Notes: a model not told the origin generated them from the sequence alone. Positions 1 to 58,647 are shown, numbered from the stretch's first letter. The stretch: 58,647 nucleotides of DNA from Candidatus Hydrogenedentota bacterium (GCA_029974275.1 JARKSN010000189.1:1-58647); one strand, 5' to 3'. Numbers and translations: made by a program.

Positions 1-189
1 CTGGGCTCGCTGGCGGTGGTGCCGCTGATGCTCACGCGCCATCCGGCGCCGCGCCATGAGCAGCACGCCGCCATCAGCCTGCGGGCTCTCACGCGCCGGG
101 CGCCGCTCACGGTCGTCGGCATCCTGCTGGTCTCGCTCAGCTACGGTGCTTTCTATGCGATCGGGCCGGTGTATGCGCTGAAGATCGGC
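1..189 (+). other. Internal fragment resembling a YcaD-like MFS transporter, in frame with the surface protein (probable chimeric junction)
   Basis: LAVVPLMLTRHPAP..ISLRALTRRAPLTVVGILLVSLSYGAFYAIGPVYALKIG resembles the central loop and TM7 of YcaD-like MFS proteins. Codon style (CTC/CTG/ATC) differs from the downstream sequence. Confidence 0.6.
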
Positions 190-3100
190 AAAGGGGGCGA
201 CGGAAAATCGGGCGGTTATGGCACTCCCGGCACGTTGAAGCTGTGCGGTTCGGTCGTGCTTGCCAACGGCGTGCGTGTGGACGCGTTGAATGGTCTTGCG
301 ACGTCCAACACGAACTTTCAGGGCAAGTTCACGATGGTGTCGAACATGAACGAGACCCATCGCACGAACCAATGGCCGACCTTCAACGGGTATTGTCATG
401 GCGGGGTTACGACGTACGACAACATTCTCAAGATGGCCAATGGTCTTTTTGGCGGCGCGTATACGCCGGTGATTCCGGAGTTGACTTCGATGCCGAACCC
501 GTATGGTTTTTTGAAGACGGGTTTTTGGAACAAGTCGACGGTGGATGGTTCGGCTCCGGAGAGCACGGATGCCGTTACGGGCGTGCAGGTGAAGCGTTTG
601 GCGAGCGCCACGAGCAGTCCTTTCGATGGGTTTGATCAGATTTTCATTGTGAATCCTTCGGGCGCTTCGACGTCCCGGAGCATTCGCGTCAAGATAGGGA
701 CGTCGGGTTGGACGAATCTGGGCGTGTTCGGCGCGAACGCGTATTGGACCACGGCGGCGGCGCCTTCGTCGGCGGTGTTGATTGACTCGGTGGATCCGAC
801 GGTGTCGATAGGCAGTCCGTCGGCGACGTTGGCTTCGGCGGGTCCTGTGAGTTACACGGTGACGTATGCCGACGCGTTGAGCGGCATCGGCAGCATTGGG
901 TTGGGTTCCAGTCATGTTTCGTTGAATCGCACGGGCACGGCGACGGGCACGGTGACGGTGTCGGGCGAGGGGTTGAGTCAGCGGACGGTGACGGTGTCGA
1001 ATATCACGGGGAGCGGGAGTCTGGGCATTTCCATTGTTGCGGGCACGGCGTTGGATGCGGCCGGCAACGCGGCTCCGGCGGCGGGTCCGAGCGCGACCTT
1101 CGTGGTGGACACGGCGCCGCCGACGGGCACGGTGACGATTAACGGCGGTCTGTTGGCGACCACGTCGCGCAACGCGTCGTTGGCGTTCACGATGAACGAT
1201 CCGGCTCCGAGCGGCGGCACGACGACGGCGCAGCTCCAGGTCAGCAACGACAACAGCACGTGGTCGTTGTACGACTATGCCAGTCCGCCGTCGACGTGGC
1301 AGCTTACCGAGGGAGACGGCGTGAAGACGGTGTACGCGAAGTTCAAGGACGACGCGGGCAATTGGTCCAATCCGCCGGCGACCGCCACGATTAGCCTGGA
1401 CACGGCGCCTCCGACGGACGGTTCCGTCGTCATCAATGGCGGCGCGGTGTACACGAACAACCGTTCCGTAGCGTTGACCTTGTCCGCGTTGGATCCGGCT
1501 CCAAGTTCGGGGTTGGCGTTGATGCGTCTGAGCAACACGAACAACGGATCGGATTGGGATCAGCGTGCGTATGCCGCGTCGACGACGTGGCAGTTGACGA
1601 CGGGAGACGGAACCAAGACGGTGTACGTGCAATTTGGAGATACGGCGGGCAATTGGTCGGGATCGTATCAGAGCACCATCGTGTTGGATACGACGACGCC
1701 GACGGGCGGCATCGTCATCAACAAGGATCCGGGCAATCCGGGGGATGTTCTGGGCGCGCCCTATACCAACAATCCGGCGGTGACGCTGTCGTTGAGCGCT
1801 TCGGGCGTGGTGAGCATGAAGTTGCGGAACGCGGGCGGGGCGTGGGGACCCGAGGAGCCGTACGCGACGTCCAAGGCCTGGACCTTGTTGTCGTCCGAGG
1901 GGGTTCGCACGGTGGAGGTTCAGTTCAAGAATCCCGCCGGGACGTGGTCCGATACGAAGAGCGATGCGATCATTCTCGACACGCTTTCGCCGAATGGTTC
2001 GTTCACGATTTCCGGAAGCGGGGGCGCGGCGGTCACCAAGACGCTGAGCGTGACGCTTTCGATGAATGCGAGCGATGGGACGGGGTCGGGTCTTGCGCAG
2101 ATGCAATTCAGCAACGATGGCAGCGCGTGGAGCGCATGGGAGAGTTACGCTTCGACGAAGACCGGCTATCTGTTGGCGGCGGGCGCGGACGGCACGCGCA
2201 CGGTGTATGCCAAGATCAAGGATAACGCGGGCAATGTGTCCGAGACGATGACCGATACGATCGAGTACGATCAGACGGTTCCGGTTTTGACGGTGACGGG
2301 GCCGTTTGGGGTGGATGGGGTCACGCCGCTTTCGGCTACGAACGGCGGTCCGGCGACGTATCAACTTGCGGCGAGCGAGGATGTCTCGTTCGACGTGGGC
2401 TTGGCCGGCAAGGTGACGTTGGTGAAGACGGGCACGGCGAACGCGACGGTTTCGACGCAGGTCAACGGTCTGCGGGCGGCCACGGTGACGCTTTCTTCGT
2501 GCACAGGCGACGGCGCGCTGGCGGTTCGCATCGAAGCGGATGCGGCGCGCGATCCGGCTCAGAACAGTTCTGCGCAGACGTCGACGAGTGCGTCGTTCGT
2601 CGTGGACAACACGGCGCCGATCATTTCGTTTAGCGCGCCTTCGCTGGCGGCGACGCGCACCAGCCCTGTTTCGTACACGGTCACGTATACGGGGGCGACG
2701 AGCGTCAACTTGACGGAAGCGAATATCATTCTGAATGCCACGGGCACGGCCTCGGGCATTGTCGCAGTGGGCGGGTCGGGCACGGAGACGCGCACGGTAG
2801 GGATTTTCTCGATTGGCGGAGATGGCACGTTGAGCATCGGGATTGGCCCTTCGACCGCTTCGGATGGCGTGGGCAACATTTCGGGCGCTGCGGGGCCGAG
2901 TCCGGTGTGTGTGGTGGACAATACGCCGCCGGGAGTTTCCATCAGCGCGCCGACAACGACGTTGACGCGTACGGGGCCGGTGTCGTACACGGTGTCGTAT
3001 GCGGGGGCTGACAGCGTGACGCTTGCAGCCAGCGATATTACGTTGAATAGAACGGGTTCGGCGACGGGCGCGGTCAGCGTCAGCGGAAGCGGCGCGGGCA

Positions 3101-6100
3101 CGCGCACGGTCACGATTTCCGGCATTACCGGCGATGGCTCGTTGGGCGTCAGCGTGGCGTCGGGCACGGCGGTGGATGCGGCGGGCAATATTGCCGGCGG
3201 CGCGGGGCCGAGCGCGACGTTTGCGGTGGACAATACCAAGCCGGGCGTGAGCGTTAGCGCGCCTTCCACGGGCAGCACGGCCGATGGTCCGGTGAGTTAC
3301 ACCGTGACGTACACGGGCGCGGACACAGTGACGCTGGGCGCGGCGCATGTTTCGCTTAATCGGACGGGCACGGCGAGCGCGGCGGTGGCGGTCACGGGGT
3401 CGGGCGCGCAGACGCGCACGGTGACCTTGTCGAACGTCACGGGCGATGGCCGTCTGGGCATTTCGGTGGCGTCGGGCACGGCGGTGGACGCGGCGGGCAA
3501 TCTGGCCGATAATGCGGGGCCGAGCGCCGTGTTCGATGTGCAGCACAATGCGCCTAACGTGAGCGTGTCGCAGCCTTCGCGCAATTACGTCAAGGCCGGC
3601 GATACGGTGACGTATACGGTGACGTATACGGGCATGGCGAGCGTGGGGCTGGAGGCGTCCAGCGTGATCCTTACGCGGACGGGGACGGCAACCGCGGACG
3701 TGGCTGTTTCGGGCTCGGGCAATGCGACGCGCACCATTACGTTGTCTGCGTTGACGGGCGATGGGACGTTGAAGGTGTCGTTGCCGGCAGGCACGGGGAA
3801 GGATTATTGGGACGCTGATGCGCCGGCGGTTTCGGCTTCCGCCGTGACGGCCTTTACGGTGGACAATACGGATCCGGTGATGACGGTGGGGGCTCCCTCG
3901 GCGACGGTCACGAAGTCGGGTCCTGTCACGTACACGGTGACGTACGCGGGCGCGAATACGATCACCTTGTCGGCGACGGATATCACGTTGAACAAGACGC
4001 CGGTCGGCACCGGGACGGTGGATGGAACGGTGAGCGTGTCCGGAACGGGCAACGTTTCCCGGACGATCACGGTGACGAACACGAGCGGGGATGGCTCGTT
4101 GAGCGTCGACATTGCGGCGGGAACGGCGGTGGATAACGCCGGCAATGTCGCCAACGGCGGTTCCGGAGCTTCCTTCAACGTGCGGACGAATCAGCCGAGC
4201 GTGTCCATTGCGTCTCCGGATGTTCCGGTGACGCGGAACGGTCCGCTGAACTACACGATAACCTACTCCAACATGGATACGACGGATGCGTTGTCGGAGG
4301 GCGACGTGACGGTGTTGTGGACGGGCACGGCCACGGGCACGGCCACGTTCAGCGGCAGCGGGAATTTCTATACGCTTTCGCTGTCTTCGATCACCGGGGA
4401 CGGGTCGGTGTTGGTTTCGGTGCCGCCGAACACGGGTCTCGATCTCTTTGGCGAGCCGGCGCCGACGGACGGAGCGGTGAGCGCCACGGTGCTTGTGGAC
4501 AACACGCCTCCTTCCATTTTGCTTGAAGGCCCCTCTACGGATCGGACGAGCATTGGGCCGGTGACGTATACGGTGACCTACGATGGAGCGGATATCGTGA
4601 CGTTGTCGGCGGAGGACGTGACGTTGTTGCGGACGGCCACGGCGAGCGGTCATGTTGAGGTGAGCGGCGTGGGCACGGCGACGCGGACCATCACGATCAG
4701 CAACATTACGGGGGACGGCACGCTGGGGATTAGCCTTCCTGGCGGCACGGCCTCGGACATGGCGGAGCATACGGTTCCCGAGCCTCCGGTTCCGGATGGG
4801 TTCATGGTGATGAATTCGGTTCCGGGCGTGAACATCAGCGCGCCGACGCCGGCGGCCGTCAATCAAGGCGAGGCCGTGTATACGGTGACGTATTCGGGCA
4901 TGCAGACCGTCACGTTGGCGGAGTCCGACGTAACGCTGGGGCGTTCGGGGACCGCAACGGGCGTCTTGAGCCTTTCGGGTTCGGGGAATGTGACGCGCAC
5001 GGTGACGATCCGGAATACGGACGGCGATGGACAGCTTTGGATTCAGATTGCGGGCGGCACGGGGGTTGATTATTTCAACGCTCCGGCTCCGGCGTCGGTC
5101 CTAAGCGCTCCGTTGTTGGTGGACAACACGCGCCCAATGGTGAGCGTGGGCGAGCCTTCCGTAACCAAGACGCGGAGCGGACCGGTTTCTTTCGTTGTGA
5201 CGTATAACGGCGCGGATGCGGTCACGTTGGATGCGCCGAGCGTGATATTGAGCAAGATCGGCACGGTGGGCGCGGTGGTCGCTGTTACGGGAAGCGGAAC
5301 GGGCATCACAACGCGCACGGTGACGCTGTCCAACATTACGGGCGACGGCACGCTGGGCATAATCATTCCTCCGGGAAGCGCTTATGACAATGCGGGCAAT
5401 GAATCGCTGGCGGCGAGTTCCGGCAACGTCGTGGCTGTTGACAATACGCCGCCGACGGCTTCTGTTTCGGCTCCATCTCCGGCGTTGACGCGGCAGGGTC
5501 CGATCTCGTACACGGTGACGTACGGCGGTGCGACCGACATCGCCCTTACCGCTTCCCATGTTTCGCTGACGCGCACGGGCACGGCTTCGGGCGTGGCGTC
5601 GGTTCAGGGCAGCGGCGCTTCTTCGCGCACCGTGGTCATTTCGGACGTGACGGGTGACGGAGCGTTGGGGGTGTCCTTGGCGCCCGGAACGGCCGTGGAC
5701 GATTTTGGCAATGAAGCGCCTGCGTTCAGCGGCAGTTCGGCGATCGTGGACAATACCAAGCCGGTGATTTCCTTGATGGGCAGCCCGACGATCGAGCACG
5801 AATGGTCGCTCGATTACGTGGATGCGGGCGCGACGGCTTCCGACAGCCGGGAAGGCAACATCACGAACCGTGTTGTCACGAACAATCCGGTGAATCCGAA
5901 CATGTTGGGCGATTACGTCGTCACCTACAACGTGACGGATCAGGCCGGCAACGCGGCGACGCAGGCATCGCGATCGGTCAAGGTCGTGAAGCACACGTTT
6001 GAAAACGACATCACCAATTATTACGGCGGATCGGTGTATCGCGATTTCATTCGCGTCACCATTCGTCCGGGCGTGCTGACGTCCACCTTTATCACGCATG

Positions 6101-6777
6101 TGGTGCTGGACCGGGCCATGCGGTTCAACGTGCCCGCGCCGTATCGGATTCCGGACGGCGTGTGCTATTCGGTGGAGCCGAAGGCCACATCGGTGTCGTC
6201 GGGTTACATTGGTCCGGTGCAGATTTGGTACAAGGACGACAATGACGATGGCTATATCGATGGGACTCGCATCCCGGAGACTTCGCTGGTGATGTTCCGC
6301 GTCAACGGCGAGACGGGCGTGGTGGAGAACTTGGGCGGCGTGCTCTTCGCCAGCTCGAATTCGCTCATTGTCAACACCGAAGTGTGGGGTTTCTTTGCCT
6401 TGGCGGGCATCGATGAGTTGGCCTCGAATCCGACTCTGGACACCGACGGGGACGGGATTCCCGACATGACGGAGGACGCCAACAGCAACGGCATGTGGGA
6501 CCATGTGGATACGGCGTTCCCGATGCGGTGGCCGTATCCGGGCAACGAGACGGATTGGCAGAATTGGGATACCGATGGCGATGGCGTTTCGGACGGCCTT
6601 GAGGTGGTGTTGGGAACGAATCCGCTTGATCCGGGCAGTCCGCCGCATGAGCCGGGCAGTTCGGGCGTGCCGGCGACGGGATCGGCGGCGTTGGCGGCAT
6701 TGGCGGCGCTGTTGGCTGCGGCGGGATTGCTCGGCCTGACGCGGCGCCGGGTTGCGGCTCGCCGAACCGGGAGATAG
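1..6777 (+). CDS. Giant cell-surface repeat protein, 5' partial: tandem Ig-like repeats, DUF5011-like domain, Asp-rich Ca-binding motifs, C-terminal sorting signal
   Basis: Frame is open from base 1. About 12 ~100-aa repeats (DNTxPxVS..GPVSYTVTY..TGDGxLGIS..DxAGN) and 4 of a second type (DTxPPTG..INGG..W..GDGxKTVY..AGNWS). Also KPVISLMG..DAGATASD..YxVTYNVTDQAGN, DTDGDGxxD motifs, and a VPATG + hydrophobic helix + Arg-rich tail. Confidence 0.85.
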   Translation: MGSLAVVPLMLTRHPAPRHEQHAAISLRALTRRAPLTVVGILLVSLSYGAFYAIGPVYALKIGKGGDGKSGGYGTPGTLKLCGSVVLANGVRVDALNGLATSNTNFQGKFTMVSNMNETHRTNQWPTFNGYCHGGVTTYDNILKMANGLFGGAYTPVIPELTSMPNPYGFLKTGFWNKSTVDGSAPESTDAVTGVQVKRLASATSSPFDGFDQIFIVNPSGASTSRSIRVKIGTSGWTNLGVFGANAYWTTAAAPSSAVLIDSVDPTVSIGSPSATLASAGPVSYTVTYADALSGIGSIGLGSSHVSLNRTGTATGTVTVSGEGLSQRTVTVSNITGSGSLGISIVAGTALDAAGNAAPAAGPSATFVVDTAPPTGTVTINGGLLATTSRNASLAFTMNDPAPSGGTTTAQLQVSNDNSTWSLYDYASPPSTWQLTEGDGVKTVYAKFKDDAGNWSNPPATATISLDTAPPTDGSVVINGGAVYTNNRSVALTLSALDPAPSSGLALMRLSNTNNGSDWDQRAYAASTTWQLTTGDGTKTVYVQFGDTAGNWSGSYQSTIVLDTTTPTGGIVINKDPGNPGDVLGAPYTNNPAVTLSLSASGVVSMKLRNAGGAWGPEEPYATSKAWTLLSSEGVRTVEVQFKNPAGTWSDTKSDAIILDTLSPNGSFTISGSGGAAVTKTLSVTLSMNASDGTGSGLAQMQFSNDGSAWSAWESYASTKTGYLLAAGADGTRTVYAKIKDNAGNVSETMTDTIEYDQTVPVLTVTGPFGVDGVTPLSATNGGPATYQLAASEDVSFDVGLAGKVTLVKTGTANATVSTQVNGLRAATVTLSSCTGDGALAVRIEADAARDPAQNSSAQTSTSASFVVDNTAPIISFSAPSLAATRTSPVSYTVTYTGATSVNLTEANIILNATGTASGIVAVGGSGTETRTVGIFSIGGDGTLSIGIGPSTASDGVGNISGAAGPSPVCVVDNTPPGVSISAPTTTLTRTGPVSYTVSYAGADSVTLAASDITLNRTGSATGAVSVSGSGAGTRTVTISGITGDGSLGVSVASGTAVDAAGNIAGGAGPSATFAVDNTKPGVSVSAPSTGSTADGPVSYTVTYTGADTVTLGAAHVSLNRTGTASAAVAVTGSGAQTRTVTLSNVTGDGRLGISVASGTAVDAAGNLADNAGPSAVFDVQHNAPNVSVSQPSRNYVKAGDTVTYTVTYTGMASVGLEASSVILTRTGTATADVAVSGSGNATRTITLSALTGDGTLKVSLPAGTGKDYWDADAPAVSASAVTAFTVDNTDPVMTVGAPSATVTKSGPVTYTVTYAGANTITLSATDITLNKTPVGTGTVDGTVSVSGTGNVSRTITVTNTSGDGSLSVDIAAGTAVDNAGNVANGGSGASFNVRTNQPSVSIASPDVPVTRNGPLNYTITYSNMDTTDALSEGDVTVLWTGTATGTATFSGSGNFYTLSLSSITGDGSVLVSVPPNTGLDLFGEPAPTDGAVSATVLVDNTPPSILLEGPSTDRTSIGPVTYTVTYDGADIVTLSAEDVTLLRTATASGHVEVSGVGTATRTITISNITGDGTLGISLPGGTASDMAEHTVPEPPVPDGFMVMNSVPGVNISAPTPAAVNQGEAVYTVTYSGMQTVTLAESDVTLGRSGTATGVLSLSGSGNVTRTVTIRNTDGDGQLWIQIAGGTGVDYFNAPAPASVLSAPLLVDNTRPMVSVGEPSVTKTRSGPVSFVVTYNGADAVTLDAPSVILSKIGTVGAVVAVTGSGTGITTRTVTLSNITGDGTLGIIIPPGSAYDNAGNESLAASSGNVVAVDNTPPTASVSAPSPALTRQGPISYTVTYGGATDIALTASHVSLTRTGTASGVASVQGSGASSRTVVISDVTGDGALGVSLAPGTAVDDFGNEAPAFSGSSAIVDNTKPVISLMGSPTIEHEWSLDYVDAGATASDSREGNITNRVVTNNPVNPNMLGDYVVTYNVTDQAGNAATQASRSVKVVKHTFENDITNYYGGSVYRDFIRVTIRPGVLTSTFITHVVLDRAMRFNVPAPYRIPDGVCYSVEPKATSVSSGYIGPVQIWYKDDNDDGYIDGTRIPETSLVMFRVNGETGVVENLGGVLFASSNSLIVNTEVWGFFALAGIDELASNPTLDTDGDGIPDMTEDANSNGMWDHVDTAFPMRWPYPGNETDWQNWDTDGDGVSDGLEVVLGTNPLDPGSPPHEPGSSGVPATGSAALAALAALLAAAGLLGLTRRRVAARRTGR

Positions 6778-6808
6778 CGGCGGTTGATTTGAAGTAGGGG
6801 TTTTGCTG

Positions 6809-6848
6809 CGCTGGTCCGGGAACATGTTTCCGGACCAGCGTTTTTTTT
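6809..6848 (+). terminator. Rho-independent terminator
   Basis: 14-bp stem CGCTGGTCCGGGAA-catg-TTTCCGGACCAGCG followed by T8, 31 nt after the stop codon. Confidence 0.9.
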
Positions 6849-7053
6849 GAGGCGATCGCGTGTTTTTGGGGCGTTGTGCACGTGGTGTGGAGGTCTTCGT
6901 TGTCGGCGGGTCCTATTCCGTGCTATTATTTTACCAGAGTTCGAAGAGTAGTGGCGCCGGAGAGCGTGACAACCATCGAGGGCGTTGCAAAGGGCCGGGG
7001 CGCGTTTGGCGAGGAGAGGGCATGGCGCAATCGAGAGAAGCGGGAGCGGGTTT

Positions 7054-7740
7054 ATGAGCGCGTCGCCATGCGGTTCCAGCGCGGCCGGACGGGCTGGCGT
7101 ATTTATCGTCGATGATCATCCCGTTGTCCGCAAGGGTCTTGCGTTGCTCATCAATCAGGAACAAGATCTCTATGTGTGCGGAGAAGCGGAGGATGCGGCG
7201 GCGGCTCTTGCGGCGATTGAGCGGAATCCTCCCGATATCGTGTTGGTCGATATTTCGCTGCCGGGCGTTACGGGGATTGATTTGATTCGGCAGATTCGAG
7301 CCCGTTGTCCGGACATGGCGATTCTGGTGTTGTCGATGATGGACGAAAGCATGTATGCCGAGCGCGCGTTGCGTGCGGGCGCGCGCGGCTATGTCATGAA
7401 GCAAGAGGCGACGGATCGCTTGATCTCGGCCATACATGGGGTGTTGCGGGGGGAGTATTGTCTGAGCGGCGAGATGTCGTCCCGTTTGTTTCGTCAGGTA
7501 GCGGCGGGCAAGGCCGATCCGGCGGGCTCGTTGGAAGCGTGTCTTAGCGATCGAGAGCTTGAGGTGTTTCGGCGTTTGGGGCATGGCATGAGCACGCGCA
7601 AAATAGCCGCGGACCTGCATCTGAGCGTCAAGACCATCGAATCGCACCGCGAAAACATCAAGCACAAGCTGGGCATTCGCAACGCGACGAAACTTGTCCA
7701 GATCGCCGCCCAATGGGTTCAGCGCCAGGAGCTTGGCTGA
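7054..7740 (+). CDS. NarL/LuxR-family DNA-binding response regulator
   Basis: REC domain (IVDDHP..DIVLVDISLPG..GYVMK) plus LuxR HTH (LSDRELEV..IAADLHLSVKTIESHRENIKHKL). ATG 7054 chosen after a purine-rich RBS. Confidence 0.93.
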   Translation: MSASPCGSSAAGRAGVFIVDDHPVVRKGLALLINQEQDLYVCGEAEDAAAALAAIERNPPDIVLVDISLPGVTGIDLIRQIRARCPDMAILVLSMMDESMYAERALRAGARGYVMKQEATDRLISAIHGVLRGEYCLSGEMSSRLFRQVAAGKADPAGSLEACLSDRELEVFRRLGHGMSTRKIAADLHLSVKTIESHRENIKHKLGIRNATKLVQIAAQWVQRQELG

Positions 7741-7749
7741 GGGAAGGGG

Positions 7750-8151
7750 TTACTGGGCCGTTGGGGGGGGGGCTGTTCCCGTGGCGTGGCTGGCGAGGTA
7801 GAAGAGGTACGCCAAGCCTAGGTATACGATTCCGGAAAACCGGAACCAGAGGTCGGATTTTTCGCCCCACCATTCGTTGATGAGAATGGCAAAGGCGGGG
7901 ATGACGATCTGGACGCCGCCCGCAATGAACAGAACAACTCCCATGATTTGCACGAAAGGGGGGAGGTGCGTTCCGGAGGCGAAGACGAAGAGGAGCGTGC
8001 CGCCAACCATGCAGATGAAGCCGAAGATGCGGACGGGCATGTCGCGCAGAAAGATGCGGACGATGCGTCGCATGGAGCCGGGGGCGGCGATGGCGAGCGT
8101 CCCCAGAACCGCACAGGCGGCCACGAACAACCACATGGATGCCGCTTTCAC
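7750..8151 (-). CDS. Small multi-pass membrane protein (DUF2065-like)
   Basis: About 4 hydrophobic segments. GTG start 7 nt after AAGGAG. Confidence 0.7.
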   Translation of the reverse strand: MKAASMWLFVAACAVLGTLAIAAPGSMRRIVRIFLRDMPVRIFGFICMVGGTLLFVFASGTHLPPFVQIMGVVLFIAGGVQIVIPAFAILINEWWGEKSDLWFRFSGIVYLGLAYLFYLASHATGTAPPPTAQ

Positions 8152-8376
8152 ACGCTGTCTCCTTGGCTGGGCGACGTGGGCTCGCTGGGGGAGTCCAGCG
8201 GACATAACCATCGCCGGCGCTATTTTAGCTTGAATCCAGGAATGGGTCAACTGGACTGGGGCATGAATATCGATCCTGGCGCCCAGACGCGCCCGGCACA
8301 GAGACTGGACGCTACAAAGATATCTGCGCCATTCGCTCGACTTTTGAATGCGATGGCCTTGGGCTCTGGGCGGCTT

Positions 8377-8406
8377 TTGCGCCATTTTCGCGGGGCATGG
8401 TATACT
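8377..8406 (+). promoter_or_regulatory. Putative sigma70 promoter of the pfkB-lptD operon
   Basis: TTGCGC-N18-TATACT with TG extended -10. Confidence 0.5.
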
Positions 8407-8456
8407 CGGCCCCTCGGAAGCGGTGCAGGGGAATGTTTGGAGAAAGGGGCGGATCG

Positions 8457-9389
8457 GTGGCAGTGGAGATCGTGACGGTCGGAATCGCGTGTGCGGATGT
8501 GATGACGCGTCCGGTTGATGGCTTGCCTGCCAAGGGCAAACTCAATCTTGTGCCGCATTTGGAGTTGCACATGGGGGGCTTGGCGGCGGTCACGGCGGCG
8601 GTGTTCAGCCGGTTGGGCGGCAACGCCGCGTTTATCGGCGCAGTGGGGCGTGATGGTTTTGGCGAGTATGTATTGGGTTCGTTGCGGGCCAGCGGCGTCA
8701 ACACGGATCATGTGCGTTTCGCCGAGGGAGCGGATACGTCGGCGACGGTTGTTCTTATCGACAGCGAGGGCGAGCGGACCTTCCTTCATCAAGTTGGCGC
8801 GAATGCGGCGTTGTCGGAGGCCGACATTGATTTTGATTTCGTGAAGCAGGCCAAGGTCTTGCATTGGGGGGGGCCTTCCGTCACTCCGGGGTTGGATGGG
8901 GCTCCGATGGGCCGCGTGTTCGAGCGGGCGCGGGCGCTTGGCGTGCGGACGAGCATGGACACGTGTTTCGATGGGAATGGCACGTGGCTGCCTTTGATCG
9001 AACCGGCGTTGCGGCATCTTGATGTCGTCATGTCGAGCTATGAGGAGGCCTGTCATTACACCGGCCAGACGGATCCCGAGGCGATTGCCGCGTTTTACCG
9101 ATCGTTCGGCGTGAGCACCGTTCTTGTCAAGATGGGAGCGGAGGGGTTGTTTTTGAGCGATGTGACGGGGTCGTGGCGGATTTCCGCGCATCGCGTGCCC
9201 GTCGTGGATACAACCGGTGCGGGCGATGCCGCGTGCGGCGGATTTTTGTATGGCTATGTGCGCGGGTGGGAACCGTTGCGGTGCGCCCAGTTGGCCAACG
9301 CGGTCGGTGCGCTTACCGTGCAACGGATTGGCGGCGGCGAGGCGGTATCTTCGCTGGAACAGGCGTTGGCGTGTATGGAGGCGCACTGA
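8457..9389 (+). CDS. PfkB-family carbohydrate kinase
   Basis: GG..SRLG..IGAVGRDGFG and VVDTTGAGDAACGG signatures. GTG after AGAAAGGGG. Confidence 0.92.
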   Translation: MAVEIVTVGIACADVMTRPVDGLPAKGKLNLVPHLELHMGGLAAVTAAVFSRLGGNAAFIGAVGRDGFGEYVLGSLRASGVNTDHVRFAEGADTSATVVLIDSEGERTFLHQVGANAALSEADIDFDFVKQAKVLHWGGPSVTPGLDGAPMGRVFERARALGVRTSMDTCFDGNGTWLPLIEPALRHLDVVMSSYEEACHYTGQTDPEAIAAFYRSFGVSTVLVKMGAEGLFLSDVTGSWRISAHRVPVVDTTGAGDAACGGFLYGYVRGWEPLRCAQLANAVGALTVQRIGGGEAVSSLEQALACMEAH

Positions 9390-9390
9390 C

Positions 9391-9777
9391 ATGTTGCGTT
9401 GGCTGGCGGGCGGCGTGGCGATGATGTTGGCGTTTTGGGGCGCGTATGCCGTGGCGCAGGAAGAGGTTCCTGTCGTGACGTCGCGGGAGCTTCCCGAGCC
9501 CGGCAAGACGGAGTCGGGCGGCCAAAAGGCGACGACGCAGCGGCCTGCGGGCGAGGTCGCGCCGCACGAGTCTGCGCCTCAACCGCCGAGGCGGCGGACG
9601 GAGGGCAAGCGGCAAGAGCCTAAGGAGGCGCAGCCGGCCGCGGATTCCTCGGGGGGCGCGCCGGAAGGATCGGCCCCGGCGGCTTCGCTCGGGAAGAGTG
9701 CGGCGGCTCCGAGGGCTTCGTCGCGTTCGAGCGCGGGGAAGCGGACGCCTGCGTTTTGGATCATTGACCCGATGTAA
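9391..9777 (+). CDS. Small secreted, low-complexity hypothetical protein
   Basis: Signal peptide MLRWLAGG..AYAVA|QEE and a Pro/Ala/Ser/Glu-rich body. Starts 1 nt after the pfkB stop with GGAGG upstream. Confidence 0.6.
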   Translation: MLRWLAGGVAMMLAFWGAYAVAQEEVPVVTSRELPEPGKTESGGQKATTQRPAGEVAPHESAPQPPRRRTEGKRQEPKEAQPAADSSGGAPEGSAPAASLGKSAAAPRASSRSSAGKRTPAFWIIDPM

Positions 9778-9838
9778 TGAGCGTGTCATGATGCATCGAA
9801 CAAGGGGTACGGGCCTCGATGGAGGGGGCGGCGCCATT

Positions 9839-12800
9839 TTGAAATCTGCAGTGATTGTCGCGGGAACGATGATTTTCGCCATTGCGGCGTCGTCGGGGGC
9901 GTTTGCCCAGACGACGTTCCGGGAGATCCTTGTTCGCGCGCAGGCGCGGGCGGCTGTGGCGGATGAGGCGTCGGGGCGTCTGTTCGTGGCCGCGTACGAT
10001 ACGGGGGAGGCGTTGGAGATTGATCCCGTGACGGGATCGGCGAAGGCGTCCGTCGCGGTTGGCGGGGGGCCGTCTGCGCTTGCGTTGGCGCGGGACGGTG
10101 CGGTGTTGGCCTGTGTCAATCGGTTGGCCAATGCCGTTTCGCTGGTTTCCGTCCGCGACATGACGCTTGTGGCGACGGTTCCATGCGGCAAATCGCCGGC
10201 GGATATCGTTGCGCTTCCCGGCGGCGGTTTTGCCGTGGCCAATAGTTTTTCGGATTCGGTGACGATTATCGATGTCCGCCATCCTGCGTCATTGGTTACG
10301 ATCGAGAACGTTTCGGGCGTGCCGTCGGCTATTGCGGCGTCGGGAGACAGCCTTGCCGTTGCGGCGCATGTTCCCCCAGCGTTGCATATTTTCCGCGCAG
10401 GGTCTCGTATGCCTGATGTGACCGTTCCGTTGCCTTCGCCGCCCAACGCGGTGGCGGCTTTGGAAGAGAGCCGTTTTGTGGTTGCGACCAAGACCGGGCT
10501 GGTATTGGTCGATGCGGGAGGCGTTCTTGTCGCCACGGTGGATGCGGGGGAATGTTTTGACGTAGCGGCGTTGGAGGGGCGGGTGGCGGCGGTTACGTCG
10601 GCAGGGGTGGCGTTTTTTTCGGAGAGTCTCGCTTTGGTCGAGACGGTTTCGATGGGGTTTGCGGCGCGGTCCATCGCTTTGACGAAGGAAGGGGCCGTAG
10701 TGTGCGGTCCTGCCGCCAAGCGCCTTGCGATTGCGGGAGAGATTCAGCCGTCTGCGCCGGTTGCGGCGGCGACGGAACCGGAGAAGGCTTCGGTTCCGGA
10801 GGGTGAAGAGGAGTTCGTCGAGCCGTCGAGCCGTCCGGCGGCCTCTCCGGTCGCTCCGGTGGAAGCGGCTCCGGCTTCTGTGCCGCCTGCGAACCTGCCG
10901 GAGGTTTCGGGGGAATCCACTCCCGAGCAACAGCCGTCCGCCGCCGAGATGCCGTTGGCGCAGCAAGCGGAAACGCCGTCTTCCGCATCGGCCCTGTCTG
11001 TTGCTCCGGAGCAGTCGGTCACGCCGGATCACAAGGCGTACGAGCGTATGCCCGTGGTGGCTCCCGGAGCCCGCGTCCCGTTTGTGACGAAGCCTTCGCC
11101 GACGCCGTTGGTGCGCCGTCCGAGGTGGTCGTTGGGGGATGCGTTGGGTGCGGGCCTTGATGCGGCATCGCCGGAAGGGGGGTTCAAAGCGCCGGATTGG
11201 ACGCATCCGTGGAGGGATGTGACGGCGGACAGCGCGAGTTTCAGCAAGGGCAGGGGATCGGCTGAGGGGAACGTGCGCCTGAAGATTGAGGATACGGATT
11301 TCCAGGCTGATCGTTTTCGGTACGACGAGGAAGCGGGCAACATTCACGCGTCGGGCAATGTGCGATTGACGCAGCCGACGGCGTTTCTCACCGCCGAGGA
11401 TGTCGATTACGCCTATCCTATCGACATGCAGCAGACGCAGCCGAGCCCATTGGTTCCGGCCCAGGCGTCCGATGAGCAGGCGATGGCCAGAAAGCGGTTG
11501 GGGCTGGGCAAGGTTGTGGCGCAGGGGATCAAGGTGTATGAGCCGGAACGCACGCTGGAGGCGGACCGACTCGAATACGATTTTGCTCAGGAGACAGGAT
11601 GTATTTGGAACGCGAAGGGCCGTTACGGGATGTTGTACTATGGCGCGGCCCAGGTGCGGTTGTTGGGGCCTGCCAGCGCAAGCGGCGATGACATTTGGGT
11701 GACGACGTGCGATCACGATCCGCCTCATTACCGCATTCGCATCCGTCATGCCGAGATTCAGGCTGATCAGACTTTTTCTGGGAAGGGCGCGCGGTTTCAG
11801 CTTGGATCGGCGAAGACTCCCTTGTATTGGCCGCGGTGGACGTATCGGGGGGGCGAGGATCCGGGGCTTAATGTTGATTTCCACAGCGGACGCCGCGCCG
11901 AGATCGGGGCGTACATCAATACGGGCCAGCGGTTTCGTTTGACTCCCGAGATCGAACTCGGCACGCGGCTTTTCCCGACGACGAAAGGCGGGGTGGGTCT
12001 TGGGTTCGAGGGGGAATATGATTTTATGGATGCCCCTGTTTCGCCGTTTTTCCGGGGCGAGGGGTCGTTTCAGTCGCTGTACACGACGAAGGACCGAGGG
12101 TATGTGCATGCGTACCATCGTCAGGAGCTGGACGAGGACACGGTGTTGCTTGCCCAAGTCGAGCAGTGGTCGGACCGGGATTTTTACAAGGATTTTTTTG
12201 AGGGGCACAAGGATCGCAGTGAGCCGAGAACCTTTGTGAACGTGACGCATACGCGGCCTGGCTATATCGCCGAGGCCACGGTCAAGAGAACGGGCCATGG
12301 ATTCGTCCGGGAGACGGAGCGCCTTCCGGAGCTTTCGTTTCATGCGCTCGAACGTCCGTTGTTCGACCACGTTTATGTTTCGTTCGACACGATCGATGGG
12401 CACGTGAAGCGCGCCTCGGACGGTCCGCATGCCACGCGGTCCATCAACATCGGACGCATCAGCTACGATTGGGACGTCACGGAAGGCATTAACGTCGCTC
12501 CGTTTGTCGAACTGGAAGGATCGTGGTATTCGAACGATGCGCCGCGATGGTACGCGAGCAACCAAGAATCGCGGTCTGCGTTCCGTTTCGCCGCGCTGGC
12601 AGGGATCACGGCCCAGACGCGCCTGCATCGCGAATATCCGGGAGCTTTCGGGTTCGACGCGTTCAAACATATCTTTTTGCCTTCCCTCACGTATTCGTAT
12701 CGTCCCGAACCCACGATGTCCGTCGAAGATACACCTCGATTCGATGCGTTTGACAACGTATACGGACGTAGCCGGCTTGAGAGCAAAATCGCGAATATCG

Positions 12801-13435
12801 TGTTGGGACGCGACAGCGCCACCGGTCAAGTTTGGCAAGTGGCGAGCTTGACGTTGTATCAGGGGACCGATTTTTGGAACGAGATTCGCAAGTCCCGGGA
12901 CTATGAGATCGAGCTCGATTTGCGTCCGCGGTCGTATTGGGGATGGCTGGCCGCTGGCGAATGGCACGACGTCGCCGATTGGTCGAGTCTGGACCAGCCG
13001 TTTATTCTGCCGACGGCGATCTTGCGGCTCTACGAACGCATCAAGGGAGAGCAATTCGATCCCGAGACGGCCTATCGCTTCAGCGTCCGGTATGGCAACT
13101 ACTCGCGTTTTCTCACGTATGCGTATTACGACGATACGCCGTTGAACGGGCGGTTTAGCGGACGCGCGGGCTTTGCGTACACCGAGACGCAGGGCCGTGT
13201 GTTCAATCGTGAAATGCTGTACGGCGCGGGGTACAGGCTGGGCGAGAATTGGTCGCTGGGATTTGAGCATCGGTATGATTTCGAACGCGGCCGCTTGGCG
13301 CGTCAGATGTATGAAATTCGCCGCGATCTCCATTGCTGGGAAGGCGCTTTTCAATTCACGGATCGGCCTTCCGGCTGGGACGTTGGCGTCGAACTCTCCA
13401 TAAAAGGCTTGCCAGGCAGCAGGCTGAGTTTCTAG
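9839..13435 (+). CDS. lptD: LptD-like LPS-assembly outer-membrane protein with N-terminal YVTN/YncE-like beta-propeller (start uncertain, 9788-9839)
   Basis: Signal peptide, propeller blades (VAVGGGPSALAL, VPCGKSPADIV, AVANSFSDSVTIID) and a Pro/Ala/Glu linker. Then an OstA-like jellyroll (AEGNVRL..ADRFRYD..ASGNVRL), TTCD..PPHY, ERLPEL, KHIFLP, RRDLHCWE and terminal Phe. Confidence 0.75.
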   Translation: MKSAVIVAGTMIFAIAASSGAFAQTTFREILVRAQARAAVADEASGRLFVAAYDTGEALEIDPVTGSAKASVAVGGGPSALALARDGAVLACVNRLANAVSLVSVRDMTLVATVPCGKSPADIVALPGGGFAVANSFSDSVTIIDVRHPASLVTIENVSGVPSAIAASGDSLAVAAHVPPALHIFRAGSRMPDVTVPLPSPPNAVAALEESRFVVATKTGLVLVDAGGVLVATVDAGECFDVAALEGRVAAVTSAGVAFFSESLALVETVSMGFAARSIALTKEGAVVCGPAAKRLAIAGEIQPSAPVAAATEPEKASVPEGEEEFVEPSSRPAASPVAPVEAAPASVPPANLPEVSGESTPEQQPSAAEMPLAQQAETPSSASALSVAPEQSVTPDHKAYERMPVVAPGARVPFVTKPSPTPLVRRPRWSLGDALGAGLDAASPEGGFKAPDWTHPWRDVTADSASFSKGRGSAEGNVRLKIEDTDFQADRFRYDEEAGNIHASGNVRLTQPTAFLTAEDVDYAYPIDMQQTQPSPLVPAQASDEQAMARKRLGLGKVVAQGIKVYEPERTLEADRLEYDFAQETGCIWNAKGRYGMLYYGAAQVRLLGPASASGDDIWVTTCDHDPPHYRIRIRHAEIQADQTFSGKGARFQLGSAKTPLYWPRWTYRGGEDPGLNVDFHSGRRAEIGAYINTGQRFRLTPEIELGTRLFPTTKGGVGLGFEGEYDFMDAPVSPFFRGEGSFQSLYTTKDRGYVHAYHRQELDEDTVLLAQVEQWSDRDFYKDFFEGHKDRSEPRTFVNVTHTRPGYIAEATVKRTGHGFVRETERLPELSFHALERPLFDHVYVSFDTIDGHVKRASDGPHATRSINIGRISYDWDVTEGINVAPFVELEGSWYSNDAPRWYASNQESRSAFRFAALAGITAQTRLHREYPGAFGFDAFKHIFLPSLTYSYRPEPTMSVEDTPRFDAFDNVYGRSRLESKIANIVLGRDSATGQVWQVASLTLYQGTDFWNEIRKSRDYEIELDLRPRSYWGWLAAGEWHDVADWSSLDQPFILPTAILRLYERIKGEQFDPETAYRFSVRYGNYSRFLTYAYYDDTPLNGRFSGRAGFAYTETQGRVFNREMLYGAGYRLGENWSLGFEHRYDFERGRLARQMYEIRRDLHCWEGAFQFTDRPSGWDVGVELSIKGLPGSRLSF

Positions 13436-13490
13436 GCGGGCAAGCCTGGGCATGCAACGCATCTAGACGCGAAATGATTTATTTGGAAAG

Positions 13491-15191
13491 ATGTCCATGA
13501 AAAGCGACCTTGAAATTGCGCAGAAGGCCAAGCTAAAACCCATCGCCGAGATCGCGGCGGGACTGGGGCTTGCGGAAGACGATCTGTATCTCTACGGCAA
13601 GTACAAGGCCAAGGTGCAGCTCTCCGCGTTGGACCGCTTGCAGGACCGCCCCAATGGCAAGTACATCGATGTCAGCGCTATCACGCCGACGCCGTTGGGC
13701 GAGGGCAAGACGGTGCAGACCATCGGCCTCGGGCTGGGTCTCACCAAGCTCGGGCGCAAGGCGTTTGTGTGCCTGCGGCAGCCGTCGATGGGGCCGACCT
13801 TCGGTATCAAGGGTGGCGCGGCGGGCGGGGGGCATTCGCAGGTCGTCCCGATGGAGGAGTTCAACCTTCACCTCACCGGCGACATCCACGCCGTTGGGTG
13901 CGCGCATAATCTCCTCGCCGCGATGATCGACAACCACATCGAAAAGGGCAATCAACTCGGGATCGATCCGCTGCGGCTTGAATGGCGGCGTGTTGTGGAC
14001 GTGTCCGACCGTGCCCTGCGTCAGATCGTCACGGGCCTTGGCGGGTCGAAGAACGGCATCCCGCGCGAGACCGGGTTTGATATTACCGTGGCCAGCGAAG
14101 TCATGGCGATCCTCGCGCTAACGTCCGGACTGCAAGACCTGCGGCAGCGCATGGGCCGGATCGTCATCGGTCCCGCGAAGGACAACCGTCCCGTCACCGC
14201 TGACGATCTCAATGCGGCAGGCGCGATGACGGTCCTCATGAAGGACGCGCTCATGCCGACCCTGATGCAGACGACGGAGAACACGCCGGTGTTTGTGCAT
14301 TCGGGGCCGTTCGCGAACATCGCCCACGGCAACAGCAGCATCCTCGCCGATCAACTCGCGCTCAAGCTCGGCGATTACGTCGTTACGGAGAGCGGCTTTG
14401 GCGCGGACATGGGCATGGAAAAGTTCATGGACGTCAAGTGCCGGTACAGCGGGCTGCGTCCGGACGCGGTGGTGATCGTCGCGACGGTCCGCGCGCTCAA
14501 AATGCACAGTGGCCGTTTCACGGTGGTTGCGGGCAAGCGCCTCGACGCGGGGTTGTTGCACGAGGACCTTGGCGCCATCCGAGACGGCGCGGGCAATCTC
14601 GCCAAACATATCGAGAACGTCCGGGCGTTTGGACTGAACTGCGTTGTCGCCGTGAACCGTTTCCCGACGGACACGCAGGCCGAACTCGATCTCGTGCGCG
14701 AACTTGCCCTCGAAGCTGGCGCGGCGAAGGCCGTCGTCAGTGAAGTCCACGCGCGCGGCGGGGAAGGCGGCCTCGAACTTGCCCAAGCTGTCGAGGAAGT
14801 CGCGAACCGCCCAAAGCAGTTCGATTTCCTCTATCCGCTCGAAACAACGGTCCAGCAGAAGATCGAAACCATCGCGCAAAAAATGTACGGCGCGGACGGC
14901 GTCGATTTCACGCCGGATGCCTTGCGCGAGATCACGTGGTTCGAGGAACACGGTTGCGCGCATTTGCCGATCTGCATGGCGAAAACGCACTTGTCGTTGT
15001 CGCACGATCCCAAGCGAAAAGGCCGTCCCACGGGCTTCCGCGTGCCGGTGCGCAACGTGCATGGGGCGATCGGCGCGGGCTTTCTCGTGGCCATGTGCGG
15101 CGACGTCATCAAGATGCCCGGCCTGCCCTCCACCCCCGGCGCGTGCAAGATCGATATCGATGAAGAAGGCCGTATTGTGGGCCTGTTTTAG
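13491..15191 (+). CDS. fhs: Formate--tetrahydrofolate ligase
   Basis: TPTPLGEGKT, GIKGGAAGGG, FNLHLTGDIHA, GPFANIAHG, VVTESGFGADMG, PICMAKT, MPGLP motifs. Confidence 0.98.
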   Translation: MSMKSDLEIAQKAKLKPIAEIAAGLGLAEDDLYLYGKYKAKVQLSALDRLQDRPNGKYIDVSAITPTPLGEGKTVQTIGLGLGLTKLGRKAFVCLRQPSMGPTFGIKGGAAGGGHSQVVPMEEFNLHLTGDIHAVGCAHNLLAAMIDNHIEKGNQLGIDPLRLEWRRVVDVSDRALRQIVTGLGGSKNGIPRETGFDITVASEVMAILALTSGLQDLRQRMGRIVIGPAKDNRPVTADDLNAAGAMTVLMKDALMPTLMQTTENTPVFVHSGPFANIAHGNSSILADQLALKLGDYVVTESGFGADMGMEKFMDVKCRYSGLRPDAVVIVATVRALKMHSGRFTVVAGKRLDAGLLHEDLGAIRDGAGNLAKHIENVRAFGLNCVVAVNRFPTDTQAELDLVRELALEAGAAKAVVSEVHARGGEGGLELAQAVEEVANRPKQFDFLYPLETTVQQKIETIAQKMYGADGVDFTPDALREITWFEEHGCAHLPICMAKTHLSLSHDPKRKGRPTGFRVPVRNVHGAIGAGFLVAMCGDVIKMPGLPSTPGACKIDIDEEGRIVGLF

Positions 15192-15195
15192 GAAA

Positions 15196-15345
15196 TTGGG
15201 GGAACCTCTTTGGGAAAGAGGTTCCCCCAAGCCCCTTCCAGAAACTTTTGTTGGCTTCGCGTGTTGTTGACGATCAGCGTAGCCAGCAAAAGTTCTTGGG
15301 AAGGGCTCTGGGGAAACCCTTCTTCCAAGAAGGGTTTCCCCAGAG
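15196..15345. repeat. Three-hairpin palindromic intergenic repeat, copy 1
   Basis: 16-bp perfect hairpin (15196-15230), long central stem CCCCTTCCAGAAACTTTTG..CAAAAGTTCTTGGGAAGGG, and a second hairpin (15306-15345). Homologous to the copies at 16258 and 53078. Confidence 0.92.
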
Positions 15346-15370
15346 TTCTAAACTATCGGGAGACCATCCA

Positions 15371-16252
15371 ATGACCCAACAAGCCATATTGATCGAAGGC
15401 AAGCGCGTCGCGGAAACCATTCGCGCGGAATTGAAAGACGAAGTTGCGGCGCTGGCGGCGCGTGGCGTGACGCCGGGGTTGGCGGTGGTGTTGGTGGGCG
15501 AAAATCCCGCGAGTCAGGTCTATGTACGCAACAAGGAGAAGGCCTGCGCGGAAGTGGGCATGGCGGCGTTCGACCATCGTTTGCCCGCATCGACGCCGGA
15601 AGATGAACTGCTGGCGCTGATCGACACGCTCAACGCCGACCCCAGCGTCCACGGCATCCTTGTGCAGTTGCCATTGCCGAAACACATCAACGAGACGAAG
15701 GTGCTCAACGCCATCGCGCCGGATAAGGATGCGGATGGTTTCCACCCGATGAACGTCGGCAAGATGCTGATCGGCGAGGAATGCCCATTGCCATGCACGC
15801 CGCACGGAGTACAGGAATTACTGGTGCGTTATGGTCACGACCCGGCGGGCAAGCACGTCGTGATCGTTGGGCGCTCGAACATCGTCGGCAAACCGCTCGC
15901 CGCGATCTTGATGCAGAAAAAAAAAGGCGCGAACGCCACCGTGACTGTGGCGCATTCTGGCACGAAAGACCTTGCAGGCATGATGCGCCAGGCGGATATT
16001 CTCGTTGCGGCGATAGGCGTGCCGGAGTTTGTCAAGGCGGACATGGTGCGGGACGGGGCCGTCGTGATCGACGTCGGCATCAACCGCGTTGAGGACGCAA
16101 CCCATCCGAAAGGGTATCGCATCGTCGGCGACGTCGATTTTGCGGGCGTTAGCCAAAAGGCCGCCGCCATTACCCCCGTCCCCGGCGGCGTCGGCCCGAT
16201 GACCATCGCCATGCTCTTGAAAAATACCGTCGAAGCGGCGAAACGGGCGTAA
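15371..16252 (+). CDS. folD: Bifunctional methylene-THF dehydrogenase/cyclohydrolase
   Basis: PGLAVVLVG..YVRNK, GILVQLPLP, KDADGFHP, PCTP, GRSNIVGKP, VIDVGINR, ITPVPGGVGPMT. Confidence 0.98.
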   Translation: MTQQAILIEGKRVAETIRAELKDEVAALAARGVTPGLAVVLVGENPASQVYVRNKEKACAEVGMAAFDHRLPASTPEDELLALIDTLNADPSVHGILVQLPLPKHINETKVLNAIAPDKDADGFHPMNVGKMLIGEECPLPCTPHGVQELLVRYGHDPAGKHVVIVGRSNIVGKPLAAILMQKKKGANATVTVAHSGTKDLAGMMRQADILVAAIGVPEFVKADMVRDGAVVIDVGINRVEDATHPKGYRIVGDVDFAGVSQKAAAITPVPGGVGPMTIAMLLKNTVEAAKRA

Positions 16253-16257
16253 GAGTA

Positions 16258-16402
16258 TCGGGGGAAACCTCTTTGGGAAGGAGGTTTCCCCCGAACCCCC
16301 TTCCAGAAACTTTTGGGTGCTGCGCACACCAAGCGCAAAGGCCAATAGAAGTTTTGGGGAAGGGGTGTGGGGAAATCCTTTTTCCCAAGAAGGGTTTCCC
16401 CA
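16258..16402. repeat. Three-hairpin palindromic intergenic repeat, copy 2
   Basis: GGGGGAAACCTCTTTgggAAGGAGGTTTCCCCC..CCCCTTCCAGAAACTTTTG..AGAAGTTTTGGGGAAGGGG..TGGGGAAATCCTTTTTcccAAGAAGGGTTTCCCCA. Confidence 0.92.
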
Positions 16403-16424
16403 GAAAACGCCGAAAGGGTTTCCC

Positions 16425-16805
16425 ATGCTCACCTATTACTGTGATGGATGCGGCGCGCAGCTTTCCCGGGATGGACTACGCTATAAGGTCCACATTGACG
16501 TGCGGGCCGCGTACGAGGAACTCGAGATTGGCTTGGCCGATCTGGTGCGCGATCACCGCGCCGAGATGCTGGAACTAATCGAGCGGCTCAAAGACAAGTC
16601 CGCCCAGGAAATCGAGGAAACCGTCTACAAACGCTTCGACCTCGATTTGTGCCCCCGGTGTCAGCGGGCGTATCTCCAAAATCCTCTGCGTTTCCATCCC
16701 GAGCAGGGCGCGCCGGAGGACGACATCGACATGGACGGTTTTTTGCGATCGCTGGGCATGGGGGCGCCGCGCCGCACGCCGTCCAGCGACACGAAAGACG
16801 AGTAA
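16425..16805 (+). CDS. Small hypothetical protein with two CxxC motifs (putative Zn-binding)
   Basis: MLTYYCDGCG..DLCPRCQ. ATG after AAAGGG. Confidence 0.75.
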   Translation: MLTYYCDGCGAQLSRDGLRYKVHIDVRAAYEELEIGLADLVRDHRAEMLELIERLKDKSAQEIEETVYKRFDLDLCPRCQRAYLQNPLRFHPEQGAPEDDIDMDGFLRSLGMGAPRRTPSSDTKDE

Positions 16806-16806
16806 T

Positions 16807-18627
16807 ATGCCGGTTTTGGCGGGCATCGTATCCCGCGGTTCTTCCGAGGAACTCGCCACGCGTCTTGACGCCATGCTTGCGCAGACGCCGCAACTCCCGT
16901 GGCTTCGCGCGAAGCGCTGTGCGTCGGAAGGCGCGGCGGTGGGCGGCGTGTGGCCAGAGGCGGGTCCCTTTTTGTTCGATGCTCCCGATGCGGTTATCGC
17001 GTTTCACGGGGAAGCGTATGGATTGACGTCGCGTCCATGTTCCGGCGGTGAGGTCTGCGAGTTTCTTTTGGGCCGTTTCCGCCAGCATGGCCCGAAGGCT
17101 CTTGCCGGACTTGATGGGCTATACGTCGCAGCCGTGTGGGAAAAGCGGGACCGTCGCCTGACTCTCGTCAATGATCGGTACGGTTTCAAGAAGCTCTATT
17201 ATTGGGCCGACGCCGAGCAATTTCTTTTTGCATCCAGGACCCAGTGTTTTTTGTCCGAGCCTTCATTTCCCACGCGGCTGGATACTCGCGCGTTGGCCGA
17301 GTTCTTCACGCTGAGCTATCTATTGGAAGACCGCACGCTTTTCGAATCCGTCCGCGTTCTTCCTCCGGCCAGCATTTTGACGTGGCAGAACGCGCGCCTT
17401 TTCATAAGCGCCTATTGGGACTATGTGTTCGAGTCTCGGTCCGATGCCTGCGATGTTCCCGTTGCCGCGGGCGAAATGGCCGAGTTGTTAACCCACGCCG
17501 TTCGCAAGCGCAGGCATGATCGTTTGTGCCTTCAAGTGACCGGCGGCCTCGATTCCCGCGCCGTGGCGGGAGCTGTCGCTGCATGCCAGGACCTCAGACC
17601 GGTGCGGGCGGTGACGGTGGGCCACGCGCATTCCCACGATGTCCGTTTCGGACGCGCCATCGCGCGCGCGTGCGGGTTCGAGCACACGCTCGTGCCTATC
17701 GATGCGCGCTGCTATGAGCAGTATGCCGAGACGGCGGCATTGCGAACGGAAGGGTTCATCAGTGCGCAGAATGGTTGGATATTCGCCATCGATGCCTATC
17801 TCGCGGACAGATATCCCCTGGGCGTCATGAACGGTTTTCTTGGGGATTGTCTTTCCGGAGCGCATTTGCCGCAATGCGATGTCGGCGGCATGACGGAGGA
17901 TGCGGTCTTCAACCATGTCTATGCCCGCATGTACGGGGACGCAGCCGAGGGAACGCTGGCGCGTCTGCTTCGACCCGAGATATTTCGACAAGTCAGGGGT
18001 TCAACGCGGCAAACGATCCGGCGCTGTTTCGATGCGCGCCCAGACCTTGGCGTCCTGAACCGCTGCGATTATATCGACCTGCACCAACGTCAGCGCCGTT
18101 TCATCGCCTCGCACATCGAATTTCTCGACCCTTTCTGTCGGGTGATCGATCCTTTCACCGACAACGCCTTGGTCGACTGGGCGCTGACGCTGCCTCTGTC
18201 TTTACGGATGGGGCAGCGTGCCTATCGGCAGGCCATCGTGACGCACTTTCCGCGCGTGGCGCGGATTCCCCGAACCGGATCGGGGATTCCATTGAAGACG
18301 ACATGGCTTTACGAAGGCATGGTCCGCGCGCGCATGTTCGCCCACTACAAGCTTTTGCCGCGCTTTTCCGCGGGCCGATTGGGCGGGCACAACATGGCCG
18401 CGGCCGCTCATCCAACGGAATGGCTGCGGGGCGCCTCGCGCGCATTTTTTGAGCGGCACATGCGGCGCGCGGAATGGTGCGAGGATGTGCTGGACGTCCA
18501 AGGGGTTCGCGCGTTTGCAACGGATTTTTTGGAGGGGCGCCACGACGATTGGGGAACGGCTTGCCTGCTCTTGATGTTCGCGTTGTGGCGCGACATCTAT
18601 TGCGGCGGCGAACAGCGTTCAGCGTAG
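16807..18627 (+). CDS. Asparagine synthetase (AsnB)-family amide synthetase-like protein
   Basis: Ntn-like N-domain (LVNDRYGFKKLYY..FAS..RTLF..LPPA) plus ATP-pyrophosphatase motif TGGLDSR and GFLGD. N-terminal catalytic Cys is absent. Confidence 0.85.
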   Translation: MPVLAGIVSRGSSEELATRLDAMLAQTPQLPWLRAKRCASEGAAVGGVWPEAGPFLFDAPDAVIAFHGEAYGLTSRPCSGGEVCEFLLGRFRQHGPKALAGLDGLYVAAVWEKRDRRLTLVNDRYGFKKLYYWADAEQFLFASRTQCFLSEPSFPTRLDTRALAEFFTLSYLLEDRTLFESVRVLPPASILTWQNARLFISAYWDYVFESRSDACDVPVAAGEMAELLTHAVRKRRHDRLCLQVTGGLDSRAVAGAVAACQDLRPVRAVTVGHAHSHDVRFGRAIARACGFEHTLVPIDARCYEQYAETAALRTEGFISAQNGWIFAIDAYLADRYPLGVMNGFLGDCLSGAHLPQCDVGGMTEDAVFNHVYARMYGDAAEGTLARLLRPEIFRQVRGSTRQTIRRCFDARPDLGVLNRCDYIDLHQRQRRFIASHIEFLDPFCRVIDPFTDNALVDWALTLPLSLRMGQRAYRQAIVTHFPRVARIPRTGSGIPLKTTWLYEGMVRARMFAHYKLLPRFSAGRLGGHNMAAAAHPTEWLRGASRAFFERHMRRAEWCEDVLDVQGVRAFATDFLEGRHDDWGTACLLLMFALWRDIYCGGEQRSA

Positions 18628-18726
18628 CGCGCGCACTACCATGATGGCGATGATGAGCGGGATGACCGCGACGAGGGCCACCCAGTGGGCGCGCGCCCAA
18701 AGGTAGATATCGGCCAGCGTGATCAT
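18619..18726 (-). CDS. 35-aa single-helix membrane peptide (not in ORF track)
   Basis: MITLADIYLWARAHWVALVAVIPLIIAIMVVRALR*. AAGGAGG lies 12 nt upstream, and the ORF follows the Zn-finger membrane gene on the same strand. Confidence 0.6.
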   Translation of the reverse strand: MITLADIYLWARAHWVALVAVIPLIIAIMVVRALR

Positions 18727-18754
18727 GGCAGGGAACAGCCTCCTTGTGGCGCCG

Positions 18755-19462
18755 TTATTCTGATTCGTGCCTTCTCAACATATTCTGGCGCCATTCTTCC
18801 AACTGCGCCGGGGTCATGGTGTCGCGGGTGGTCCGGATGACGGCTTGCGCGCTTTCCGTTGGCGACATGGCCCTCGCCTGGAGAATGCCCAAGCCCAGGG
18901 CGATGGTGACAAGAGCGATGGCCGCGCCCATGAGACAACGCAGCCGGTCCATGTAATACGGCTCGCGAAACAATCCTGCCGCCGCCCAGAAGATAGCGAT
19001 CGCCGGGATGAGGAGCAGGATCGTCGGCGTTCGCACCCAGCCCACGAGGGGAACCAGGATGTACTGAAAACTGGAAAATACCAGCACAAACAGCATGGCC
19101 GCCAAACCGGCTATCGCGGTGTACAGACTGATCCGCCACAGCGGATGTGACTTATACCCGCTGGCGGACAGCGCCTCGGCCTCGATCCGGGCGGGGGCGC
19201 GCGGCGCTTTCTCCTCGTCGGAAAAAGCCGTGTTTTCTTCTTCGGGGCGGTCTTTGCGATCGGATTGCGCCGTTTTTTGGGCTTGGCGCTCGTCGAAACA
19301 GGCCAGGCAAATTTTTCGTTGGGAACGGGTGATATGGATGTGTGCGGGACAGGACAACGCGCCGCATTTTTCGCAGGGAACGGCGCAGGCATCGCAGAGC
19401 AAGGCCTTGCATTTGGCGCAATACCCAACCGCGCTGCGTATGGAACAGACGCCGCATTCCAT
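18755..19462 (-). CDS. Membrane protein with N-terminal Cys-rich (B-box-like) zinc finger
   Basis: CGVC..CAKC..CDAC..CEKC..CPAH..CLAC followed by 3 predicted TM helices. Confidence 0.75.
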   Translation of the reverse strand: MECGVCSIRSAVGYCAKCKALLCDACAVPCEKCGALSCPAHIHITRSQRKICLACFDERQAQKTAQSDRKDRPEEENTAFSDEEKAPRAPARIEAEALSASGYKSHPLWRISLYTAIAGLAAMLFVLVFSSFQYILVPLVGWVRTPTILLLIPAIAIFWAAAGLFREPYYMDRLRCLMGAAIALVTIALGLGILQARAMSPTESAQAVIRTTRDTMTPAQLEEWRQNMLRRHESE

Positions 19463-19526
19463 GCTCGATTCCCTCGCGTATGTTCTCTGCGTTCACTCTA
19501 GCACAGCCGTCGCGATGGCGCCACCC

Positions 19527-22500
19527 TCACAACCGCAACACTGGCGCATCCACCGCTTCCGCGACGCGGACGACGTCCTCCCGGCAGGTGAAGAGCAGAA
19601 CCTGAGCGGTTTGTCCAATGCGCGCCAGCAGGCCCATGGCCCGCTCGAGACGAGCGTCGTCGTAATTGGAAAAGGGATCGTCGAGCAACATGGGAATGCT
19701 TTCGCCGGAGTCGCTCAAGGCCTGCACAAGCGCGAGGCGCAGCGAGAGGTAAATTTGATCGACGGTTCCTTTGCTCAATCGCCGCTCGGGATGATCGTCG
19801 AGATGGTCCGTCTGGGGAATGCGCACCGTGATTCCGAGGTCGCGATTCAAAAACAGTTCGGCGTAGGCCCCCCCGGTGATTTCACTGAGGTATTGGGCGG
19901 CTTGCGAGGCCAGTTTCGGGGCAATGCGCGCATGGCGGTCTCGTGCGACCTCTTCGATGCGCTCGGCGGCATAAGCGGCGGCGTCCAGTTCGAATTGCAA
20001 TTGTTCCCGGCGCAGCAAGAGTTCGGCTTGCTCTTCCTCGATTTCGTTGATCGATCGCAGTCCGGCCACATGCTCGGTCGCGGCGATTTGGATTGCGTGC
20101 GCTTCTTCCTGCTTCGCGGAAAATCGCCCCAGAAGGCCGTCCAACTCGGTTCGGATGTCGGCGACGGACCGATCCGATGTCTTCTCCTGCGTTCCGCTCT
20201 GCGCCACGGCGCGCCGTAGTTCGTCGATGTCATCGCCGCCGAGGATGAGGCGCGTCTGTTCGGTGAGGCGGCCTCGTTCTTCCCATGCTTCCCTGTATTG
20301 ACGCGCCTGATCGGCCAGGGTCTGCCATGCCTCTAGTGAATCCACGCCCACGGCTTCGAGTTGGCGGCGCAGGGACTCTTCGTGTTTGGCGAGGTCTTTT
20401 TCTTCGGCCGCGCGCTGGCGTTCGAGCCCTGCCAGACGTTCCTGCAACACCTCGAGACGTCCTTGTTTTTGACGGAGTTGCGCCGTGCGAATCCGGTATG
20501 CGCGGAGGGCGCTCAGGGCGCTTGTATGCTTGTGTTCGTCGCGGAAGCCGCGTTCTCGGAGGAGTTTGCGGACTTCCAGCGATTTTTCGACGTCGCGCCG
20601 TTGGTGGACGTCGAGTTCTGCGCGCAAACGTTCGAGGTCGGCCTCGTATTGAGCGGCCAGGTCGCGGTTTTCGGCGAGACGTCGCTTGGCGTCTCGATAC
20701 TCCTGATAGCGCGCGATGGCGCGCGTGGCCATTTCCGCGACATGGTCTTCGTGTTCGAGCGTTTCCCCCAATTCGGCGAAGGCGCGTTGGTGTTGTTCGA
20801 ACAAGCGCACGACGCGCAGATGTTTTTCTTCGGTTCGGCGTTCTTGTTCGCGCAGGGCCGCCGTGAGTTCTTCCAAACGCTCGGCGCCGACCCGGAGACG
20901 ATCGTGCAGGGCCTCAAGTTCGCGCGGGGTTGCGCAGCCGGATCGTTCGAGGAGGGTCTCCATTTCGGCGCGTTTGGCGTGGAATGCGGACTCCAGGGCC
21001 GCGAGTTCTTGCTCGGTTTCGGCGCATTCCGCTTCCGCGCGCGTGCGATCGCGCTTCGCGGAACGGTAGCTGGAGGCGTACCAGAGAACCATGACGAGAC
21101 AGCCCGCGGCGGGCACGTAGATGCCCGTGTTTTGAAAATACATGGCTGCCGCCGTGAACACTGCCATCAGCGCCAATCCCAGCAAGGCCATGTTGCGAAA
21201 CGTCGGCACGTCCGAGGCGTAATCCCGTTTCAGGTTTTGCAGGGCGTCGAGGCGGCTGTGTTGGCGCACAATCTGCTCGTCGCGCACGCGCGTATCCACT
21301 TCAAACGTGCGGGCCAGGCTGGGAAAGTCTTCGACGCCCTCGAAGATGCGGCGCGGTTCGGCGGTTTCTTCGTGAAGCCGTTCCACATGCCGGCGCAACG
21401 TGATCAGGACATTGGTTTCGTCGTCGCGCGCTTGGCGCTCAACCTGGAACGACGTGGCCAATTGTTGCAGCCATTCCATGGGGTTTGCGGCCATCCGGCT
21501 GAAATCGGGCAGGCGCGCCACGTCTTGCTGGGCCGCCTCCATGCGTGTGCGGGCCGCCGCGGCCTGAAACTCCGCGCGTTCGATGTCGTCTTGACATCGC
21601 GCCACGTCGCTCTCGATTGCGCCGAGTTCCTGGTCGACGGCGTCGGGAATGTCCTGAGAGGCCGGTCCGGCCACTTCGCCCAGGCGTTCGCGTTCCACGG
21701 CGAGCTGGTTTTCCGCCTCCGCTTGCTCCGTGCGTGTTCGATCCAACGCGGATTGCGCGGTCACGACCATGTTCTGGGCGCGTTGCACTTCGGGGGCGCG
21801 TTCGAGCGGGAAATCGCGGACGTTGCTCATCGCGAAGCAGCGTTTTTGTATTTCCTGAATGCGCTGATACAGTTCCTCCACTTGACGAAGCCGGTCGGCT
21901 TGCGTGTGCGTCTCGACGGCTCGCAGTTCCTCTTCCACGGCGGCGCGTCGGGTTTTGAGGTCGGCGATTTCGTTCAGGAGAGCGCTTCGCCGGGTCATCA
22001 TGTGGGAGACTTCGGCGATCTTGGCCAACGTGTTTTCTCGTTCCGCGTCGAGTTCTTGGAGGCGGGCGCGTATTTGCGGCAGCGGCTTGGTTCTTGCCTG
22101 GGGACGTCCGATGGCGCCGATATGGGCTTCGAGGCGTTTCAGGGCTTCCTCGGACGATCCCATGTCTTCGCCGGAGTCGGCCAGGGCCAGAATGCGTTCG
22201 CGAATCTGTCCCAGGGCGTCGTCGTTGCCGAGCGCATCGAGATCGAGATGGCCGATGGACGCCGTGCTCAGGAAGACCGTTTTGCTCAGCCCGAGATGGG
22301 CGTCGGCGAACGTGGGTTCGTGGTTGCGCAGCCGCGGATATTCATGGGTGATTTCGCGGGCATGCGTTTTGTCGAAGACATGGACCGATTCGTTGCGTTT
22401 GTCGAAGCTGCGAATGACTTCCACTTCGCGGCCGTCGTCCAAGTGATAGAGGAGTCGGCCGCCGTAGGCATGGGGCGATCGCCAGGGCCGGCGAAGCGTG

Positions 22501-22688
22501 TGGGACTCGTCGTAGAGGCGTTGGGCGGCGCTTCGTTTTTGGCCGTACAGCATGTCGCCGATGAAGTTGCGGACGGTCGTCTTGCCTTGCTCGTTGGGGC
22601 CGACGATGACTTGCAGCCCTGGATTCAGTTGGAGGGTGCATAGCGAAAACCGACCGTATCCTTCGATCCAGAGCGTTCGAACCCTCAT
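19527..22688 (-). CDS. YhaN/SbcE-like SMC-type ATPase with central TM hairpin
   Basis: GYGRF..GPNEQGKTT (Walker A), long coiled coil, LSKGTVDQIYLSLRLAL signature, LLDDPFSNYD (Walker B). Confidence 0.9.
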   Translation of the reverse strand: MRVRTLWIEGYGRFSLCTLQLNPGLQVIVGPNEQGKTTVRNFIGDMLYGQKRSAAQRLYDESHTLRRPWRSPHAYGGRLLYHLDDGREVEVIRSFDKRNESVHVFDKTHAREITHEYPRLRNHEPTFADAHLGLSKTVFLSTASIGHLDLDALGNDDALGQIRERILALADSGEDMGSSEEALKRLEAHIGAIGRPQARTKPLPQIRARLQELDAERENTLAKIAEVSHMMTRRSALLNEIADLKTRRAAVEEELRAVETHTQADRLRQVEELYQRIQEIQKRCFAMSNVRDFPLERAPEVQRAQNMVVTAQSALDRTRTEQAEAENQLAVERERLGEVAGPASQDIPDAVDQELGAIESDVARCQDDIERAEFQAAAARTRMEAAQQDVARLPDFSRMAANPMEWLQQLATSFQVERQARDDETNVLITLRRHVERLHEETAEPRRIFEGVEDFPSLARTFEVDTRVRDEQIVRQHSRLDALQNLKRDYASDVPTFRNMALLGLALMAVFTAAAMYFQNTGIYVPAAGCLVMVLWYASSYRSAKRDRTRAEAECAETEQELAALESAFHAKRAEMETLLERSGCATPRELEALHDRLRVGAERLEELTAALREQERRTEEKHLRVVRLFEQHQRAFAELGETLEHEDHVAEMATRAIARYQEYRDAKRRLAENRDLAAQYEADLERLRAELDVHQRRDVEKSLEVRKLLRERGFRDEHKHTSALSALRAYRIRTAQLRQKQGRLEVLQERLAGLERQRAAEEKDLAKHEESLRRQLEAVGVDSLEAWQTLADQARQYREAWEERGRLTEQTRLILGGDDIDELRRAVAQSGTQEKTSDRSVADIRTELDGLLGRFSAKQEEAHAIQIAATEHVAGLRSINEIEEEQAELLLRREQLQFELDAAAYAAERIEEVARDRHARIAPKLASQAAQYLSEITGGAYAELFLNRDLGITVRIPQTDHLDDHPERRLSKGTVDQIYLSLRLALVQALSDSGESIPMLLDDPFSNYDDARLERAMGLLARIGQTAQVLLFTCREDVVRVAEAVDAPVLRL

Positions 22689-23839
22689 GGCGCATTCTCC
22701 GGCGCGTCCGCGAGGAACAGGTTGCGCCCGCGGTACGCCGCCACGCCGAGTTCGCGCGCGCGCAGGAGCATGGCGCGGCGGGCCGGGTCGGATGTGTCGC
22801 GGATTTCTTCGTTCATCCGTTCGGCGAAAAGCCCCAATACGGTGCGGTCTCGTCCCAGGGCGACGAAATCTTCCTCGGGTTCCGTGCGATCGATCAGATC
22901 AAGATGTTCGAACGCGCTCGATGCCGCGTCGCGGATGGCGTCGATGGATCCGCGCCACGCCGCGGCGGCCGTGCCTGTCAGCGTCACGCGGGCCATGGCT
23001 CCGCGGCCGTCGTTGCGGGGCAATGCGCGCAAGGCTTCGATGAGTTGCTGGCTTGTGGTGAAAGCGGAACAGGAAAGCGTGTGGGCTTGGTAGACGACGC
23101 GGCTCGAGGCCATTGGATCCACCCGCACGATCCCGTCGGAAATGTCCACTTCGAGATAATGGCGCAGGCCCAGATCGTTGAATCCGCGCCCTTCCGGCAT
23201 GCCGGAATACCACATGCTCGTTGTGAAGGGGCCTGTGATGGGGGTTGCGGCGTGAAAATGGCCCAAGGCTAGATACGTCAACCCGGGACAGGCGGCCTCG
23301 ACGGCATGGAACGGGGCGTAGGCCTGTTTGTCGGGGGGTTGATGGCTGCGCTCGGATCCGTGCGCCACGGCGATATGCACGCGGCCATCTTGTTGGGCGC
23401 GCAAGGCGCCGAAAGGATTGGCGGAGATGTCGAGGCCGTCGAACGCGAATCCGTGCACGGTTAGCGGAATGTCTTCCGTCTCGACCGAAGACCACGTGGG
23501 GGTGCGGAAAATGTGCACGTTGGGGGGCCACGTCTCGGTCGCATACGGCGATTCGGGCACGTAGGGGTCGTGGTTGCCTGGCGCAAGGAAGACGGGAATG
23601 GGGGCAAGGTAGGCGAATTCGCGCTGCAAGAAGGCTACGGTGTCGCGGCTGACCCGATCGAGTTCGAACAAATCGCCGGCGATGAGCAGGGCGTCCGCCG
23701 GCCAGATGCGCGCCCGTTCGACGAGGGCGTGAAACACGTCGCGCAGTCCCTGCCGGCGCCGGTTGGCGCAGGCGACGGGCATTCCGCTTGCCGCGAAGGA
23801 AGTGTCCAAATGAATATCGGCCGTATGAATCAAACGCAT
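22685..23839 (-). CDS. YhaO/SbcD/Mre11-family metallophosphoesterase nuclease
   Basis: HTADIHL, AGDLF, PGNHD, AHG, YLALGHFH, YSGMPEG. Overlaps the ATPase gene (ATGA). Confidence 0.93.
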   Translation of the reverse strand: MRLIHTADIHLDTSFAASGMPVACANRRRQGLRDVFHALVERARIWPADALLIAGDLFELDRVSRDTVAFLQREFAYLAPIPVFLAPGNHDPYVPESPYATETWPPNVHIFRTPTWSSVETEDIPLTVHGFAFDGLDISANPFGALRAQQDGRVHIAVAHGSERSHQPPDKQAYAPFHAVEAACPGLTYLALGHFHAATPITGPFTTSMWYSGMPEGRGFNDLGLRHYLEVDISDGIVRVDPMASSRVVYQAHTLSCSAFTTSQQLIEALRALPRNDGRGAMARVTLTGTAAAAWRGSIDAIRDAASSAFEHLDLIDRTEPEEDFVALGRDRTVLGLFAERMNEEIRDTSDPARRAMLLRARELGVAAYRGRNLFLADAPENAP

Positions 23840-23955
23840 GGAGCGCCTATCCGTCGGTGTTGCAACGCCGCATGTTCTGTCGCTTTCCCGCGTATTGTAG
23901 ACAAAATCGGGCCGCAGTCATAGCCCCGTCTTGTCGGGTTCCGGATTGGCGGCGA

Positions 23956-24654
23956 TCACTCCTTTTTCAGAATGAAGAGGTAGTTGAATCCGCGCAGGAA
24001 GTAGTTTCCCTTGACGGCTTCCGCGTGCCAATTCCGCCGTTGGAGCGATTTGTTGCGCCGTACGACGGAGACGATGTCGATGGGGCGAAAGCGTTGTTCC
24101 AGCATGGCGAACAGCCGGAAACCGATTGGACTGAAGGGGCGGCCTTTTTTGAACGAGTCGCATACGTACAGCCCGATATAGCGCCGGGGTTTCAGCACGC
24201 GGAAGGCTTCCGCGATGACCTGTTTCATGGCTTCGTAGTAGGCGGCGTCTTGCGCGTCGAGCTTGCCGATGCACCGGGGATCGTCGCTATAGTCGATGTG
24301 CGTCGAATACGGCGGATCGACAAACAGAAAATCCATGCTGGCGTCGCACAGGGGGAGATCCCGTGCATCCGCGCGCACGATGTCTGCGCGGTGCGGCGCG
24401 ATGTCGAACCCCACGGCCCTGCGGCCAAGATCGCGCGCCACGTCGATCGTTGTTCCGCTGCCGCACATGGGATCGACGACCCAGTCTCGCTCGCGGGTGT
24501 AGCGTTTCAGCAGATTCCAGATGACGTACGACGGGGTCGCGCCGAGATACGCTTGATCGCCTTGCATCCCCGCGCCGTAATGTTGCGAAGGATACTCCCA
24601 GAGCGTCGTGGTCAATATCTCGGGATCGGGTTTCCGTATCATGGAGTCAGCCAT
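23956..24654 (-). CDS. Orphan SAM-dependent amino (N6/N4) nucleic-acid methyltransferase
   Basis: Motif I DPMCGSGTT and motif IV DPPY. Short (~230 aa). Start at 24654 or 24642. Confidence 0.85.
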   Translation of the reverse strand: MADSMIRKPDPEILTTTLWEYPSQHYGAGMQGDQAYLGATPSYVIWNLLKRYTRERDWVVDPMCGSGTTIDVARDLGRRAVGFDIAPHRADIVRADARDLPLCDASMDFLFVDPPYSTHIDYSDDPRCIGKLDAQDAAYYEAMKQVIAEAFRVLKPRRYIGLYVCDSFKKGRPFSPIGFRLFAMLEQRFRPIDIVSVVRRNKSLQRRNWHAEAVKGNYFLRGFNYLFILKKE

Positions 24655-24702
24655 CGGCATCCGCGGCGGAACGAAACGACGCGCCGTCCGGACGCATGCC
24701 AA

Positions 24703-25131
24703 TCAATCCTGTTCTTCGGCTTCCATGGCCGAAATGAGCCACGCGCCGTCGTATTTTTTCAGCGTGAAGTCGAGTTTGGTTTTTCCGAACGCCGCGGCCA
24801 AATAGACCGGGCCGACCGTAGCCGCGTGGTCGCTCAGCATCGTTTTTGATTTCGTCAGGTTGACTTCGGCCTTGTCCAAATAGCCGTCGCTGGCGGCTTT
24901 CGTCAGGAAATCCGCCAGTTGTTTTTTGGTGCGCAAATTCGCATCGGCGTAGTCGTCCGCGTACAGCGTCATGAGCTGCTCGATATCGCGCGCCATGATG
25001 GCCTTGCACCAGGCAGCGATGACGTTCGAGACGCGTTTTTCTTCGGAAACGGGTTTGGGTTCCGATGTCGTGGCGCAGGCGCACACAATCGCCGTAAGGG
25101 CGAGGCCAATCCAGGCATTGCGTAGTTTCAC
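24703..25131 (-). CDS. Lipoprotein, probable NTF2/SnoaL-like fold
   Basis: GTG after AAGGAG, lipobox-like IVCAC, ARDIEQLMTLYADDY..LKKYDGAWLI. Confidence 0.7.
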   Translation of the reverse strand: MKLRNAWIGLALTAIVCACATTSEPKPVSEEKRVSNVIAAWCKAIMARDIEQLMTLYADDYADANLRTKKQLADFLTKAASDGYLDKAEVNLTKSKTMLSDHAATVGPVYLAAAFGKTKLDFTLKKYDGAWLISAMEAEEQD

Positions 25132-25421
25132 CGCGAAGCTCCTTTTTTTGTTTCGTCGTTTTGCCGCAACGGAGAGAGAACCCGTCCGTCCGCGTATGCG
25201 TATCATACGGTCCATGGCGCAGGCGGTCAAGGCGCCAGTCTGGGGCAATTGCATGAAAAAGCCGGGCGCGGATAGAGGAATGAACGCGATGGCAAAACCG
25301 GCGCGGAAAGGGGACGAGAACGCCCGAGCGAATCGAAATCGCAACGTGATGGCCCTGGGTGTCAATCCAGCAGTGCGGCGGGCGGCCAATTCGCATGATC
25401 CGCCGGGCGTTGGGGCTGGAC

Positions 25422-26252
25422 TCAGTCTTTTAGGCCGGTCAATGAAATGCCCTCGATGATGTGACGTTGGAAGAAGAGGAACGCGACGATGACAGGGAGG
25501 GTGCAGAGGATGCATGCGGCGAGGGTGAGGCCGTATTCGTTTCCGTAGGAGGACTGAAACAGGGCGATGCCAACGGGCAGGGTGTATTTGTCGATGCTGT
25601 CGAGGAAAATGAGCGGTTCCATGAAGCCGTTCCATGACCCCATGAAGGTGAAGATGCCGAGGGTCGCAAGGGCGGGCTTGCACAACGGCAAGGCGATGCG
25701 GGCGTAGACGCCGAAACGCGAGCAGCCGTCAATGGCGGCGGCATCTTCGAGGTCGCGCGGGAGGCGCAGAAAGAATTGCCGCAGCAGAAATACGCCGAAT
25801 GCGCCCGCGCCCGCAGGCACAATGAGGGCGAGCGGGGTGTCGAGCCAGCCCAGCGCGTTGAGAATGAGGTACGTGGGCACGAGCATGATCTGGCCGGGCG
25901 CCATCATCGTCGCGATGATCAGCATGAACACGAAGCGTCCGCCCGGCAGGCGCAGCCGCGCCAAGGCGTAGGCCGCGAGCGAGTCGACGGCGAGAACGAG
26001 CGCCGTTGTCGCGGTTGCGAGGAACGCGCTGTTGAAGAGCCAGCGTCCGATGGGAATCTCCTCGGGCGTGCCGAGGACTTCGCGAAAGTTGGCGAGGGTC
26101 CATGTGCGGGGCAGCAGGCTTTGGAAGTGGAGAATCTCGGACTCGGGCTTGAATGCGGTGAACAACATGATCAAGACGGGGGCGATGGCCAGCAACGCTC
26201 CGAGTGCGACGGTGACGTCGATCGCCCAAGCCCATTTTCCGGCCCGCACCAT
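25422..26252 (-). CDS. Carbohydrate ABC transporter permease (MalG-like)
   Basis: NS..AAYALARL, FLLRQFF..LEDAAAIDG (EAA loop), FQRHIIEGI. Confidence 0.93.
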   Translation of the reverse strand: MVRAGKWAWAIDVTVALGALLAIAPVLIMLFTAFKPESEILHFQSLLPRTWTLANFREVLGTPEEIPIGRWLFNSAFLATATTALVLAVDSLAAYALARLRLPGGRFVFMLIIATMMAPGQIMLVPTYLILNALGWLDTPLALIVPAGAGAFGVFLLRQFFLRLPRDLEDAAAIDGCSRFGVYARIALPLCKPALATLGIFTFMGSWNGFMEPLIFLDSIDKYTLPVGIALFQSSYGNEYGLTLAACILCTLPVIVAFLFFQRHIIEGISLTGLKD

Positions 26253-27133
26253 TATTGCAGGTCCTCCCGGAGTATGCGGAATTGTATGATCGCGAACACG
26301 GCTATCACCGCGAAGAGGAGCCAGCTCATTGCGGCTCCGTACCCCATGCGGTAGTTGGTGAAGGCGGTTTCGTAGATGTATTGCACCAAGACCCGCGTCG
26401 AATGTTCGGGGCCGCCGCGCGTGATCATGAAGGTTTGGCCGAAGACCTGAAACGAGCCGATGATGTTCATGATGGATACGAACAGCAGGATCGGGCGGAG
26501 CTGCGGCAGGGTGATGTGGAGGAATCGGCGCATGGGGCCTGCGCCGTCGATGGCGGCGGCTTCGTAATACTGGCGCGGGATTTGGTTGAGCCCGGCGAGC
26601 AGCACGACGATGGGGCCGCCGAGGGTCCACCAGAGGGTCATCAACACAATCGCCCACATGGCCAGCGACGTTTCGCTCAACCAGGGAATTTTGACGCCAA
26701 ACGGCGCGGCCAAAGCATTGAACAACCCAAACTCGCTGTTGAAGAACCAGCGCCAGAGGATGCCGGCGACGCTAATCGAGATGATCGTCGGCAGGAAGTA
26801 TGCCGCGCGGTAAATGGTTTGTCTCACGCGCGGCGTCGCGTGGATGCCAAGCGCAGCAGCCAGCGACAAGGAGATCGTCAGCGGGACGCAGAGGACGACG
26901 AAGCGCGCCGTGGCGTAGAGGGCTTTCCAGAAGCGATCGCTGTGCAGCGCCTCGGCGTAGTTGGCGAGTCCGGCGAAACGCGGAGGCGCGGGGGAGAGCA
27001 TTTCCCATTCGAACAGGCTGATTCCCAGGCCATAAAACAACGGCGCGATCACGAAGGCCGCGAACAAGAGCAGATACGGCGCAAGAAACGCGTAGCCTGT
27101 CCAGGTGCGCGCGTTCATGGGGCGGCGCTCCAT
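26252..27133 (-). CDS. Carbohydrate ABC transporter permease (MalF-like)
   Basis: FLAP..GLANY, YFLP, LAGLNQIP..YEAAAIDGA..ITLPQLRP. Confidence 0.93.
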   Translation of the reverse strand: MERRPMNARTWTGYAFLAPYLLLFAAFVIAPLFYGLGISLFEWEMLSPAPPRFAGLANYAEALHSDRFWKALYATARFVVLCVPLTISLSLAAALGIHATPRVRQTIYRAAYFLPTIISISVAGILWRWFFNSEFGLFNALAAPFGVKIPWLSETSLAMWAIVLMTLWWTLGGPIVVLLAGLNQIPRQYYEAAAIDGAGPMRRFLHITLPQLRPILLFVSIMNIIGSFQVFGQTFMITRGGPEHSTRVLVQYIYETAFTNYRMGYGAAMSWLLFAVIAVFAIIQFRILREDLQ

Positions 27134-28419
27134 GCGGTGTGCCGGGCGATGATTTCATTGACGCGGGCCGTGGCGGCGTCGAGGGCTGCTTGCGGGGAGG
27201 CGGTGCGGCGCAAGGCCTTTTCGACGGCGATGTCGAGTTCGGTTTGGAACTCGAACACGAAGGGCACGCGCGGCATGTAGAAGATGTGCGGCAGGGCTTT
27301 GGCGAATTCGGATTGCGCCGGCATGCTTTGGAAGCGATCCGTTTTCAGCAGGGACGCGCGCGATGGGATTTGGCCGCCGTCGCACCAGTCCAACGCGTGG
27401 TTCGAGAGGTAGGCGATGAATGTCCACGCCGCGCGCGTGGCGGCATCGTCGAGTCCTTCGCGCAGGCACAGGACATGCGATCCGGCCCATGCCGCTGGGA
27501 GCGGGCCGATCTGCGGCATGGGGGCCGCGCCGTAGTCGAGGTCTTGTTGGCGCCGCAGATCGCCGAGCATGTAGATACCTTCAAACGCGATGCCCACGTT
27601 TCCCTGGCGGAAGCCGATCCACGAGTCGTAGGCTTCCGGCGGCGGGGCATAGCGGTGTTTTTGGACGAGGTCGACGCAAAACTGCAGCGCGGCGACATTT
27701 TCAGGCGCGTTCAAGGCGCATGCGGAATAATCGGGCGTGAAGAAGCGTCCGCCCCATTGCTGCATCAGCGTGGCGGCGTTGGTGCGCAGCCAGGTGAACA
27801 CCATGCCCCATGTTTGCGGGTCGCCGTTGGGCTTTTTGGCGGCGGTGAGTTTCGCGAGGGCATCCATGAATTCGTCGCGGGTGCGCGGGGGAGCGGCCTC
27901 GCCGTGGGCGTCCACAATGCCGCATTTCCGGAACAGGGTTTTGTTGTAATACATCCCGAGGGGATGTACGTCGAGCGGCACGCCAAAGTGTCTGCCCTGG
28001 CGTTCCGTGGCGGCCCAGACATTGGGCAGAATGTCGGAGGCGTCAAGACCGTCTTGCCCCGCGCAGAGGTCGTCGATGGGACGGACGAAGCCCGCGCGGG
28101 CGAAGCGTTCGATGTTGTCTGCGTGGAGGATGAAAACTTCCGGCGCGCGTTTTCCCAGGCCCGCCACGAAGAGTTTGTTGTAGTACGTGCCCCAGTCCAT
28201 GCGTTGCATGCGCACCTGGATGCCGGGATGTTCGGCATTGAACTTTTTCACTATTGCGAGCATGGTGCGGCCGTCGGGGCCGGTGAAGCCGTTCCAGAAG
28301 CGGAGGGCGATGGTCTGGGAGTCGCTGTGACGGCATCCCGCGCCGGCGATCGCGAAGATGCCGAGAGCGGCGATCGCGGTCATTCTCGATAGTGTCGATG
28401 ACGCACGCAGCCGCTTCAT
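27115..28419 (-). CDS. Sugar ABC transporter substrate-binding lipoprotein
   Basis: Lipobox AGAGC, FWNGFTGPDG..FNAEHPGI, GMYYNKTLF. Confidence 0.92.
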   Translation of the reverse strand: MKRLRASSTLSRMTAIAALGIFAIAGAGCRHSDSQTIALRFWNGFTGPDGRTMLAIVKKFNAEHPGIQVRMQRMDWGTYYNKLFVAGLGKRAPEVFILHADNIERFARAGFVRPIDDLCAGQDGLDASDILPNVWAATERQGRHFGVPLDVHPLGMYYNKTLFRKCGIVDAHGEAAPPRTRDEFMDALAKLTAAKKPNGDPQTWGMVFTWLRTNAATLMQQWGGRFFTPDYSACALNAPENVAALQFCVDLVQKHRYAPPPEAYDSWIGFRQGNVGIAFEGIYMLGDLRRQQDLDYGAAPMPQIGPLPAAWAGSHVLCLREGLDDAATRAAWTFIAYLSNHALDWCDGGQIPSRASLLKTDRFQSMPAQSEFAKALPHIFYMPRVPFVFEFQTELDIAVEKALRRTASPQAALDAATARVNEIIARHTAWSAAP

Positions 28420-28422
28420 GGT

Positions 28423-30441
28423 TCATTTCCGATGGAGCGTGAACCGCGTGATGGAAACCGGTGGAAATGCGTGCCGAATCCGTCCATCGCGAAGTTCCGC
28501 TGCGAAGGTTTTGATGCCTATGGCAGTCGGTTTTTGGAAGGTGTTTTTCGCCGTGAAGGCGTCGCCCGCCACGACCGCGCCTTCGGTCTTGGTCCGGGCC
28601 CGGAAGCCGTCGATCGTCAATTCGGCGCGTAGGGAGCGTTCGCGATCATAGTTGATGACGAATATCGACCAAGTCTTGCCGTTCTCATCGAGCAGCCCCA
28701 TGACATCGAGCGCAGGGCAGGACGCGGGCGCGCCGATCCATTCTCCCTTGGTTTCGATCGTTGGGGCGGTCGTTTCCGCCGGCGTGGGGATTGTGCCCGG
28801 TTGCGACCCATAGAGGTGAATCGCGTGCCACACCGGGTTGGCGTAGATGACCGAACGTTCTTTGCGCAGACCTCCGCCGTGGTTGAGCAGGGCGCTGTGC
28901 GTGATGATTTCGATGAGGCCGTTGCTGCGCATCGCGGCATGGTAGACGCCCGCCGTGAATAGGGACTCCGACTGCGTCGCGTAGTTTGGCTCGCCGCCTT
29001 TGTCGCGCAGAATCATCAATTCCGTGACCGCGATGCGCGGGACAAGCCCGGCTTCGGCCATTGGCGCGGCCATCATGCCTGCATAGGCGTCGTAGCCGTG
29101 GGCGAAGGCCATCAATTCGTCGTGCAGGCGGGCCGGATCGGCGTCGGCGGGCGTTCCCCACGCCTGCAGTGTGTGCAACGACAGCGAACGGACGTTTGCG
29201 CCGTTCGTCTCGATCAACGTCCGGTTCCATTCCTGCCTGTCGCCGCCGTTGGCGATGAGCAGAATGGAGGGATCGGCGTTCCGCATCGCCTCGCGGAATG
29301 TCTTGTACCGTTCCGCGTATGTTGTTGCCGTGGCATGTCCCACCTGCCAACCGCCCCAGAGTTCGTTGCCCACTTCCCAGTAGCGAATGCCGTATGGTTC
29401 GGAATGTCCGTTTGCGGCGCGTTTGGCCCCCCACTCGGTGGAGGCGGGGCCGTTGCAGTATTCGACCAGTTGCCGCGCCATCTCGGGGGAGCCGTCGCCT
29501 GCGTTCACGCACATCAGCGGTTCCGCGCCCGTCAACCGGCACAGGGTCAGCCATTCCTCGATGCCGACATGGTTCCATTCCACTTCGTCCCATGCGGGGT
29601 TGGGCAGCGTCGGGCGGTTGTCGAGCGGGCCGACGCCGTCGCGCCAGTCGTAGCCGCTGACGAAGTTGCCGCCGGGGAAGCGCAGCATGGCGATGTGCGC
29701 CCGTTTCATGCAGGCCACAACCTCCGGCTCCCATCCTTCGACGTGATCGCCGGGAAACAGGAGGATGCGGTCCAGTTCGACCACGCCGGCGGACTCAAAG
29801 CGGATGCCGAGCACGCATGGAGAGCCCGCGGGAAAGCCCTCGGGCTTGGCGACGCGCAGGATTTTGTCGGCCTGGGTCCATTCGGACGTTAGCGCAAAGG
29901 CGACTTCGCCCAGTGGCTGTCCGTCGACGCTGCGCAGGTAGCAGCGCGCCGTCATGGGCGTTTCGCTTCGCGCTTTTAGGGTAAGGATGAAATGCTTCAC
30001 GCGGTGCAACGGCGGATAGAGTCCGCTTTCGAGCCCCGCTTCCGGTTCGGCGAGCATGAGGCGCTGGTAGTCGCTCTTTCCGGTGCACACGATTTCGCCT
30101 GTGACCTTCCCGCAGCGCGCCCACTGCGCCGCTATGCCTTCTTTGTAGGCGGCGGCCTCGTCGGGAAGGCCGAAGGTGCGGGCTTCGCCGCTCAAGATGG
30201 GTTTCCGATAGACAGACCGGGGCCATCGATGAAAGGGCGCAAACTCGGGGTTGTGCACGATCTGCGCCCACGCCCCTTGATATACGTTGGTGTAGAGATG
30301 CTCGGTGAAGACTCCGAACAGATTTCGCGAAACGGGCGCGAGGCGCTTGGCGGCATCGAGATGCACAACGGCCTGCGGGGACGAGTCCGGCTGTTGCCCC
30401 GTCATGGCCAATGCCGCCAGCAGCAGGAAGTTCTGCATCAT
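28423..30441 (-). CDS. GH51 alpha-L-arabinofuranosidase-like, secreted
   Basis: FGVFTEH, LRFPGGNFVSGYDWRDGVGP, YWEVGNE (acid/base), signal peptide. Confidence 0.88.
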   Translation of the reverse strand: MMQNFLLLAALAMTGQQPDSSPQAVVHLDAAKRLAPVSRNLFGVFTEHLYTNVYQGAWAQIVHNPEFAPFHRWPRSVYRKPILSGEARTFGLPDEAAAYKEGIAAQWARCGKVTGEIVCTGKSDYQRLMLAEPEAGLESGLYPPLHRVKHFILTLKARSETPMTARCYLRSVDGQPLGEVAFALTSEWTQADKILRVAKPEGFPAGSPCVLGIRFESAGVVELDRILLFPGDHVEGWEPEVVACMKRAHIAMLRFPGGNFVSGYDWRDGVGPLDNRPTLPNPAWDEVEWNHVGIEEWLTLCRLTGAEPLMCVNAGDGSPEMARQLVEYCNGPASTEWGAKRAANGHSEPYGIRYWEVGNELWGGWQVGHATATTYAERYKTFREAMRNADPSILLIANGGDRQEWNRTLIETNGANVRSLSLHTLQAWGTPADADPARLHDELMAFAHGYDAYAGMMAAPMAEAGLVPRIAVTELMILRDKGGEPNYATQSESLFTAGVYHAAMRSNGLIEIITHSALLNHGGGLRKERSVIYANPVWHAIHLYGSQPGTIPTPAETTAPTIETKGEWIGAPASCPALDVMGLLDENGKTWSIFVINYDRERSLRAELTIDGFRARTKTEGAVVAGDAFTAKNTFQKPTAIGIKTFAAELRDGRIRHAFPPVSITRFTLHRK

Positions 30442-30474
30442 GTGGTCTTCTCCTCGCGCCCGTTCTCCCCCCTG

Positions 30475-32265
30475 TTATGCCCGCAGGGTCTCTATCGCGG
30501 CGCTGCGGATTTGCGCCGCGCGAATGCGTTTCATGTCGAACTTGCCGCTGCGATCGAACAAGTAGATGCCGTTTTGCTCCTGAAACACGTCCGTCAACTG
30601 CGTATAGCAATAGCCGAACATGTTCGGATCGTTCAGCAACGCGCCGCACAATCCCTCGAAACGCGCGTAGAACTCCTCGACGCTCGTGGGGCGGTCGCCA
30701 TAGCCCCACGAGTCCTCGCCTTCTTTCGCGGCGGGGTTCCACCAGATGCCGCCGAACTCGCTGACGAAGAACGGCTGGCCGGCGTAGGGGATCGAGATAG
30801 GGCGCTTGGGGTCGCCGTTCATGAAGGGTTCGTTTTGGGCAAGTCCGGCATGATTCCGCGTGAACGCCTCGACGTCTTGTTCGTAGTCATGGCAGTCGTA
30901 CACGTCGGTTTCGGGGACGCGGTGCGAATAGCCCGAGGCGTCCAGCACGGGCCGCGTGGCATCCATCGCTTTCGTGGCGAGGAACATTCCCCGCGTTACG
31001 TCATCGAGGTCGGTGATGCGATCGAGGATGGCCTGCACCGTTTCGTTGAGCGGGCACCATCCGACGATGCAGGGGTGGGAATAGTCGCGCGCGATGGCCT
31101 CGGTCCATTGCGTGATGTAGGAAGCCGAGACGCGCTGTTCGTCCTCGCTCTTTGTCCAGTCGCGACAGCCCCAATCGGGAAATTCGCCCCACACGAGATA
31201 TCCGAGCCGGTCTGCGTGGTAGAGGAAGCGCTCCTCGAAGACTTTTTGATGCAGCCGCGCGCCGTTGAAACCGGCCTCCAGGCTCAACTCGATGTCGCGC
31301 CGGAGCGCCTCGTCCGTTGGGGCGGTCAGGATGCCGTCCGGGTAGTAGCCTTGGTCGAGCACGAGCCGCTGGAATACGGGTTGTCCGTTGATGCAGATGG
31401 TTTTGCCGTCGATGCTGATGCTGCGCAGGCCCGCATAGGTCGAGGCGGCGTCCACGACGCGATCGCAGCGGTCGATGATCGTGAGGTCGATGCTGTAGAG
31501 GTTGGGTTTTCCGGGCGCCCAGAGCCGGCGCCGGTCCGCCGGGATCGACAGGATAATGCGAGGCGAGAACGATGTGCCCAGCGTGCACTCCGCAGAGGTG
31601 ACCGTTCCCTGGTCGTCATAGAGCAGCACGCGCAGGCGCAGGCCCTTTCGCGGGCGCGCTATTGGTTGTTCGAGGATGAAGCAGCTGTTGTCGACGTCCG
31701 GGGTGATGCGGGGCCGTAGCAATGCGGTTTCGGGCACGGGCTCCATCCAGACCGTTTGCCAGATGCCCGTGGTGCGCGTATACATGCAGGCCCAGCGCCC
31801 GTGCTTTTGCGATTGCTTGCCCACGGGCTTGAGTTCGCGCGTGTAGTCGCGCGCGCGCACGACGATCACGGCCGTTTCGCCGGGCGCCGCGGCGCCGTGG
31901 AGGTCGCACGTGAACGGCGTGAAGCCGCCGCGATGTCGCCCCACTTCCGTGCCATTCACCCAGACGGTCGCGTCATAGTCCACCGCCTGGAAGTGCAGCA
32001 GCACGCGCGATCCCTCCCATTCCTTGGGGATCGTCACCTCGCGGCGATACCACGCCACATGCATGAAATCGGTGTCGCCGATGCCCGACAATTCGCTTTC
32101 GGGGCAAAACGGCGTCGTGATGCGTTGCGCCAGCTCTCTTTCCAACAGGCCGCGCTCGAGGCCGCTGTCGCCGTTGTCCACCTCGAACTGCCATTCGCCA
32201 TTGAGATTGAGCCAGCGCTCGCGCACAAACTGCGGACGCGGATATTCGGGGCGCGGAATACTCAT
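30475..32265 (-). CDS. GH2 glycoside hydrolase (beta-galactosidase/glucuronidase-like)
   Basis: PRPEYPRP, LNGEWQF, LHFQAVDY..GGFTPF, TGIWQTVW, RLHQK, WCPLNE, SEFGG. Confidence 0.92.
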   Translation of the reverse strand: MSIPRPEYPRPQFVRERWLNLNGEWQFEVDNGDSGLERGLLERELAQRITTPFCPESELSGIGDTDFMHVAWYRREVTIPKEWEGSRVLLHFQAVDYDATVWVNGTEVGRHRGGFTPFTCDLHGAAAPGETAVIVVRARDYTRELKPVGKQSQKHGRWACMYTRTTGIWQTVWMEPVPETALLRPRITPDVDNSCFILEQPIARPRKGLRLRVLLYDDQGTVTSAECTLGTSFSPRIILSIPADRRRLWAPGKPNLYSIDLTIIDRCDRVVDAASTYAGLRSISIDGKTICINGQPVFQRLVLDQGYYPDGILTAPTDEALRRDIELSLEAGFNGARLHQKVFEERFLYHADRLGYLVWGEFPDWGCRDWTKSEDEQRVSASYITQWTEAIARDYSHPCIVGWCPLNETVQAILDRITDLDDVTRGMFLATKAMDATRPVLDASGYSHRVPETDVYDCHDYEQDVEAFTRNHAGLAQNEPFMNGDPKRPISIPYAGQPFFVSEFGGIWWNPAAKEGEDSWGYGDRPTSVEEFYARFEGLCGALLNDPNMFGYCYTQLTDVFQEQNGIYLFDRSGKFDMKRIRAAQIRSAAIETLRA

Positions 32266-32354
32266 GACTGTCACCTATTCCTTTCGTGATGCGGGCCAGA
32301 AAGAGTTGATCGCCCCGCAACATTCGTCCATCATGGTACTCTTTCGAGAAGGAA

Positions 32355-33233
32355 ATGGGAATGGCCACGATTATCAAAACCATACGTGAAACTCTCACCA
32401 TCCCCGAGAATTCGCTGGAGCGTTTCTTGTCGGTGCAGGCTCCCTTCGCCCGATCGCTGCGCGAACGGCATGTGGTGTTGGCGGGCATCAGCGATCTGAC
32501 AAAAGGATACGAAGTCGCGCGCGACGGCGTGGATTTTCACCTAGTGTTGTACACGCTCGAAGGCGCCGCAGCATTGACCGCCGAGCGGCAGGCGAACCGT
32601 CTGCGGCGAGGCTCCGTGTTCGTCGCGCCCGCGGGCACGCGCTATCGCTATCATGTCGATAGCGGGCCCTGGCGGATTCTTTGGTTTCATCTGCGCAATC
32701 TTCCGCCGTGGAGCGGTTTGGGGCGCGGGGGGCTTTGGGTGCGATCGTCTTACCTGATGGATGCGATGGAAATCGCCGCGGAGGGCTTCTTGGGAGAATC
32801 GCGGAACAATGAAGCGGACGCGTTCCGTCTGGCCGAGTTGTTCGGCGAACAGATATCCTTGTACCTTGCCCGTGAACTCGCGGGGACCGGTTCGCTCCAC
32901 GACCGGCGCATCCGGGAACGCCTCGATGCCTTGTGGAATGCCGTAGACGCCAGTCTGGAAGAGGATTGGACCGTGGCGCGCATGGCCCGCGTCGTGGGGA
33001 TGTCCGCTCCCGCTTTGCACCGCGCCGCCCTGCGCTATGCGGGGCGCAGCCCCATGCACATGGTCACGCACCTGCGCATGCTTCGCGCCGAACAGCTTCT
33101 CGGCCGCTTCGAACACCCCCTGCACTGGATTGCCGCACAGGTCGGCTACGCCACGCCGTTTGCGTTCTCCAATGCCTTCAAGCGCTGGCGCGGCGTCAGC
33201 CCCAGTGCCTTCCGCGCGTCGTTGGGATCGTAG
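32355..33233 (+). CDS. AraC-family transcriptional regulator
   Basis: N-terminal cupin and C-terminal IAAQVGY..FSNAFKRWRGVSPSAFR. Divergent from GH2. Confidence 0.92.
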   Translation: MGMATIIKTIRETLTIPENSLERFLSVQAPFARSLRERHVVLAGISDLTKGYEVARDGVDFHLVLYTLEGAAALTAERQANRLRRGSVFVAPAGTRYRYHVDSGPWRILWFHLRNLPPWSGLGRGGLWVRSSYLMDAMEIAAEGFLGESRNNEADAFRLAELFGEQISLYLARELAGTGSLHDRRIRERLDALWNAVDASLEEDWTVARMARVVGMSAPALHRAALRYAGRSPMHMVTHLRMLRAEQLLGRFEHPLHWIAAQVGYATPFAFSNAFKRWRGVSPSAFRASLGS

Positions 33234-33262
33234 GCGGAAGGACCGGCGGCGTTTCGTGCGCG

Positions 33263-34666
33263 TCATACCGTGCGCGAAAAGCCTCCGGGCGCATCGGGGC
33301 GTTTGAGGTAGGCGTCGAAGGCCATGCAGACGTTGCGGATGAAGGCGCGGCCCAAGGGCAGCACGTCGATGCCTTGCGCGGTGCGGGCCAGGAAACCTTC
33401 GGCGGCGAAAGCTTGGACCGAGGGGATCTCCGGCGCAAAATAGTCGTCGAAGGTCACGCCGAAGCGCGAGGTCAACTCTGCGAATTCGAGGCGGAAGTCG
33501 CACATCAGCCGCCGGATAACCCACCGCCGCACCTTGTCGTCGTCCGTAAGCGCGATGCCGTGGGCCGTGGCAAAGCGGTTTTCGTCGAGCGCGGCGTAAT
33601 AGCGGGACAGTTTTTTTTCGTTCTGCGCATAGCATCCGCCGACTTCGCCGATGGCCGAGACGCCAAAGCCGAGCATGTCGCTTGCGGGCGCGACGGTGTA
33701 CCCCATGAAATTGCGGTGGAGTCGGCGTTCGTCGAGCGCGTGCGCGAGTTCATCGTGCGGCAAGGCGAAATGGTCCATGCCGATTGCGCGGTAGCTTGCC
33801 GCGAGAAACAGTCGCCGCGCCTCGGCAAACAGGCTGAACTTGTCCGCGCCCATGGGCAACGCGCTCGCGTCGATGCGGCGCTGGTTGTGCATCTTGTCGG
33901 GCAGATGAGCGTAACTGTAAACGGCCAGACGATCGGGCCGGATGTCGATCGCGCGCTCGATTGTGCGCCGCCACGTTTCGACCCGCTGCATCGGCAGGCC
34001 GTATACGAGGTCGATGTTGATGCCTTCGAACCCTGCCTCGCGGCACCAGTCGAACAGGCGTCGCGTTTGCGCTTCGCTTTGGCCGCGCCCGATGGCGTGT
34101 TGCACGTCGGCGTCGAGGTCCTGCACGCCCATGCTGACGCGGTTGAATCCGATTTCGCGCAAGACGTCGACCTGTTCGCGCGTGGTTACGCGCGGGTCGA
34201 CTTCGAGCGCGATTTCCGCGTCGGGATGCAGTTCAAAGGCGTCGGCGATCGCCGTGAACAGGCGCCGCATCTGGGCGGGCTGAAGCGAGGTGGGCGTGCC
34301 GCCGCCCCAATGCAGTTGTTTGACCGTTCGGCGCTTTCCCAGGGCCGCCGCCGCCATGGCGGCCTCTTTTCCGACATACGCGACGTACCGGTCCATAACG
34401 TCTTCTTTGCGGGTGATCACGACATTGCAGCCGCAAAAGGCGCACCGTTCGCGACAGAACGGCACATGCACGTAGAGAGAGAGCGGGTCGTCGTTCGTGG
34501 CGGCGGCCGCCAGCGCTTCGCGGCACTGCGCATCGCGGAAGTCTTCTCGCCAAACGGGGGCCGTGGGATAGCTTGTGTAGCGTGGGCCGGGGCGGTCGTA
34601 TTTTTCGAGCAACTCGCGCGTCACTTCGATATCCGGCATGCGCGCCGTTGTTTCCGATGGGGTCAC
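33263..34666 (-). CDS. hemN: Oxygen-independent coproporphyrinogen III oxidase
   Basis: GPRYTSYPTA, YVHVPFCRERCAFCGC, HWGGGTP, IGMDHF, RNFMGY. GTG overlaps the upstream TGA. Confidence 0.92.
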   Translation of the reverse strand: MTPSETTARMPDIEVTRELLEKYDRPGPRYTSYPTAPVWREDFRDAQCREALAAAATNDDPLSLYVHVPFCRERCAFCGCNVVITRKEDVMDRYVAYVGKEAAMAAAALGKRRTVKQLHWGGGTPTSLQPAQMRRLFTAIADAFELHPDAEIALEVDPRVTTREQVDVLREIGFNRVSMGVQDLDADVQHAIGRGQSEAQTRRLFDWCREAGFEGINIDLVYGLPMQRVETWRRTIERAIDIRPDRLAVYSYAHLPDKMHNQRRIDASALPMGADKFSLFAEARRLFLAASYRAIGMDHFALPHDELAHALDERRLHRNFMGYTVAPASDMLGFGVSAIGEVGGCYAQNEKKLSRYYAALDENRFATAHGIALTDDDKVRRWVIRRLMCDFRLEFAELTSRFGVTFDDYFAPEIPSVQAFAAEGFLARTAQGIDVLPLGRAFIRNVCMAFDAYLKRPDAPGGFSRTV

Positions 34667-35781
34667 GAGAGCGGTGTCCTTTTTCCGATTTCGCCGCGCC
34701 GGTCCATGCGCGGCGGCGTTGTTTCCCACATGCCCGGTATTGCGGCGGCGCAATCGGGGCAGTTCCCGCCGTTCATGCGGTTCTCCGTTATGTAGAAACC
34801 ATGCCGGCGGATCAACGTGGCGCCGCACGCCGGACAGCGCGTGTTCTCGCGCTCCGGAACGCGTCCGGGCACATTGCCTTCATACACGAACTTCAACCCG
34901 GCATCGTTGCCTGCCGCGTATGCGCGGTCCAGTTCCGCCGCGCCGGTGCGCCGTTTGCCGGACATCTTGTAGTTCGGATGAAACGCCGTCACGTGCCACG
35001 GGATGTCCGTGGACAACGCCGCGATGAACTTCGCGATGGAGCGGAGTTCTTCCTCGCTATCGTTATAGTCCGGAACGACCAGCGTCACGATTTCGAGCCA
35101 GAATCCCAGGGCCTTGATGCGCTCAATCGCCGCCAAAATGTTGCTGAGTTCACCGCCGAGATCGCGATAGTGCCGCGCGTTGAAAGTCTTGAGATCGACC
35201 TTGTACAGATCGACGTGCGGACGGATGTAGTCGAGGGCTTCCGGCGTCGCATTTCCGTTGCTGACATAGCCGCAGACGATCCCGGCCTGCTTCGCGGGCT
35301 CGAAGATTTGGATGGCCCAGTCGGTTGTGATGAGAGGTTCGTTGTAGGTGCTGACGACGACGGGGGCGCCGCGCGCCAACGCCAGCGACACGATTTCGTC
35401 CGGGGCGCACGTTCGCGGATAGGTCGCGGCGCTGTCATCGCGCAGGACTTGACTGCTCACCCAATTCTGGCAAAAGCCGCAGGTGAAATCGCACCCTACC
35501 ATGCCGAACGACAGCGCATCGCGCCCAGGGTATGCGTGGAAAAACGGTTTCTTCTCGATAGGATCGACATGGAGCGCTGCGACATACCCCCCGGGCACGC
35601 GCAATGCGCCGTCTCGGTTGGCGCGCACCCGGCAGATGCCCGTCTGGCCTTCGGGAATGAGGCAGCGGTTGGCGCATGCCAGGCAGCGCACCGTTCCATG
35701 CCCCTCCTGTCGCGTCAGTTCAGGCGCGGCCAGGATCGTGTGTTGCTCCAGCCATTCGCGGAGCGATAGGCGCTTGCTCAT
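34663..35781 (-). CDS. amrS: AmmeMemoRadiSam-system radical SAM enzyme
   Basis: CLACANRC..GICRVR, DPIEKKPFFH, CDFTCGFCQNW, TYNEP, WHVTAFHP, YEGNV..TRCPAC. Confidence 0.9.
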   Translation of the reverse strand: MSKRLSLREWLEQHTILAAPELTRQEGHGTVRCLACANRCLIPEGQTGICRVRANRDGALRVPGGYVAALHVDPIEKKPFFHAYPGRDALSFGMVGCDFTCGFCQNWVSSQVLRDDSAATYPRTCAPDEIVSLALARGAPVVVSTYNEPLITTDWAIQIFEPAKQAGIVCGYVSNGNATPEALDYIRPHVDLYKVDLKTFNARHYRDLGGELSNILAAIERIKALGFWLEIVTLVVPDYNDSEEELRSIAKFIAALSTDIPWHVTAFHPNYKMSGKRRTGAAELDRAYAAGNDAGLKFVYEGNVPGRVPERENTRCPACGATLIRRHGFYITENRMNGGNCPDCAAAIPGMWETTPPRMDRRGEIGKRTPLS

Positions 35782-35871
35782 GCTCGCCCCGCCGCTGCCG
35801 CTTCGATCGCGAACCGCGTGAAAGAAAACCGCGCCGGAGCCCGTTCCATGGCACGCAGTCCTCGGGAGGGA

Positions 35872-36174
35872 TCAGTCTGGAATTTCGACGTTGATGTCAT
35901 CATTGTCGGCAATGACCTTGTAGCGATAGACGCCGTCTTCGGGGCTGTGTTCCGGATCGAGATGAAAGCTCCAGCCGTGCCACGGGCACATCACCTTTCC
36001 GTTTTCGACCACGCCCTCGGAAAGCGGACCGCCCGCGTGCGGACAGACGTCGCTGATGGCGTAAAACGTTCCGTCGACGTTGAATACGGCGATATATTCG
36101 TTTTCCTGCTCGACGCAGATCGATCCGTTGCGTGGAACGTCGTTTTTCGAGGCTATTTTCACGATTCTGGACAC
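35872..36174 (-). CDS. Rieske [2Fe-2S] ferredoxin
   Basis: CPHAGGPL..CPWHGWSF. GTG after AAGGAG. Confidence 0.9.
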   Translation of the reverse strand: MSRIVKIASKNDVPRNGSICVEQENEYIAVFNVDGTFYAISDVCPHAGGPLSEGVVENGKVMCPWHGWSFHLDPEHSPEDGVYRYKVIADNDDINVEIPD

Positions 36175-36501
36175 GGTTTGCTCCTTGCCTGCCGCCTTGT
36201 CGATTCCATCGTACTCCCTGCGCGGAAAGGCGTCAAGACGACGATCAGGCAGGGCTATCGCAATGCATTGCAACCTGCCCGAGTTTTTCTGTCCCCTTTT
36301 CCACGCCGGTTTTCCCGTTACGTTCATTCCTTGCGCTGAAAAATGCGGGGGGAGAGGCGTTTTGGGCCTTCTGGATATGGTGCGACGGCGTTTTCTCGCC
36401 ACAGCATATGGGGGCCTGTCTGGGGGGCATTTACTGGAGCGACGAATTCTTGTCACAATGACAACTTACTGGCATACAATGAGTTACGTATCCATAAACG
36501 C

Positions 36502-36530
36502 TTGACGGCCCGGCGCGCGGGTGGTACAAT
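36502..36530 (+). promoter_or_regulatory. Near-consensus sigma70 promoter of the MshEN-DnaA/pil locus
   Basis: TTGACG-N17-TACAAT with TG extended -10, 61 nt upstream of ATG 36592. Confidence 0.7.
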
Positions 36531-36591
36531 TCCCTTGCACTGAAGACCAAATGGAAGACGGCTCCGGGACGGAAGCGCGCAGAGGTTTGCC

Positions 36592-39330
36592 ATGCTGGGT
36601 TGGAACAAGGACAAAGAGAGTCGCGGCGATCAGAAGCCGGCAAAGCCAGCTTCCTCCCCTCCTGTTGCCGACGTTCGAGCCGTTTCCGCTCCGTCCGCTC
36701 CTTCCCGCCCGACAGAGGCGGCGCCCCTTCCGAATTCCGCAAAGGTCCGGCATCCCGCAAGCCGTTTGGGCGAGATACTGCTGGAAGAGGGGGTCATCAC
36801 CCAGAAACAGCTGACCGATGCCCTTGCCAAGCAGGAAAAGGACAAAGGTTTTTTGGGGCAGGCTTTGGTGGAGTTGGGCATCATCAACCAGCAGACGTTG
36901 GTTTCGTTTTTGGTGAAACAGTGCCGGATTCCTCACATTTGTTTGTTGGATTACGGCTTCAACAATGATCTGATCTCCCTGGTTCCCCGGGAGTTGTGCC
37001 TGAAGTACAAACTCATCCCCATCGATAAGTTGGGCAAAATACTGACAGTGGCGATGGTCGATCCGCTCGATCTGGAGGCCTTGTCGCAGGTGCGGGCGGT
37101 TTGTCCCGAATTGCGGATCAAGCCGATATTGTGCAATTGGGACCATTTCGAGCAGGTTGCGCGCCGGTATTTGATCGATGAACAGGCGAAGCTGGAGGAG
37201 CTGAGCGCCAAGAGTTTTGGGCTGAGCGAACGGCCCCAGGCGAAGAGCGGTTCCGAAAAATCGGCGCCGGCGGCGTTGACGCCGGGCGCTTCGAACGCGT
37301 TGGATGAGGCTGTGATGGCGATTGTGGCCGAGGCGGGCAAGGCGGATACGGCGCGCGTCGTGTCCGATCCGCCCGCAACGTTGTCTGCATCCGCTTCGGG
37401 GAGCGCGTCGCGTTCCGCTGCGCCGGCGTCGGGCGTCAGCCTGGAACAGATCGCCGTGGCGACGCGCGAGGGACTGAACGAAACCTTGCAACAAGCCCTT
37501 CTGCCCTTGGTGGAACAGGTTCGCGCATCCCAGGGGATAGAACCCGGCGTTCTGTCGGCCATGGCCGATCAGATTGGGCATGGGTTGCGCGAGAGCCTGC
37601 GCGATGCCGTGCGGGAGTCTGTGTCAGCGATGATCGAGGCGACATCGCGCAGCGGGCCGTCCCCGGAAATGACGCCGGAAATGTTGGCCGTCACCATCCA
37701 CAACAGCGTGGGCGGGGCCATGCAGGAGGCGATTTCTCAGTTGATCCAGGCCGCGTCGCTCGGCAACGAGCGGTCGGCCTTCGATCCCGAAACCGTTTCG
37801 GATCTGATCCGCGCAAGCGTCTCCAACGGAATGCGCGACAGTATGGAACGGTTGGCGGGAGCCGTCGAAAAATATGCGGAAGCCGCCACGGCAACGGCCA
37901 AGGCCGCGCCCGACATGGATTCGCTGGCCGCGCTGATCCAGACGAGCGTGAGCGGGGCCATGCAGGAAACGGTTGCGCTGCTTGTCCAGACCATGGGCAA
38001 GCAGCCTGGGGGACAGGTCCCGGCTCTTGCTCCGGAGGCGGTGGCGGACCTTGTGCGTCAGAGCATTGCCGGAAGCATGCAGGAGGCGATGGGGCGTCTG
38101 ACGGGAGTGGTCGAGCAGTATGTGGAGGCGGCTGGGGAATCGCGGAAATCTGCGGCGCCCGAGGCGCTTGCCGAGGCCGTGCATGACAGCATACGCGTGG
38201 CGATGGGGGAAGTGATCGCCCAATTGGCGGCGCAAAGCGGCGAGGGAAGCCGCGATCGCATCGTCGAGGATATTCACCGTTTGCTGGCGACGCAGGCGGC
38301 CGAATCCTCGAAGGTGACGGAGGTGGCCCAACGCACGCTGGAGATGGTTCAGGAAGCCATCGACACCGCCAAAGCGTCTCGCGCGGCGACGGAAATGGCC
38401 ACGGAATCCGCGCGGCAGCGGTTCCAGCAGCTTGCCGAAAACGAGTTGCCGAGCAGCGTGGCTCCGTTTCCGTTGGCGGACGCCCGCAAACTCCCGGAAG
38501 AGGGCGCGGCGGCCGTGCCGCTGGATATGGCCGAGGCCATCGACGGCCCCACGGAGAGAAGCCGGCGAGACGAGCGCATCCGTGCGGCTTTGGAGCACGA
38601 TCTCCCCGCGCCGGGATTTTCGTTTGCGGATTTCGTGCCCGGCAAGGCGAATCAATTTGTGTACGGGGTTTGCCGCGGGGTGTCGATCCGGCCTGGGCGG
38701 GAGTTCAATCCGCTGTTTTTGCATGGCGACACCGGGTTGGGCAAGACCCATTTGCTTCACGCGATTGCCGCGCAGATCCAGGAACGCGATCGCGACGCCC
38801 GGATAACGTATTTCTCGGCAAGCCGTTTTGCGCGCCGGGTCGAGCGGGCGGCGGCCGATGGGACGCTTGACGAACTTCGACACCGTCTGTGTATGACGGA
38901 TTTGCTGATGGTCGACGATCTTCAATTCCTGGAAGGCCGTCCCGAGGCCCAAGAGGAATTTTTTCACGTGTTCAACGCGTTGGTCTGCGAGGACCGTCAA
39001 GTCATTGCCGCGGGCTATGGCCCGCCCGATCGGCTCCCGCAGCTTCCCGCGTGGCTGACGTCGCGGTTGGCGGGCGGAGTTGTGGCGGGGATTGAGCCGC
39101 CGGAGTGGGAAGCCCGGATGATCATCCTGGGTCAGACGGCCGGCGCCTGCCAAACGGCGGTTTCGCATGATGTTCTGGAGCTTGTCGCCCGGCGGGCTCC
39201 CAACGACGTGCGCAGGATGATTGGATCGTTGCGGAAAGTGATCGCTTTCGCTAAGCTGGTCAATCAGGAGATTACGCCGGACCTGGCGGGCGAGGTCTTG
39301 CGGCGACTGGGCATCGAGGAGGCGGCCTAG
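36592..39330 (+). CDS. Fusion of MshEN/GSPII-N domain, helical repeats and DnaA-like AAA+ domain (no domain IV)
   Basis: N-terminal RLGEILLEEGVITQKQLTDALAKQ and LTVAMVDPLD. C-terminal FADFVPGKAN..NPLFLHGDTGLGKTHLLHAI..LLMVDDLQFL..QEEFFHVFNAL..SRLAGG..PP..DVRRMIGSL, then stop. Confidence 0.88.
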   Translation: MLGWNKDKESRGDQKPAKPASSPPVADVRAVSAPSAPSRPTEAAPLPNSAKVRHPASRLGEILLEEGVITQKQLTDALAKQEKDKGFLGQALVELGIINQQTLVSFLVKQCRIPHICLLDYGFNNDLISLVPRELCLKYKLIPIDKLGKILTVAMVDPLDLEALSQVRAVCPELRIKPILCNWDHFEQVARRYLIDEQAKLEELSAKSFGLSERPQAKSGSEKSAPAALTPGASNALDEAVMAIVAEAGKADTARVVSDPPATLSASASGSASRSAAPASGVSLEQIAVATREGLNETLQQALLPLVEQVRASQGIEPGVLSAMADQIGHGLRESLRDAVRESVSAMIEATSRSGPSPEMTPEMLAVTIHNSVGGAMQEAISQLIQAASLGNERSAFDPETVSDLIRASVSNGMRDSMERLAGAVEKYAEAATATAKAAPDMDSLAALIQTSVSGAMQETVALLVQTMGKQPGGQVPALAPEAVADLVRQSIAGSMQEAMGRLTGVVEQYVEAAGESRKSAAPEALAEAVHDSIRVAMGEVIAQLAAQSGEGSRDRIVEDIHRLLATQAAESSKVTEVAQRTLEMVQEAIDTAKASRAATEMATESARQRFQQLAENELPSSVAPFPLADARKLPEEGAAAVPLDMAEAIDGPTERSRRDERIRAALEHDLPAPGFSFADFVPGKANQFVYGVCRGVSIRPGREFNPLFLHGDTGLGKTHLLHAIAAQIQERDRDARITYFSASRFARRVERAAADGTLDELRHRLCMTDLLMVDDLQFLEGRPEAQEEFFHVFNALVCEDRQVIAAGYGPPDRLPQLPAWLTSRLAGGVVAGIEPPEWEARMIILGQTAGACQTAVSHDVLELVARRAPNDVRRMIGSLRKVIAFAKLVNQEITPDLAGEVLRRLGIEEAA

Positions 39331-39377
39331 GGGACAAGCGGGTTCCGCGGGCGGAAGGCCTCTGCGAGCCGAAAACG

Positions 39378-41123
39378 ATGACGAAGGAGAATGCCGTGCC
39401 CCCAAAAACTGGTAAACGCCGTTTGGGTGAAGTGCTCTTGGAGCAGGGATTGGTGAGCGTCACGCAACTCGAGGAGAGCATCGCCCTGCATCGTTCGACG
39501 GGGCAGAGCTTGGCGCATATCCTTGTCGAGAAACAATACGTCAGCGAAGAAGACCTCGTCGTGACGTTCAGCGAGCAGCTCGGCATTCCGCATATCCGCT
39601 TGTCGAATTACAACATCTCGAAGGATGTGATCAAGGAAGTGCCCGAATCGCTGGCGCGGCAGCATTTGATTCTGCCGGTGTCGATGACGGGCGACGTGCT
39701 GACCTTGGCGATGGCCGACCCGCTCAACATCATGGCCCTCGACGATCTGCGCATGCTGACCAGTTACGATATCGAGACGGTGGTGGCGGCGGAGTCCGAG
39801 TTGATGGAAGCCATCGACCGCAATTACGGCGGCAAACAGAGCGCGGAATTGTATGCGTCGCTGGTGGGGGATCAGGGGCAGAAGGCGGACAACCTCGAGA
39901 TTGTCGAGGGACAGGAAGATATTGGCGACATCTCGGCGATGCAGGCCGAGGCCCAGGACGCGCCGGTGGTCCGCCTGGTCAATCTCATTCTGATGAACGC
40001 GCTCGAATCGCGGGCAAGCGACATCCACATCGAGCCGTATGAGAAAATCCTGCGCGTCCGATACCGCATCGACGGCGTGCTCGAAGAAACCAAGAATCCG
40101 CCCAAAAGCGTGCAATCGGCCTTGGTCTCGCGCCTCAAGATCATGAGTTCGCTCGACATTGCCGAACATCGCCTGCCGCAGGACGGGCGCTTCCGCATTC
40201 GCTTCAAGGGGCGCGAAATCGATTTCCGCATCTCGTTCTTGCCGTGTTATTACGGCGAAAAAGTCGTGATGCGCATCCTCGACAAGGGCAGCCTCACGCT
40301 CGATCTCGACAAGCTGGGCTTCGAGGAACAGCCCATGCAGGCCTTTCAGGACGCGTTGAAACTGCCGTTTGGCATGATCTTGTTGACGGGGCCCACGGGA
40401 AGCGGCAAGACGACGACCCTGTACAGCGCGCTGCATAAGCTCAACACGCCCAAGCACAACATCATCACCGTGGAGGACCCGGTCGAATACGAGCTGTTCG
40501 GCGTCAACCAGGTGCAAACCCAGGCGCAAATCGGCCTCACGTTCGCCGCAGGCCTTCGCAGCATTCTGCGACAGGACCCCGACATTGTCATGGTCGGCGA
40601 AATTCGCGACGAAGAAACCGCCGATATCGCGGTCAAGGCGGCGTTGACGGGACACCTCGTGTTGAGCACGCTCCACACGAACGACGCCGCCAGCGTGTTC
40701 ACTCGTTTGACGGACATGGGGCTTGAGCCGTTCCTGGTCCAGTCGTCGGTGGCGTTGGCCGCCGCGCAGCGCTTGATGCGCCGCGTATGTCCCGACTGCA
40801 AGGAAAACATCCGCGTGCCCGAATCCGTTCTGGAGCGCATTCAATACGTGCACGATCCCAAAAATCCGCCGCCCTCCTTCGTGCGGGGCCGCGGCTGCGG
40901 CAAGTGCAAGGACACCGGATACCGGGGGCGGTTGGCGGTCATCGAAGCGATGCCGAACTACCCTGAATTGGAAGAGTTGATCATGGGGCGGGCTCCGTCG
41001 ACGCAGATCAAAAAAGCGGCCATGCAATGCGGCATGCGCACCCTGCGCCAGAACGCGTTGGCCAAAGCCGCCCAAGGGATGACCACCATCGAGGAAGTGC
41101 TTCGCGTAACGGCCACGGACTGA
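39378..41123 (+). CDS. pilB: Type IV pilus assembly ATPase with MshEN N-terminus
   Basis: RLGEVLLEQG, ASDIHIEP, LDIAEHRLPQDGR, GPTGSGKTTTLY, LRQDPD, TGHLVLSTLHTN, CPDC..CGKC. Confidence 0.93.
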   Translation: MTKENAVPPKTGKRRLGEVLLEQGLVSVTQLEESIALHRSTGQSLAHILVEKQYVSEEDLVVTFSEQLGIPHIRLSNYNISKDVIKEVPESLARQHLILPVSMTGDVLTLAMADPLNIMALDDLRMLTSYDIETVVAAESELMEAIDRNYGGKQSAELYASLVGDQGQKADNLEIVEGQEDIGDISAMQAEAQDAPVVRLVNLILMNALESRASDIHIEPYEKILRVRYRIDGVLEETKNPPKSVQSALVSRLKIMSSLDIAEHRLPQDGRFRIRFKGREIDFRISFLPCYYGEKVVMRILDKGSLTLDLDKLGFEEQPMQAFQDALKLPFGMILLTGPTGSGKTTTLYSALHKLNTPKHNIITVEDPVEYELFGVNQVQTQAQIGLTFAAGLRSILRQDPDIVMVGEIRDEETADIAVKAALTGHLVLSTLHTNDAASVFTRLTDMGLEPFLVQSSVALAAAQRLMRRVCPDCKENIRVPESVLERIQYVHDPKNPPPSFVRGRGCGKCKDTGYRGRLAVIEAMPNYPELEELIMGRAPSTQIKKAAMQCGMRTLRQNALAKAAQGMTTIEEVLRVTATD

Positions 41124-41168
41124 TCCGGCGAACGGGGCGCGAGCCATCACGGCATCAAGAGGGCAGGC

Positions 41169-42257
41169 ATGAGCAGCGGCGCGGAAATCAAGATCAGCAT
41201 CAAAGAACTTCTGACCAAAATGATCGAACTCGGGGCCAGCGATCTTCACCTGGTGGTGGGCGCGCCGCCTGTTCTGCGCATCCACGGGGGGCTGGAGTAT
41301 CTGGAGGGATATCCGTCGCTCAAGCCGGACATGTCGCAAGAACTCATTTACAGCGTGATGAGCGACGAGCAGATCGCCGTGTTCGAAAGCGAGCGCGAAT
41401 GCGATCTTTCGTTTGGGGTGGACGGGTTGAGCCGGTTCCGCCTGAACGTGTACCGGGATCGGGGGTCGGTCGCGGCGGCGTTTCGCGCGATTCCCTTCGA
41501 CATCCGATCGTTCGATGAGCTAGGGCTTCCGCGCGTCGTGGCGGATTTCGCCTATCGCCCGTTGGGGCTGGTGCTGGTGTGCGGCCCGACGGGCAGCGGC
41601 AAGTCGACCACGCTCGCCGCCATCATCGATCGCATCAACCGCGAGCGAAACGTTCATATCATCACCATCGAGGATCCGATCGAGTACCTGCACCGCCATC
41701 AGCGGTCCATCATCAACCAACGCGAGATCAACGCGGACACCAACTCTTTTTCCGCCGCGCTCAAGCATGTGCTGCGTCAGGACCCCGATGTGATTCTGAT
41801 CGGCGAAATGCGCGATCCCGAGACCATCGCCGCCGCGTTGACCGTTGCCGAGACCGGCCATTTGGCCTTTGCCACGTTGCATACCAACGACGCGTTGCAG
41901 ACCATCAACCGCATCGTGGACGTCTTTCCGCCAAGTCAGCAAGCGCAGATCCGCACGCAGCTCTCGTTCGTTCTGGAGGGAGTCGTCGTGCAGCAGCTCG
42001 TCCCTCGTCCCGACAACATGGGGCGCGTGGTGGCGCTTGAAGTCATGCTGCCCAACACGGCTATTCGCTCGCTCATTCGCGACGAAAAGCTCCAGCAAAT
42101 TCCTTCGATGATCGAGATCGGGGCCGGCGAAGGCATGATGACCATGAACCAATCGCTTCACCGGCTCGTGCGCCGCAACATCATCACCACGACCGAGGCG
42201 TTCAAGCACACCAGCGATCCCGACGGGCTGCGCCGCCTCATGGAAAAGAGCTCGTGA
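41169..42257 (+). CDS. pilT: Type IV pilus retraction ATPase
   Basis: ASDLHL, RFRLNVY, GPTGSGKSTTLAA, TIEDPIEY, AAETGHL-like AETGHL, AIRSLIRD (AIRNLIRE motif). Confidence 0.95.
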   Translation: MSSGAEIKISIKELLTKMIELGASDLHLVVGAPPVLRIHGGLEYLEGYPSLKPDMSQELIYSVMSDEQIAVFESERECDLSFGVDGLSRFRLNVYRDRGSVAAAFRAIPFDIRSFDELGLPRVVADFAYRPLGLVLVCGPTGSGKSTTLAAIIDRINRERNVHIITIEDPIEYLHRHQRSIINQREINADTNSFSAALKHVLRQDPDVILIGEMRDPETIAAALTVAETGHLAFATLHTNDALQTINRIVDVFPPSQQAQIRTQLSFVLEGVVVQQLVPRPDNMGRVVALEVMLPNTAIRSLIRDEKLQQIPSMIEIGAGEGMMTMNQSLHRLVRRNIITTTEAFKHTSDPDGLRRLMEKSS

Positions 42258-43855
42258 TTCCTCTCGGCGCGCAACGCGCCGGATTCCACGGCGAAGGCGC
42301 CTCCCGTTGGCTTTGGATCGTTGGCATCGTCCGCATTTGCATGCTTGCCGTCATCGCCGCCGGAGCCTACCTGGTCGTTCCGCCCGGACAGACGGGAGCG
42401 GGATGGCTGTTGGCCTTTTATGGCTTTGGCATGCTGGCGACGGCGTGGTATCTGTTCATGGCGCGGCGCGGCGACGGCGGCATTCGGGCGCTGACGTGGA
42501 CGCTGGTGCTGGCCGATTTCAGCGTGGTTTCCGCCACGGTGAATTTTAGCGGCGGCCCGGAGAGTTTCTTCGCGTTTTTGTTTGTGGTGGTGATCCTCGA
42601 AGCGGGCCGGTTGCTGGGCGTGCGGGAGGGCTTTGTCGTCGCCACGCTGGCGACCGCCCTGGTCTTCGTCGAATGCGCCTTGACCCCCACGCCTCTGGTA
42701 AGCGTCGCGGGAGCCGCGATGTGGTACAGCTTTCTGGTGCAAGCGTTGGCGTTCTATCTCTCGGCGTTCATCAGCGGCCACTGGAACCAGCAGGTCGACC
42801 GCATGCGCCAGTTTCAGCGCGAGATTCTCGACAACATGAACAACGGCTTTCTCATCACCGGGCCAACGGGCATTGTCACCGCCCAAAACAAGGCCGCCGA
42901 TCGCATCCTCGGCATGGAAACAGGAGCCGCTTTGGGCCGTCCCGTCCAGGACGTGTTGCGGGTCGAGGCGGACGGCGAGTGCCCCATCCTCACCGCGCTG
43001 CGCGCCGAACGCGATTTCACGAGTTATGAATTTCAGGCGATGACGGACGACGGACCCAAATGGATGGGGCTCACCACAAGCCGCATCTACGATTCGGCGC
43101 GCCGATTGACCGGCATCATCGCTTCGTTCAGCGACCTCACCGAAATCGCCCAGATGCGCGACGAACTCAAGCGCCAGGACCGTCTGGCCGTCGTGGGCGA
43201 ACTCGCGGCCGGTCTTGCGCACGAAATCCGAAACCCCGTCGCGGCGATCCGATCATCGGTCGAGGAACTCAACGCCAACATCGACGCTCGGCCATTCGCG
43301 GAAAAGCTCGCCGCCATTGCGTTGCGCGAATCGGATCACCTCAACCGGATCGTGACGGACTTTTTTGATTTCGCCCGAAAGCCAAGCATGCGCCGCGAGG
43401 CCTTCGACGTGCGCGGACTGGCCGAGGAGGTGCGCGACAGCTTGCGCCTCCAACGTCCCGACTGCTCGGATATGGCATGTCAACTGGTCTTGCCGGACTC
43501 TCCCTGCTTTGCCCTGGGCGATCGCTCGCAGATCAAGCAGGTGTTTGTGAACATCGCGAAAAACGCCGTTGAAGCGATGGGCGAAAAGGGCGCGTTGACG
43601 ATCGTGGTGGCGCCTGGCCCGGGATTTGTCGAGACGCGTTTCGACGACGAAGGCCCCGGAATCGATCCCGACAAGGTTGCGCGGATTTTCGAGCCCTTCT
43701 ATACTACCAAGGCGACCGGCACGGGGATGGGGCTGGCCGTCTGCATGCGCATCATCACCGCCCATGACGGCGCCATTCATGTCAGACCGCGCGAAGGACG
43801 CGGCACAAGCATGAGCGTGCGCTTGCCGGCTGCAAGAAAGGACGGGCTGGAATGA
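42254..43855 (+). CDS. pilS: PilS-like membrane sensor histidine kinase
   Basis: About 5-6 TM helices, PAS, LAHEIRNP, N box, DEGPGI, FEPFYTTK, GTGMGL. Lies between pilT and pilR. Confidence 0.8.
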   Translation: MIPLGAQRAGFHGEGASRWLWIVGIVRICMLAVIAAGAYLVVPPGQTGAGWLLAFYGFGMLATAWYLFMARRGDGGIRALTWTLVLADFSVVSATVNFSGGPESFFAFLFVVVILEAGRLLGVREGFVVATLATALVFVECALTPTPLVSVAGAAMWYSFLVQALAFYLSAFISGHWNQQVDRMRQFQREILDNMNNGFLITGPTGIVTAQNKAADRILGMETGAALGRPVQDVLRVEADGECPILTALRAERDFTSYEFQAMTDDGPKWMGLTTSRIYDSARRLTGIIASFSDLTEIAQMRDELKRQDRLAVVGELAAGLAHEIRNPVAAIRSSVEELNANIDARPFAEKLAAIALRESDHLNRIVTDFFDFARKPSMRREAFDVRGLAEEVRDSLRLQRPDCSDMACQLVLPDSPCFALGDRSQIKQVFVNIAKNAVEAMGEKGALTIVVAPGPGFVETRFDDEGPGIDPDKVARIFEPFYTTKATGTGMGLAVCMRIITAHDGAIHVRPREGRGTSMSVRLPAARKDGLE

Positions 43856-45261
43856 CCCTGCGACACCGCGTGCTTGTGGTGGACGACGAAACGAGCATGC
43901 GCGAGCTTCTCGAGATCATCCTCGGTGGCGACGGATACGAGGTGCAAACCCGGCCCGATGTAGACGCCGCGGTGGCGTGCCTCGGGGACCAAAATTTCGA
44001 CGCGGTCCTCACCGATCTGCGCATAGGGCCGGATCGCGACGCCGGCATGCGGCTGCTTTCGTGGTTGAGCGAGCACGCGCCCGATACGCCGGCGATCATG
44101 ATGACCGCGTACGGGTCCGTCGAAACGGCGATCGAGGCGATGAAGCGCGGCGCCTCCGATTATATTATGAAGCCGTTCAAGAACGATGAAGTGCGGCTTG
44201 TCATGCGCCGCGCAATCGAGCAGCGCAATCTCGTTCGCGAAAACGTCGCGTTGAAAAGGGCCCAAGCCGACCGCGGGCGCATCGAAAACATCATTGGGTC
44301 GAGTCCGGCGATCGAGGCCGTGCGCACGATGATCCGGCGCGTCGCCGCGCTGCCCAGCACCGTCGCCATTCACGGAGAAAGCGGCGTTGGCAAGGAACTC
44401 GTCGCGCGCGGCATCCACCAGCTCAGTGATCGCGCCAACAAGCCTTTCGTGGCGATCAATTGCGGCGCTTTCCCCGAGGCCCTGCTCGAAAGCGAACTGG
44501 TCGGCCACAAGCGCGGTTCGTTCACCGGGGCCGTGGAAGACAAGGAAGGATTGTTCGTCGTGGCCAACGGCGGCTCTCTGTTTCTCGACGAAATTGGCGA
44601 GATGCCCTTGTCGCTTCAGGTGAAGCTGCTGCGCGTGCTCGACAACCACGTCGTGATGCCCGTCGGCGGCACGAGCGGCATCCAGGTGAACGTGCGCATC
44701 ATCAGCGCCACCAACCGGGACCTTGAAGAGCGCATCCGGGCGGGGGCGTTTCGCGAGGATCTGTACTACCGTCTCAACGTCATTCCCATCAACGTGCCGC
44801 CGCTTCGCGATCGCGCCGACGACATTCCCATGCTGGCGCGTCACTTCGCGAGCATGCACGCCCAGCGCATGGGACGCCAGAAGATCGTGATCGCGCCGGA
44901 AGCCGAGGCGGCCTTGGCCGCGTTCCATTGGCCCGGCAACGTGCGTGAACTCATGAACGTGCTGGAGCGCGCCGTCGCGCTCTGCGCCCATGATCACATC
45001 GAGATCGCCGATTTGCCCGACCGCGTAACGCAGTTCGTGTCGCCGTCCGGCAAAACCGCCCATGCGCTGCCGCCCGGCGGCCTCGATCTCGAGGCCTTGG
45101 TCGCCGACCTCGAAATGGACCTTATCCAACAGGCTTTGCGCAACGCCCGGCACTCGCAAAAACGCGCCGCCGAGCTTCTCGGCCTCACCCCGCGATCATT
45201 GCGGTACCGTCTTCAAAAATACGGTCTCGATTCCAAATTCCGCATTGACGACAGCGAGTGA
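43852..45261 (+). CDS. pilR: PilR/NtrC-like sigma54-dependent response regulator
   Basis: REC, GESGVGKE, INCGA, GSFTGA, LFLDEIGE, FREDLYYRLNV, WPGNVREL, C-terminal HTH. Confidence 0.85.
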   Translation: MTLRHRVLVVDDETSMRELLEIILGGDGYEVQTRPDVDAAVACLGDQNFDAVLTDLRIGPDRDAGMRLLSWLSEHAPDTPAIMMTAYGSVETAIEAMKRGASDYIMKPFKNDEVRLVMRRAIEQRNLVRENVALKRAQADRGRIENIIGSSPAIEAVRTMIRRVAALPSTVAIHGESGVGKELVARGIHQLSDRANKPFVAINCGAFPEALLESELVGHKRGSFTGAVEDKEGLFVVANGGSLFLDEIGEMPLSLQVKLLRVLDNHVVMPVGGTSGIQVNVRIISATNRDLEERIRAGAFREDLYYRLNVIPINVPPLRDRADDIPMLARHFASMHAQRMGRQKIVIAPEAEAALAAFHWPGNVRELMNVLERAVALCAHDHIEIADLPDRVTQFVSPSGKTAHALPPGGLDLEALVADLEMDLIQQALRNARHSQKRAAELLGLTPRSLRYRLQKYGLDSKFRIDDSE

Positions 45262-45350
45262 CCGCGAAACAGCGCCCGGCCTGGCCGCAATGCAATGAGG
45301 GTCAAGAGGGATCGCCGTTAGTGCGGAATCGTGGCTGACGCGATCCGGCG

Positions 45351-47147
45351 TTACTTGGCGGCGTCCGTCAGACTTGCCACCCGCGCCCAGTAGGCGTCCT
45401 TGAAACTGCTCATGGATTGGCCTTCGTTGGCGAACTGAATCTGCAGCGCATCGGCAATCGCGAAAAATTCCTTGGCGGAAGCCTTCTGTTGGACGAGTTG
45501 GTCTTCAGGCACAGGCCCCGTCTCGGGCAACCGCATCATGGCGACGTAATAGACCGGCATGCGGAACTTTTTCACGCGCAGCAACCTTTCGGGATCGTCT
45601 TTCGCCGCTCTTTCGGCCTTCGCCAATATCTTGTTCGCGCGCGGCACGAAATCATCCGCGAAAAAGGCCCCGGTCGGCGGATAGCCGAGGCCGATGTGTT
45701 CCGTTGACGTGGCGGCGCGGTCGTGCAGGAACGCGATGTATTTTCGGATGGGTTTCGCGGCGGGACCGTAATACGCGTCGGTGAATTCGGCGATTTCCTG
45801 GTCGACGTCGCGATTCGGCTTCCACAGCATGCGCGCCAGCAGGTACGCGCGGAGTTCGGCCATTTCGCCGCATCCGTTTCCTTGGTAGTTGCCCTGCTCG
45901 AAAAGACCTCGCGTGCCGTGCGCGATGAAAAACCGGATGTTCGGCTGAAGCGAATGCAAATTCGGGAACGGCTGAATGTAATGGCTGAAATTGGTCACGT
46001 AATCCCAGATGAACAGGTTTTGCGTTTTTTGCTGCCAGGCCTTCATGTCGCCCACGAAGGTCTTGTTGCGATCGCTGGGGCAGCCGTCGAGGGGGTGCGA
46101 GAAACAGCACTCGATGCTGCACAAACGCGGGGCGACGTTGTCGCGCGGGACAAGCGTCTTCGGGGCCTTGCGCGTGTACTGATAGGCCAGCGTGCCCACG
46201 AAACGGTCCGGAAATTCCTCGCAGACCGCGTCGGCCACTTGATTCACGAACCAGATAACCGGCCCCGCCTCGCTTTCTTCGGCCTTGGCGATGGCTTGGC
46301 ATGCGGCGCACTGACACGGATGGAAGCAATCGTTTTGCGAAACGTCTACGACCCTTGCATTGGGATCGGATCGGAACACTTCCCGGACGCGTTCGGTAAT
46401 CAGCGCCAGCACATCGGGATGGGTCAGGCAGAGTTGGGCCGTTTCGTGACGGCGCGCGCCGTCGATGAGCGAGTAGTATTCGGGATGCGTGGCGAAATAC
46501 GTCTGCGGCGGCACGAATTGAGCGAATGTGTGCACGCCCCAATACAGGAAGCAGCCGCCGTGAGCCTCGTCGAGTCGCACAATCCAGGAGGTATTCATCC
46601 GGTTGCGCAGGTTCCAATCCTGATCGCGGGCCTCGACCCAGAACGGTTCGCGATACAAGAGGGGCGGAACGTATGTTTCGTCGATATGCCCGATGCGCAA
46701 TGTCGATCGCTTGGGAATGCGCGAGACGGTCGGCGTGAACCAGCGGCATCCCAGGCGCTCGTCGAGGAACGCGTACACGCCGTAGGCTGTGCCGCGCACC
46801 GGCCCGCCGACAATCACCAGGCAATCGCCGCGCGTCGCGATGAGATAGCCCTCGTCGCCCAAGGCCTTCCAGTCAGGCTTGACGCCGAGTTCGTCGAGGT
46901 AGCGGGCGTTGCCCAGCACGATCGCCTTGCGCGGCAGCGGGGCGGCATCCGTCTGAATCGGCAACGTCGCGCCGGTGATTTGGGCCAAATGCGCCTGCAA
47001 GTCCGCCGCCGCCGTATCCACGACCGGCGCGCACTTCTCCGGCTTCACGATGACGTACTCGCTTTTTCCGTTCTGGGCGAGCGTGATGGCCCATGCGGGC
47101 GCCGCCCCCAGGAAGATGACCATCGGGAAAATGACGTAACCGCGCAT
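45351..47147 (-). CDS. Secreted DUF4838-family putative glycoside hydrolase
   Basis: Signal peptide, GTAYGVYAFL..LGCRWF, HPEYY, QLCLTHPDV, SQND..CQC..C, TLAYQYT, IWDY. ATG after GAGGAGG. Confidence 0.8.
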   Translation of the reverse strand: MRGYVIFPMVIFLGAAPAWAITLAQNGKSEYVIVKPEKCAPVVDTAAADLQAHLAQITGATLPIQTDAAPLPRKAIVLGNARYLDELGVKPDWKALGDEGYLIATRGDCLVIVGGPVRGTAYGVYAFLDERLGCRWFTPTVSRIPKRSTLRIGHIDETYVPPLLYREPFWVEARDQDWNLRNRMNTSWIVRLDEAHGGCFLYWGVHTFAQFVPPQTYFATHPEYYSLIDGARRHETAQLCLTHPDVLALITERVREVFRSDPNARVVDVSQNDCFHPCQCAACQAIAKAEESEAGPVIWFVNQVADAVCEEFPDRFVGTLAYQYTRKAPKTLVPRDNVAPRLCSIECCFSHPLDGCPSDRNKTFVGDMKAWQQKTQNLFIWDYVTNFSHYIQPFPNLHSLQPNIRFFIAHGTRGLFEQGNYQGNGCGEMAELRAYLLARMLWKPNRDVDQEIAEFTDAYYGPAAKPIRKYIAFLHDRAATSTEHIGLGYPPTGAFFADDFVPRANKILAKAERAAKDDPERLLRVKKFRMPVYYVAMMRLPETGPVPEDQLVQQKASAKEFFAIADALQIQFANEGQSMSSFKDAYWARVASLTDAAK

Positions 47148-47313
47148 GAGACGCCTCCTCTGCGAGTTATGGGTTTCGTGGAACACCGTATCATACCGCG
47201 CCCGCGGCGCGCATGTTTCGTTTCGGCCCGGAAAGCGCCGCAAGGGAAGCGAGAAAGGAGGAGGCTCGACGGGGCTCTGGCTGCGCGGAGGCGGCGAGCG
47301 GCGTCCGAAACGC

Positions 47314-48453
47314 TCAGTCGTGCGGGATGGGAAATTCGAGCGAGAATAGGGCTCCGCCGGTCGCGTGTGCGGCGAGATGAACGCTGCCGCTGTGGCGTTG
47401 CATGACGTTTTTGACGACGGCGAGCCCCAAGCCGGTGCCGGCGCGGCCTTTCGTCGTGTAAAACGTGTTGAACACGCGCAAACGCGCTTCCGGGGGAATC
47501 CCCGGCCCGTTGTCCCCCACCGAGATGAAGACCCGATCGTCCCGCCGCCCTGTCACGATATCGAGCAGCCCCGGTCTTTGCTGGTTTTCCATCGCCTGGC
47601 ATGCGTTCGTTATGAGGTTGAGAAGCGCCTGCCGCACCAGCGTGAAATCTCCCTTGATAAGGGGAATGCCTGTCGCCAACGAAACGCGCGTCTCGACCCG
47701 CTGCCGGCTGAGCAAGGGATGAGCCACCTCAAGACAGATGTTCACGGCATCGTTGAGATTGATGGTGGCGAGTTCGTGGGTGTTGTGCCGCAGAAAACCC
47801 ATGGTGGCGCGAACGATGTCGCTGCAGTGTTCGACCTGCGACAAGACGGTTTGCAAGCGCTTTTCGAGTTCGGGGGGCTGGTTTTTCAGGAGGGCCAGTT
47901 CGATCTGGCTGCCGATAATGGTGAGGGGAGTGCCGAGGTCGTGCAGCATGCCCGAAACAAAACGCCCCAGCGTTTCAAAACGGTTGGCCTCGAGGGCCAG
48001 TTGCTCCAGTTGGCACCGTTCGAGTTCCCGCCGGCGCTTTTCGAGCCCCTCCTGCACGTACCGCATCATCGCCATGCTGTCAAAAGGTTTTTCAATGTAG
48101 GCGAATGCGCCGTACTCGACGGCCTTCATGGCGGAATCCAACTGACCGAAGCCCGTGAGGATAATCACTTCGATGTCGGGGTGCGTTCGCTTCATCCACT
48201 GCAACAAGTCGATGCCGGTCTGTTGCGGCATGCGCATGTCGGTGATGACCAGGTCGATGGGGGTTTGTTCGAGAATGGTTTTTGCCGAAGACACGTCTTC
48301 GGCCAGGGCGACTTCATGCTGCTCTTTCAACAACATGCGCAACGACTGCCGCGGCCCTCGTTCATCGTCCACCACCAGGATCCGTCCGCGGAGGCCTACT
48401 TCTTCGTCAATGCAGACTGCCGGTTCCCCACTCACAATATGCGGCACTTCCAT
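47314..48453 (-). CDS. Cytoplasmic REC-histidine kinase hybrid
   Basis: ILVVDDE..ITDMRMP..YIEKPF, then MLHDLGTPL, NLITNA, DNGPGI, FYTTK, GTGLGL. Start is tentative. Confidence 0.88.
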   Translation of the reverse strand: MEVPHIVSGEPAVCIDEEVGLRGRILVVDDERGPRQSLRMLLKEQHEVALAEDVSSAKTILEQTPIDLVITDMRMPQQTGIDLLQWMKRTHPDIEVIILTGFGQLDSAMKAVEYGAFAYIEKPFDSMAMMRYVQEGLEKRRRELERCQLEQLALEANRFETLGRFVSGMLHDLGTPLTIIGSQIELALLKNQPPELEKRLQTVLSQVEHCSDIVRATMGFLRHNTHELATINLNDAVNICLEVAHPLLSRQRVETRVSLATGIPLIKGDFTLVRQALLNLITNACQAMENQQRPGLLDIVTGRRDDRVFISVGDNGPGIPPEARLRVFNTFYTTKGRAGTGLGLAVVKNVMQRHSGSVHLAAHATGGALFSLEFPIPHD

Positions 48454-48546
48454 GATTCTTGCGCTGAGATACACGTCCCCGGCTCTCTGCCAAGGAACAA
48501 GCCTCTGCGCCGCCCCAGGCACACATCCCGCACACGTACCATAATG

Positions 48547-48576
48547 AGTATGCCATCTCGACAAGCGTTTTGTCAA
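48547..48576 (-). promoter_or_regulatory. Putative sigma70 promoter of the hybrid kinase
   Basis: Minus strand reads TTGACA-N18-CATACT with TG extended -10. Confidence 0.55.
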
Positions 48577-48920
48577 TAGTTTATTTTCGCTTGCCAAAAC
48601 CCGATTATCCGGCATTATTTCCGGCTTATCACGATCCTATCGATATGAAAACCCGTCAAAAACAAAAAAATTGGATTCATCCGATCCCTCAATCGTCCAT
48701 ACGATCAAATGAATTTAATCTTTTTGCTCCATTGTTGTAATTTTAGCTGTTCCGTCCATCGATAATATATATAGTAAACTATTCATATAGCAATAATTGT
48801 CCTGCCGCGGGAGCGAGGAAGCGATAATGGCAGGACGAAGGGTGGCATTGCGAAGCGTTTTTGCTGCATACTTGGCCGTTCGAAGCAAGCGGATAGGCTG
48901 TGGCAAATGGGGGTGCAAGC

Positions 48921-51770
48921 ATGGGAAAGAAAGGGCACGACTTCGCGAGGATGCGCCGATGGGGGCGTTTGCTGGGGCTTGTGATGGCGATTGGGGCCTC
49001 GTTTGGCGTGCACGCGGAACCGTTTACAGGGCGCGGGGAGACGAAGATGGACAGGGCGAAATCGGTGCAGTTCCGGTTCGAGGGCGAGGTGGGGCGTCGC
49101 GTCGATGCGATCGTCGAGACGTGGTTGTTGCGTGCGCCGGACGCGAATCCGGGCATCATCGACATGTTTCACCGCCGCGACCGCCATTTGCCGTACGGTC
49201 AAGTGGTCCCGTGGGCGGGCGAGTTCGCCGGGAAATACCTCATCTCCGCGGTGCAGGCGCTCGACATGACCGATGACCCGCGTCTCGAACCGTTTGTCAA
49301 GGAATTCGTCAATCAACTTATCGACAGCCAGGCGGAAGACGGCTATCTCGGGCCATTCACGAAGCCGGAACGCTTGCTTGCGCATTGGGATTTGTGGGGC
49401 CATTACCATTGCATGCAGGGGCTGTTGCTGTGGCACGATCGCACGGGCGACGAGCGCGCATTGAAGTGTGCGGAGCGCGCGGCGAACCTGATGTGCGACC
49501 TCTATGTGGGCACGGAGCATCGGCCCGTCCAAGCCGGCGCGCCGGAAACCAACAATCTCGCGGTGATGCACGTGATGGCAAACCTCTATCGCCGCACCGG
49601 CAACCCGCGCTACATGCAATTCATCAAGGTCATCGAAGAAGACATGACCACCGTCGGCGATTGGTTGCGCCAGGGCGATGCGGGCACGCCCTTTTTCCTG
49701 CTGAACGGGCAGGGGAATCGCTGGGAGAGTCTGCATATCGTTCAGGGCCTCGCCGAGATGTACCGTGTCACCGGCGACGAGTGTTACAAGAAGGCCGTCC
49801 TGACGCTCTGGGACAGCATGCGGCGCTACGACCGCCACCCCTCCGGCGCGTTCTCGACGTTCGAACGCGGCGCGGGATCGGTGTATGCCCCCGGACAGAT
49901 CGAGACGTGTTGCAGCATTGCATGGGTAGCGCTGACGCTCGACGTGCTGGAACTCACGGGTGCCGCATCCGCGGCGGACGAACTCGAACTCACGACGTGG
50001 AATCAGGCCCTCGCGGCGCAACATCCGTCGGGCAGTTGGTGCACCTACGACACGCCGCTCAACGGCACGCGCTATCCCGCGTTTCACCAGATCAATTTCC
50101 AGGCCCGGCCCAGCGCGCCGGAATTGAACTGCTGCGCCCCGAACGCCCCGCGTGCGTTGACCATCCTGCGCTCGTGGGGAATCATGGAAGACGCGGCAAA
50201 AAGCGAACATCCGGGCGTTGTCGTGAACTTCTACGGTCCGGGCGTTTTCGAGCTGCAGCGCGCGAACGGCAACCCGATCAAACTCACGCAGGAAACGCGC
50301 TATCCCGTCGACGGCGCAGTGAAGATCGTCGTCGCGCCCAAACGCAAGGAGGCTTTTCCATTGCGCCTACGCATTCCGGCGTGGTCGAAGGCTACGTCGG
50401 TCACTGTCAACGGCAAGGCATGGACGGAGCAACCGAACCCCGGCACGCACCTCGTTATCGATCGCGCATGGAAGAAGGGAGACACCGTCGTGTTGACCTT
50501 CGACATGACGCCGCGCTACTGGTCGGGATGCGGCATGCGCAACGGCCAGGCCGTGCTCTATGTCGGGCCGCTGTTGCTGGCGTACGATACGTACAACAAC
50601 GCGATCGAGATGAAAGACCTGGCCGCATTCGATGTTTCCACGCTGAAGCTGGAACCGGTCGTCGTGGCGAAGCAGTGGCCCGAAGCCTGTACGCCGATGG
50701 CCGCGTGGAAAGCCTGTACGAGTAATGGCACGGAGGTGGTGCTCACGGACTTTGCCAACGCCGGCGCGCATGGCACGGAGTACGCCGCGTGGCTTCCCGT
50801 GACGCACGCCGCGCCGCCGCCTGTTCAACTCGAAGCGCCCATGAACGGCGCGGCGATGGGGCCGGGGACGGTCCTGTTCGAGTGGGCCTATTACGGCGCG
50901 CCCAAGGACTACCACTACGAGTTGATCGTGGCGAAAGATGCGGCACTGACGCAGGTCGTGCTGCACGAGGAAATCCCGCTGGCCAGTTTCTTTCTGGCGC
51001 GCGATCGCTTCACCGAGGCTGGCGCGTATTTCTGGACCGTGCGCACGGTGAACGACAATGGAGCCACGACCGACCCCACGGCCCCGCGTTCCTTCACGAT
51101 TGATCGCGCGCAGGCGCCTTATGCAGGCTACATCGAACCGCAGCCCAACGGCCCGATCGCGGCCTCGCCCATGGACGGGTCCGGCGCCGCCTCCGTGGGC
51201 TTGCCCGTCGCGCAGGGCGGATCGATACGTCCCGCCGCCGACCGTTTCGGTGCGCCGAACAAGGCCCTCGAATTCTGGTGGTATTGGAGCTTGGCCACCA
51301 TGCGCTACAAAATTCCCGCGTTCCCGGAGAAGGACTATGCGTTCTCGGCATGGCTGTGCCCGGCGAAAGAGGGTCCTGGCGTTCCGGGCGACCGCTGGGT
51401 GTTCTCGGCGTGGACCGCGTTTGGGGACGATCCCTTGCGCGTTGTGCAGACTCCGCAAGGACTCGTCGCTGCCATTGAAACAAAGGACAAGACCTACACG
51501 ACGCCCGCCGAGTCAATCGAGAAGGGGAAATGGATTCACGTCGCCGCAGTGAAAGAGGGCGCAACATTGACGCTGTACATTGACGGTGAAGCGAAGCAAA
51601 GCGTCGCCGTGCCCAAAACCGTTCGCAGCGCCAGCACGGCCCTTGGCCTGAGCAGCAATCCCGCGTTCGCCGCGCACAGCGATCGCTTCACCGGAAGCAT
51701 CGACGAGTTCGCGTTCTATCCGCGAGCTTTGACGCAGGAAGGAATCGCTGCGCTCGCGCAAAACCGTTGA
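48921..51770 (+). CDS. GH127/GH146-like beta-L-arabinofuranosidase with C-terminal LamG-like domain
   Basis: WAGEFAGKY, QAEDGYLGPF, ETCC and LNCC Cys motifs, QETRYPVDG, LRLRIPAWS, GPLLLAYD, and WIHVAAV..LYIDG..FTGSIDEFAFY. Start is uncertain. Confidence 0.82.
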   Translation: MGKKGHDFARMRRWGRLLGLVMAIGASFGVHAEPFTGRGETKMDRAKSVQFRFEGEVGRRVDAIVETWLLRAPDANPGIIDMFHRRDRHLPYGQVVPWAGEFAGKYLISAVQALDMTDDPRLEPFVKEFVNQLIDSQAEDGYLGPFTKPERLLAHWDLWGHYHCMQGLLLWHDRTGDERALKCAERAANLMCDLYVGTEHRPVQAGAPETNNLAVMHVMANLYRRTGNPRYMQFIKVIEEDMTTVGDWLRQGDAGTPFFLLNGQGNRWESLHIVQGLAEMYRVTGDECYKKAVLTLWDSMRRYDRHPSGAFSTFERGAGSVYAPGQIETCCSIAWVALTLDVLELTGAASAADELELTTWNQALAAQHPSGSWCTYDTPLNGTRYPAFHQINFQARPSAPELNCCAPNAPRALTILRSWGIMEDAAKSEHPGVVVNFYGPGVFELQRANGNPIKLTQETRYPVDGAVKIVVAPKRKEAFPLRLRIPAWSKATSVTVNGKAWTEQPNPGTHLVIDRAWKKGDTVVLTFDMTPRYWSGCGMRNGQAVLYVGPLLLAYDTYNNAIEMKDLAAFDVSTLKLEPVVVAKQWPEACTPMAAWKACTSNGTEVVLTDFANAGAHGTEYAAWLPVTHAAPPPVQLEAPMNGAAMGPGTVLFEWAYYGAPKDYHYELIVAKDAALTQVVLHEEIPLASFFLARDRFTEAGAYFWTVRTVNDNGATTDPTAPRSFTIDRAQAPYAGYIEPQPNGPIAASPMDGSGAASVGLPVAQGGSIRPAADRFGAPNKALEFWWYWSLATMRYKIPAFPEKDYAFSAWLCPAKEGPGVPGDRWVFSAWTAFGDDPLRVVQTPQGLVAAIETKDKTYTTPAESIEKGKWIHVAAVKEGATLTLYIDGEAKQSVAVPKTVRSASTALGLSSNPAFAAHSDRFTGSIDEFAFYPRALTQEGIAALAQNR

Positions 51771-51861
51771 GAAGGAATGGAATGCGGATCGTGTAGAGGA
51801 CGATGCCGCGTGATGCCAGAGCGGCTACGGAAGAGGAACAACGCCCTAGGAAGGAAGAACG

Positions 51862-53064
51862 ATGAGCAGACCGTATGATGTGATGATTGCCGGACATGTG
51901 TGTTTCGATGTGATCCCGCGCTTCCCCGACACGGGCGCGAAGTCGATCGGCGACATCATGCGCCCCGGCAAATTGGTTGAGATGGGCGACGTGAAGATGA
52001 GCACGGGCGGGCCCGTCTCGAACACCGGCATCGGCCTCAAAATTCTCGGCAACAATGTCTGCTTCAGCGCGCGCACGGGCGACGACGATTTCGGCAAGCT
52101 GACGCTTGAGTATCTCCAGCGCACCGGCAATGCCGAAGGCATCCACGTCGTGCCGGGCAGCGTCAGCTCGTACACCGTCGTGGTGGCGCCGCCGAACATC
52201 GACCGCATCTTCCTGCACAATCCCGGCACGAACAACGAGTACCGCGCGGACGACCTCGATCCGGCGCTCATCGCGCAGTGCCGCCACTTCCATTTCGGCT
52301 ACCCGCCGTTGATGCGCAGCATGTACGAGAACGAGGGGCGCGAGCTTCAGCGCGTGTTCCAGATCGCCAAGGAAGCCGGTGCGACGACCTCCTGCGACAT
52401 GGCCCTGCCGGACCCGGCGTCGATCGCGGGCAAAGCGCCGTGGGCAAGGATTCTCGCGAATATCCTGCCGTACATCGACATCTATCTGCCGTCGATCGAA
52501 GAGTCGTTCTACATGCTCGAACCGGAAGCGTTCCTACAGATGAAGGAAAAGCATCAGGGCGCGGACCTCATCGACTTCCTGACCCCGGAAGACTACGACA
52601 GGATCGCGACAAAGCTGCTGTCGTTGGGCTGCAAGATGACTTCGCTGAAGTCGGGCCATCGCGGCTATTACTTCCGCACCGGGTCGAAGGCGTCGTTCGA
52701 AGGCATGGGCGCGGCGCGTCCCGGCGACGCAGACAACTGGGACAACCGAGAGTTGTGGTGTCCGGCGTTTTCCGCGCCGAACTTGGCCAGCGCGACGGGA
52801 TCCGGCGATTCGTCGATCTCGGGCTTCCTCACGGCTTTCCTGCGCGGATATACACTCGAAGAATCGCTGAAATGCGCGAACTGCCTCGGCTGGCAGAACG
52901 TCCAAGTGCTCGATGCCATCAGCGGCATCCACACCTGGGGCGAAACCCTCGACCTCCTCAAAAAGAAAATGCCCATGAACGACGTCCATATCTCGTCGCC
53001 CAGCTGGAAATGGCACGACGGTCTCGATCTGTGGTCAGGCCCGGCGGATATTTTGAGCAAGTAA
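51862..53064 (+). CDS. PfkB-family carbohydrate kinase
   Basis: GGPVSNTG..GDDDFG, DRIFLHNPG, ATGSGDSSISGFL. Confidence 0.88.
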   Translation: MSRPYDVMIAGHVCFDVIPRFPDTGAKSIGDIMRPGKLVEMGDVKMSTGGPVSNTGIGLKILGNNVCFSARTGDDDFGKLTLEYLQRTGNAEGIHVVPGSVSSYTVVVAPPNIDRIFLHNPGTNNEYRADDLDPALIAQCRHFHFGYPPLMRSMYENEGRELQRVFQIAKEAGATTSCDMALPDPASIAGKAPWARILANILPYIDIYLPSIEESFYMLEPEAFLQMKEKHQGADLIDFLTPEDYDRIATKLLSLGCKMTSLKSGHRGYYFRTGSKASFEGMGAARPGDADNWDNRELWCPAFSAPNLASATGSGDSSISGFLTAFLRGYTLEESLKCANCLGWQNVQVLDAISGIHTWGETLDLLKKKMPMNDVHISSPSWKWHDGLDLWSGPADILSK

Positions 53065-53077
53065 CGCATAAGAGATA

Positions 53078-53219
53078 CCGGGGGAAACCTTTTTGGGAAA
53101 AAGGTTTCCCCCGGACCCCTTTCCAAAAACTTTTGTGTGGTAGGCAGCGCGAAGCGCACCCAGAAGTTCTTGGGAAGGGGTCTGGGGAAACCCTTCTTTC
53201 CAAGAAGGGTTTCCCCAGA
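53078..53219. repeat. Three-hairpin palindromic intergenic repeat, copy 3
   Basis: CCGGGGGAAACCTTTTTgggAAAAAGGTTTCCCCCGG..CCCCTTTCCAAAAACTTTTG..CAGAAGTTCTTGGGAAGGGG-TCTGGGGAAACCCTTCTTtccAAGAAGGGTTTCCCCAGA. Confidence 0.92.
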
Positions 53220-53249
53220 TAGCTTTGTTACCTCTTCAGGAGGCTTTTT

Positions 53250-55178
53250 ATGAGACTTGTACGCATAGGCACGGCGGCGGTATCGCTGAAGGTTGGTGAT
53301 TTTAAGGGCAACGGCGCGCGGTTGCGCGAAGCCATTGAGGCGGCGCAGGGAGACGGCGTGCATTTGCTCGTCACGCCCGAGCTGAGTTTGTCTGGATACA
53401 GCCTCGAAGATCGCATCTGGTGGCCTGACATCGCCCGCCGCAGTTGGGACGCGCTCGAAGACCTTGCCTCCGCGTGCAATGAAACTGCTACGTTCGTTGG
53501 ATTACCCATCCAAGCGGACCGCGCGTTCATGTACAACGCGGTGGCGCTGTTGTATGGCGGCCGTATTCATGGCCTCATCCTCAAGAAGTTTCTGCCGACC
53601 TACAGCATTTTCTACGAAGGCCGCAACTGGACGCCGTGGCGCGAAGGCGTCACCGAGATCAACGGCGTGCCCGCGGGCGACATCGTGTTCGACCTGCCCT
53701 TTGGCAAGGTCAGTGCCGAAATTTGCGAAGACATGTGGTCGGCGCATTCGCCCGCGTTTGCGCGCGTGGCGGCGGGCGCAGAGATTATCTGCAACAGCAG
53801 CGCGTCGCCCTTCACCCCGCGCAAGAACAAGCACCGTCGACGTTTGATCGTCGGCGCAGCGTCCAGTCTTGCCTGCGTCTATGCGTACACCAACGTGCTC
53901 GGCTGCGACAACAGCCGTCTCGTATTCGACGGTGGCGGCTTCATTGCGACGCCGGAAGGCATCGCGGCGGAGGCGCCGTTGCTGTCGACGAAGTACTGGA
54001 CGCTGACCACGGCGGTCGTCGATCTCGACGACGTCAGCCGCGTGCGCGCCGAGAACTCGACGTGGCGGCAGAACGCCCTCGCGAAAAACGGTGACGGCCA
54101 AAACCAGATTGTGACGGCGCACGGAACCTACACGCCCGCGCCTGTGGGCGATTTTGTGGCGCAAATGCCCGAGAGTTTCTATGTGCCGGAACCGACTGTT
54201 CCTGTGAACGAGGCCGATGCCTATTTTGACGAACTGTTCACGGCGTTGTCGTTGGGGTTGCGCGATTACTTCGAGAAGGCGGGCGTATTCCGCAAATATC
54301 TCGTGGCATTGTCCGGCGGACGTGACAGCGCGCTATGCCTGTTGCTCGCTGTGAACGCCGCGAAGGCGCTCAACGAAGGCAAGGATGTTGCCCAGTACAC
54401 CGAGCGCGTCGCGGCGGTCTACTTGCCCAACAAGGCCTACAGCACCAGCGACACGCACGATGCCGCGCGTGCGCTCGCGGAAGAACTTGGGGTGCCGTTC
54501 AAGGTTGTGTCGATTGAGGAAGAGGCCGATATCGCGTTACGGAAAGCGGGTGAACTGGCCGACGGCATCGAGAACGTCACGCCGCTCGCGAAACAGAACC
54601 TGCAAGCCCGCGTGCGCGGCAACATGATGCTCAACTGGGCCAACAGCGCGCAGTCGTTATTGCTCGTGACCTCCAACCTCAGCGAGGCGGCCGTTGGCTA
54701 CACGACGACCGGCGGCGACAACCAAGGCGGCTATTCGCCCATCGCCAACGTGCCGAAGACGCTCATCAGTCTGTTGCTCGAATACATCGCGCGGCGCGAT
54801 GGCATTATGTCATTGCAACGCGTGCTCGACATTCCGCCGAGCGCCGAGCTCGCGCCGGACCAGAAAGACGAGGCCGACCTCATGCCCTACGTCGTGCTCG
54901 ATGATTTGCTGTTTTTGTTTGGCCGGCGGCGCATGGCGCTGCCCGACTGCTGGCGCGTACTCGTGCATCGCCATCCCGAACACGACATCGAAACCCTGCG
55001 CGCGTGGACTGCGAAGTTTGGCAAACTCTTCGCCTACAACCAGTGGAAACGCGAGCAACTCCCGGTCACGATGAAGGTACTCGACCTCGACCTCGATCCC
55101 AAGACCGGCTTCCGTTTTCCTGTGCTGCAGAGCATCGACGCGGAACTCGAGGAATTGACCACGGCAACGTTGGCGTAA
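53250..55178 (+). CDS. nadE: Glutamine-dependent NAD+ synthetase
   Basis: Nitrilase domain triad (TPELSLSGY, KKFLPTY, EICEDMW) plus LSGGRDS, NLQARVR, SNLSE, PSAEL..QKDE. Confidence 0.93.
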   Translation: MRLVRIGTAAVSLKVGDFKGNGARLREAIEAAQGDGVHLLVTPELSLSGYSLEDRIWWPDIARRSWDALEDLASACNETATFVGLPIQADRAFMYNAVALLYGGRIHGLILKKFLPTYSIFYEGRNWTPWREGVTEINGVPAGDIVFDLPFGKVSAEICEDMWSAHSPAFARVAAGAEIICNSSASPFTPRKNKHRRRLIVGAASSLACVYAYTNVLGCDNSRLVFDGGGFIATPEGIAAEAPLLSTKYWTLTTAVVDLDDVSRVRAENSTWRQNALAKNGDGQNQIVTAHGTYTPAPVGDFVAQMPESFYVPEPTVPVNEADAYFDELFTALSLGLRDYFEKAGVFRKYLVALSGGRDSALCLLLAVNAAKALNEGKDVAQYTERVAAVYLPNKAYSTSDTHDAARALAEELGVPFKVVSIEEEADIALRKAGELADGIENVTPLAKQNLQARVRGNMMLNWANSAQSLLLVTSNLSEAAVGYTTTGGDNQGGYSPIANVPKTLISLLLEYIARRDGIMSLQRVLDIPPSAELAPDQKDEADLMPYVVLDDLLFLFGRRRMALPDCWRVLVHRHPEHDIETLRAWTAKFGKLFAYNQWKREQLPVTMKVLDLDLDPKTGFRFPVLQSIDAELEELTTATLA

Positions 55179-55290
55179 CGCCTCCTGCAACGAAGGCCAA
55201 GGCGTGGCCGGAGTGGTTCTTTGTCCATCGCCACGCCTGAGCCGCGGGACAAAAACAGGGAAATGCGCCGGCATCCTGTCCGAATGGGCA

Positions 55291-56232
55291 TTACGCCTGG
55301 ATGGACGTTTTGCGGCAAACGTTGGGCGGCCAGTCGTTGGGACTGTTGTCGCGCAAGAAACCCAAGGCTGTCGCCAAATCGGGAATGCCAGTTCGGCCGC
55401 CCGGCTGCGTGCATTTAAGGGCCGCCGCCGCTGAAGCGAATTCGGCGCATTGCGGCGCGTTCCAGTCTTGGGCTAGCGCAAAGGCATAGGCCCCGTGAAA
55501 TACATCGCCGGCGCCGACGGTGTCCACCACATGGACGCGGAAGGCCGGGCCACGCGATCGGCCCGAGGCGTCAGAGGCCGCCCATCCATCCGCCCCAAGA
55601 GTGATGACTGCCGTCGCCGGACCAATCGCATGAATGGCATCGAGCGCTGCGTCCACCGAATCGCCGAAACCGCCTTCCTGCAAATAATGTCGCGGCGCAA
55701 TCAGCACGTCCACCGCGCTGAGCCATTCCCGATTGGCGGCTCCGGGAATCGCATCCGCGACGATCGGCGTCCTGTGCCTGCGCGCCGCCGCCACGGCCTC
55801 GCGCGCCAAATCAGGATAGTAGTCGTCGACCACGATGGCGTCGGCACGCGCAATGGCGTCGTGTCCGGCGCAGGGCCAGCGCAACCCCTCGGCGCGGCGA
55901 TGAAAGATCGTGCGCTCGCCGGTAACGGCATCCACGTGAACAAAACTGAACGGACTGTCTCCCCCGGGAATGCGCATCACATGCGACGTCGATACGCCCT
56001 CCCGGCGCAGTCCCTCCACGATCTGATCGCCTATCTCATCCTCGCCCAACATGCTGAGCAATTCGGTTTGCGCGCCGAGCCGGGCGCAGGTCACCAGCGC
56101 CGTGGCGGCCAACCCGCCGCCTTGGACGCAATACGCGCTGACCTCGGCGGTGTCTCCCCACGGAACAGAGGGAGATCGCACGATGTGGTCCAAACAGCAG
56201 ATGCCTGCTCCTGCAATACGAACGGATTTCAC
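55291..56232 (-). CDS. PfkB-family sugar kinase (YihV/ribokinase-like)
   Basis: GGGLAATA..ARLG, VITLGADG, VVDTVGAGDVFHGA. GTG after AAGGAG; the longer ORF-track start is spurious. Confidence 0.9.
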   Translation of the reverse strand: MKSVRIAGAGICCLDHIVRSPSVPWGDTAEVSAYCVQGGGLAATALVTCARLGAQTELLSMLGEDEIGDQIVEGLRREGVSTSHVMRIPGGDSPFSFVHVDAVTGERTIFHRRAEGLRWPCAGHDAIARADAIVVDDYYPDLAREAVAAARRHRTPIVADAIPGAANREWLSAVDVLIAPRHYLQEGGFGDSVDAALDAIHAIGPATAVITLGADGWAASDASGRSRGPAFRVHVVDTVGAGDVFHGAYAFALAQDWNAPQCAEFASAAAALKCTQPGGRTGIPDLATALGFLRDNSPNDWPPNVCRKTSIQA

Positions 56233-56363
56233 CGGTTTAGCTCCTTGTTTTGGCGCCAGTATTGCCATGGAAAACATGGAAGTCAAGCGCAACGCGACAA
56301 ATTTTGAAGCAATGCGGCCGCGAGACCCGCGTTTCGAGCAGAAAACGATCAGGGATTGCCTTG

Positions 56364-56392
56364 TTGACCCCAGCGGCGGGGGTTGGTATATT
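56364..56392 (+). promoter_or_regulatory. Putative sigma70 promoter of the DeoR operon
   Basis: TTGACC-N17-TATATT with TG extended -10. Confidence 0.6.
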
Positions 56393-56445
56393 CGCCAGGT
56401 GCGTCGCAGGAAAACGACGGAAGAAACGCACAGGGAGTAGAGAGC

Positions 56446-57225
56446 ATGCAACGAGTCTTGATTCCCGAACGTTGGGAAAACATCATTCGCCTCGTCGAGA
56501 AACAGGGCGGCGCCACCATTGAGGAAATCGCCCAGGAAATCGGCGTTTCGCCGGCCACCGTGCGCCGAGACTTGACGCATATCCACGCGCGCGGCTTGAT
56601 TGAGCGGACCCGCGGCGGGGCGGCGCCGGGCCGGCATGTGCGCACGGGGCCTACATTGGCTGAGAGCCGGAAAATCAATCCGGTGGAGAAAGAGCGGATT
56701 GGCCGCGTGGCGGCGAGTTTGGTGAAACCGAACGATTTGGTCGTGTTCGACGGCGGTTTCACGACCTGCCAAGTCGCTCGCCACATGACGGCCTCGGGGG
56801 TGACGGTGATCACCAACTCCCTCGACATCGTCCAGGCGACGATTGGACGGAACGACGTGACGCTGGTGCTGATCGGCGGGGAAGTGTGTCTGGAAACAGG
56901 CACCACGGTGGGGCCGCAAGCCGAAAACATGCTGACGCACTTGAGCGCCGGCAAGGCCATCCTCGGCGCCGACGCCGTCTCGCCCGAGGAGGGCTTGAGT
57001 TCGCCGATTTCGTCCACCGCGCAAACAAAAAAGGCCATGGCCGAATGCGCCCGCGAGCTGATCGTCGTCGCCGATTACAGCAAACTGGGGGAGTTCGCCT
57101 TGTATCGAGTGGCGCCGGTTTCGGCGATTACCACTTTGGTTACGGACGACAAAGCGGAACCGAAACTGTTGGACGCCTTTCGCGATGCAGGGGTGGAGGT
57201 CATCGTGGCGACATCCGACGAATAA
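56446..57225 (+). CDS. DeoR/GlpR-family transcriptional regulator
   Basis: VSPATVRRDL..RTRGGA, EKERIG, DGGFTT, VITNS, VADYSKLG. Confidence 0.93.
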   Translation: MQRVLIPERWENIIRLVEKQGGATIEEIAQEIGVSPATVRRDLTHIHARGLIERTRGGAAPGRHVRTGPTLAESRKINPVEKERIGRVAASLVKPNDLVVFDGGFTTCQVARHMTASGVTVITNSLDIVQATIGRNDVTLVLIGGEVCLETGTTVGPQAENMLTHLSAGKAILGADAVSPEEGLSSPISSTAQTKKAMAECARELIVVADYSKLGEFALYRVAPVSAITTLVTDDKAEPKLLDAFRDAGVEVIVATSDE

Positions 57226-57297
57226 GTCGACGAATACGTCAACGACGACATTGCAGACCGCGGCGATCCCATCGCTCCTGCCCGGAGAAAAACAAGC

Positions 57298-58647
57298 ATG
57301 ACGACTTCCAACGTTCAACACGCGCTTCTCGAAGCCCTGCACGAACTGCCCTTGCTGGATGCGCACACGCATCTCGTCGGGGGGCGTCTCGGAGCGCGCG
57401 GGCTGCATGATGTTTTGCTGTACCACATGGCGATCAGCGACTTGTACGCGGCGGGATGCCCCACGGGAACGCGCCTGACCCAGTATCCGGGCTGGCCCGA
57501 TGCGGCGGAAGCCCACGCGCGCATTGAAGAGGCCCTCCCCTATCTGGACCGCGTTCGCAACACCAGCATCAGTTGGGGCATCCGGATGATTCTGCGCGAT
57601 CTTTACCGCTGGACCGATCCCCTCACCCCGGCAAACTGGCGCGATCTTGACGCTCGCATCCGCGAAACCGCAGACGATCGAGGATGGCATCGCGAAATAC
57701 TGGGCCGAGCCAAGATAGAACGGACGGTCACCGAGATTTCGCGACGGGAAGAAGGGCAGGATGACGATGTCTTGCAGTATTCGCTCGAGTGGGCCTTCTT
57801 TACGCGCTGCCAATGGGGCGAGTTCGATACGGCGTTATACGAGTTGGAGCGGTGTTGGGGGGCCACGCCTGCGGCCGCCATGCCCATCGGCGGCGTGCGT
57901 CCGCCCACGCAACGCGTCATTCGCACGCTGGACGATGTTCACGAGGCCATGGCGTGGTATCTGAAACAGATACCCATCGACGACGTCCTCTCAACGGCCA
58001 CGCATTTGTCGACCGACATCGACTACCTGACCGTAAGCGACGAGGAAATGAAACAGGCCCTTGCGCGGCGCGACGTCGCCGGCATTTCCGAGCGCGATAT
58101 ATACGCGTCGTACATTCACGAGGCTTTTTTGGCGGGTTTGGAGGAACGCTACGGGGACCGGTTGGCGTTTCAATTCAGCTTCGGGGCCGAACCGTTGCCG
58201 TTCGAGACGGACAGCCGCTTGGCGCAACGCACCATCGGCCAATTCGCCGCCATGGCAGGGCGCCATCCGCAGTTGCGGTTCCAGTGCTACCTGTCGAGCG
58301 CGCATGCCAATCAATCGCTCTGCACGCTCTGCCGCGAGTTGCCCAACGTCTCATTGGCCGCCTATTGGTGGCACAATTTCTTCCCGTCGATCATGAGCCG
58401 CGTCATGGCGGAACGCCTCGATATGCTGCCCGTGAACAAGCAAATCGGCTTCTTTTCCGATGCCTATTGCGTTGAATGGGCCTGGGCCAAAGCGGCCTTG
58501 GTCAGACGGGCGCTCGCCGGAACGCTGGCCGACAAAATCGCGATCGGCCAATACGATTTCGAGACGGCCGTTGCCATCGCGCGCGCGATATTCTACGAGA
58601 CGCCGCAGACCTTGCTCGGAATCCGGCCCGCGACGCAGCCGCACGGA
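57298..58647 (+). CDS. Amidohydrolase-fold, uronate isomerase (UxaC)-like protein, 3' partial (not in ORF track)
   Basis: MTTSNVQH..LLDAHTHL..LLYHM..RNTS..YWWHNFFP..FFSDAY..ARAIFYETP. The frame appears open to the window end. Confidence 0.72.
   Translation, partial: MTTSNVQHALLEALHELPLLDAHTHLVGGRLGARGLHDVLLYHMAISDLYAAGCPTGTRLTQYPGWPDAAEAHARIEEALPYLDRVRNTSISWGIRMILRDLYRWTDPLTPANWRDLDARIRETADDRGWHREILGRAKIERTVTEISRREEGQDDDVLQYSLEWAFFTRCQWGEFDTALYELERCWGATPAAAMPIGGVRPPTQRVIRTLDDVHEAMAWYLKQIPIDDVLSTATHLSTDIDYLTVSDEEMKQALARRDVAGISERDIYASYIHEAFLAGLEERYGDRLAFQFSFGAEPLPFETDSRLAQRTIGQFAAMAGRHPQLRFQCYLSSAHANQSLCTLCRELPNVSLAAYWWHNFFPSIMSRVMAERLDMLPVNKQIGFFSDAYCVEWAWAKAALVRRALAGTLADKIAIGQYDFETAVAIARAIFYETPQTLLGIRPATQPHG

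Follow-up and report, generated by a model that had tools for sequence, protein, structure and literature searches.

What might the ATPase core of the replication initiator DnaA be doing when it is fused to a c-di-GMP receptor-type domain and encoded at the head of a type IV pilus gene cluster? The question is raised by a 912-residue protein (P0001) encoded on the forward strand at 36592-39330 of a 58,647-nucleotide stretch of DNA (the window) from Candidatus Hydrogenedentota bacterium (GCA_029974275.1, JARKSN010000189.1:1-58647). The original prediction, made from the window itself, offered two readings: a c-di-GMP-gated modulator of DnaA, or a DnaA ATPase repurposed as a partner of the pilus motor. 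The comparative data presented here favour the second reading and lend the first no positive support; the protein's role is more likely to lie in pilus regulation than in replication, since its family sits directly before pilB throughout the phylum. Our literature searches found no description of a protein combining MshEN with DnaA domain III, in agreement with the original view that nothing of this architecture had been characterised.

Architecture and genomic setting of the fusion gene

The gene truly joins a c-di-GMP-sensing domain of the pilus-motor type to a DnaA ATPase core. The ORF is open throughout, with a start (MLGW..) common to its relatives, and all of the parts described here lie on the forward strand. 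A Pro/Ala/Ser-rich, low-complexity tail (residues 1-57; 36592-36762), poorly conserved and with a 9-nt in-frame length polymorphism at 36685, is followed by MshEN_N (36763-36921), which by HMM and motif match holds two 24-residue c-di-GMP-binding motifs (residues 58-81 and 87-110) with the canonical 5-residue spacer, and by MshEN_C, an alpha/beta docking subdomain of the T2SSE_N type (residues 111-200; 36922-37191). Seven copies of a 32-residue helical repeat come next (residues 283-550; 37438-38241), and the protein ends at the lid of the DnaA domain III AAA+ module (residues 672-906 including the lid; 38605-39309). The N-domain and the ATPase are the best conserved parts of the family (mean top-residue frequency 0.63-0.71, vs 0.24 in the linker); between two strains of the window's species there are 17 differences in the fusion protein, none of them within residues 58-200. 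The copy number of the helical repeat ranges from 0 to 9 across the family. The linker repeats have no Pfam match, a search of the ESM Atlas with residues 270-625 returned no usable match, and Tandem Repeats Finder reported only a 9-nt repeat in the gene, in the tail.

The fusion is not an assembly artefact, since both halves are always in one frame among the related loci (see below). The frame is also backed by independent DNA: a 2938-nt contig from another study covers 36300-38657, its only indels being a single extra T at 36395, ahead of the ORF, and an in-frame 9-nt deletion at 36685; identical pieces of the locus were found in two further sequencing runs. A joint skipping 37281-38497 was seen in one DNA run; its shorter side is only 21 letters long, and we took it to come from a chimeric or foreign contig.

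As predicted, the fusion gene heads a pilB-pilT-pilS-pilR series (39378-45261): pilB (39378-41123), which encodes a 581-residue protein with MshEN and T2SSE ATPase domains (PF00437, 474.9 bits), begins 47 nt after the fusion stop codon, and is followed by genes for a pilT-type retraction ATPase (41169-42257), a pilS-type sensor histidine kinase (42254-43855) and a pilR-type sigma-54-dependent response regulator (43852-45261). The genes 5′ of the fusion gene in the window are on the opposite strand. The fusion had been described as the first gene after a strong promoter; a sigma-70-like match is indeed present (TTGACG-17-TACAAT with an extended TG; 36502-36530), 62 nt 5′ of the start codon and agreeing with the consensus at 10 of 12 positions, but the word strong reflects this match only. 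The region 35700-45500 holds four promoter-like sites (vs 1.7 ± 1.3 in shuffled sequences). In one metatranscriptome run, five 151-nt pieces belong to pilB and pilT and the fusion gene has none, too few to speak of expression or co-transcription.

The genome has a separate, canonical dnaA, one of the checks proposed with the original prediction: in a six-frame search of the whole assembly, Bac_DnaA_C (PF08299) occurs once, within that gene on contig C302. A true dnaA was found elsewhere in the genome in all six genomes checked; in two single-contig genomes, it is ~0.6 Mb and >3 Mb away from the fusion gene.

Distribution and gene order of the family

The fusion is no isolated case but an uncharacterised protein family, present in nearly every genome of the GTDB phylum Hydrogenedentota. 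At E <= 1e-25 the N-domain is present in 128 of the phylum's 135 GTDB genomes, including 85 of the 86 high-quality ones; the whole-protein profile reaches 132 of 135 at E <= 1e-60, an upper bound, since a true DnaA can reach that score.

We surveyed gene order in the best 80 related loci. Both halves of the fusion are present in 73 of them, in a single frame every time, and pilB lies immediately 3′ in 70 of these 73, at a gap of 5-345 nt (median 68). At the other three, the contig ends inside a partial pilB (L015, L062) or 291 nt past the fusion gene (L060), so that the adjacency holds in 70 of the 70 loci with complete data. A misassembly, a frameshift hiding domain IV, or relatives without the fusion or its link to the pil genes, each of which would have spoken against the prediction, are thus not what we see (73/73 in frame; pilB at 70/70). 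The full order fusion-pilB-pilT-pilS-pilR occurs in 48 of the best 80 loci. In 10 loci where the sequence runs on for 3.5 kb or more beyond pilB, the fusion-pilB pair is kept but pilT, pilS and pilR are missing from that stretch; in one clade (seven loci) an unknown gene and scpA come after the pair in place of pilT. The genes 5′ of the fusion are not conserved among the best 80 loci, and one locus (L059) encodes the N-domain and repeats without the ATPase.

A wider taxonomic range was considered and rejected: 14 of the best 80 loci carry labels beginning with Nitrospir, and single ones are labelled Bathyarchaeia, Rhodothermaeota and FCB group, but these labels are no evidence of a wider range, since all five loci checked coincide in contig number, open-frame length and overlapping coordinates with genomes of the window's phylum.

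Other fusions of DnaA domain III were also found (with TPR, with DUF835 and with zinc ribbons, as well as tandem copies and 1900-residue MshEN forms), so the annotation "DnaA/Hda family protein" apparently understates how widely the module has been redeployed. A homologue search with the short MshEN-DnaA form (454 residues; P0218) returned mostly ~640-residue tandem DnaA domain III proteins named Gemmatimonadota and, among the matches listed, one further MshEN+DnaA protein (P0267). When metagenomes were scanned with P0218, none of the 80 loci listed had an MshEN or pilB match; that list was filled by one generic DnaA pattern.

Identity of the two domains

The N-terminus had been read as MshEN from 36763, which is exactly where the codon of R58 starts. 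Two models score above their cut-offs: NCBIfam NF053729, a 53-residue c-di-GMP motif model, covers residues 58-110 (56.2 bits, cut-off 38), and the MshEN domain of Pfam (PF05157) spans residues 113-194 with an E-value of 1e-12 (48.3 bits, cut-off 23.1). The MshEN motif is defined as a tandem of 24-residue RLGxx(L/V/I)(L/V/I)xxG(L/V/I)(L/V/I)xxxxLxxxLxxQ units with a 5-residue spacer (Wang et al., 2016; PMC5013675), and we judged fit by the HMM together with the relaxed motif of that study. Residues 58-81 fit the motif in full, residues 82-86 form the spacer, and residues 87-110 fit except for a Phe at position 1. Of 81 family members, 80 start motif 2 with Phe or Tyr where the published motif has Arg, a substitution from which the strength of any c-di-GMP binding would not be predictable. 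The family N-domains (81/81 at E <= 1e-5) and those of the neighbouring PilBs (72/72) all match NF053729, so a division of labour between PilB and the fusion protein is not established. The fusion protein may be the better c-di-GMP receptor of the two, since it deviates from the relaxed motif once and the window's PilB four times, and since the Gly at position 3 of motif 2 is missing from 68 of the 72 neighbouring PilBs. The further idea that PilB's own c-di-GMP site is dead is weakened by the 72 HMM matches, though the PilB N-domains do deviate more from the published motif.

We modelled the N-domain and the C-terminal 283 residues separately with AF2. The N-domain model (pLDDT 89.8) has the four-helix bundle and alpha/beta subdomain of MshEN; Foldseek matches it to MshE with c-di-GMP (5htl; E 9e-10, TM 0.69/0.74), to the GSPII domains of T. 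thermophilus PilF (9g1w, TM 0.79), and also to the docking complexes PilB-N:PilZ (7lkm) and EpsE-N1:EpsL (2bh1). Motif, HMM and fold agree in placing the domain among MshEN c-di-GMP receptors, and binding of the nucleotide is predicted. Four cysteines of MshEN_C (C111, C136, C171, C181) are conserved in the N-domains of the family and have no counterpart in the neighbouring PilB. The same cysteine-bearing domain is also fused to PAS-GGDEF and to cNMP-binding domains in this phylum; thus, it behaves as a portable signalling or docking module.

At the other end, Pfam Bac_DnaA (PF00308) matches residues 676-831, starting at 38617, with an E-value of 3.1e-45 (154.7 bits, cut-off 23). The DnaA equivalog model TIGR00362 scores 238.3 bits (cut-off 343.9) and covers only profile positions 48-338 of 437, which means that domain IV is missing; no match to DnaA_N or Bac_DnaA_C was found in the fusion protein at E <= 1 in Pfam, as expected from the proposed lack of domains I and IV, nor any match to the T2SSE motor ATPase domain (PF00437). 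Alignment to E. coli DnaA bears out the motifs originally called, to the nucleotide in the case of Walker A (G712-T719; 38725-38748): K178 corresponds to K718, D235/D236 of Walker B to D775/D776 (38914-38919), the Arg finger R285 to R825 (S824-R825, in Box VII; 39052-39066), and sensor II R334 to R874 (39211-39213). These catalytic and oligomerisation residues (Walker A G/G/K/H, Walker B DD, the Arg finger SR and sensor II R) are each kept in 103 of 103 family members. The sensor I region (G808-P812; 39013-39027) does read GYGPP, with Y809 in place of E. coli D269, but this is no family trait: GYGPP occurs in the window's copy alone (1/103), and the Asp is present in 90 of 103 relatives. Similarly, the window's copy has W821 at the Arg281-equivalent position, which is Arg in 81 of 103. 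Having lost both residues, it may differ from the family norm in ATP hydrolysis or assembly.

In DnaA, single-stranded DNA is captured by the H and B motifs (E. coli V211 and R245), and R227 aids contacts between domains III (PMC10325909). At the V211 position the family is variable (A34, S18, K16 and T8 are among the commonest residues in 103 members); the window's protein has Glu there, and DnaA of the same genome has Ile. Glu is found at the R245 position in 88 of 103 members, but the genome's DnaA has no Arg at that site either, so that of the two losses only that of the H motif is informative. The equivalent of K243 is basic (Arg or Lys) in 96 of 103, and Cys stands at the R227 position in the window's protein as well as in each of the six relatives in the alignment.

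The ATPase model (pLDDT 88.4) superposes on domain III of B. subtilis DnaA (8bv3; TM 0.94, rmsd 1.5 A), and the ATPase profile matches 8btg at E 1.7e-86. By sequence, the ATPase shares 34% identity (161 bits) with the genome's own DnaA and matches B. subtilis DnaA at E 8.6e-49; it resembles distant DnaAs at least as closely as it does the DnaA of its own phylum. A phylogeny, another of the checks proposed, gives the fusion ATPases a clade of their own (SH-aLRT 98-99), whereas the six Hydrogenedentota DnaAs fall together with that of E. coli. The protein is not a DnaA initiator: it has the AAA+ module, and it lacks domain I, domain IV, an equivalog-level score and the H and B motifs. Nor is it an Hda. 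The N-terminal clamp-binding motif of Hda is QL[SD]LF or QLxLxL, and neither form occurs anywhere in the protein in any of the 103 family members, as the original prediction had noted for the window's copy; the Hda equivalog TIGR03420 gives 88 bits (cut-off 194.8).

Candidate functions and comparison with known systems

The explanation we prefer, and to which we give an even chance, is that the fusion protein serves the PilB pilus motor as an accessory that responds to c-di-GMP and oligomerises in an ATP-dependent manner. It would work in the cytoplasm, as part of one particular type IV pilus system. Its MshEN domain, a likely paralogue of the PilB N-domain, would sense c-di-GMP through the four-helix motif pair, while the alpha/beta subdomain would dock on a partner at the pilus base (PilB itself, or a PilM/GspL- or PilZ-type protein). 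The DnaA-type AAA+ module would bind ATP and assemble head-to-tail through the Arg finger, so that one oligomer would display a number of sensor/docking domains together, tethered by linkers of differing length, and could promote, block or position PilB-driven pilus extension according to c-di-GMP and ATP state. Adjacency alone does not demonstrate binding, and the partnership with PilB is a prediction.

The best surviving alternative, which we consider improbable, is a c-di-GMP-gated modulator of replication initiation, Hda-like without the clamp, whose domain III module inserts into or caps DnaA oligomers via its Arg finger or ATP site and so couples pilus or surface signals to the cell cycle. 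Such a role would suit the close relation to DnaA in sequence and fold and the invariant Walker, Arg-finger and sensor II residues; true DnaAs reach 245-272 bits with the family HMM, against 49 for Hda, so that the ATPase stands far nearer to DnaA than Hda does, as would also suit a protein that must still recognise DnaA. The fusion-pilB pair lies two genes from scpA in one clade, and a link between pili, c-di-GMP and cell-cycle initiation has been published for Caulobacter (PMC7196804). However, the clamp motif is absent and the Hda model falls well short of its cut-off, the residue that aids domain III contacts is replaced by Cys, and the ATPase clade stands apart, without special closeness to the phylum's own DnaA. 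What favours the pilus-motor partner is position: the gene is fixed directly 5′ of pilB at 70 of 70 loci, and not near dnaA in the two single-contig genomes. One specific form of this alternative, slightly less probable again, is a pilus-tethered anti-initiator or co-initiator: a rise in c-di-GMP on surface contact would free its DnaA-type module from the pilus base or recruit it there, and co-assembly of the module with DnaA through the Arg finger and ATP site would let surface sensing set replication initiation. If true, this would be a direct physical link between pilus motor and initiator, evolved by duplication of DnaA's own ATPase; the modulator more generally would be a direct wire from surface sensing to the cell cycle.

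We think it very unlikely that the protein is a DNA-handling partner of the pilus, in which the DnaA-type module binds incoming ssDNA during uptake, or the nucleoid, and MshEN tethers it to the pilus base. Solved structures do show ssDNA bound by DnaA domain III (one of them, 3r8f, was matched by the ATPase model), the K243-equivalent position is nearly always basic, and the N-domain resembles that of Thermus PilF, a part of a pilus and DNA-uptake system; against this, the H motif does not keep its hydrophobic residue, Glu prevails at the B-motif position, domain IV is absent, and no competence genes were seen in the window. Least probable of all is a role on the input or output side of the PilS-PilR two-component pathway, in which the protein regulates pilin transcription and not the motor, since, although pilS and pilR share the co-directional block in 48 of the best 80 loci, the fusion-pilB pair persists in the 10 loci that lack pilT, pilS and pilR there, and Pfam finds no DNA-binding, receiver or kinase domain in the protein.

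Returning to the pilus-motor accessory, comparison with the MshEN/GSPII receptors (V. cholerae MshE, 5htl; T. thermophilus PilF, 9g1w and 8pdk; PilB) shows the same two 24-residue motifs with a 5-residue spacer, the same alpha/beta subdomain and predicted fold (TM 0.69-0.79), and likewise an origin in a pilus operon; unlike those proteins, the fusion has a repeat linker and a DnaA-type AAA+ module in place of the T2SSE motor ATPase, a Phe for Arg at the start of motif 2, and the four conserved cysteines that the neighbouring PilB lacks. With DnaA domain III (B. subtilis 8bv3/8btg; T. maritima 2z4r; A. aeolicus 2hcb/3r8f) it shares the fold, Walker A and B, sensor II and the Arg finger, but it has no domain I, DnaA-type domain II or domain IV, scores below the equivalog cut-off, forms its own clade, and has lost the hydrophobic H-motif residue and the R227 equivalent (now Cys). 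Hda (5x06, 3bos) is likewise a DnaA-derived domain III protein with an Arg finger and without domain IV, and to our knowledge domain-IV-less DnaA paralogues are known only as Hda; the fusion is far more DnaA-like (its fold match to Hda has an rmsd of about 5 A), lacks the clamp-binding motif and is longer by about 670 residues at its N-terminus.

Control of type IV pili by c-di-GMP runs through MshE/PilB-type motors and through FimX-PilZ. In the FimX-PilZ-PilB system of Xanthomonas citri (7lkm/7lko), the c-di-GMP input reaches the PilB N-domain via separate proteins, and our N-domain model matches the PilB N-terminal chain of that complex. Like those proteins, the fusion would be a trans-acting c-di-GMP protein encoded with, or acting on, the extension ATPase; its putative sensor, however, is MshEN, not EAL or PilZ, and is joined to an AAA+ oligomerisation module. 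Beside these two, a whole phylum appears to keep a third solution, a predicted c-di-GMP receptor domain plus a nearly unaltered DnaA ATPase core, locked beside pilB. Both domains are small and soluble and can be studied in vitro with no need for a culture of the organism, and, if the pilus reading is true, an AAA+ fold of the initiator clade would be reusable as a nucleotide-driven assembly switch outside DNA replication.

The fusion gene and its locus

The fusion protein is encoded by a 912-residue open frame at 36592-39330 (+ strand). Pfam assigns residues 113-194 to an MshEN domain and residues 676-831 to a Bac_DnaA ATPase domain, both far over cut-off; in addition, the NCBIfam model NF053729 (a 53-residue c-di-GMP motif model) matches residues 58-110 with 56.2 bits (cut-off 38). 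The original prediction located the first motif, the Walker A box and the beginning of domain III exactly. The DnaA equivalog (TIGR00362) covers only profile positions 48-338 of 437 and scores 238 against a cut-off of 343.9, and the Hda equivalog is also under threshold (88 against 194.8). Pfam models of DnaA domains I and IV found no match in the fusion protein; domain IV is present once in the whole assembly, in the canonical dnaA on contig C302. The separate initiator gene whose existence was to be confirmed is there, and five further genomes each carry one canonical dnaA together with the fusion gene. A third DnaA-like paralogue of the assembly lies on contig C193 (locus L003, about 1480-3495, + strand), with an N-terminal Bac_DnaA-type AAA+ domain (PF00308, E 1.8e-14) and a charged, repetitive tail of roughly 500 residues that by eye looks like a coiled coil; two more genomes of the phylum have the same type (L097 and L098), and the three form one long-branched clade.

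The pilB gene begins 47 nt past the fusion gene and is followed by pilT, pilS and pilR, while a Rieske gene and two radical-SAM genes upstream lie on the opposite strand; a near-consensus sigma-70 site at 36502-36530 is a pattern match only. The assembly has 18 matches to the T2SSE ATPase family, eight of them full-length PilB/GspE-like, and only the pilB of the window has a fusion gene beside it; PilM-type genes are on contigs C239 and C106. Elsewhere in the window, a 2253-residue ORF (16-6777, + strand), in which a bacterial surface Ig-like domain and a TSP3 repeat were the sole features recognised, is probably a giant surface protein, and 19527-23839 (- strand) holds an SbcC/SbcD-like pair (a 1053-residue AAA_27/SMC_N protein and a calcineurin-like phosphoesterase).

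The fusion gene is no artefact. Near-identical DNA was found in seven runs from at least five studies of wastewater, activated sludge and digesters: a contig from one of these studies covers 36300-38657 and differs by 47 substitutions, a single-base insertion upstream of the ORF and a 9-nt deletion that keeps the frame, and two other runs gave identical pieces. A related protein, P0002, shares 98% identity with the fusion protein, with 17 differing positions, none in residues 58-200 and two in the ATPase. A 9-nt unit (2.3 copies) at 36685-36705, in the Pro/Ala/Ser-rich tail, shows a strain-level in-frame length polymorphism, one unit being absent from the other study's contig and from P0002.

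The two conserved ends and the linker

Residues 58-81 fit the 24-residue c-di-GMP-binding motif (PMC5013675) completely, and after a 5-residue spacer residues 87-110 fit a second copy save for the first residue, which is Phe; NF053729 matches all 81 of 81 N-domains in the family. For residues 50-200, the AF2 model (pLDDT 89.8) matches c-di-GMP-bound MshE (5htl, E 9e-10), the GSPII domains of PilF (TM up to 0.79), and the PilB and EpsE N-domains as found when complexed with PilZ and EpsL. The neighbouring PilBs are also matched by the c-di-GMP HMM (72 of 72), and stray further from the published motif than the fusion protein does, with four deviating positions in the window's PilB; in 68 of 72, motif 2 lacks its Gly at position 3. 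The best conserved part of the fusion protein is the second half of the N-domain, where cysteines C111, C136, C171 and C181 are invariant or nearly so; PilB, in contrast, lacks all four. The four-cysteine domain is also joined to PAS-GGDEF (diguanylate cyclase) or cNMP-binding domains in other Hydrogenedentota genomes (L100:3603-5177, +; L101:2791-4185, -; L102:3402-4628, +), and these fusions mark it as a portable signalling or docking module. The first motif of the cNMP fusions is without the Arg-Leu-Gly start.

The model of the C-terminal 283 residues (pLDDT 88.4) superposes on domain III of Bacillus subtilis DnaA with a TM of 0.94 and an rmsd of 1.5 A, whereas the Hda fold is a far poorer match (rmsd about 5 A); in a search with the family profile, DnaA structures come up at E 1e-57 to 1e-86, against 1e-13 to 1e-16 for Hda. 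With the family HMM, fusion members score 330-420 bits, true DnaAs 245-272 (those of the phylum and of E. coli alike), Hda 49 and DnaC 25. Maximum-likelihood analysis of 87 domain III sequences with E. coli Hda as the root, run as a quick search of a subsample, puts the fusion ATPases in a single clade (SH-aLRT 98-99) and the six Hydrogenedentota DnaAs among the canonical ones, E. coli DnaA included. All 103 of 103 members keep Walker A and B, Arg finger and sensor II, and none has an Hda-type clamp motif. Roles of several DnaA residues, given here in E. coli numbering, are described in PMC10325909. At V211 of the ssDNA-capture H-motif the family varies, with Glu in the window's protein and Ile in the DnaA of its genome; Glu occupies the B-motif position in 88 of 103 members; and at R227 the window's protein and all six aligned relatives have Cys. 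The window's copy alone among the 103 has Tyr at the sensor-I Asp and Trp at the R281 equivalent. The ATPase is thus a DnaA derivative that has kept the nucleotide and inter-protomer machinery and in which the DNA-recognition parts were lost or never present.

Between these ends, a 32-residue helical repeat that opens with Pro occurs seven times within residues 283-550, and searches of Pfam and the ESM Atlas turned up nothing like it; copy number runs from 0 to 9 among 103 relatives, and family proteins from 560 to 1184 residues. A tether unconstrained in length between two strongly constrained ends suggests that the ends may act on different partners, or alternatively that an oligomer may present many N-domains together.

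Distribution and synteny in the phylum

The fusion protein belongs to a family that spans the phylum. Of 177 homologues found, the 120 listed all carry PF05157 and PF00308; those with names are labelled 'DnaA/Hda family protein', 'ATP-binding protein' or 'DnaA' of Hydrogenedentes. The N-domain was found (E <= 1e-25) in 128 of 135 phylum genomes and 85 of 86 high-quality ones, the seven without a match being 81-93% complete; the whole-protein profile at E <= 1e-60 gives 132 of 135, an upper bound because true DnaA can also reach that score. Both ESM Atlas clusters with the fusion architecture are Hydrogenedentota. Some loci carry record titles from other phyla, which are unreliable: the five checked are shared with genomes of the window's phylum.

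Among the best 80 of 308 confirmed stretches (scanned with one genome per species), 73 contain both halves, always in a single frame, and independent DNA also supports the frame in the window. The linkage to pilB holds in relatives, with pilB directly downstream in 70 of the 73 (gap 5-345 nt, median 68); at L015 and L062 the contig runs out within a partial pilB, and at L060 it runs out 291 nt past the fusion gene. At L059 alone the protein stops short of the ATPase, after an N-domain and repeats. The full order fusion-pilB-pilT-pilS-pilR occurs in 48 of the 80, and 10 loci with at least 3.5 kb more sequence retain the fusion-pilB pair only. Seven of these 10 are one Hydrogenedens-like clade (L075-L077 and L079-L082; for example, L080:14585-16414), where the place of pilT-pilS-pilR is taken by a conserved but unknown gene of 306 residues and then scpA (chromosome segregation and condensation protein A).

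Other non-initiator architectures of domain III were also seen (P0123, P0124, P0218, P0240, P0212, P0247, P0223, P0245, P0213, P0235, P0227 and P0251). They include short forms (454 aa) with MshEN fused directly to domain III, of which P0218 has no close relative among the 135 phylum genomes; giant forms of about 1900 aa (1876 and 1990 residues) with MshEN and two domain III modules; and TPR-domain III (Sumerlaeia), domain III-DUF835 and domain III-zinc ribbon proteins. A large family of about 640 residues (P0125, P0132, P0153 and P0255-P0373) has two tandem domain III modules and, where named, is Gemmatimonadota 'DnaA/Hda family protein'.

A candidate accessory of the pilus motor

The data show a DnaA-derived ATPase joined to a PilB-type sensor or docking domain, its gene fixed before pilB. 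In the full-text literature searched, MshEN with DnaA gave incidental mentions in one paper, T2SSE_N with DnaA none, and Hydrogenedentes or Hydrogenedentota with pili nothing relevant; DnaA is not mentioned in the founding MshEN paper (PMC5013675) or in two supplements tabulating architectures. The most economical mechanism, to which we give an even chance, makes the protein an oligomeric accessory of the pilus extension motor that depends on c-di-GMP and ATP: it would sense c-di-GMP, assemble with ATP and act on that motor. The data establish the domain identities and the gene linkage, and we infer ligand binding, assembly, partner and the sign of the effect on the motor. That the protein is instead a modulator of DnaA seems unlikely to us; this reading retains some weight because the ATPase module is still remarkably DnaA-like and because in Caulobacter pili and c-di-GMP are reported to be tied to the cell cycle (PMC7196804).
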